The notes beneath the pieces were generated by a model. That model had not been told where the DNA came from. It was given only the letters and a program-made list of their open reading frames with translations, and ran no database searches. 32,000 nt of DNA from Candidatus Poseidoniaceae archaeon (GTDB taxonomy: Archaea > Thermoplasmatota > Poseidoniia > Poseidoniales > Poseidoniaceae): NCBI GenBank assembly GCA_943789275.1, contig CALSTM010000003.1, positions 1 to 32,000 on the forward strand, read 5' to 3'. Position numbers and translations under genes: made by a program. Below, piece by piece: positions 1 through 32,000 of the stretch (the stretch's first letter is position 1; each line of letters starts with the position of its first letter).

Positions 1-115
1 AGAGTACAATGGGTGTTCAGTCCCCCAGTACACTGCCTACCCTATGATTCAACACGCATGTTTTCGAAAGAGTTTGATGTCCAAAATGAAAGGCTATTAT
101 GGAACCGCAACAACC

Positions 116-649
116 TCATTCAGTGCTTGCGGGGAGAGAGGAGTGGTGCACATTAATTCGGAGAGAGCCCTTTGTATCCTTCATGTATCCAAAAGTGTAT
201 TCCGCCTTGATCTCGTTGCCTTCAGGTGAAGTGAAGAAATAATTCCCCATGGCCAAGGCTGTTGACTCATTGAGAACCATGTCTTGGTTCTCAAACCGGA
301 CATTGGTCCAACCGTTAATGGCGAAACCGTTGTCTTCGGGGCACACTCCATTTGATGCAGTGAAATACGACAAGGCTTTCTCAAAAGTAGGGCGAAACTG
401 TTGTTTTACAGCCATAGTAGGCTTGAACAGAACAGGGCTTATCTGGTATGCATACAATGTTTCTATGTGAAGTTCGGCTCTCCCGACAAAGTCCTCACCT
501 GAACGATGCGCTGCAGAAATAGCAACGATGCCGTCTCCCCATGCTCGTTGAGCTTCCTCCACTTCTGTTACAGTCACCATTGAAGAATGCTTGAATCGGT
601 ACTCTATGAATCCGTGGGTAAGCATAATTTCTGAGCGATTAGACAGCAT
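116..649 (-). CDS. NTF2-like (SnoaL/DUF4440-type) small protein, function unknown
   Basis: The 177-aa ORF is much longer than any competing frame here. Its size and the pattern TVTEVEEAQRAWGDGIVAISAAH...YFTS recall NTF2-like/ketosteroid-isomerase-like cone-fold proteins. This is recalled from memory of the family, not a search. The start could be an internal Met. Confidence 0.6.
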   Translation of the reverse strand: MLSNRSEIMLTHGFIEYRFKHSSMVTVTEVEEAQRAWGDGIVAISAAHRSGEDFVGRAELHIETLYAYQISPVLFKPTMAVKQQFRPTFEKALSYFTASNGVCPEDNGFAINGWTNVRFENQDMVLNESTALAMGNYFFTSPEGNEIKAEYTFGYMKDTKGSLRINVHHSSLPASTE

Positions 650-751
650 GAATGGCGACAGTGGTCAATTCTTCATACACGAGCTTACGTCATTCATGAA
701 GCCAAGAAAAATTGGAAGAATCGATTCGATATAACAGGGATCGACGCGCCA

Positions 752-1390
752 TCATTGCTTGAACACCGCTTGAGCAACTGCAAGCAAGAGTTTCATGCTT
801 TGAATCATTTCCTGGGGCGAACGCATGAACATCCTGACTCGAGATTGAACCATGAAATCGTTCACCAATAGCGTACTGGATGTTATCCCGGTTTGAGCGT
901 GATAAATGGCCATCTTACATTCGGGCGTTAGAAAGTGAAAAACCTGATTCGGGTTTGCGCCTTGAATGTGAAAACTACGGTCAAATACCTCGTCATTAAC
1001 TTGAATATCGCTGTTTCCTAACGCAGATGAAATCCTGGAGAAGACTTTTATTTCGGGCGTAATTTTGAGGCCCATTTGGAGAGTCCTTGGGAAATACACT
1101 TCCAAGACGGTATGTACGCCTGGAGCCCCGCGTTTCTGTGGATCGAACCAAATACGGCACTGTAGCCCTTGTATGTGCCCCGTTAATGAAGGATAATCCA
1201 TGACGAAATTGCCGTGTTTGCGTTGAAACATTTTACGCGGTGGGATATACTGCATTTCCATTCTTCGAGCAACTTCTTGGTATCTGCGTTGTAATTTGAT
1301 ACTCAAATACTTCACGAATGCCAACCAAAGCAGGATCATTCCTACGGGGAAAAAAAGAATAACCAAAATCCAAAGCGCTCCATAAGCCAT
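752..1390 (-). CDS. single-pass membrane-anchored hypothetical protein
   Basis: The ORF track gives 752..1471, but that start overlaps the upstream gene by 77 nt. The internal ATG at 1388-1390 gives MAYGALWILVILFFPVGMILLWLAFVKYL (an N-terminal TM helix followed by basic residues). It lies 4 nt after the TGA of the upstream nuclease gene. The soluble part of about 180 aa has no motif I can name with confidence. Confidence 0.6.
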   Translation of the reverse strand: MAYGALWILVILFFPVGMILLWLAFVKYLSIKLQRRYQEVARRMEMQYIPPRKMFQRKHGNFVMDYPSLTGHIQGLQCRIWFDPQKRGAPGVHTVLEVYFPRTLQMGLKITPEIKVFSRISSALGNSDIQVNDEVFDRSFHIQGANPNQVFHFLTPECKMAIYHAQTGITSSTLLVNDFMVQSRVRMFMRSPQEMIQSMKLLLAVAQAVFKQ

Positions 1391-1394
1391 TGTA

Positions 1395-2633
1395 TCACCT
1401 TTCTGATGCTCGAACGTATTCCACACCATCAGGCAACGGGTTCCACGGCAAGACGTCGCACCAGTGGCCAATTCTCCATGCCCGAGCTTGGGTCATTATT
1501 GAGCCCAAGAAGAGCGCACCTTGATGGCCGGAAGCCAAAACTTCGTCAAGGGCTTCTTTACCCCGATTATCGAAACGGGCCGATTGGCGTATCCCCGTAG
1601 GCATGGCTCGTCCGTTGGCATCTGCAGGTTCACACAGTTCCAAAACTGCTGAACCTGTGTTTGAATCGTATTCTTGTAAAAGAACAACAGCGTCCGAAAA
1701 ATCACTTTTGTGGAGCGTCCCGTTGTCGTTCCTCCAATTCCACCAGTGAGGGCACCACGCTTTCCAATCGCAGAATCCCCCACATGATGAGTCCCCGATG
1801 GTTGGCTCCATTGGCAATGGAGTTGGTACAGTCGCTTGCCATGCATCATAGGCTTGCTCAAGGACGTTCTCGCCGTGCGCAGCCCACTTGGATGCGTTCT
1901 GAGTGTACCATCCTTCGGTTCGAACGTTTGGCGCACTTGGATTGTTCGCAAGCAGGATATCTCGATACATTCGAAGTTGGCGGTTCACATCGGTCTTAAG
2001 TTCGGTTTCCGGGGTACGGCCTGTTTTCAAGTCAGCAACCAGCCAACCTACCAATTCTCCTTCATCGTTGATATCACCCATCAGTAAATCGAGACGTCCC
2101 ATAAGGCGGCCATCAGAGGTTTTCAGTTCACCTTCCACGGCAATCGCTAATTTTTGAATTCGCCGCCATAACGCCCCAGTGATTCGGTCTTGCTCAAGAC
2201 TGCGCACGCCTACATGGTCAAGCAGCATCATTACAGCACCGCGCTGATTGCGAACAGCATCTTTCCATTTGTCTTCTTTCCATTGAGGTCGGCGAGGGGT
2301 GGCGTGGAAAATCGCTTTTTCTTCTTCCCAGCGCGTCTTGAGAACGCCTTCTGCGAATTCGGGCATCCAGCCACTTTCAGCATCTTTGATATGCGATATA
2401 TCGTGAAGTAAGAGGTCTTCAACCGAAGCGTGGACTGCGGTTCCAAGCGACGCAGCCATCCCTGCTTTGCGCGGCAATCCTTGCCGACTGAGCCAATACA
2501 TACGCGGGCAGGTCTCGTACCTGTTCCAAGCTGATGGAGAGAGCATGTGAGGTCGGGGCTCAGAAGCCTGTTGCTCGGTCATAACGCTCGGTTGAGTCCA
2601 ATCAACATGAAACCACCGCCAGTAACATTTCAT
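1395..2633 (-). CDS. PD-(D/E)xK nuclease, Cas4/RecB-family with 4-Cys Fe-S cluster signature and an extra C-terminal domain
   Basis: - N-terminal Cys context ETCPRMYWL.
- Catalytic motifs GRLDLL, ADLKTG (D-x-K) and QLRMY (QxxxY).
- C-terminal Cys triad CGGFCDWKAWC.
- An extension of about 105 aa follows, with no motif I recognise.
- The start is uncertain. ATG at 2582 (MTEQQASEP...) is as plausible as 2633 and would leave 88 bp for the divergent promoter region. Confidence 0.85.
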   Translation of the reverse strand: MKCYWRWFHVDWTQPSVMTEQQASEPRPHMLSPSAWNRYETCPRMYWLSRQGLPRKAGMAASLGTAVHASVEDLLLHDISHIKDAESGWMPEFAEGVLKTRWEEEKAIFHATPRRPQWKEDKWKDAVRNQRGAVMMLLDHVGVRSLEQDRITGALWRRIQKLAIAVEGELKTSDGRLMGRLDLLMGDINDEGELVGWLVADLKTGRTPETELKTDVNRQLRMYRDILLANNPSAPNVRTEGWYTQNASKWAAHGENVLEQAYDAWQATVPTPLPMEPTIGDSSCGGFCDWKAWCPHWWNWRNDNGTLHKSDFSDAVVLLQEYDSNTGSAVLELCEPADANGRAMPTGIRQSARFDNRGKEALDEVLASGHQGALFLGSIMTQARAWRIGHWCDVLPWNPLPDGVEYVRASER

Positions 2634-2670
2634 GCAAAGTGTTGAAGCCTAAGAGCGATAGCACACACGC

Positions 2671-3468
2671 ATGGAACGCCCAAGTGTGCGCTTGAATACG
2701 AAAATCGAGACTGAGAATGCAATGGTTGTGGCTTGTTTTCCAAGCATAGGCATGGTATCAAGCGTCGTCGCTCATTTTCTCATTGACCATCTCGACTTGG
2801 AGTTCGTCGGTGCAGTCGTCGACCCTCGGCTTCCAGTCATTACCCTCATCCAGGAAGGCGAGCCATTGCCGGTTATCCGTGCATATGCTGGAAAGCCACA
2901 ATGCACAATTGAGGGATGCGATCAAGTGATTTTGTTGATGAGTGAATTGGTCATTCCAGAACCGCTGGTCAACGACATCGTTTGGGCTATGTTTGAATGG
3001 TCACGAGAAAACAAAATTGTTCACGCTGTCGTGATTGATGCGTTCGCTAAAGAAGGAATGAAAGGAAACCTCAACGGAGCAGAACCGACCATCGAATACG
3101 AAGATACAGAAGGAATTGATGTCGTAGGAATTGGTGCAAATCAAAAGGTTCGAGACATGTTGAAATCGATGGACATCACCCTTCTCAATCAAGGGGTCAT
3201 CAAAGGTATCAACGCGGCCATTCTCAGTGAAGCACGTCGTCGTGGCCTCGATTTGATGTCGATTATGGTAGAAGCCGACCCTCGTTGGCCTGATGCTCGT
3301 GCTGCAGCTACACTGATTGAGACGCTCAACAAGGTCCTGCCGGCCATTGACCTTCCGCATCAACCGCTGCTCGAAGAGGCTGAATTCTTAGAAAGCCAAA
3401 TCAAAGCCATGATGGAAGGTGCTGATGCGAAAACTGAAGTTTCGACCAGCAATTCAATGTACGGATGA
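2671..3468 (+). CDS. PAC2-family proteasome assembly chaperone (archaeal PbaB-like)
   Basis: The 265-aa ORF has the N-terminal signature ...ENAMVVACFPSIGMVSSVVAHFLIDHL, typical of the PAC2/COG1938 family (x-G-F-P-G-I-G-x-V-G type). It has an acidic C-terminal tail ending in YG. It is the only confident plus-strand gene. Its 3' end overlaps the convergent gene at 3454 by 15 bp. Confidence 0.85.
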   Translation: MERPSVRLNTKIETENAMVVACFPSIGMVSSVVAHFLIDHLDLEFVGAVVDPRLPVITLIQEGEPLPVIRAYAGKPQCTIEGCDQVILLMSELVIPEPLVNDIVWAMFEWSRENKIVHAVVIDAFAKEGMKGNLNGAEPTIEYEDTEGIDVVGIGANQKVRDMLKSMDITLLNQGVIKGINAAILSEARRRGLDLMSIMVEADPRWPDARAAATLIETLNKVLPAIDLPHQPLLEEAEFLESQIKAMMEGADAKTEVSTSNSMYG

Positions 3469-4029
3469 TATTGCGTTCATTCGCAGCCATCCCAACACCA
3501 GCAAACCAATGCCAATTGCAAGTCCAATTCCACTGATTACCGTGGGGAAAAGTAGGACTGCATCATACGGTAGGCTCAGAACATCAAGCAACGATTCGCC
3601 GCGCAAGAAAGTCCCGCCGGCAGACGCCGTCAGCAGCATTGAACCGCAAGCGGCCAAACCAGTTGTGCAGTGTACAGTCGCCGTTTTGCTGGTCGCCCAA
3701 ACGCTCTGACTTAAGCGCCAGCGGCTGATGAAAACACCAATCGCAAAACCCATTCCGGCCATTGAAAGAAACATCTTATTGACCAAAATAGGACTGTTAA
3801 GACCTTCCCCCGGAGATGAAGAAAGACCGCTCAAAACCGCAAAGGGCGTTGCTGCAAGGCCGAAGGCCAGGGTGAAGTGCGCGACGTTGTCAAACATCGG
3901 CTTCCAGTCAGCCTTCTTGAGAACATCAAGATGAAGAAGAAGACAAAACAGGAAACTCAACCCGGATACAGAAAAAGCACCGACGACCAATTCAGTTGAA
4001 ACGACATGGAATGTTTGTGAGGAAATCAT
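3454..4029 (-). CDS. 5-TM integral membrane protein with His residues at helix ends, function unknown
   Basis: The 191-aa ORF has five hydrophobic segments. His8, His33, His51 and His117 sit at predicted helix boundaries. Its ATG (4027-4029) overlaps the TGA (4026-4028) of the upstream gene as ATGA, which implies translational coupling. Confidence 0.65.
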   Translation of the reverse strand: MISSQTFHVVSTELVVGAFSVSGLSFLFCLLLHLDVLKKADWKPMFDNVAHFTLAFGLAATPFAVLSGLSSSPGEGLNSPILVNKMFLSMAGMGFAIGVFISRWRLSQSVWATSKTATVHCTTGLAACGSMLLTASAGGTFLRGESLLDVLSLPYDAVLLFPTVISGIGLAIGIGLLVLGWLRMNAISSVH

Positions 4030-5159
4030 TCTTGCCCACCTCCATACTTACCGGCTAAATAGTCGTGGCCGTACCACTTCCATTGATCTTCATTCCATCC
4101 ATTTGGCAACCCACCGGCAGGCAGGGGGGCTATCTCGGATTCCTCAGAAGATTCTTGGGGAACAGATTCAACGATCGACTCTTCATCCAAACGTTGTGGT
4201 AACAAATCCGTTTGATCGTACTTGCTCGAAACGGGAAGAGGTGCAAGACGGGACTGAAGAGCCAGCACCGCACCTGCAATCAAAAACAGAAGAGAAAAGG
4301 CCTGAAGGTATACGGCAAATTCTTCAATCTCCCAACCTGCTTCTTCAGCAGTCAAGGTGAACCAAGGCGTCGTTTGCTCTGGGCCATCGCCTTGGAGAAT
4401 TGCACGCCATTGGAGCGAAGTAGGTTGGAGGGCTGCAGGGATGGTTGCACTCCACATGTTGTCGCCAGAAGAATTGACCTGTGCGCTCATGATAGCGCCT
4501 CCTTCGACCTTCCATTCCACTTGGACGGATTCGGTGAATTCGGTTTGCAATCCCAATTCAGTGGGCACATCAAGGATGCGTGTTGATTGAGGAATGAAAT
4601 CAGCTGCGAGCCTGGGGAGGTTTTCAGGGATCTCTTTCGCTTCCACCTCATAGCCTGTAGAAGTAACGGCAAAGAAGGGTTTGGATGAGCCTCCATGGTG
4701 GATGGCTGCATAGAATGATGTCATGCCTTCACTCGAACTGCGAACGACCCAGGAAACACTCGTTTCAGTTTGGCTGCTTGGGAGCGTTTGTTCGACATAA
4801 TTCGACGCCCCGCCGTTTGATTCGGAGAGAACGTCCCAACCTGCATCTTTGGGGGTGTCTGAATGACCGGTGGTATCGGTCAGAAGAAAGAAGCCAACTA
4901 TCCCAGTTGAACTCAAAGACAGATTGGTTGCAGTAAGGGTGAGGGTGGTTGGGATGCCAGCATACACCGTCGATGGTGACGAAAGGGTGAGGGTTGCCAA
5001 CGATGTTTCATTCAATGCTGCATCTCCGTGACAGGCGCCACCGCATTGCATATCGCGTGTCGCATCACCGTTGCCTCCAGGTTCTGCTGCACCGTACGTA
5101 GAACCAATGAGCAAGAGTGAAAGGAACAGAACGGTATAAACGCGATGATTGAAATTCAA
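4026..5159 (-). CDS. secreted, membrane-anchored protein with N-terminal CGGACH (Cys-x3-Cys-His) Reeler-like module
   Basis: - TTG start at 5157-5159, 1 nt after the TGA of the upstream gene. There is no in-frame ATG before the signal peptide.
- Signal peptide NFNHRVYTVLFLSLLLIGSTYGAA.
- CGGACH motif at nt 5028-5045 (checked by back-translation).
- A second beta-rich domain, then the TM helix FAVYLQAFSLLFLIAGAVLAL.
- An acidic, Trp-rich cytoplasmic tail of about 75 aa. Confidence 0.75.
   Translation of the reverse strand: MNFNHRVYTVLFLSLLLIGSTYGAAEPGGNGDATRDMQCGGACHGDAALNETSLATLTLSSPSTVYAGIPTTLTLTATNLSLSSTGIVGFFLLTDTTGHSDTPKDAGWDVLSESNGGASNYVEQTLPSSQTETSVSWVVRSSSEGMTSFYAAIHHGGSSKPFFAVTSTGYEVEAKEIPENLPRLAADFIPQSTRILDVPTELGLQTEFTESVQVEWKVEGGAIMSAQVNSSGDNMWSATIPAALQPTSLQWRAILQGDGPEQTTPWFTLTAEEAGWEIEEFAVYLQAFSLLFLIAGAVLALQSRLAPLPVSSKYDQTDLLPQRLDEESIVESVPQESSEESEIAPLPAGGLPNGWNEDQWKWYGHDYLAGKYGGGQE
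4665..5054 (-). other. Reeler-like module of the 377-aa protein (aa ~36-165)
   Basis: The order of elements matches the neighbouring gene: CGGACH, tLtLssPstvYaGiptTLtLt, VGFFLLtd, SVSWVV, FYAAIHHGG. Paralogy was judged by eye. Confidence 0.4.
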
Positions 5160-5160
5160 A

Positions 5161-7695
5161 TCAGTCCCTCCTCATGAAGGCGAAGAAACCAATCCCTAGT
5201 CCAAACAGCAACAACATCGTTCCTGAAATCAACCCGCCGGTGGTCGAGGGTCCAGGGGCTGCTTGAGCAGTGGTTTGAACGACGACCGTTTGGGGAGCAG
5301 TAGCGCCTGCAATCAATGCTTCTTCACCGATGAGAGGTTGAACGGAATAGGTGTTTTCTCCAGCAAACAGCGGCTGGTCAGTGAACGAAAGTTCATCCGT
5401 AACTCCAATCGAAATACCGTTACGAAGAATTGTGAAATTGGCATCTGGTCCGTCCCAAGCCCACTGCAAATCGACATTTCTACCGGTCGAGACGGAAGTG
5501 AATTCGGAGACGGTTGGTCCTTGAACGACAAGCAATTGAACGTTCGAAGTATCTTCCCCGCCCATGTCATCAACAACAACGAGCGTTACAACAATATTCG
5601 CCGTAGGGAAGATGGAAACATCGGTTCCCGAAGCGGCGCCAGTCATGCTGTTCGTATCCGTCCAAGACCACAATGCAGTTACGATTTGTCCGTCAATGTC
5701 AGTGGAGAGAGACGCACTGAGGTCAACGCGTTCTCCAAGCCAAATAGGATCCGTTTTTACCGTTATTTCAGAAGTGGGGGCGGTGTTGAGAACCGTTGTA
5801 GAAGAGGTCGCAGTAACACCAGAGAGTTGGCCTTCATCGGTCGGCGTTACATGAACCGACCATGTTTGCCCAGGACCGAGATAACTTGCAGGGACGCTTG
5901 TAGCGTTCATGAGTGTGCCATCGAGGAAACCGTTTCGATACCATTGTACATTCGTTTGAACTTCGTCTCCATCCGCATCGTCGGTCGTAATGACGACATT
6001 AAGAGTATCTTGCGAAGTAATGTTTTCTGAAACCGCAACAGATGCGCTGGGTGCGCTGTTGAGGACGGTCACGTTTGCAGTAAGCGGAGTGGTGCTGTAT
6101 CCGTTCCCATCGCCTGCCTTGACTTGTACGGTCCAAACTTCGTCTTTCATCGTCGAAGATGAGGGGAGAGTTGTCAATCCAGTCAACGACGATTTCATGA
6201 TTCCATCACGCCACCACGTAATTTCTGAGTTTGATTCAGCGTCCCCGTCAAGATCCGACATCGTGAACTGAACTGAAATCTCGTCCGTGGTATATGCCTC
6301 ACTGTGAGAGAGTGTGACGGATTCTGTAACGGGCACAGTGTTCTGGACCGTCAACTGATTGCTCGAAGTCCAAGACGACCATTCTGTACCGTCGTTCACT
6401 CGAACTTGAGCAAACCAGATTTGCCCTTTTTCAGTAAATGCTGATGGGATGATGTGGCTGTTTTCAGCGAATGCGTAAGCGGCGTTGTTGAGGAACCATT
6501 GGATTTCCACATTTGTTTCGGCATCCCCGTCAGCGTCAGAATACGTGTAGGCCACAGAAAAGTCGTCGGTCGTGAAAATAGGACCGGAACTCAATACCAC
6601 GGTGTTGGCGACTGGAGGTGTGTTGACTTGCCCTCCACCAATTGAAACTGCTTGTGAAGAAACCCATTGTGAAACATCTTCACTGTCGTTCGCTCGAACT
6701 TCAACAACCCAAGAATCGCCGTCACGAGTGGCATAGGCAGGTAATGTTTCAACGTCGTTCAATTCAGGAATCAATATCCCGTCCAAAAACCAGCGGACCT
6801 CGAAGTTCACGACGTCGGCATCTGCATCGAAGGAAGTGCTGGTAAACGAAAGTGAATCGTCTTCAGTTGGCTGGTTTGGCGAAAGTGTAGGAGCGGTTGT
6901 TGTGGGTGCTGAATTGGCAATGGTGAGCACATTACTGAACATAGGCCCCCCTACATCTGAACCATCCGAAGGCAGGACCTTTGCACTCCACTCCTGTCCT
7001 TTCGCAGTTTCTGACGGTGAAACTGTGGTGCCAGATAGCGAAGTCTGCTCGACCCCATCCTTGAACCATTGAATCGTAGTTCCTGATTCAGGGTCGTTTT
7101 CTGGGTCAGAATAAGAATACGTGAGCACCAGCGTATCGGTCGTGGTCGCTCCGCTCGGACCAAGCATGAGGTTGGAGACGCTTGGCGGTGAGTTTGGAGC
7201 GGCTCCCGCCTCAGGAATTTGGAACGAAAGGGTATCCCATCGGTCACCGTTGTTGTTTCCGCTGGAATCCGCTGTTAGCCCTGCAACTGTGAGAGCAGTT
7301 ACGCCAGAACCTGTTGATGGTGCAATCCAATCAATGCTCCAAGAGCGTTGGCTGCTGCCAGTAATCGAATGGGTCGCGCTGTTTTGAGCTTGATTGACGT
7401 TCACTGCAAAACCAATTCCTGCAGAGAGAGTTCCTTTGTCAACTTCTAAATTAAATCCACCACTGCTACCAGAGACTCCATTGCTCACTGAAATACTGAG
7501 CGTGTAGGTCGAGCCGGCCGTATATTGTGCAGGATGGCCGGTCAGTGAAACGGTTGCAGCAGTGGTGCCGGATTGGGTGTGGCATGAACAGCCAGTACTG
7601 CGATTATGAATACCGTTGGAGTTGCCTTGCGTAAGTGGCATTGAACCCAACAAGACCAGAAGAACCATACCGGTAACAAGAAATTTACGATTCAT
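5161..7695 (-). CDS. large secreted cell-surface protein: CSCH Reeler-like module, five ~95-aa tandem beta-sandwich repeats, PKD-like and Fn3-like domains, C-terminal TM anchor
   Basis: - The ORF track starts at 7761. The ATG at 7693-7695 gives a canonical signal peptide, MNRKFLVTGMVLLVLLGSMPLTQG, so it is preferred.
- CSCH motif at nt 7579-7590 (checked).
- Five repeats share ..T.D.l.v.Y.YsD.DGD.e....I.W+.+G....l....lp...t.KG..W.v.V...DG.
- The C-terminus PGPSTTGGLISGTMLLLFGLGIGFFAFMRRD is a TM helix plus a basic tail at the extreme end. Confidence 0.85.
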   Translation of the reverse strand: MNRKFLVTGMVLLVLLGSMPLTQGNSNGIHNRSTGCSCHTQSGTTAATVSLTGHPAQYTAGSTYTLSISVSNGVSGSSGGFNLEVDKGTLSAGIGFAVNVNQAQNSATHSITGSSQRSWSIDWIAPSTGSGVTALTVAGLTADSSGNNNGDRWDTLSFQIPEAGAAPNSPPSVSNLMLGPSGATTTDTLVLTYSYSDPENDPESGTTIQWFKDGVEQTSLSGTTVSPSETAKGQEWSAKVLPSDGSDVGGPMFSNVLTIANSAPTTTAPTLSPNQPTEDDSLSFTSTSFDADADVVNFEVRWFLDGILIPELNDVETLPAYATRDGDSWVVEVRANDSEDVSQWVSSQAVSIGGGQVNTPPVANTVVLSSGPIFTTDDFSVAYTYSDADGDAETNVEIQWFLNNAAYAFAENSHIIPSAFTEKGQIWFAQVRVNDGTEWSSWTSSNQLTVQNTVPVTESVTLSHSEAYTTDEISVQFTMSDLDGDAESNSEITWWRDGIMKSSLTGLTTLPSSSTMKDEVWTVQVKAGDGNGYSTTPLTANVTVLNSAPSASVAVSENITSQDTLNVVITTDDADGDEVQTNVQWYRNGFLDGTLMNATSVPASYLGPGQTWSVHVTPTDEGQLSGVTATSSTTVLNTAPTSEITVKTDPIWLGERVDLSASLSTDIDGQIVTALWSWTDTNSMTGAASGTDVSIFPTANIVVTLVVVDDMGGEDTSNVQLLVVQGPTVSEFTSVSTGRNVDLQWAWDGPDANFTILRNGISIGVTDELSFTDQPLFAGENTYSVQPLIGEEALIAGATAPQTVVVQTTAQAAPGPSTTGGLISGTMLLLFGLGIGFFAFMRRD
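7213..7614 (-). other. Reeler-like module of the 866-aa protein (aa ~50-183)
   Basis: The pattern is GCSCH..(tvsLtG.P.qYtaGstYtLsi)..GGFnLev..G....saTHsi......sidWiAPs..g.vtl.vagl......W. It matches my recollection of the Reeler-domain layout (Cys/His near the start, GF-x-L, x-TH, W-x-aP). It is paralogous to nt 4665-5054. Confidence 0.4.
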
Positions 7696-7760
7696 GCCAA
7701 TACCACTGGTTAAGCAGTTATCAAAGGGTTGGTGTATTGATTTGACAAAACACTGATTCA

Positions 7761-9914
7761 TCAGAAGTCAAACAGCGACGGTTGATTGTTCTCAGGTGAC
7801 TTCGTGTCTGCAATTGGAGATGGAACCGTTGAATCCTGGATGAGGGGGTCCCTTTGTGATGCCAAGGCTGCTTCAAGCTGTTGCTCACTCCAAATCTGAA
7901 CGCCTAAAGATTCTGCTTTCGTAAGTTTCGAACCTGCTTTTTCACCAGCCACCAAAACGCTGAGTTGTGAAGAAACGCTTCCAACCACCTTTCCGCCTGC
8001 TGCTTTAATCGTTAACTGAACCTCTTTGCGTGGGCGCTGGAGTGAACCGGTGAGGCAGAACGTCATTCCATCCAAAGGACCGCCAGATGCTGCTTTAGGT
8101 TGGTCTGTGATGGTGAGCAAGTTCGAAAGGTCAAGGAGCATTTCTTTACGCTTGGAAAGTCCGTCTCGGACTTGCAAAGCCACTTTTTCGCCAATGCCGT
8201 CAACGGTGCAAAGTGAACGTACAGCCTGATTTTCTGTATATGGCTTGCCTTTATCGTCAGTAAGCGGACCAAACTGAACCTCACCCATCGATGCGGATGC
8301 GTCTTCTACCCATTGCATAAGTGATTGGAAATCGCCAACATGCTGAGCCACTGATGTTGCCAATTCGGGACCAATGCCTGGGAGGCCGAGCGCATGCAGG
8401 AATTTGGCAAGTGGAAGCGTCTTTACCTTGTCCAATTCCTTCAGTACATTGAGCGAGGATTTCTCCCCCATCCTCTCGATGCTCTCAAGTTCTGCCTGCT
8501 GGAGTCGGAAGAGGTCCGGTATTCCAGAGATAAGTTCTGCATCAAGGAGTTGCTCAACCAGTTTTTCACCGATGCCGTCCATCTCGAGAGACCTGCACCA
8601 ATACAAAATCGTCCGGCTGGTACGCGCCTCGCACATCAAATCACTGCAGCGAAGAAAAGCTCCTTCAACCTCTAAAACACCGTTACAAGCGGGACATTGG
8701 GAAGGAATAGAGATGGTTTTTTCTAGAGGCAAAACCCCTTCAAAGGCTGTTCCGTCAGCGTGAAATCTTCCCTTAAGATCACTCTGAATGGCTGGGCCAA
8801 GTCCAGATTCGATTTTTGGAATCACGTCTCCACGGCGCACAATCAGTACTTTATCACCGAGATTGAGGTTGAGGCGTTCGACCTCTCCGACATTGTGCAA
8901 CGTCGTATTTTCAACAGTGACTCCCCCTACTGTTTGGGGAGCGATGCGTGCAACAGGCGTCACAGCACCCGTTCGGCCCGTTTGCCAGTCCACACCAAGT
9001 AAGACTGAAGTTGCTTCTTCCGGTGGGAATTTCCAAGCCAGTGCCCATCGTGGATGATGCGCCGTTGAGCCGAGGCGTTCTCGCTGTTGTAAATCATCTA
9101 ATTTGAACACGATTCCATCAATTTCAAACTCGTATGAACTGCGGTTTTCACTCCACTGCTTGGTGTATTCAATCATATCTTTTTGCGGATTTTCTGCATC
9201 AAAAACATGCCACGGGGCCGGTTCAATGCCAATTTTATCTTTGAGCAATTCAAGCAATTGACTGTCGTACATGACATCGGGTGAATCGTTGACGAATTTC
9301 ACGTCGTATGCACAGAATACCAAGTCTGAAGCATCTGCTTTACCGTCTCCATGCTTTTGGCGGAGGGCACCGGAACAGAGATTGCGAGGGTTTGGCGAAA
9401 CATCACGGTACTTTTCTTCGAACGTCTTCAGCGGCATTACCACTTCTCCACGAACATGGCAGTCCACTGGAAGGTTCAGGCGGGTTGGAATGTTGGCCAC
9501 TTGCTTGGCATTCAGAGTGACATCTTCGCCTCTTTCACCGCTTCCACGGGTGGCAGCTCGGTGGAGATTTCCGGCAACATACTCCAATGAAAGCGCAGAC
9601 CCGTCCAATTTCGGTTGTGCAAGATATTGTTTTGCGCCAAAGGTGGATTGCGTGATAAAATGGATAATGTCTTCATCGGTAGTTCCTTTGTCGAGTGAAC
9701 GCATTGGGAATCGATGCTCGACCTTCACCGTGCCCGGAAGTGGTTCTGGACCCACTTGGTGGAGGACTGCGTTCTCTGGGTCGAGCGTTTTTAGCTCATC
9801 CCATAATGCGTCGAACTCAGCGTCAGTGACTTCTGGAGACGACTGGTTGTAGTACAGTTCGCGGTGATAGCGAACCGCTTCGGCCAGTTGCTGAATACGC
9901 TCCGGACCGCCCAT
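7761..9914 (-). CDS. ligA: NAD-dependent DNA ligase LigA (bacterial type)
   Basis: - 717-aa ORF with the full domain order.
- Ia domain: YHRELYYNQSSPEVTDAEFDALWDEL.
- Adenylation Lys motif: KLDGSALSLEY.
- OB region, then the 4-Cys Zn finger CPACNG...CSDLMC.
- HhH region, then BRCT (GMTFCLTGSL...).
- A 32-aa tail ending in QPSLFDF.
- ATG at 9912-9914. The TGA at 7761-7763 overlaps a possible downstream ATG by 1 nt. Confidence 0.97.
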   Translation of the reverse strand: MGGPERIQQLAEAVRYHRELYYNQSSPEVTDAEFDALWDELKTLDPENAVLHQVGPEPLPGTVKVEHRFPMRSLDKGTTDEDIIHFITQSTFGAKQYLAQPKLDGSALSLEYVAGNLHRAATRGSGERGEDVTLNAKQVANIPTRLNLPVDCHVRGEVVMPLKTFEEKYRDVSPNPRNLCSGALRQKHGDGKADASDLVFCAYDVKFVNDSPDVMYDSQLLELLKDKIGIEPAPWHVFDAENPQKDMIEYTKQWSENRSSYEFEIDGIVFKLDDLQQRERLGSTAHHPRWALAWKFPPEEATSVLLGVDWQTGRTGAVTPVARIAPQTVGGVTVENTTLHNVGEVERLNLNLGDKVLIVRRGDVIPKIESGLGPAIQSDLKGRFHADGTAFEGVLPLEKTISIPSQCPACNGVLEVEGAFLRCSDLMCEARTSRTILYWCRSLEMDGIGEKLVEQLLDAELISGIPDLFRLQQAELESIERMGEKSSLNVLKELDKVKTLPLAKFLHALGLPGIGPELATSVAQHVGDFQSLMQWVEDASASMGEVQFGPLTDDKGKPYTENQAVRSLCTVDGIGEKVALQVRDGLSKRKEMLLDLSNLLTITDQPKAASGGPLDGMTFCLTGSLQRPRKEVQLTIKAAGGKVVGSVSSQLSVLVAGEKAGSKLTKAESLGVQIWSEQQLEAALASQRDPLIQDSTVPSPIADTKSPENNQPSLFDF

Positions 9915-9945
9915 GATACCTCACCCATGCCACAGGATATGAACG

Positions 9946-10374
9946 TCACGAAAATTGAAGACCAAGCAACTCAACATCTGCAAGAGGGCATCGAGTCATG
10001 AGCGCATGGGTAAGAATGCGGAGATGAATTTCTGCGACAACATGAACTGTGGATTGGAACATGTGACCAGCGTGTACGTTGTTCTGGTCATCCGACCAGC
10101 AGCAATGAATGTGAGTGAAGGCTTTACCTTCTTGAGTACGGGCGACGTTGCCCGACAAACTGACAAGTTCTGATGGTGGAGGTAAAGAGCGGCGTTGGTA
10201 CACGCCTTGTTCGTCCATGTAACCGTATATGCTGTCACGGGCCCGACCAATTCCACTGGTTATTGCAGCCGCATCAAACCCCACCTTGTCTGCCAAGGAT
10301 TGTAGGGATTCGTGTATTTCCTCACCAGGGTCAATGCGCACAAACAAGTCTTCTCCACTTTGAGTCCATTCCAT
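9946..10374 (-). CDS. PPC/DUF296 domain protein (putative DNA-binding)
   Basis: The 142-aa ORF has the pattern ...FVRIDPGEEIHESLQSLADKVGFDAAAITSGIGRARDS...LVSLSGNV....HIH. This is typical of the PPC (plants and prokaryotes conserved, DUF296) fold. It lies 31 nt upstream of ligA on the same strand. Confidence 0.8.
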   Translation of the reverse strand: MEWTQSGEDLFVRIDPGEEIHESLQSLADKVGFDAAAITSGIGRARDSIYGYMDEQGVYQRRSLPPPSELVSLSGNVARTQEGKAFTHIHCCWSDDQNNVHAGHMFQSTVHVVAEIHLRILTHALMTRCPLADVELLGLQFS

Positions 10375-10410
10375 GCTTCGGCTAACGCAAGACGCCTATT
10401 GAGAATAACG

Positions 10411-10986
10411 CTATTCTTCTTCGGAACGGGTGAAATTATCGGCCATCCAATCTCGCTCAGAATCAAGGGCGAGTTCGATTCGAGAACGAGCCACATAGAG
10501 GTCGTTTTGAGAGCCGCCCAACGGCAATGGTCCGAAGATGCCCCAGCCTTTTCTCAACAGCATGATGCGTCGCGCCGGTTGGCGTTGTTGCAGGCGTAGA
10601 CGTTTCCAATCGTAGCGTTGACCATCGGCAAAAAGATGGGTGCGAGTCACCGCATACCTTTTGGGAATCAACAGTGAGATCAGGTGGAGGGAAAGAAGAA
10701 CATCCCACACCACCGCATACCAAATACTGGTGTTGGAGGCTGAAAGCAGAGCCCAAGGAAGCACCATCATTGCAGCCATAGAAGCAAGATTACCCCATTG
10801 TCGAATGACCTCTTGTGGACCTTCACTCTTCCAAGCAAAACCGCCTTTTTTCAATTCGCCCATTTGAGGAATGTCCTGCCGCTGACGAGTCAACCAAAAA
10901 GCATCCCAAGCCACAATGGCTGCAAGCACAAGAACGGCAAACAAAGCCACAGTGTCGGCTGACAGAATCAAATTCTCTTCTGCCAT
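10411..10986 (-). CDS. 3-TM membrane protein with possible bPH-like cytoplasmic domain
   Basis: The 191-aa ORF starts 9 nt after the stop of the 1566-aa gene, and the spacer contains GGTG. It has three hydrophobic segments. The segment RYAVTRTHLFADGQRYDWKRLRL...RIMLLRKGWG is reminiscent of bacterial PH (DUF304) domains, but only weakly. Confidence 0.65.
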   Translation of the reverse strand: MAEENLILSADTVALFAVLVLAAIVAWDAFWLTRQRQDIPQMGELKKGGFAWKSEGPQEVIRQWGNLASMAAMMVLPWALLSASNTSIWYAVVWDVLLSLHLISLLIPKRYAVTRTHLFADGQRYDWKRLRLQQRQPARRIMLLRKGWGIFGPLPLGGSQNDLYVARSRIELALDSERDWMADNFTRSEEE

Positions 10987-10995
10987 CGAAGCACC

Positions 10996-13900
10996 TCAAA
11001 GATGACGTTCGTCAACTGAAGAAATGTCGCCTGCATTACCACCGCCACGTTTCAAGCGTACAGCGAAGGCAATCAGTCCACCAATGACCAAGACAATCAG
11101 GAGAAGAGTACCTGTTGAAAAGTCTCCAGAATCTGTAGATATTTCTCCTTCATTGATGTCGAGTATGCCGTCATTGTCATCGTCTATATCGGCAACAAGG
11201 TACGTTTCCTTGCCCTCCGGACAGGCGATGTTGTTTGGCAGGCCATCTTCATCTGTATCTTGCCAAGCACATGGGTCGACAGGCCAAGCATCGCGTACGT
11301 CGGGGTGCCCGTCGTTGTCATCATCTGTATCTTCACTGTCTGGGCCACAAGGATAGCCGTTCTCCGCATCGAACCAAACTCCGGTAGACAAAGTGAACGT
11401 GCATGTGTTGGTCCAATCTCCGTCGCTGTCAAGTTCGGTGACTTCGAAATCGACAGCGCTGGTTCTGGTCGCTCCAAGCGTATCAGTCACTTGAACCTCA
11501 AGGACATACAGCCCATGTTGCAAATCTGTAATGTTAAATTGTGCTTCATTCGGTCCGCGTAAGACTTCATTTCCAGAAGCATCAGAAATAATCCACACGA
11601 GTGTCAATTGCTCCATTGAGTCTAAATCATCAGAGTATGAAGCGACTGCCAACAAGTGAACCGATTCCATAACTCGCTGGCCTGAGTAAGGTTCAGTGAT
11701 CTCTACTGTTGGCGCAGCATTGGTTCTCAGTACGACCTCTACAATCGCTGACATTGTCGATGTGATGTTGACTTGGACAACGGTATTTGGAAGACCGCTT
11801 GCTTGCGTCGATACGGTGAAACTCGACAAGGTCGAACTTGTACCGTTTCCGTCAAAAGAGATTGGCATTTCGACAAACTGCGAGACGCCTTGGACGGTTG
11901 TTGAATACGAAGGTGAGAGGTCGGTAGTTTGCAACGTAAAGGTGACATCGTGAGGTGCTCCATCCAGTGTTGCACTCAAAGTGAACGTCTTCCAGCTGCG
12001 TAGTTCCGCCCCATCGTACATCAATGGATTTTCTGTGACCGTATCAATTAAATCGATGAACATCGAACCCGAAGCAGACATGATGCCAGCGGTTGTGCCG
12101 CCTTCTATTCGAACCGGATAATTCTCTGCTGAAACAACTGTTGCAGCGAAGATGTCGGGATTTCGGACAATCAATGGCGCTACAGAAGCGTCGCCTTCAT
12201 CGGCATGGACATCGATTCCAACCGAATACGAAAGGGCAACGAAATCAATGACGAGTAAAGAATCTGATGTTCGGCCATGGTGACTGATAAATGCCGTTCC
12301 TGTGCCGAGGCCATTCATAACAACACCATCTATTGTTCCGGCTGATTCGTCAATATCGATTGCCGGTGAGCCGGTGATTTCAATGTCGCTCATCTGAAGG
12401 TTTTGACAATTCATTGCCGTAATACCAGCGCTGGAACCGACTGTTCCCACGAGCGTTGAAACGATCAAACCCTCGTCGATTGAATCAAGGGCGAGAATGT
12501 TGCCTAAACCGTTGAACGCAGAAGCGTTTACATCGTTCAAAAGACCGGTTACCGCAGTGAAATCAAAGCCTGTCGAGACGTTTTCACCAATGTGGATACC
12601 ATTCAACTGCACATCGACTTGACGTGCCCAAATACCCACACCATTGCACGAATGGAAATGGACGTTTTCGAGCGTCAGTGAAGTCGATGAAGGGAACGCT
12701 TTGATGCAACCGTCACCTGCGTCATACAGATTCGAATTCTTCAAAACAACATCAGCATCGCTGTTTGGGTCAATGAGAATTAGCGAATCGGAGCCGGAGG
12801 AACGGGCCATTGTAATCCCGTCGCCGATGAATGAGCCCTTGCTCTCAACGTACAAAGCAGGTGATGCTTCGACAAGCGTTGTGCTGGACAAGTCAATGGT
12901 GGCACTGGAACCACCAATCACAAATCCTCCCCAGCGTGAACCAAGGCCGGTTGAAGAAAGAGTCGCTGCACCAGCATCGATTCGCCCGTCCACACTGATT
13001 TGGCCGCCGTCTGCAATTCTCAAGGAGACGCCGTCATCGATGGTCAACGTTCCAGATGCCGCTACAGCCAAGTTACCGTCGAGGAAATATGGACTCCATT
13101 GTGCTTCAAGAACAAGCCAACTCGACAGTGTCCCCGGAGTAACAGTTGAAGCCATGAACGTGTGCTTAAAGGATGAAAGAGTATCCCAAGTGACGAAGTC
13201 ATAGAATGAGCCGATCTGTAAATTGATACTCTTAACGCCGCCGAGGGTGTCTGATGAATCGTCGACCACGCGTGCAACCGCAGTGGTCGAAACTTGACCT
13301 ACCGAATCGGTCGTTGCAAGGGCTCCATCAACGGATACTGTAGCCCCCGATACGGCTTGTCCCTTGTCCAAAACCGTAACTTCAAGAGAAGACTGGAGTG
13401 TTAGTTTTGAACCTGTGAGAACGGTTACAGTACCAAGAACTTGACCGTCCAAAATCTCTACATCACAGCCCGGTTGAATGAGGAGCGTTCCAAGAATATC
13501 GATGTTTACAGAACTGCGAGTGGTTTGACAAACCCAAGTGACGTTCGCATCAACAGTCAATCCCGAATCACCTTGTGACTGGGTGAGGGTAGAATCAATG
13601 CCAAGAGCAACAGAATTGGCACTGACCGTTGCGCCTGAGCCGGTTAGGCTGCCAGAGCCTTCGATGCTAACTACACCGTCAGCTGGAAGTTGAAGAGTGG
13701 TATCTGCAAGCTCAAGTGCGCCGCCCGTCAATACAGTGAGATCACCGGTCAATTGGTGGGGCGAGCCGTCAGGTCTTGCACCCAGGAACACATAATCGCC
13801 TGTATCGATGGTCCAATCGCCTTGTGGGATAACTGGGACTTGAACCGATTGACCCATTTGTGAGCCGTACAAGGTGACTCGTATACCCGCACCTGCCAAA

Positions 13901-15696
13901 GTGACATCCGCAGATGAGCCACTGCTGGCCAAAGGAAGCGTTGCTGCACCGTTCACGTCGCTGACAATCTCATACCCATGCACCTGGATGGTGGCTTGGA
14001 CTGGGTTACCAGCCAAATCGGTGAAGGTAACTGGTGTTTCTTCAAGATAGAGTGTTGTAGAAACTGAAATTGTGGCTGTCGTCGAACCGCCGTAGATGAA
14101 TGTTCCATCTCCCAATGCATCCGACGAAGAGGTGTGTGTGTTTTGAGGTTGGAAATCCCTCACTGTTGCCGAAGACTCGCTGCTGATTGAGAGTGGCGTA
14201 GTATGGGTCATAGCAAGCCAATCGGAGAGGTGGAGGGTGGATTCTGCCTCTAAAACGACGCCGTCTGGATAGACGCGAGTGGTGAGCGAATCGCTGGTAA
14301 GCGAACTTTGTTCCATTTCGATGCCAACGCCATTGCCGTCTTTAATTGAGAAACTGTCGCTTGATAGCGTAGCATGATTTGCTTGTATTCCATTTCCGTA
14401 GTGAAGAAGAGTAAGGGAAGCAGCGGCAATGTTCGTGTACCATGCTGCAAGCCCTAGAGAACTCGTATCTTGAGATGAATACGTCTTGGATGCTGAAACA
14501 TCTCCCCAAGTATGCAACCCCCCAAGAATATCAAAAGCCGTTGATGCAGCAGAGGTCATCTCAACGGACACTGTGCCAAAAACACTGTCTGGGTCTCTGA
14601 GTTCAATTCCAGTGGTCCCCGCTGTTACATTCGTCCAATCAAGAGAGAGGAGGCCTAAGCCTGTACCCTCGATTCCTCGTTCGAATGCGACAAGTTCGAG
14701 GCCCGTCAACGTGTGATTGCCGTAACCTGAAAGAGAAAAGCCATTGTTCACATTTGAGATGTTCACATCGTTCATGCTGCAATCGCCCAAGCAACGCAGG
14801 TCAACGACTGCCGATGGTTCTGAAGTATTCCCTTCAAACTCCACATCATCGACGGTGAATGAGGTTGCTCCGTTCGAAAGAAGGAATCTGTGGCCGGAAA
14901 TGGCTGCGTTAGAGACTGTGAGGTCGTCGCTGTTTGCAGCATCGATGAACAAGGCCACGTCCTCTCCGGTAATGCTGCTTACAGATGTCGAGGCCCCTTC
15001 TTGACTTGCAATCGCAACAGTCGTCTGGAAGAATCCTATTCCTGTGGCTGACAGGGAACCACTGCTGGAACGCAAGCCCGTTCCCACTTGTGTCATGGTA
15101 ACGGTATCAACAGTGGTCGTTCCTGTCGACCAAACTCCACCGGCAACATCGGTGAATATTCCACCTGATAGATTGAGGTAGCCTGAGTTTCGTACAACTT
15201 CGTAATCCACGTGCTCTGCGGTAAGCGTATCGATATTCGATGATGCTTGGTTGTTGATGCCAATGTATGCATCCGTCAAAGTCAGTTTTTCAGCCGATAA
15301 ATGCCCGTCTACCTTTACCGCCGTCTTCGCATTATCAATCGATACGGTATTCAGTACTGCATGACCTTTGTTGGCAATGTAAATGCCTGTCCAGAGACCT
15401 GCCCCATGAGAACCTGCAGTCAAAGGAGTTTGAGAAGAGAAAAACGTCGAGGAGGTGGCAAGAAGCGTTCCATCAACCCGAATCCAATACCCGTCACCAC
15501 CGTCAACAGTAGTACCGGGTGACAAGGTAAGCGTGGAGCCGTTCTCAACAGTGACGTTGCCGGTGAGAACAACATCGCCAGACCAAGTCGTGTTCACTTG
15601 AATGATTGAATCTGAAGCATGGGCTGTTGGAGCCATGAGGGAAAGAGGCGTGAGCACAAGAAGAAGGGCTAAACAGAGTGCACGAGCGGTTCGCAT
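10996..15696 (-). CDS. giant secreted parallel beta-helix (PbH1/pectate-lyase-like repeat) surface protein with Ig-like domain, TSP3-type Ca-binding loops and C-terminal TM anchor
   Basis: - 1566-aa ORF with ATG at 15694-15696.
- Signal peptide MRTARALCLALLLVLTPLSLMAPTAHAS.
- Long runs of ~22-aa G/N/S/T-rich beta-helix turns in two blocks.
- Ig/PKD-like segment (PTVEITEPYSGQ...EVQVTDTLGA).
- TSP3-type loops: [37 protein letters not shown].
- TM helix LLLIVLVIGGLIAFAV plus a 22-aa basic tail. Confidence 0.9.
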   Translation of the reverse strand: MRTARALCLALLLVLTPLSLMAPTAHASDSIIQVNTTWSGDVVLTGNVTVENGSTLTLSPGTTVDGGDGYWIRVDGTLLATSSTFFSSQTPLTAGSHGAGLWTGIYIANKGHAVLNTVSIDNAKTAVKVDGHLSAEKLTLTDAYIGINNQASSNIDTLTAEHVDYEVVRNSGYLNLSGGIFTDVAGGVWSTGTTTVDTVTMTQVGTGLRSSSGSLSATGIGFFQTTVAIASQEGASTSVSSITGEDVALFIDAANSDDLTVSNAAISGHRFLLSNGATSFTVDDVEFEGNTSEPSAVVDLRCLGDCSMNDVNISNVNNGFSLSGYGNHTLTGLELVAFERGIEGTGLGLLSLDWTNVTAGTTGIELRDPDSVFGTVSVEMTSAASTAFDILGGLHTWGDVSASKTYSSQDTSSLGLAAWYTNIAAASLTLLHYGNGIQANHATLSSDSFSIKDGNGVGIEMEQSSLTSDSLTTRVYPDGVVLEAESTLHLSDWLAMTHTTPLSISSESSATVRDFQPQNTHTSSSDALGDGTFIYGGSTTATISVSTTLYLEETPVTFTDLAGNPVQATIQVHGYEIVSDVNGAATLPLASSGSSADVTLAGAGIRVTLYGSQMGQSVQVPVIPQGDWTIDTGDYVFLGARPDGSPHQLTGDLTVLTGGALELADTTLQLPADGVVSIEGSGSLTGSGATVSANSVALGIDSTLTQSQGDSGLTVDANVTWVCQTTRSSVNIDILGTLLIQPGCDVEILDGQVLGTVTVLTGSKLTLQSSLEVTVLDKGQAVSGATVSVDGALATTDSVGQVSTTAVARVVDDSSDTLGGVKSINLQIGSFYDFVTWDTLSSFKHTFMASTVTPGTLSSWLVLEAQWSPYFLDGNLAVAASGTLTIDDGVSLRIADGGQISVDGRIDAGAATLSSTGLGSRWGGFVIGGSSATIDLSSTTLVEASPALYVESKGSFIGDGITMARSSGSDSLILIDPNSDADVVLKNSNLYDAGDGCIKAFPSSTSLTLENVHFHSCNGVGIWARQVDVQLNGIHIGENVSTGFDFTAVTGLLNDVNASAFNGLGNILALDSIDEGLIVSTLVGTVGSSAGITAMNCQNLQMSDIEITGSPAIDIDESAGTIDGVVMNGLGTGTAFISHHGRTSDSLLVIDFVALSYSVGIDVHADEGDASVAPLIVRNPDIFAATVVSAENYPVRIEGGTTAGIMSASGSMFIDLIDTVTENPLMYDGAELRSWKTFTLSATLDGAPHDVTFTLQTTDLSPSYSTTVQGVSQFVEMPISFDGNGTSSTLSSFTVSTQASGLPNTVVQVNITSTMSAIVEVVLRTNAAPTVEITEPYSGQRVMESVHLLAVASYSDDLDSMEQLTLVWIISDASGNEVLRGPNEAQFNITDLQHGLYVLEVQVTDTLGATRTSAVDFEVTELDSDGDWTNTCTFTLSTGVWFDAENGYPCGPDSEDTDDDNDGHPDVRDAWPVDPCAWQDTDEDGLPNNIACPEGKETYLVADIDDDNDGILDINEGEISTDSGDFSTGTLLLIVLVIGGLIAFAVRLKRGGGNAGDISSVDERHL

Positions 15697-15780
15697 GGAC
15701 GCTACTCAACAGCACCACATATCAAACCAAAGGTTACCGGTGAGTGGAAGTGAAAGATTCAGCATAAGGTACAGGAAAAG

Positions 15781-15855
15781 TGGGCCCGCCCAGATTTGAA
15801 CTGGGGTCTGACGGCCCCCAGCCGCCAAGTATAGGCCAAGCTAACCCACGGGCCC
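15781..15855 (-). tRNA. tRNA-Pro (anticodon GGG)
   Basis: - A 75-nt cloverleaf read on the minus strand.
- Acceptor stem GGGCCCG/CGGGCCC.
- Anticodon stem GGCGG/CCGUC with loop CU-GGG-GG.
- T arm CCCAG-UUCAAAU-CUGGG.
- Discriminator A, with no encoded CCA.
- The D stem is imperfect.
- It starts 13 nt after the rpoN stop and is followed by a T run. Confidence 0.9.
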
Positions 15856-15868
15856 AGAATGGAATGTC

Positions 15869-16072
15869 TCATTGAATAGAGGTGCTGAAAGGAGCCGCTT
15901 CGGTGATGAGGTCGATGTGACCAACATACATTCTACGGCAACAGTAGCGCATCAAACCAACCTGGTCAAGGGCGTCTGCCATCTCGATTCCGGATATGGT
16001 TAATTCAGTAAATTCTTCCCACTTGTGAGCAATGACAGCGCCACAACTAAAACATCGTATTGGTATAATCAT
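15869..16072 (-). CDS. rpoN: DNA-directed RNA polymerase subunit N (Rpo10/RpoN, Rpb10 homologue)
   Basis: The 67-aa ORF carries the hallmark MIIPIRCFSCG...RYCCRRM..GHIDL Zn-binding signature. It sits in the conserved position after rps9. Confidence 0.95.
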   Translation of the reverse strand: MIIPIRCFSCGAVIAHKWEEFTELTISGIEMADALDQVGLMRYCCRRMYVGHIDLITEAAPFSTSIQ

Positions 16073-16082
16073 TCAACTCACC

Positions 16083-16520
16083 TCATCGATAGGACTTCTG
16101 CTTCTTGCGACGAGCACCACGTCCAAGTTGGTGCTTTGGTTCCTTGCGTCGAGGATCGTTAACCAAAAGGCTACGGTCGAAGCGAAGGTATTCATCTCGA
16201 AGTTCTTCATCAATTCCTTCTGCGCCGCCGTTGTAGTGGACAAGTCCACGTGCAATGGCCGTGCGGATAGCGTCGGTCTGACCCATGATTCCACCACCAA
16301 GTGTGGTGATGTTGATGTCAACCTTACTCAAGCGGTTCATTGCGTCTGCAATGACCAGTGGTTCCATCGACTTGCGGCGAGCAAGAGACGGTTGAAGGAT
16401 TTCAATAGGTGCACTGTTGACACGTACTCGGCCTTTACCAGCCTTAACTGAGGCACGAGCAATTGCTGTCTTACGCTTACCAGAGGATTCTACTGACTTT
16501 TGCTTTTTACGAGCCATCAT
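16083..16520 (-). CDS. rps9: 30S ribosomal protein S9 (uS9)
   Basis: The 145-aa ORF contains GKRKTAIARA..KAGKGRVRVN and the C-terminal basic ...RRKKQKSYR ending typical of uS9. It overlaps the rpl13 stop (ATG 16518-16520, TGA 16517-16519). Confidence 0.95.
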   Translation of the reverse strand: MMARKKQKSVESSGKRKTAIARASVKAGKGRVRVNSAPIEILQPSLARRKSMEPLVIADAMNRLSKVDINITTLGGGIMGQTDAIRTAIARGLVHYNGGAEGIDEELRDEYLRFDRSLLVNDPRRKEPKHQLGRGARRKKQKSYR

Positions 16521-17002
16521 TGCTCACCTCCAGTCCAACGGTGGGATGGAGCGCCGAGATCGGCGCTGATATCTCCAAGAGTGATGAATCGCTCAGGAAG
16601 GTCCTTTCGGAATTTGGTGTCATCGCCGTTCTCATGGCCTTCTGGCAAATCGCCGGAAAGATGGGCTGGGCAACCGATTTCTACGCGTAGGTTGCGTAGG
16701 GCTCGGCGTCCGCTGCTCTTCTTTTGGTAAGGCAACATACCGCGAACTGCGCGCTTGAGAATCATGTCCGGCATACGTGGGAAGAACGGCCCCTTACGAG
16801 CGTGGTTCAACTTGTACTTGGCGTGATACGTATTGAGGACCGAACGAGGTCGGCCAGTCACGATAGCGTTCTCAGCATTGACGATGATTACTTTGTCATC
16901 GCGGCCTTCTCGAGCGGCTTTGAGCAGAATGTCTGCTGTAGCCGATGCAAGACGTCCGAGGACGAGTTCATTGGCGTCGAATACATATGTTGTTTCATCC
17001 AA
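16517..17002 (-). CDS. rpl13: 50S ribosomal protein L13 (uL13)
   Basis: The 161-aa ORF contains VFDANELVLGRLAS..A..LLKAAREG, the uL13 signature. The only in-frame start is TTG at 17000-17002. It overlaps the rpl18e 3' end by 8 nt. Confidence 0.95.
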   Translation of the reverse strand: MDETTYVFDANELVLGRLASATADILLKAAREGRDDKVIIVNAENAIVTGRPRSVLNTYHAKYKLNHARKGPFFPRMPDMILKRAVRGMLPYQKKSSGRRALRNLRVEIGCPAHLSGDLPEGHENGDDTKFRKDLPERFITLGDISADLGAPSHRWTGGEQ

Positions 17003-17360
17003 GAATAACTACCCCCTTGCCGGATGGGTTTTCGTTCATCAGCTCGCTGTAGGTCACAAATCGACCACCAGCGGCTTCTATCTTCTCGCGTGCACCGTTG
17101 CTAACACTGTAGGCGGCGATGGTGTGGTTGGCAGACAATTCACCTGAACCGAGCAGCTTGCCTGGAACGAGGATGGTTGCACCCTCGGGGGCGTAGCGGC
17201 TCACACGGCTCAAGTTCGGCTGCGCCCAATTTTTGCGACTCTTAGAGAGGCGCATGGCCACATCTCGCCAAACAGCGGCTCCGGTGTCGCGAGACTGGGC
17301 TTTCAACTGGTTGATAACATCAACAAGTTGTGCGTTTGTCTTACGTGTAGGATTGCTCAT
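16995..17360 (-). CDS. rpl18e: 50S ribosomal protein L18e (eL18)
   Basis: The 121-aa ORF has the N-terminus MSNPTRKTNAQLVDVINQLKA...W..VA..L..SRKN and a position 5' of rpl13, both as in archaeal L18e. The 15 nt upstream contain GAGGGAG (SD-like). Confidence 0.9.
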   Translation of the reverse strand: MSNPTRKTNAQLVDVINQLKAQSRDTGAAVWRDVAMRLSKSRKNWAQPNLSRVSRYAPEGATILVPGKLLGSGELSANHTIAAYSVSNGAREKIEAAGGRFVTYSELMNENPSGKGVVILG

Positions 17361-17512
17361 TTGACTCCCTCGATGCTTTGAAGCAATTCGCCGACCGGCC
17401 TTCCCATTATCAATGCACCGACGCGGTCATCGACTCCTTCGCGTCGCAGTGCAGCGAAAACTGAGTTTTTGAAATTTGAACGGGGCTTCGCCAAAATCGG
17501 CGGCTTGGTGGC

Positions 17513-17956
17513 TCACTCGTAGAGGATTTCGCCTTTCGCATCCAGTAATTCAACAGTAAGACCTGCAGCTCGCCCCTGAATGATGATCTCTTCGTGAAGC
17601 GTATCAGAAAAGTCGTCAAGTGCCCCCAGAGCGGTAATACCGGCAACGTCCGTCAGTTGGTCAATGAGGTGATTGAGGACGCACGATACGCCGTATGCTT
17701 GGCCTGCACGGAATGCGTGGTCCACTCCGCCAATTTCAGGGTCTTCGGCCTTCATACGAAGCATGACCTGCTGTGAATAGGCCACAAGAGCGCCGTAAAT
17801 CGACTCGATGATTTGGGCGGCCTCTAAGTCTCCGAGTAGCATTTGCGACTGGGCAAGAGCCGCACGTACTGCTTTACCGTACGTTGCGTGTGCTTCAATC
17901 GTGTTGCTTGTCTCTGTTTGCATTGCTTGGTCGATGAGTTGCTTCCAGTCTTCCAT
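17513..17956 (-). CDS. hypothetical cytoplasmic protein
   Basis: The ORF track starts at a GTG (17974). The first ATG (17954-17956) gives 147 aa, MEDWKQLIDQAMQ.... It is predicted helical and acidic, with no recognisable motif. It lies between the giant gene and rpl18e. Confidence 0.55.
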   Translation of the reverse strand: MEDWKQLIDQAMQTETSNTIEAHATYGKAVRAALAQSQMLLGDLEAAQIIESIYGALVAYSQQVMLRMKAEDPEIGGVDHAFRAGQAYGVSCVLNHLIDQLTDVAGITALGALDDFSDTLHEEIIIQGRAAGLTVELLDAKGEILYE

Positions 17957-18014
17957 GGACAAGCCACAGCGCACCGGCCCCTTGAAGGTTAAGGCGATTC
18001 ACGTTGATTTGAAA

Positions 18015-21000
18015 TCAAATCTTGAAATCTGTGCCTTCGCCTTCAACAATACCCGCTTGTCGGACAGAGCCATCGGCAGCGACGAATTCGCCGGCCTTGG
18101 TCTGCTTATCGTAAAGGTTCACCAATTCCTTGCGCTCAACCATTCCACCTTCGCCAAGTGCGATGGTGAGTGAACGGGTGATGGCATCCAAGGTGTGCAA
18201 TGCACGGTCTCGGTGACTTGCATCGATGGTATGGTCGGAATAACGAGCTTCTTCAAAGACAGAAAGGAAGTCATCAAGTTGCTCAGAAGGTACCATACTG
18301 AACGCTGAACGAACTGCAGTTTCGAATTCACGGGTTGTTTCGTATACCTTCTTCATGAAACCGTAACGCTTGAAGTGCTTCACCAGATTCTTGTAACAGT
18401 CAAAGATGATTGCAATGAACTCGTTGCTCGCTTCCAATTGCATCATTGCGTCGGTCAAGATACCCTTGAGGGCTTGGACTTGACGGCGAGCTTGTGCACG
18501 TTGGTAGTAGATCGCTCCAGCAATCAACAACGACATTAAGACAATGACAAACGCCATTGTTTTCGCCGGAGTAAAGAAACTTGCTTGGTCATCGAGTGAC
18601 GCTGCTTTCATCCAAATGATTTCGTGAGTCACGTTGTCCAATGATTCTTCGAAATAGGTCGAACCAGGGTAGTATGCGATGATTCGCCATTGGCCAGAAC
18701 AAGCAACACCGTCACAGGTCTTTCCATCGAAAGCCCATTCAAAGTCTGCAATACCCTGCTCATTTGTACGGGATTTGTTGGTTCCTTCGACAACCCACTC
18801 GTTGTTCTCATCGGACCAGTATTGGCGGACAAACCAAACTTCTTCGTTTTCGACAGATAAGTCAAGACGGTCGCGTTGCAGTGCAATGGAACCGATTACA
18901 GGGTCGCCTGTGTCCAATCCATTGTCACCAGAGTGGCTCCATGTTTGCTTCACTTGTAAATCGACACGAGAGCGGACCAAAACCAACTGGTCAACGTGAG
19001 AACCGTTCAAAACATTGGACGAGTCCTTGTCACAGCCGCCAGGGATGTTGACATCTGGTTCGAACGCAATTCGCAATGTACGGAAACCTTCGAGTTTACC
19101 ACCAGTAGTTTCAACGCCGCGCAAGGTTGGATTTTGACTTGGGTCGCCACTGAACCACTCGATGGTTCCGTCGATATCGCTTGTACGAATCGTTGAAATC
19201 GGTCGAATGTTCTGTTCAGGGTCAAGGTAAATGTTGAGGCACTTGCCACCGACAAACTGGCCATTGGATTGCATCAGTTTAGCATCAACGTGGAACGATT
19301 CCTTAAGATACAATACTGGGTATTCTGTCGTATTAGGAGCAGTCCAAGTTTCAACGCTGGACTTGAACGGTCCAACTTCATTCAATGCGAGCGTAGAGTT
19401 CGAAAAGACATCGAATTCAGTCTCATATGTGTCGTTCTGATACCGATAAGCATCGTTGTTGTCATAGGAAGAGTAGGTCACTGTGACCTTTGCCTTACCT
19501 GCAGATACGTCGGACAGTGGACATTCAATTGAGAAGTAGCCGTCGAGGTCTGTCATACCGGTATTGCACGAGGTTGGGCTCGATTGGCTGTTTACCATCT
19601 CGTAGTTCACCCGAATCTTACGGTTGGTGAGGTTTGTGCCGAGTTCGTCTTGAAGTTGTCCCGTGACAATCATTGGCTTCGGAATGACTTCACCGGTAAT
19701 CGGACTGATCTCGCTCGTGTAAACAATCTGGTCGTCTACCGATAATGCAGTTCGTCCAATGAAGGAGAACCCATTGGCATTGTTGGTCATCTTCAGCCTA
19801 AAGTGATCGTTTCCAGGTACGCTAAGGCACGGGTCCCAAGCGCCTTGGATGCCAAGCGAAGCTGGGTCAAGAGAAGCGCAACCTTCGTTTGGAAGGTTTT
19901 CTTCAAACCGTAGAATAACGTTGACTGGGCCAAATCCATCAGGTAAGAACGACTCTGGGTCATCCCTCAACGAAACAGCATTCAGAGGTGAAATATCTGC
20001 CTTTAGACATCCTGTTCGTCCGTTGAAAGTAGTGCTGGTTTCAAGTCGATCTAAAATACCGTCTTGGTTGATGTCGCGGTCTGCAAATCCATCGCCGTTA
20101 CCATCATAGTAGCACAGGTGAGATGAGTCAGATGCCGGCTCTGGTAAAGTGATGATTCCAGCTGACGGGCGAACTGTCGCCACGATTTGACGGTGCGTAA
20201 CACCGTTGAAATCTACGCCTTCAAAGATAACATCGACCAATCCGCCGTTTGGAGATTCTGCACCGTCGAGTGCCGAACCGCCTGAATCACGTATAGACGT
20301 AGTATTGTCGTCGGTAACTTGTGCCGTGAAATCCCAAATATCGCCAGACTGTCTGAGATTTGAACTGGTTGAATCAACCGAAAGGTAGGTTCGGGATACG
20401 ACCCAAACTTGTTGCACCATGGTGTTGCCCTTGAGCAACGGCGTTCCCGCAAACTCGAATTGAAGTGTAAAGTCACCCAAATCATCTGCTGCTGAGATGT
20501 TAAATGGAATTTCAAAGAAACCATTGTCGTCTGTGTAATTCACACCGGTTCTACCGTCTGCGGACCAAGTGTAGTTAACAGGTACATTCCGTACTGGTTG
20601 CAGAGAATTGTCAATGAGCTTGGCTTGAATTGTTGTACTGGTGTTTCGATACAAACGAGGTACAGAAGTTGTTTGGAAGTCGGTCGTTCCAACGACGGTG
20701 ACGTTGATGTATGCGCCTGTTTCTGCAAGAGTTGAACTGTTTCCGGTGAAGTAGAATGCGGAGTTCGTGAAGTCAACACGCATTCCGTATGTTCCTGCGC
20801 CGTATTGTTGGTACCAAGACCAGTTGTATTCGAAGTTCGCATCACAGGTAGGGCAGTCCTTTGTTGGGCGTTGCGTGTATGCCGTCTCTGTAGAACCGAG
20901 GAATTGGCCGTTGCCGTCGATATCGACTTGAAGTGCAATCGGATCTGCATCCCACGGTTCGTTGGTTCGGTTGGTAACTGAACCGGTAACAAAGAGCGTG

Positions 21001-24000
21001 TCGCCGGTGTTCATTTCCGGCACAAGTTCACATCGAACCAAACTGTTTGGGTCGGTTGGGTCGACTGCGCCACAAGGCGGCAAGTCGCTGTCGCCACCGT
21101 TCACCAAATTGATGAACCAATGCGTCGAATTGGTCGAGATGAAATTTCGAAGTTGTACTTCTTCATCGTTCAATGTCAACGGGTCGCCGTTCCAGTTCTT
21201 TGGATACGGTTTGGGCTTGGAGATATCAGCGAAATTCAATCCAGCCCCAGTAAGTGCTTCAGAGTGGAATAATGTTGCCCAGTTGCCGAAGGTTCCATCG
21301 CCGTTGTTGATCGAAGAGTTGTACCAGTATACTGGATTGGTTCCTTCAATAATCATCTGACCTTCGATGTTCATACGGTGCATGACCCGGATACCCTGTG
21401 GTTCAGTCTCATCGCCGTACAAATACGGGAATGGGTCTTCCGAAGCAAGCCCCGGTTGTGCGATAGCCGTCACTTCATAGTCACCCGCAGGTAAACTCGT
21501 ATTGGTGTAATCGTAGGTGATAATATCTCCATTTCCATCAAGCAATGGTTTGAGTTCCAAAGAGTTCGCATCCCATGCGACTTCTTCGTAACCACCAGGA
21601 ATCTGGCCGACGCCGTTGTCACGTGAAGAGTTCCACTGAATTTGCTTCCATAGTCCATTGATTCCAATGTCTTGAACAAAGGTGACCGAGACAAGCCCGT
21701 TACTGCCGGCTCGGTATCCGTTACCACCAAGACCAGTGAAATTGGTCGGGTGAGTGTAGTTACCAAAGATCCCTCCTCGTACGGAGAATGTAAACGGTGT
21801 ATCCGGTACGAGATTGTTGAAGATACCGCGCTGTACATCAGCGGTGTAGTACGACCACATGTCTATCCAGAACGGTTGTTCGTCACTTCTGAAGTAACTG
21901 TCCATGTAAATATCTGCGGTGAGGTTTGCAGACGCTCCGACATAGTAAGAGGTCGATTCGGAACCATTGAAAATGAACATCTCGCTGACAACAGCATAGA
22001 CTCGGTATGTTGTATTGTCGCCAACTGTCAAATCCTCTGGGTAAAGGAATTGTCCGACGGTGAAATTACCGGCAGCGTTCGTAAGAACGTTGATTGTTTC
22101 CAAAGCAATTGTTCCGTTACCGGCCCACTCGATGATAACTTGTACTGGAAGTTCATTTGCCGGTGTGAGTCCACCAGACCCTTCTGGGTCTATCCAATCG
22201 ACATGACCGCTGAAAATGGTTGGCGATTGCGCATCAAGCCAGAGCGTGCCTGGCGAATTCAGCGAGATATAGGTCGGTGCCTTATCGTCTTCATCGGGAA
22301 GACAATCGTTATCGCTGTCCCAGTCACTCGATTCTGCACCACCATAGCACGGAGAGGTCGTTTCGCCCTCTTCTAAATGGTCGTAATCGGCATCTACCAG
22401 TGAATCGTTATCATCGTCGTTGTCGATGACGTCTGGTCCAGTTCCTGGCTCAAGTGGGTTGGCCAATCCTTCTCCATTTCCGAAGTCATCGTGGTCCCAA
22501 GGGTTGGTAGAGTTTCGATTAAAGCGGGTAGGCCAAAGTAATACTTCGTCATCGTCCAGCATTCCATCTTGGTCGTCGTCTTTGTCAATATCATCACGGA
22601 GACCGTCGTTGTCGTGATCAAACGGTGCTACGTGGTTTACAGATGGATCATAGAGTTCGACGAGGTTTGGGATGCCGTCCGCATCCCAATCGTCATCCGC
22701 CCAATTGACGATACCATCGTTATCTGTATCGAAAGGCGATTGTTCTTCGCCCCAGAAACAACCTGGGAGTAATTCTTGTTCTGCGTCGTGGATTCCATTG
22801 TTATCGTCGTCCCAGTCTTCAGCGTCCGGCACCCCGTCGTTGTCGTTGTCAACGTCGTAGAGTTTGGGTTCAATGAGTCCTTGTGAAAGAATACCACGGT
22901 CCCAAACAGCTTGGAAGAATCCGTCATCATCAACATCGGCATCGTTACCATCGTCATCGTTATCGACGCAGTTTAATCCGTTGAAGAAGTTGCCATTATT
23001 TTGATTTGCATCGTTGTCGAGGTCATCGTCTGTATCGATTTCGAAGAAGTCCCAAACACCGTTGTTATCGTCGTCAACATCGTACCAATCGTAGACTGAA
23101 TCGTAATCGTTATCCAAGTCAACTGTTGCGTTGGTGAAATCTCCGTCAATGTCTCCATCGACCGAGTTCTTGAGAAGGTCTGCTCCCAGTTCATCGGGGA
23201 AATCAGCCACAGGTCCGTTGTCGGAAGTCCATTGCCAAATTCCTGATGCGAGTCCAAACCAAGTGACGAATGCGTCACGGTTGTTTTGCATTTGAGTGAA
23301 GGTTATACCGGACTCAATGGCGCCATCGCCACCAAAATCGTAGTGCCAGCATCCACCTTGTGCTCCTGGTGTACAACTCCAGTTTCCTGAAGGGCCACCG
23401 GTCGTTGCGCCTTGGTCGACAAACGCATCTGGGCGAGTCGAATAAGGTGAGCCAAATTGAGCGTTAACGCCGGTTAGTGGCATGTGATATGCGAGGGCAT
23501 AATTGTAACCGCAAGTGTATCCGCCACCAATGTTTCCTGCCGTCCAACCGCAAGAAGTGAGGTTCATCGAACCGCCCATCTTCGGGTCGTTAATATCGTA
23601 TAATCCATCGTTTGCTTCGTCTTGGTCCCACCAATCAGGTAAACCGTCCGCATCTTGGTCGATATCAAGTCCGTTGGTCAACGAATCACCATCCGCATCG
23701 ATATCCCAGTCGTTGCCTCCGTTGTATGGAGACCACCGAGCAAACAGGAACCAATAGTATTCTGGAACGGTTCCTGGCGTAACTGGAGTGGTTGTCGCAT
23801 CATAGCCGTTGTAATCGAGGACAACGTTAGCAAATGGGTTGTGCGAGAAAACGAGGTTCCAATGGTCGCTTGAGTTGTCCGTGTACGGTGTGCTGTCTTG
23901 GCTACCATCGAGAGCGCCACCATCCGCTACAGGATAGTATGGGTTGGCAAAATTGTCGTTTGCGTCGTAGTCAACAGTGCCACAGTTGCCGTCATCAGGG

Positions 24001-26159
24001 TCATAAAAGTCAGAAATACCGTCGTTGTCGTCGTCCCAATCGATGTCGTTTTCAAGGCCGTCTCCATCGATATCGGAGTCAACGGAGTTTGGACCGTCAT
24101 CACGGTACAATGCTCCGTTGATGGAGTGCAAGTCGCCATCGTTATCCAAATCACAATCAGGGTCAATGTCAAGAGCGTCGATGATACCATCGTTGTCGTC
24201 ATCAACGTCAATCCAGTTGTTGATTCCATCGCCATCCCAGTCGTTGAATTGTGAATAAGAAGCGCGCTGCGTGTTGCAGCGTGGGTCCGGGCTAACTGGA
24301 TTCGGGTTTGCCAATGTTGGGCAATTCCAGCCAGCAACTTCAGCAGTTGTGTTCAATGGGAAAGCGTCGAGTTCGTTGGTGACTTGGTCGTTGTCAAGGT
24401 CGTATTCGAAGTTGTTTGCATCGCCGCTCACAGTAATGTCTCCAAGGTTGTCAGGTGTTGGCGTACCGCCCATGTCAGGGTCAAGCCAGTCGTAAACTGC
24501 ATTGTAGTTCTGGTCGAAAGGTCGCAATCGGTCGTCATCAAGGTCATGATCATAATCCATCTCACAATCAATTGCCCCATCACCATCAGCATCTGCACCA
24601 GGTACATGGAAAAGAACAGTAGATACGCTTGAGACAATGATGGATGCTCCTGAATTGCCTCCGATAATTGAAACATCGTCACCTACAGAATAACCATAGC
24701 CGCCGAATGACAGGTTAGCGAAGAGAACTTCTCCATTGGCATCGGTTACGGTGTCGACTGTGAGGCCAATACCGTTGATGCCTGAAGTTGCAACACCGTT
24801 TCCTGCGATGTAATTCAAACCGCCTGAAAGAGTCGAGGCGTCCAATCCAGTTACGACTCCGTTTCGAATGGAGTTATCGTAGTCTGCGAGATTGTCGTTG
24901 TTGACGTCAATGACGGTACAGGTGTCGAGGATACCGTCGTTGTCGTCATCTGGGTCCACCATGTCAAGAATGCCGTCGTTGTCATCGTCCGTATCTGCGC
25001 TGTCAGGGGTGCCGTCGTTGTCATTATCTGGGTCAATGAAGTTCGGTATGAGGTCGCCATCTAGGTCGCCATCTACGATTGTCGTGAAGGCTGGAATGCC
25101 ACTTGGCCCACCTGAATATAATGGGGCATTTGCCGCGTTCACACGATTGAGTTCTTCAGAAAGATAGTTGACTCCACCAGAATAGGCGCGGTAGGAGTTA
25201 AAATCCCAGTTTACTGGGGCTGCGTAGAGGTTTGAAGAAGCAGACATCGAGGCTGTTTGTGTTGCATCGTAGGGATGTATGTCGTCGACGTCGTCAACAC
25301 CGTCTCCATCGTCATCGTTATCAAAATAGTCCTGAATACCGTCGCTATCGAGGTCACAAGGCCACTTGAATTGGTCGATACGTGCATCATTGTCGTCATC
25401 TTCGTCGTAACTGCCGGCCCCTGAACCATCAGAATCTTCATCGGTTACGCCATCGTTATCGTGGTCCATTGGATTTTGGTCGGCCATGTAGAATGAGCCG
25501 AGTGCTTCCCCAGTCCATGGATGGATGATGCTTGAGTCAAGTATTCGGTCTGTGCTTACGTTCACCGGATCGAGTCCGAGAGCTTCAAGAGCAGGTATGT
25601 CGAGAGGTCCTTCGAGAATACCGTCGTTATCATCGTCCCAATCAAGAGCGTCTGTGATACCGTCGTTGTCGTGGTCGAAGGGGTCGGTTCCATAACAGCC
25701 GTCAAAACGTTCGAGCAAGTCGTAAATGCCGTCGTTATCATCGTCTAAGTCGTAGAGGTCACTGACACCATCATTGTCGTGATCGTCTTTGTTCGATTCT
25801 TCCAGAAGCGGAGCGAACCGCGGCATGAGTGCCTCGATTGCTGACTTGTCGGTAATAATTCCTGATGCGACTCCAGGGTCCGTCCACATGACCTCTGAAA
25901 GAATCGGGTGGTTGTCCAGTTGCCACTGGTCTTGTGCCCCATTCCATGAGCCTTGACCGCCCTGTTCAGTCGATTGAACTGGGGCGGTTAGGGTGATTTT
26001 TTCGCCTTCCCTGAACGTAACGGTCTGGGCTGTCTCTTCAGAACTAAAATCTTGAACGAGTGCAAGCATAGTGCTTGTCAACATCAAGATGATAATCGTC
26101 ATCGACATGGTGATTTTCTGTCTGTGGCTAATTGTTTCTAAGTGGTTTTTGGAGAGCAT
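18015..26159 (-). CDS. giant (2714-aa) type-I-like surface protein: signal anchor, ~30 TSP3-type Ca-binding loops, multiple Ig/prealbumin-like domains, TM helix, DUF4129-like cytoplasmic tail
   Basis: - An uninterrupted 8.1-kb ORF with ATG at 26157-26159, preceded by GAGGTG 5 nt upstream.
- N-terminal hydrophobic segment MSMTIIILMLTSTMLALV.
- Recurrent DHDNDGxxD / DDDNDGIxD loops across aa ~125-1330.
- A beta-rich region across aa ~1330-2530.
- TM helix MAFVIVLMSLLIAGAIYY followed by QRAQARRQ and a 164-aa tail. Confidence 0.92.
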   Translation of the reverse strand: MLSKNHLETISHRQKITMSMTIIILMLTSTMLALVQDFSSEETAQTVTFREGEKITLTAPVQSTEQGGQGSWNGAQDQWQLDNHPILSEVMWTDPGVASGIITDKSAIEALMPRFAPLLEESNKDDHDNDGVSDLYDLDDDNDGIYDLLERFDGCYGTDPFDHDNDGITDALDWDDDNDGILEGPLDIPALEALGLDPVNVSTDRILDSSIIHPWTGEALGSFYMADQNPMDHDNDGVTDEDSDGSGAGSYDEDDDNDARIDQFKWPCDLDSDGIQDYFDNDDDGDGVDDVDDIHPYDATQTASMSASSNLYAAPVNWDFNSYRAYSGGVNYLSEELNRVNAANAPLYSGGPSGIPAFTTIVDGDLDGDLIPNFIDPDNDNDGTPDSADTDDDNDGILDMVDPDDDNDGILDTCTVIDVNNDNLADYDNSIRNGVVTGLDASTLSGGLNYIAGNGVATSGINGIGLTVDTVTDANGEVLFANLSFGGYGYSVGDDVSIIGGNSGASIIVSSVSTVLFHVPGADADGDGAIDCEMDYDHDLDDDRLRPFDQNYNAVYDWLDPDMGGTPTPDNLGDITVSGDANNFEYDLDNDQVTNELDAFPLNTTAEVAGWNCPTLANPNPVSPDPRCNTQRASYSQFNDWDGDGINNWIDVDDDNDGIIDALDIDPDCDLDNDGDLHSINGALYRDDGPNSVDSDIDGDGLENDIDWDDDNDGISDFYDPDDGNCGTVDYDANDNFANPYYPVADGGALDGSQDSTPYTDNSSDHWNLVFSHNPFANVVLDYNGYDATTTPVTPGTVPEYYWFLFARWSPYNGGNDWDIDADGDSLTNGLDIDQDADGLPDWWDQDEANDGLYDINDPKMGGSMNLTSCGWTAGNIGGGYTCGYNYALAYHMPLTGVNAQFGSPYSTRPDAFVDQGATTGGPSGNWSCTPGAQGGCWHYDFGGDGAIESGITFTQMQNNRDAFVTWFGLASGIWQWTSDNGPVADFPDELGADLLKNSVDGDIDGDFTNATVDLDNDYDSVYDWYDVDDDNNGVWDFFEIDTDDDLDNDANQNNGNFFNGLNCVDNDDDGNDADVDDDGFFQAVWDRGILSQGLIEPKLYDVDNDNDGVPDAEDWDDDNNGIHDAEQELLPGCFWGEEQSPFDTDNDGIVNWADDDWDADGIPNLVELYDPSVNHVAPFDHDNDGLRDDIDKDDDQDGMLDDDEVLLWPTRFNRNSTNPWDHDDFGNGEGLANPLEPGTGPDVIDNDDDNDSLVDADYDHLEEGETTSPCYGGAESSDWDSDNDCLPDEDDKAPTYISLNSPGTLWLDAQSPTIFSGHVDWIDPEGSGGLTPANELPVQVIIEWAGNGTIALETINVLTNAAGNFTVGQFLYPEDLTVGDNTTYRVYAVVSEMFIFNGSESTSYYVGASANLTADIYMDSYFRSDEQPFWIDMWSYYTADVQRGIFNNLVPDTPFTFSVRGGIFGNYTHPTNFTGLGGNGYRAGSNGLVSVTFVQDIGINGLWKQIQWNSSRDNGVGQIPGGYEEVAWDANSLELKPLLDGNGDIITYDYTNTSLPAGDYEVTAIAQPGLASEDPFPYLYGDETEPQGIRVMHRMNIEGQMIIEGTNPVYWYNSSINNGDGTFGNWATLFHSEALTGAGLNFADISKPKPYPKNWNGDPLTLNDEEVQLRNFISTNSTHWFINLVNGGDSDLPPCGAVDPTDPNSLVRCELVPEMNTGDTLFVTGSVTNRTNEPWDADPIALQVDIDGNGQFLGSTETAYTQRPTKDCPTCDANFEYNWSWYQQYGAGTYGMRVDFTNSAFYFTGNSSTLAETGAYINVTVVGTTDFQTTSVPRLYRNTSTTIQAKLIDNSLQPVRNVPVNYTWSADGRTGVNYTDDNGFFEIPFNISAADDLGDFTLQFEFAGTPLLKGNTMVQQVWVVSRTYLSVDSTSSNLRQSGDIWDFTAQVTDDNTTSIRDSGGSALDGAESPNGGLVDVIFEGVDFNGVTHRQIVATVRPSAGIITLPEPASDSSHLCYYDGNGDGFADRDINQDGILDRLETSTTFNGRTGCLKADISPLNAVSLRDDPESFLPDGFGPVNVILRFEENLPNEGCASLDPASLGIQGAWDPCLSVPGNDHFRLKMTNNANGFSFIGRTALSVDDQIVYTSEISPITGEVIPKPMIVTGQLQDELGTNLTNRKIRVNYEMVNSQSSPTSCNTGMTDLDGYFSIECPLSDVSAGKAKVTVTYSSYDNNDAYRYQNDTYETEFDVFSNSTLALNEVGPFKSSVETWTAPNTTEYPVLYLKESFHVDAKLMQSNGQFVGGKCLNIYLDPEQNIRPISTIRTSDIDGTIEWFSGDPSQNPTLRGVETTGGKLEGFRTLRIAFEPDVNIPGGCDKDSSNVLNGSHVDQLVLVRSRVDLQVKQTWSHSGDNGLDTGDPVIGSIALQRDRLDLSVENEEVWFVRQYWSDENNEWVVEGTNKSRTNEQGIADFEWAFDGKTCDGVACSGQWRIIAYYPGSTYFEESLDNVTHEIIWMKAASLDDQASFFTPAKTMAFVIVLMSLLIAGAIYYQRAQARRQVQALKGILTDAMMQLEASNEFIAIIFDCYKNLVKHFKRYGFMKKVYETTREFETAVRSAFSMVPSEQLDDFLSVFEEARYSDHTIDASHRDRALHTLDAITRSLTIALGEGGMVERKELVNLYDKQTKAGEFVAADGSVRQAGIVEGEGTDFKI
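18165..18452 (-). other. DUF4129-like segment in the cytoplasmic tail of the giant protein
   Basis: ...FDCYKNLVKHFKRYGFMKKVYETTREFETAVRSAF....LDDFLSVFEEARYSDHTID... matches the remembered DUF4129 signature (T-x-x-E-F/Y ... F/Y-E-x-A-R-Y-S/G). No HMM was run. Confidence 0.5.
22170..25790 (-). other. TSP3 (thrombospondin type 3-like) Ca-binding loop array inside the giant gene
   Basis: I counted about 30 D-x-D-x-D-G-x-x-D-x-x-D loops by eye in the translation. The DNA shows dispersed copies of gccgtcgttgtc-type 12-mers (the reverse complement of D-N-D-G codons). Confidence 0.8.
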
Positions 26160-26324
26160 GTGGGCACCTCGGAATCATTTCCCCACCTGCATACCCTATT
26201 TGAAAGCCGTGGCGCGGTTGCGTGTTTCGGTATCACTGAAGTGATTGCGTATCATCGCCCACTGGAGAAGCGTATTCAGCGTAAATGAAACGTGAAGGAT
26301 AAAGAGAATTGATGCTCTGTAAAT

Positions 26325-26402
26325 CGAAGAGAAAAAAAGAAAAGGAGGATTTCCAGGGGGCGAACCCCCTAGAAATCCGGCGCCCCGATACCGAAGTATC
26401 GG
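26325..26402 (-). terminator. intrinsic-terminator-like element: two UUCG-tetraloop hairpins followed by oligo-U tract
   Basis: On the minus strand, 30 nt after the stop of the 568-aa gene, there are three elements:
- CCGAUAC-UUCG-GUAUCGG (26385-26402).
- GGAUUUC.A.GGGGG-UUCG-CCCCC.U.GAAAUCC (26347-26378), which forms 13 bp with one mismatch.
- The T-rich tract CCTTTTCTTTTTTTCTCTTC (26325-26346). Confidence 0.5.
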
Positions 26403-26431
26403 TGTATCATACGATAGTTTCGTCACTGTAT

Positions 26432-28138
26432 TCAAGCTTCGAGTTCATCAAGGATGCCGTCGTCATCGTCGTCGTCATCTATGTGATCATCGGAACCGTC
26501 ATTGTCGTGATCGAATTGACCGGTCATTGGGTTTCCGTCGTTGATTTCGAACCAGTCGGCTAGGCCGTCGTTGTCGTCATCTGTGTCGGAAAGGTCCCAA
26601 ATTCCATCATTGTCATGGTCGTAGCGGTAAGTTCCAGAGATTCCTCCGATTTCGTCAACGTCAAGAATGTTGTCGTTGTCGTCATCAGTGTCGACTCCAT
26701 CGTTCATACCATCGTTGTCGTGGTCTCGCGATAGATCTGTACCGTCTTCGGCCTTGTCGTTGTAGTTGTCAATGCCATCGTTATCGATGTCGAGGTCAAC
26801 GGAATCGGTGATTCCGTCGTTGTCGTGGTCGTAGATGTTGGTGTTCGGATCGCCATCTTGGGTTTCCTCGGTGTCATCAATTCCATCGCCGTCATCGTCG
26901 GAGTCCAAGTTGTCTGGAGTTCCGTCGTTGTCGTGATCGAATGGGTTTTCATCGACAGCGTCGGGGATTCCGTCGTTGTCGTTGTCGTTATCCTGGTTAT
27001 CTGGGATTCCGTCACCGTCGTTATCTGCTGGACCTTGGTTTTCGGTTTGCTGTTGTTGTTGTTGGTCGGTCTGTTGTCCCTGTTGGCCTTGTTGACCGTT
27101 TTGGGTTTGACCTTGTTGCTGCTGGCTCTGACCGTTTTGGTTCTGTCCGTTTTGGTCTCCAGCTTGCTGATCGCCTTGTTGACCACCTTGCTGTCCACCT
27201 TGTTGCTGCTGACCTTGTCCATTGTCTTGCTGTTCACCTTGCTGACCTTGCTGGCCTTGTTGACCTTGCTGGCCTTGTTGACCCTGCTGGCCTTGTTGAC
27301 CCTGCTGGCCTTGTTGACCTTGCTGGCCTTGTTGACCTTGCTGGCCTTGTTGACCTTGCTGGCCTTGTTGACCTTGCTGTCCCTGACCTTGTCCCTGACC
27401 TTGTCCTTGACCCTGTCCTTGACCTTGTCCTTGACCCTGTCCTTGACCTTGTCCTTGACCTTGTCCTTGACCTTGTCCTTGACCTTGTCCTTGACCTTGT
27501 CCTTGACCTTGTCCTTGACCTTGTCCTTGACCTTGTCCTTGACCTTGTCCTTGACCTTGTCCTTGACCTTGTCCTTGACCTTGTCCTTGACCTTGTCCTT
27601 GACCTTGTCCTTGACCAGGTTGAGGGGTCGGGGTTCCGGCTTCAGATTCGCCACCGCCTTCAGTTTCACCATTGCCGCCGCCTGCGCCTGACTCGGTAAA
27701 GTCAGGGTCGTAAGCATCAGGAATGCCGTCACCATCGGAGTCGGAGTATTCACCGTCGTTTGGGTCGTTAGGGAACGAGTCTACGTTGTCAGCCTTACCG
27801 TCACCGTCAGTGTCTGCGTTGTTCGGGTTGGTACCCGATGCGTACTCTTGGGCGTTGGTTAAACCATCGCCGTCAGGGTCTGCATTTCCGTCGCCACCGT
27901 TGGTAGGGTTGAGGCCGTTCGAGACTTCCCAGCCATCTGGGAGACCGTCGCCATCGCTGTCTGCATTGTTCATATTTGTGCCTTGATTTTGTTCCTCGGA
28001 GTTGGTGAGACCATCACCGTCCCAATCGGCGCCACCATCGGATGGGTCGAGTGGGTCAGATCCGTCACCGCTCACTGCAGAAACTGCAGAGAGAGCGAGG
28101 AATAATGCAATCAAAACGCTCATTATTTTCTTATTCAT
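26432..28138 (-). CDS. secreted TSP3-repeat protein with central (GQ)n/(GQQ)n low-complexity core
   Basis: - 568-aa ORF with signal peptide [24 protein letters not shown].
- The N-terminal half has D-[ST]-D-G-D-G...GTNP...D-T-D-G-D-G loops.
- About 40 GQ dipeptides, about 14 GQQ units, and then more Q/G-rich sequence.
- The C-terminal half has DHDNDG / DDDNDG loops like the downstream giant.
- No TM anchor. Confidence 0.85.
27244..27612 (-). repeat. in-frame tandem DNA repeats: 7 x 18-nt unit then ~20 x 12-nt unit
   Basis: - 27244-27369 holds seven copies of gaccttgctggccttgtt. Two copies carry a t>c variant.
- 27373-27612 holds gaccttgtcctt units.
- 27445-27612 is 14 perfect consecutive 12-mers.
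- The reverse complement reads CAAGGACAAGGT = QGQG. Confidence 0.95.
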
Positions 28139-28152
28139 GTTTTTTCACTTCC

Positions 28153-28164
28153 TATATTTTTTTT
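28153..28164 (-). promoter_or_regulatory. candidate BRE/TATA box for the GQ-repeat gene
   Basis: The minus strand reads CCAAAAAAAATATAGG, ending 15 nt before the ATG at 28138. It is the only A/T block in the vicinity. The spacing would imply a very short leader, a leaderless mRNA, or use of Met6. Confidence 0.3.
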
Positions 28165-28172
28165 GGTTGTTG

Positions 28173-28397
28173 TTACACAGAGAACCCGCTGTTCTCTCTT
28201 TCCAAAAGCCCAGCCCACATGGTGGGAGTGGCTTTTTGGGATTCAAACGATGCTGCGCACTGGAATGTGGTTGATTTCAAGGTTTTTACAAGCGTGTTTT
28301 TAGCAACAACTCTGTTGATGTTGTTGAGCGATGACTGCTTCTGAGTCATGCGTTTTTCACTCTTGTAACTGTCCTTGTATTGTTCCTCCAAATGCAT
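28173..28397 (-). CDS. questionable small ORF (74 aa) or part of a structured non-coding transcript
   Basis: The ATG at 28395-28397 is preceded by GTGAAAAACG, the same leader string that precedes the GQ-gene ATG. However, the ORF body contains four strong hairpins, including a terminator-like one. Confidence 0.2.
   Translation of the reverse strand: MHLEEQYKDSYKSEKRMTQKQSSLNNINRVVAKNTLVKTLKSTTFQCAASFESQKATPTMWAGLLERENSGFSV
28179..28197. promoter_or_regulatory. perfect 7-5-7 palindrome AGAGAAC-CCGCT-GTTCTCT (copy A)
   Basis: Read directly from the sequence. It lies about 15 nt upstream of the candidate TATA of the GQ gene. It is a sequence relative of copy B at 28419-28437. Confidence 0.35.
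28204..28236. terminator. bidirectional terminator-like hairpin AAAAGCC..CCCAC-ATG-GTGGG..GGCTTTT
   Basis: A 7-bp outer stem and a 5-bp inner stem are separated by symmetric 3-nt bulges. An A tract lies 5' and a T tract 3' on both strands. Confidence 0.4.
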
Positions 28398-28418
28398 CGT
28401 TTTTCACGGGTTGGTTCT

Positions 28419-28437
28419 AGGGAACCCAACGTTCCCT
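28419..28437. promoter_or_regulatory. perfect 7-5-7 palindrome AGGGAAC-CCAAC-GTTCCCT (copy B)
   Basis: Read directly from the sequence. It differs from copy A at one stem position in each arm (A>G paired with T>C), so pairing and dyad symmetry are preserved. It lies about 20 nt downstream of an ATATAGG box (28460-28466, minus strand). Confidence 0.35.
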
Positions 28438-28490
28438 CTACATACTGGAACATACCGACCCTATATCAAAGGCGCGACGCAATGCGCCAA

Positions 28491-29225
28491 CTATCCTTCA
28501 AGGGTATAAGCTGGAGGCAAGAGAATTGCTGCCTGCTGATTAAGAACAAATCGAGCGACAAGATCTGCAAGATTGGAATCGGCAAAGGCGTGAAGTCTTT
28601 CACTACCGTTCCCAGAGGCAGGCGCCCAAAGGTGAAGGGGTTTAGCGGATCGACTAAGTGCGATTTTAGCTGCTCGGATGGCGTTTGATCCTGGGAGGCC
28701 GACACTTACGGAACTGTCCAAGCCAAGGTGGTGGATGAGGCGCCCTTGTCGAACGCCTTCTTTGCCTTCGAGGGCAAGCATACCCAATATGGTAAACTGG
28801 TCTCTTTTGGAAGCATCCCAACGGGTATAATCGCCTTCAAATCGTTCCGTCAAATGGTGAAGAAAGCCGCTGTATTCTTTTGGTAAAGTATCGTAAGAAA
28901 TCTGTTCAACTGCCTTCCTGCGAGGTAAATGAGCCTCTTTGGGCAATATTTCTTTGAATTCGCTCCATTTATGAGCGGTATCAATCCAATTGGAAAGGCG
29001 TTCTGCAAAGAAAGGGTCTGCGCCTCTCCAGTTCCAAACGCTCCGTTTAATCAATTCAGGAGCGACGTTGGAGAAACCTTCCGGATCCCTCTCGGCAAGG
29101 GTTTGCAACGCCTTCAAAAATTTTTCATTCTTCGCTTTCTGCAGGGTCTGCTCCGGCGGCATCGTAATTTCGTTGTGCCCGGTTCCATAATAAGGTTGTT
29201 TCTTGTTGATTTGCTGAAGTTTCAT
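28491..29225 (-). CDS. hypothetical protein (244 aa), possible winged-helix segment
   Basis: The ATG at 29223-29225 is preceded by GAGGAG (29231-29236) and an A/T-rich box. There is no family motif I recognise. The segment DQFTILGMLALEGKEGVRQGRLIHHLGL could be an HTH or wHTH. A GGCGC-N8-GCGCC hairpin (28471-28488) follows the stop. Confidence 0.65.
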   Translation of the reverse strand: MKLQQINKKQPYYGTGHNEITMPPEQTLQKAKNEKFLKALQTLAERDPEGFSNVAPELIKRSVWNWRGADPFFAERLSNWIDTAHKWSEFKEILPKEAHLPRRKAVEQISYDTLPKEYSGFLHHLTERFEGDYTRWDASKRDQFTILGMLALEGKEGVRQGRLIHHLGLDSSVSVGLPGSNAIRAAKIALSRSAKPLHLWAPASGNGSERLHAFADSNLADLVARFVLNQQAAILLPPAYTLEG

Positions 29226-29254
29226 CGTATCTCCTCGGTTTTAGCGCCGTTTTT

Positions 29255-29273
29255 CTATAAAATCAATATTTAT
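29255..29273 (-). promoter_or_regulatory. candidate TATA region for the 244-aa gene
   Basis: The minus strand reads GGCATAAATATTGATTTTATAG, with two TATA-like cores 30-45 nt upstream of the ATG. It sits in an intergenic region that is more A/T-rich than the coding sequence around it. Confidence 0.3.
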
Positions 29274-29380
29274 GCCGGAAAAACAACGCAGTGGGTTTGT
29301 TTTATTTTTGAAGGGTTTGGGCCCCTCCGTTCACATTTCTTGAGATGACAGTTTTCTGACCGTATATGAACGATTCATGT

Positions 29381-29908
29381 TTAGAACTGTTTCATCATCG
29401 ACCTATGCGGCCCAATTCCGGAAATTGTGTACGGTTCATCGACAAGTATCCATCCCTGTGACTGATAAAAAGGAATGGCTGCTTCCCGGGCTTGAAGAAG
29501 CCCTACTTTCGCCCCGAAATGGGCTACTGCGGCGTGTTCCAATGAGTGTAAAACCTTAGCTGCGAGTCCTTTTCGGCGTGCTTCTTGACGCGTACCCATT
29601 TGCCGAATTTGTATCGCTGGACGATTATCTGGACTGGATAAAGGGCCAAAGCTTGGACATTGCGTCGCGCCAGGCCCAGCATGGTCTGCGGCAGAGCCGT
29701 CACTTTCTGGGTCAATCAGATGAGCCCTCCCTACAGCGACAATCTGCTCACCATCAGCCACCCAAGCGTGAATTGCCCGATCATCGTCTTCCAGTAATTC
29801 AGCACCTTTCTGGAAGCCAAGAGGTGCACGTAGGACTGAAAATCGACAATCGTAATAGGCTGACGCAGGGGTCGAGGGGGGGAGCGAAATTTGGGCGTGA
29901 TGCTCCAT
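29381..29908 (-). CDS. GNAT family N-acetyltransferase
   Basis: The acetyl-CoA motif QIRQMGTRQEARRKGLAAKVL (Q/R-x-x-G-x-G/A type) and ...AIPFYQSQGW...GIGPHRSMMK are typical of small GNATs. The ORF track starts at 29968 (ATG overlapping the upstream TAA by 1 nt). The internal ATG at 29906-29908 (MEHHAQISL...) gives a more typical 175-aa protein. Confidence 0.85.
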   Translation of the reverse strand: MEHHAQISLPPSTPASAYYDCRFSVLRAPLGFQKGAELLEDDDRAIHAWVADGEQIVAVGRAHLIDPESDGSAADHAGPGATQCPSFGPLSSPDNRPAIQIRQMGTRQEARRKGLAAKVLHSLEHAAVAHFGAKVGLLQAREAAIPFYQSQGWILVDEPYTISGIGPHRSMMKQF

Positions 29909-29967
29909 GGGAATCGGTTGGGGGCGTGTCTTAAGAAATATCTCAAGGAAGATGTGGGAATTCAGCA

Positions 29968-31953
29968 TTAAAGGAAGTACAAAGCCACGGACACGACGAG
30001 TACACCCACCAGTGCCAAACCCAAAATTGCAGATGCGATTAGACCCTTGCCGAAGGCTTTGTTACCACGCACGAAGGAGTAAATAATCGCCCCAATGTAG
30101 GAAATCGGATACGCGATGAATGCAAAGGTGTAGAAGTTGTCGACTGGATTTGAGTAATCGTCGTAGTCATCATAGTAGTATTCTTTTTGGTATTCTATGT
30201 ACTCTTCACCGTAAAGATATGCGTTATAATCGAAGTAGCCGGTGTTTTGCGGAGATGATTCTGGCATCAGATTGAGCGACATTTCAACAGTGGGCGGGAT
30301 GGGGCCCAAGGGCAAAAACCACATGGTCTGATTCGATGAATTATAACCACCTATGGCTTCTGTTTGAGTTGAGATGCCGTCATAAATCGGTTCACTGAGA
30401 TTACTGTCGCAATCATCACAAACCAACCAAGAAAAACTATGGCCGCCAGCTCGAAGAGGCGTGCTGTTGACGATTTCAAATTCCATTTGGAAATATCCCC
30501 ATTCTCCACCACCATCTGACTCTTCAAAGGTTACAGTGAAATTCGTACGCTCGCCTACGCTATCCGGGCGTTCAGTGATCGGTGACGAATAGAGTTCATA
30601 GGCAGAAAAATCGTCGTTACGAACATGGAGTGTTCGATTAAATTCGACATGGAATTCACGCGTCTCTGGGTCCCATGATTGATATTCAAGAGAGATATGT
30701 TCATCGATTTCAAAGGTCGAATCTTGATAAATTACGGCATCATAACCTTCGCTGAGGGTGTCATCCATGCAATAAATTGGGAAGCGTTGACTTTGGTCGT
30801 AGTATGCTGGCCATTGATACGAATCTACTTCACAGCCCAATACACTCCAAGGGTTAGCATCGCTTGAAATCAAAATCTGAGACGCATATGTTCCATTGGC
30901 TGAAGACGTGACCTCAATGGCTGAGTTGTACCCGTACACATACGATTCTTCCCAAGTTGTGCTGTTGTCAATAGAAACCGGAGCCCAGTCAATACCGATA
31001 TCAAATTCCAATTGATTTGGAAAAGCAGAGCCATCAGCCATCGGTAAGGGTTCAAACGAAAGTCGATTCAACTCGGCATCATATGCCCCAATTTCAACCC
31101 ATTTTTCAGTTCGGTAGAACTGAGCCCAGTCAAGAAACGCAAACTCCTCATCAGGACAAGAGTCGCATGCTTCAGCAGAGAAAAAATAACTTGAATCTTT
31201 TAGACTCATCTCCATATAGAATTCTTCGGTCGAATTCGTCTGGATGTCGAATGTGTAGTTTAGGCCATCCACTGTTTCTCCGAGGGTGGAAAGTTTCGAG
31301 TACTGGCCTTCATCGTTCAAGAAAAAAGCATCGAGAGAAAGGTTTTCAGAAAAACTATTGTCGAACGACAAGGTAAGGTTCCTCTCCTGAAAACTGTACT
31401 CAGCACCGACCAGAGTGGTTTGCTCGCCGCCTGTAGGTGTGTCTTGTATGAGTTGCCAAACGAGTAATTCTCCGCTCGGTTCAACATAAAATTCAGCATA
31501 AAGGGATGGTTCCGTTGTACCGCATATAATCGATTCAGGAGAGTATTCATTGAAGATGGGTTCAAGAGAATACCTGTTTCCTGGCTCTCCATTCAAATCA
31601 ATGTAGCATTGTGAAAGTTCATGTGTGTCAGGTAAATCAATCGTTGTCGAATATTCTCCGGTCTCGTTGCGAACAAATGTCATTTCGTATGGGTCTGGGA
31701 ATTGTTGCCCGTATTCCACGTATTCTTCATGTTCACGCTCTTCCCTATCGCGCTGGGAATCCTCCATGCTAAAGCCGATGATTTGAATTAAAATAAGAAG
31801 GGCAATGGGTAGGAAAACTCCGAGCAGAAACATGAAAATGGATTTCCCCGTAGAGTCCGGTTGTTTCACAAATGAAGGGGCAAGATAGGGTTGTGAGGAA
31901 GGGGAACTCGTTTCACCCTGCAAAAAACCAATCGGCGCTGTTGGTTCGTTCAA
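29968..31953 (-). CDS. membrane protein with internally duplicated Cys-motif ectodomain and Tyr/Asp/Glu-rich juxtamembrane segment
   Basis: - 661-aa ORF.
- N-terminal TM helix IFMFLLGVFLPIALLILIQIIGF.
- An acidic ectodomain of about 510 aa.
- Two C-terminal TM helices.
- Cys pattern C116, C144, C263-x2-C266 repeated as C374, C395, C512-x2-C515. Confidence 0.75.
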   Translation of the reverse strand: MNEPTAPIGFLQGETSSPSSQPYLAPSFVKQPDSTGKSIFMFLLGVFLPIALLILIQIIGFSMEDSQRDREEREHEEYVEYGQQFPDPYEMTFVRNETGEYSTTIDLPDTHELSQCYIDLNGEPGNRYSLEPIFNEYSPESIICGTTEPSLYAEFYVEPSGELLVWQLIQDTPTGGEQTTLVGAEYSFQERNLTLSFDNSFSENLSLDAFFLNDEGQYSKLSTLGETVDGLNYTFDIQTNSTEEFYMEMSLKDSSYFFSAEACDSCPDEEFAFLDWAQFYRTEKWVEIGAYDAELNRLSFEPLPMADGSAFPNQLEFDIGIDWAPVSIDNSTTWEESYVYGYNSAIEVTSSANGTYASQILISSDANPWSVLGCEVDSYQWPAYYDQSQRFPIYCMDDTLSEGYDAVIYQDSTFEIDEHISLEYQSWDPETREFHVEFNRTLHVRNDDFSAYELYSSPITERPDSVGERTNFTVTFEESDGGGEWGYFQMEFEIVNSTPLRAGGHSFSWLVCDDCDSNLSEPIYDGISTQTEAIGGYNSSNQTMWFLPLGPIPPTVEMSLNLMPESSPQNTGYFDYNAYLYGEEYIEYQKEYYYDDYDDYSNPVDNFYTFAFIAYPISYIGAIIYSFVRGNKAFGKGLIASAILGLALVGVLVVSVALYFL

Positions 31954-32000
31954 AACGATTGAGGCTGGTCGCTGGGTAGAATCCGAGCCCTTTGGCGTCA

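Follow-up and report, generated by a model that had tools for sequence, protein, structure and literature searches.

The window, a stretch of 32,000 nucleotides, carries on its minus strand, at 7761..9914, the gene ligA, which encodes an NAD-dependent DNA ligase of 717 aa assigned to the bacterial type with TIGR00575, NF005932 and Pfam. The whole protein scores 530.2 bits on TIGR00575, above the curated equivalog cut-off of 444.45 and hence within that family, and 529.5 bits on NF005932 against a cut-off of 369. Pfam recognizes Nlig-Ia, DNA_ligase_aden, OB, HHH_5/HHH_2 and BRCT, and the domains run in the order Ia, adenylation (KxDG), OB, Zn finger, HhH and BRCT. A 40-sequence alignment shows no variation at K102, D104 and G105, which belong to the KxDG adenylation motif, or at four cysteines (407, 410, 423 and 428). 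All domains are folded in the AlphaFold2 (AF2) model, which has a mean pLDDT of 83 and presents strands and helices as far as residue 688, the last folded domain being BRCT (residues 612-681; 7872..8081, minus strand; PF00533, E 1.9e-12). The TGA stop codon, read from the sequence at 7761..7763 on the minus strand, overlaps by one base (TGATG) with the first ATG in ORF 5161-7761, which lies downstream. An Rfam scan of the window gave zero matches.

The window comes from a Marine Group II (MGII) archaeon, as indicated by the names of its closest homologues and of 80 GTDB loci, which are Poseidoniaceae or Poseidoniales. Archaeal genes lie elsewhere in the window, including those for ribosomal proteins L18e, L13 and S9 and a PAC2 proteasome chaperone. 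In a published comparison, the NAD ligase of MG-II was described as bacterial in type and flagged as transferred from bacteria, the one MG-II genome covered was found to lack an ATP-dependent ligase, and its gene list was found to include PCNA, Fen1, RFC, PolB/D and RNase HII (PMC4153887). On the basis of that one published genome, LigA is probably the sole and replicative ligase of MGII. The profile scores and the literature (PMC4153887) thus agree with the earlier note, which had proposed a horizontally acquired ligase of bacterial type, and the host is archaeal. No PCNA gene was found within the window or the 80 loci, and phmmer searches of their ORFs (1.46 Mb) with sequences of P. furiosus PCNA and Fen1 and of T. 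kodakarensis RNase HII returned no hits.

Beyond BRCT, the C-terminus of LigA reads ASQRDPLIQDSTVPSPIADTKSPENNQPSLFDF up to the stop, and residues 686-717 (7764-7859) form a tail made of two parts. The first is a disordered, hypervariable linker of 25 residues (686-710, SQRDPLIQDSTVPSPIADTKSPENN; 7785..7859, minus strand), delimited by pLDDT and alignment, while the second, QPSLFDF (residues 711-717; 7764..7784, minus strand), is a motif of the clamp-binding type, proposed from its conservation and its match to Fen1 to be a truncated PIP box. AF2 pLDDT stays below 50 across residues 688-717, with means of 32-41 in the blocks spanning residues 691-717, and column conservation drops after residue 684, recovering at 711-717 only. 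Across 77 Poseidoniales sequences, the commonest residue of each linker column reaches a frequency of only 0.04-0.29 and occupancy ranges from 17 to 75%, and it is mostly the linker that accounts for the spread in whole-protein length among orthologues (654-730 aa). The 32-aa tail noticed earlier after BRCT is therefore confirmed in its coordinates, and its flexibility is borne out by both the AF2 pLDDT and the loss of column conservation. Together, pLDDT and the conservation profile reveal a conserved island in a disordered terminal region, a feature expected of a PIP box, and AF2 places within it a helical turn of three residues at 714-716 (L-F-D). A search of the PDB with the tail sequence gave zero matches.

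Conservation of the motif was assessed in 76 complete species-level GTDB orthologues of LigA from Poseidoniales, down to 61% identity. The motif is present in all 76, with the preceding 10-45 residues unalignable, and the consensus at the end of the protein is [ST]-L-x-[DE]-[FYW] with 0-3 residues after it. Q occupies position 1 in 44/76 species (58%), position 3 is S or T in 76/76, position 4 is L in 75 and I in one, position 6 is D or E in 75/76, and position 7 is F, Y or W in every species. Position 5, meanwhile, is unconstrained (F45, L12, D8, S6, A3, T2). Other variants of the motif include QRSLFEY, QRSLDDF and QRQLSDFE. Where orthologues extend to position 8, the residue is E, K, R, N, D, I or the like, and the tolerance of up to three residues after the aromatic means that a free carboxylate on it is not needed. 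With positions 6 and 7 constrained but position 5 free, the motif has the register of a PIP box rather than of a beta-clamp motif, and alignment of the orthologues thus bears out a tail motif kept in this register across the order. As a background, the 80 related loci contain about 1510 other ORFs of 100 aa or more, of which four (about 0.3%) have the motif in their last 12 residues; these four were judged to be chance cases.

The fit to Q-x-x-L-x-x-F that had first drawn attention to the tail stands at Q711 (position 1), L714 (position 4) and F717 (position 7) of the window LigA, but the second aromatic of the canonical consensus is missing, as the protein stops at position 7. Judged by its sequence, the motif is a non-canonical, truncated PIP motif lacking the position-8 aromatic, with PCNA as its predicted partner. 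The weak points of this reading are that same missing aromatic and the occurrence of Gln1 in only 58% of species.

The Pyrococcus RFC large subunit has a C-terminal PIP box of the QATLFDFL type, to which the earlier note had likened the LigA tail, and the likeness to archaeal C-terminal PIP boxes now extends to the same class, the Fen1 of Poseidoniia being of the same truncated type. Among the matches listed, all at least 80% identical, Fen1 of Candidatus Poseidoniia (lineage L148) ends RQ[FL]TLG[DE]F-COOH in 120/120 clusters, which represent one named lineage other than MGIIa, the family of the window, with a G+C of 0.37 versus 0.50 for the window. More broadly, 94 of the 99 complete archaeal Fen1 C-termini among the matches listed in a metagenome scan end [QK]-x-[TS]-L-x-x-[WFY], with examples such as QKSLGDF, QKSLSDF, QRSLNDF and QKNLFDF, several of them from named archaea. 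Twelve of these 94 tails end at position 7, the same truncation as in LigA, and Q occupies position 1 in 53, similar to the 44/76 of LigA. A scan of viral contigs with the Fen1 profile found nothing. For Fen1 the partner is PCNA, as is well established (PMC4929162).

Archaeal clients with C-terminal PIP boxes comprise Fen1, the RFC large subunit, RNase HII, PolB and PolD DP2, with the consensus QXXhXXaa (PMC4929162), and the A. fulgidus PIP consensus peptide KTTQSTLDSFFK (PDB 1RXM) is an example of the type. Like these, the MGII LigA motif lies at the extreme C-terminus after a disordered segment and has Q1 (in the window), S/T3, Leu4 and an aromatic at position 7, and its profile is nearly that of the 94 environmental archaeal Fen1 tails. 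Unlike them, it has no aromatic at position 8 and its D/E6 is essentially fixed, and its binding is a prediction. The carrier differs as well, being here a bacterial-type NAD-dependent ligase, whereas archaeal ATP-dependent ligases meet PCNA via their N-terminal DNA-binding domain (PMC6212786).

It is unlikely, in our estimation, that the peptide docks instead on a partner other than PCNA, such as RPA, a polymerase subunit, a magrovirus clamp, or a protease or quality-control adaptor. Acidic-aromatic C-terminal peptides do serve other hubs, the bacterial SSB tail being a short peptide of this kind, and PCNA as the partner of this LigA is something that we infer from sequence. Similar-looking LDFLF-type peptides of T4 ligase and T4 polymerase bind gp45 (PMC6212786). 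Nevertheless, both the motif type and its terminal position are those of Fen1 of the same class and across archaea, whose partner is PCNA (PMC4929162), and the tolerance of residues after the aromatic argues against an SSB-type recognition of the free carboxylate.

The motif also has to be seen against the tails of bacterial ligases. Most bacterial LigAs end at BRCT, as the earlier note had stated for the enzyme in general, but a minority (P0139, P0161, P0171, P0188, P0191, P0203, P0224 and P0240) have linker tails ending QxxLF-COOH, the form seen where the contig has bacterial gene content or the LigA is encoded by a named bacterial plasmid. All these examples stop at F5 or one residue beyond it. 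The LigA encoded on a plasmid of Azospira sp. I09 ends in TQPSLF, so that QPSLF, residues 711-715 of the MGII LigA, is identical to the end of a bacterial LigA, besides fitting Q-x-[SD]-L-F. These tails mean that the pentapeptide QPSLF is not specific to archaea, and the expectation that bacterial LigA would lack such a tail holds only for the [DE]-[FYW] addition, which is archaeal only. As far as these sequences indicate, neither QPSLF nor the tail itself is an archaeal invention, and it is the additional [DE]-[FYW] and the relaxed position 5 that set the archaeal clade apart. Given the identity of QPSLF with a bacterial LigA end, some of the likeness to a PIP box could be a legacy of a beta-clamp motif. 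To our knowledge, archaea in general lack DnaN.

Published beta-clamp consensus motifs are QL[SD]LF and QxxLxF, and the sole published beta-clamp site of a LigA is internal (QEFIRSLF, in H. pylori; PMC4976356); beta-clamp motifs at the C-terminus, such as some bacterial LigAs have, seem to be undescribed. The MGII tail resembles a beta-clamp motif in that QPSLF fits QxSLF and that a minority of bacterial LigAs have such a motif after a similar linker; it differs in that the MGII host probably uses PCNA, listed for MG-II (PMC4153887), and not a beta clamp, that Phe5 is not conserved and that the extra [DE]-[FYW] is kept. These same bacterial tails, the Azospira ending and the fit to the published consensus lend some substance to the view that the tail is a relic beta-clamp motif (QxSLF), brought along with the transferred gene and only coincidentally similar to a PIP box, a view that we nonetheless hold to be very improbable. 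A relic would be expected to decay, yet the motif is kept in 76/76 species across the order. Conservation of Phe5 among orthologues, the mark of a beta-clamp motif, is not seen either, this residue being replaced in 31/76 species by L, D, S, A or T, whereas there is next to no variation in D/E6 or in the position-7 aromatic, neither of which matters to the beta clamp. The bacterial examples, moreover, all end at F5 or the next residue, and the replication genes of MG-II include PCNA and RFC (PMC4153887).

LigA tails from further lineages vary in their endings. A LigA of Promethearchaeota ends in SSTLDNFFT, one from an archaeal-looking contig in QTKLFQ, and the sister clade of the MGII LigA (P0123) in QAT[LI]DRFG. 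In the better-aligned, bootstrapped tree, P0123 alone is sister to the MGII LigA in 99/100 replicates; the genes neighbouring P0123 were uninformative. An initial neighbor-joining (NJ) tree had grouped MGII beside bacterial LigAs with CBM tails, a placement lost in the better-aligned, bootstrapped tree, and we therefore make no claim that the donor LigA had a CBM tail. On this sampling, LigA tails appear to track the clamp type of the host. A chance match or a functionless low-complexity tail is scarcely credible and in effect already refuted by the conservation pattern, for although seven residues that fit a loose consensus count for little in a single protein, and such a terminal pattern is seen in about 0.3% of the other ORFs of related loci, the motif occurs in every complete orthologue behind unalignable residues and recurs in the sister clade and in an unrelated archaeal LigA.

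We consider it likely, then, that the last seven residues of LigA constitute a PCNA-interacting peptide without the second aromatic, presented on a 25-residue disordered tether after BRCT. In the mechanism that we propose, Leu714 and Phe717 would enter the hydrophobic pocket on one subunit of PCNA, where the peptide would probably adopt a short 3-10 or helical turn, and this would recruit the ligase to, and hold it at, the clamp left on the 3' side of nicks, a clamp that LigA would have in common with Fen1 and the polymerases. The long linker would allow the catalytic core to open, re-adenylate with NAD+ and close on the nick while remaining tethered. As MGII is reported to be without an ATP-dependent ligase, LigA would then be the Okazaki-fragment ligase, and its coupling to the clamp would be under strong selection.

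As to its origin, the MGII motif is most readily understood as the archaeal equivalent of the bacterial QxxLF-COOH tails, either converted from one by adding [DE]-[aromatic] or evolved independently. The retro-fitting of the ligase to the archaeal clamp, as the earlier note had put it, may therefore have consisted in the conversion of a beta-clamp tail rather than in the addition of a new one. More tentatively, and with rather more doubt than conviction, we suggest that the donor LigA already had a disordered linker and QxSLF-COOH with a cross-affinity for PCNA sufficient for the incoming ligase to function at archaeal forks, and that the addition of [DE]-[aromatic] made a PIP of it, freed position 5 and permitted the loss of the ATP-dependent ligase. 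The pattern recurs in one lineage of Asgard archaea and at least one further lineage of archaea.

The closest precedent appears to be the clamp-motif swap of NucS, of which the LigA case would be a mirror image. NucS/EndoMS has a C-terminal PIP in Archaea and, after horizontal transfer, a beta-clamp pentapeptide, [EK][LY][TR]LF, in Actinobacteria (PMC8228993). In both cases a family has crossed domains and its C-terminal clamp peptide matches the clamp of the host, but LigA is another enzyme and moved the opposite way, from bacteria to archaea, and the NucS interaction is experimental, whereas that of LigA is predicted. Haloferax volcanii LigN is likewise a bacterial-type NAD ligase acquired by an archaeon, one that can carry out essential ligation (PMC7776575, PMC1684257); unlike the MGII enzyme, it coexists and is redundant with an ATP-dependent LigA, and the LigN papers make no mention of a PCNA motif (PMC7776575, PMC1684257). 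With 432 bits on NF010931, where the cut-off is 1051, the MGII LigA falls outside that type, as do its relatives, and haloarchaeal LigN is absent from the best 40 of 217 matches in a plasmid collection. The LigA of Ca. Methanomethylophilus alvus, recently transferred into a host that retains its ATP-dependent ligase, would be predicted to have no PIP. T4 DNA ligase offers a further parallel, in that a ligase is tethered to a sliding clamp through a short hydrophobic peptide within a flexible segment (LDFLF and gp45; PMC6212786), but there the peptide is an internal loop of the NTase domain that binds in alpha-helical form, and the enzyme is ATP-dependent.

What is new here is a putative PIP of known type on the bacterial-type ligase of an archaeon, C-terminal PIP boxes and the swapping of clamp motifs being already known. 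The case bears on a long-standing question, for replication proteins are regarded as resistant to horizontal transfer, since they must fit multi-protein machines, and here what is apparently the only ligase of one of the most abundant groups of surface-ocean archaea is of bacterial type, its fitting seemingly achieved by seven tethered residues. The prediction that follows is that the tail binds PCNA and that its last two residues separate PCNA use from beta-clamp use, for which QPSLF-COOH from the bacterium and QPSLFDF-COOH from the archaeon form a natural pair to address clamp specificity. For annotation, the clamp type of the host appears to be readable from the LigA tail. If the conversion is true, clamp peptides would act generally as a minimal adaptor, on which it would depend whether replication enzymes can pass between bacteria and archaea. 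In MGII, a short conserved peptide on a floppy tail seems to have coupled a borrowed ligase to replication machinery foreign to it.

LigA of the window is a complete NAD-dependent DNA ligase of 717 residues, encoded on the minus strand at 7761..9914 and ending in ...EAALASQRDPLIQDSTVPSPIADTKSPENNQPSLFDF, followed by a TGA stop codon. It scores 530 bits against TIGR00575 (cut-off 444) and 529 bits against NF005932, Pfam recovers domain Ia and the adenylation, OB, HhH and BRCT domains (BRCT at residues 612-681), and the alignment with its relatives shows no variation in the KxDG lysine motif or the four zinc-finger cysteines. In an AlphaFold2 model built with 40 homologues (mean pLDDT 83), residues 688-717 fall below a pLDDT of 50, with a helical turn of three residues at L714-D716; in view of this low confidence and of the QPSLFDF end, the earlier note was correct in describing a flexible tail with this terminus, and its coordinates for the tail, 7764-7859, match residues 686-717 exactly. 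At 7759-7763 (TGATG) the ligA stop overlaps the first ATG of the ORF that follows, which encodes 866 aa; since a signal-peptide-like segment begins at the second Met of that ORF (MNRKFLVTGMVLLVLLG), its true start may lie 22 codons further on and the overlap may be only apparent.

The host is a Marine Group II archaeon (MGII, Poseidoniales), probably of the MGIIa (Poseidoniaceae). The best 120 database homologues listed for this LigA share 68-100% identity with it, the named ones being assigned to Candidatus Poseidoniaceae or Euryarchaeota. When one genome per GTDB species was scanned, 485 species proved to have relatives, the nearest at 90-91% identity, and the best 80 of the 485 are all Poseidoniales MAGs or SAGs, spanning Poseidoniaceae and Thalassarchaeaceae (MGIIb). 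The window also encodes the archaeal ribosomal proteins L18e, L13 and S9 and a PAC2 proteasome-assembly chaperone.

Each of these 80 loci was read on to its stop codon, leaving 76 complete sequences after exclusion of two matches running off the contig end and of L047 and L065. In L047 (SAG AG-404-K16) the LigA frame halts at residue 472 and continues in another frame, while in L065 the stop is lost through an ambiguous base after ...AKTLFDYD, the frame running beyond the motif; both anomalies are probably assembly errors rather than biology. Conservation in close orthologues, proposed earlier as a check, is borne out, the motif being retained in 76/76 complete Poseidoniales sequences, as Q[PASK]SL[FLSAT]D[FY] plus 0-3 residues in MGIIa, [KR]TLF[DE][FY] plus 0-2 residues in a second clade, TGTLDDW[ILA] in MGIIb, and one further form, NTLDRWMS. 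Across the 76, position 1 is Q in 44, position 3 is S/T in all, position 4 is L in 75 and I in 1, position 5 varies (F 45, L 12, D 8, S 6, A 3, T 2), position 6 is D/E in 75, and position 7 is F/Y/W in all, with 0-3 residues beyond it. The orthologues are 654-730 aa long, most of the difference lying in the linker, and at residues 685-710 column conservation is only 0.04-0.29 with 17-75% occupancy, recovering at 711-717. Of the roughly 1510 other ORFs that reach 100 aa in 1.46 Mb of related DNA, just 4 show such a pattern in their last 12 residues. Given this recovery after an unconserved linker and this rarity elsewhere, the tail ends in a conserved short linear motif that a disordered segment tethers to the enzyme, and chance does not account for it.

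QPSLFDF matches the PIP box consensus QXXhXXaa (PMC4929162) and likewise the bacterial beta-clamp motif, QL[SD]LF or QxxLxF (PMC4976356), and it is the orthologue pattern that decides between them. Phe5, the anchor of the beta-clamp motif, is substituted in 31/76 species, whereas the acidic position 6 and aromatic position 7, of no use to the beta clamp, are essentially invariant. Because Phe5 is unconserved, the comparison argues that the tail is not a functional beta-clamp motif; by its sequence, it would work like an archaeal C-terminal PIP box. By the strict QXXhXXaa definition one feature is missing, the second aromatic, which is also missing in Fen1 of a Poseidoniia lineage.

A comparison set of PCNA clients came from a metagenome scan with the Fen1 motif APSEGEAQ, which yielded at least 110 Fen1 ORFs from sources including Methanospirillum, Methanococcoides, Methanothrix, Nitrososphaeria and Thermoplasmata. 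Among the matches listed, a PIP ends 94 of the 99 ORFs with a complete C-terminus. At position 1 of these 94, Q occurs 53 times and K 20 times; T or S fills position 3 in 63 and L position 4 in 91; position 7 is W, F or Y (51, 36 and 7); and F occupies position 8 in 64, whereas 12 have no residue there. Several ends have the same form as in MGII LigA (QKSLGDF, QKSLSDF, QRSLNDF, QRTLGDF, QKNLFDF), and L148, a divergent Fen1 with the end QFTLGDF, comes from the archaeal class to which the window belongs. The best 120 homologues of L148 share at least 80% identity, derive from marine samples (one named Candidatus Poseidoniia archaeon) and end in RQ[FL]TLG[DE]F-COOH in 120/120 cases, a Poseidoniia lineage not tied to the window's family. 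Thus, in MGII-class archaea the PCNA partner Fen1 shares with LigA a truncated C-terminal Q-x-[ST]-L-x-[DE]-F. QKTLF-COOH is the terminus of some archaeal Fen1 proteins (metagenome loci L139 7355-8413 and L113 6215-7312), and QTKLFQ or GQATLF that of some LigAs of likely archaeal origin (P0124 = L084 10001-11971; P0517); these ends resemble beta-clamp pentapeptides, and at five residues the boundary between the two motifs may be blurred.

In an exhaustive search over 1.84 billion cluster representatives, the MGII LigA clade stands isolated, with a score drop from 824 to 437 bits. In a phylogeny by neighbour-joining only, MGII LigA is monophyletic (bootstrap 100/100) with P0123 as sister (99/100); P0123 ends in QATLDRFG, and its relatives in QATIDRFG and GQATLF. 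Outside MGII, 117 of 146 full-length representatives stop within 10 residues of the BRCT anchor (median 4); 22 extend by more than 12 residues, and 9 of those end in QxxLF or QxxMF, in some cases followed by one more residue. Examples of these ends are KKQLNLF, KKQLLLF, KQTSLF, TQSSLF, QQAEMF, VQLPLF and GQTALFE, and two LigAs tailed with QxxLF or QxxMF sit on contigs of bacterial content (HisKA, response regulator and sulfatase; OmpA and cytochrome c). Within the plasmid collection, Azospira sp. I09 has on its conjugative IncP plasmid pAZI09 (NZ_AP021845.1 93704-96181) a LigA that ends in ...APQTEATALTQPSLF*; its terminal pentapeptide is identical to the window's QPSLF, but the chain stops there. 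The claim that the same tail is absent from bacterial LigA therefore fails for a tail as such and for QPSLF, and stands for the D-aromatic extension and the conservation register. The tails of archaeal LigAs differ from these: a Promethearchaeota LigA ends in SSTLDNFFT, and QTKLFQ terminates one whose archaeal-looking contig also encodes diphthamide synthase along with HTH and DUF families of archaeal type. Tailed LigAs usually end in a clamp-type peptide, whose form matches the host's clamp where the host can be determined.

A minority of bacterial LigAs carry a textbook beta-clamp motif, QxxLF-COOH, after a Pro/Ala/Glu-rich linker (the Azospira protein L215, P0139, P0161, P0171, P0188, P0191, P0203, P0224 and P0240). 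The only LigA beta-clamp site found in the literature is the internal QEFIRSLF of H. pylori (PMC4976356), so terminal ones may be undescribed so far. The LigAs of L216 3232-7910 (JGI Ga0643530_0003483), P0139 and P0203 are long (900-1078 aa), the latter two extended at the N-terminus by about 180-400 residues; P0161 has its LigA part joined to an N-terminal ADP-ribosylglycohydrolase domain (PF03747), and in L216 the ligA start coincides with the stop of the reverse-transcriptase gene (RVT_1) upstream of it. The L216 arrangement could represent a retroelement or defence-type module.

Elsewhere in the window, four large predicted secreted or surface proteins of 866, 1566, 2714 and 568 aa (5161-7761, 10996-15696, 18015-26159 and 26432-28138, all minus strand) take up nearly half of the sequence; repeat domains, signal-peptide-like N-termini and hydrophobic C-terminal anchors occur in several of them, and bacterial TSP3 repeats in the 568-aa protein. 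A PD-(D/E)XK nuclease of 412 aa (PF12705; 1395-2633, minus strand), divergent from the adjoining PAC2 gene (2671-3468), contains a Cys-rich stretch, CGGFCDWKAWCPHWW, which suggests an Fe-S cluster of Cas4/AddB type; the termini of the nuclease show no clamp motif. A tRNA-Pro(GGG) gene (15780-15855, minus strand) adjoins the L18e-L13-S9 cluster (16083-17360, minus strand), and a 177-aa protein (116-649, minus strand) reaches 124 bits against the NCBIfam metal-independent carbonic anhydrase model, far under the cut-off of 350.

In a curated survey of replication genes, the published MG-II genome (CM001443) is recorded without an ATP-dependent ligase, with a bacterial-type NAD ligase acquired by transfer, and with PCNA, Fen1, RFC, PolB, PolD and RNase HII (PMC4153887); from the absence of the ATP-dependent enzyme in this one genome, LigA is the probable Okazaki-fragment ligase of MGII. 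That a bacterial-type ligase is able to serve archaeal replication follows from Haloferax, in which either of the two ligases, LigN or the ATP-dependent one, suffices for an essential function (PMC7776575), and clamp coupling of ligases is known in all domains (PMC6212786). The tail peptide would dock in the PIP pocket of one PCNA subunit via L714 and F717, the acidic position 6 and S/T position 3 may touch the interdomain connector loop, and the 25-residue tether would allow the ligase to cycle between an open state for adenylation and a closed, nick-encircling state while held on the clamp. Our literature search found no account of a PIP motif on any archaeal NAD-dependent ligase, that of MGII included. 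The closest parallel is NucS/EndoMS, which after horizontal transfer bears a C-terminal PIP in Archaea and a C-terminal beta-clamp pentapeptide in Actinobacteria (PMC8228993); the case of MGII LigA mirrors it in the opposite direction, on an enzyme essential for replication.
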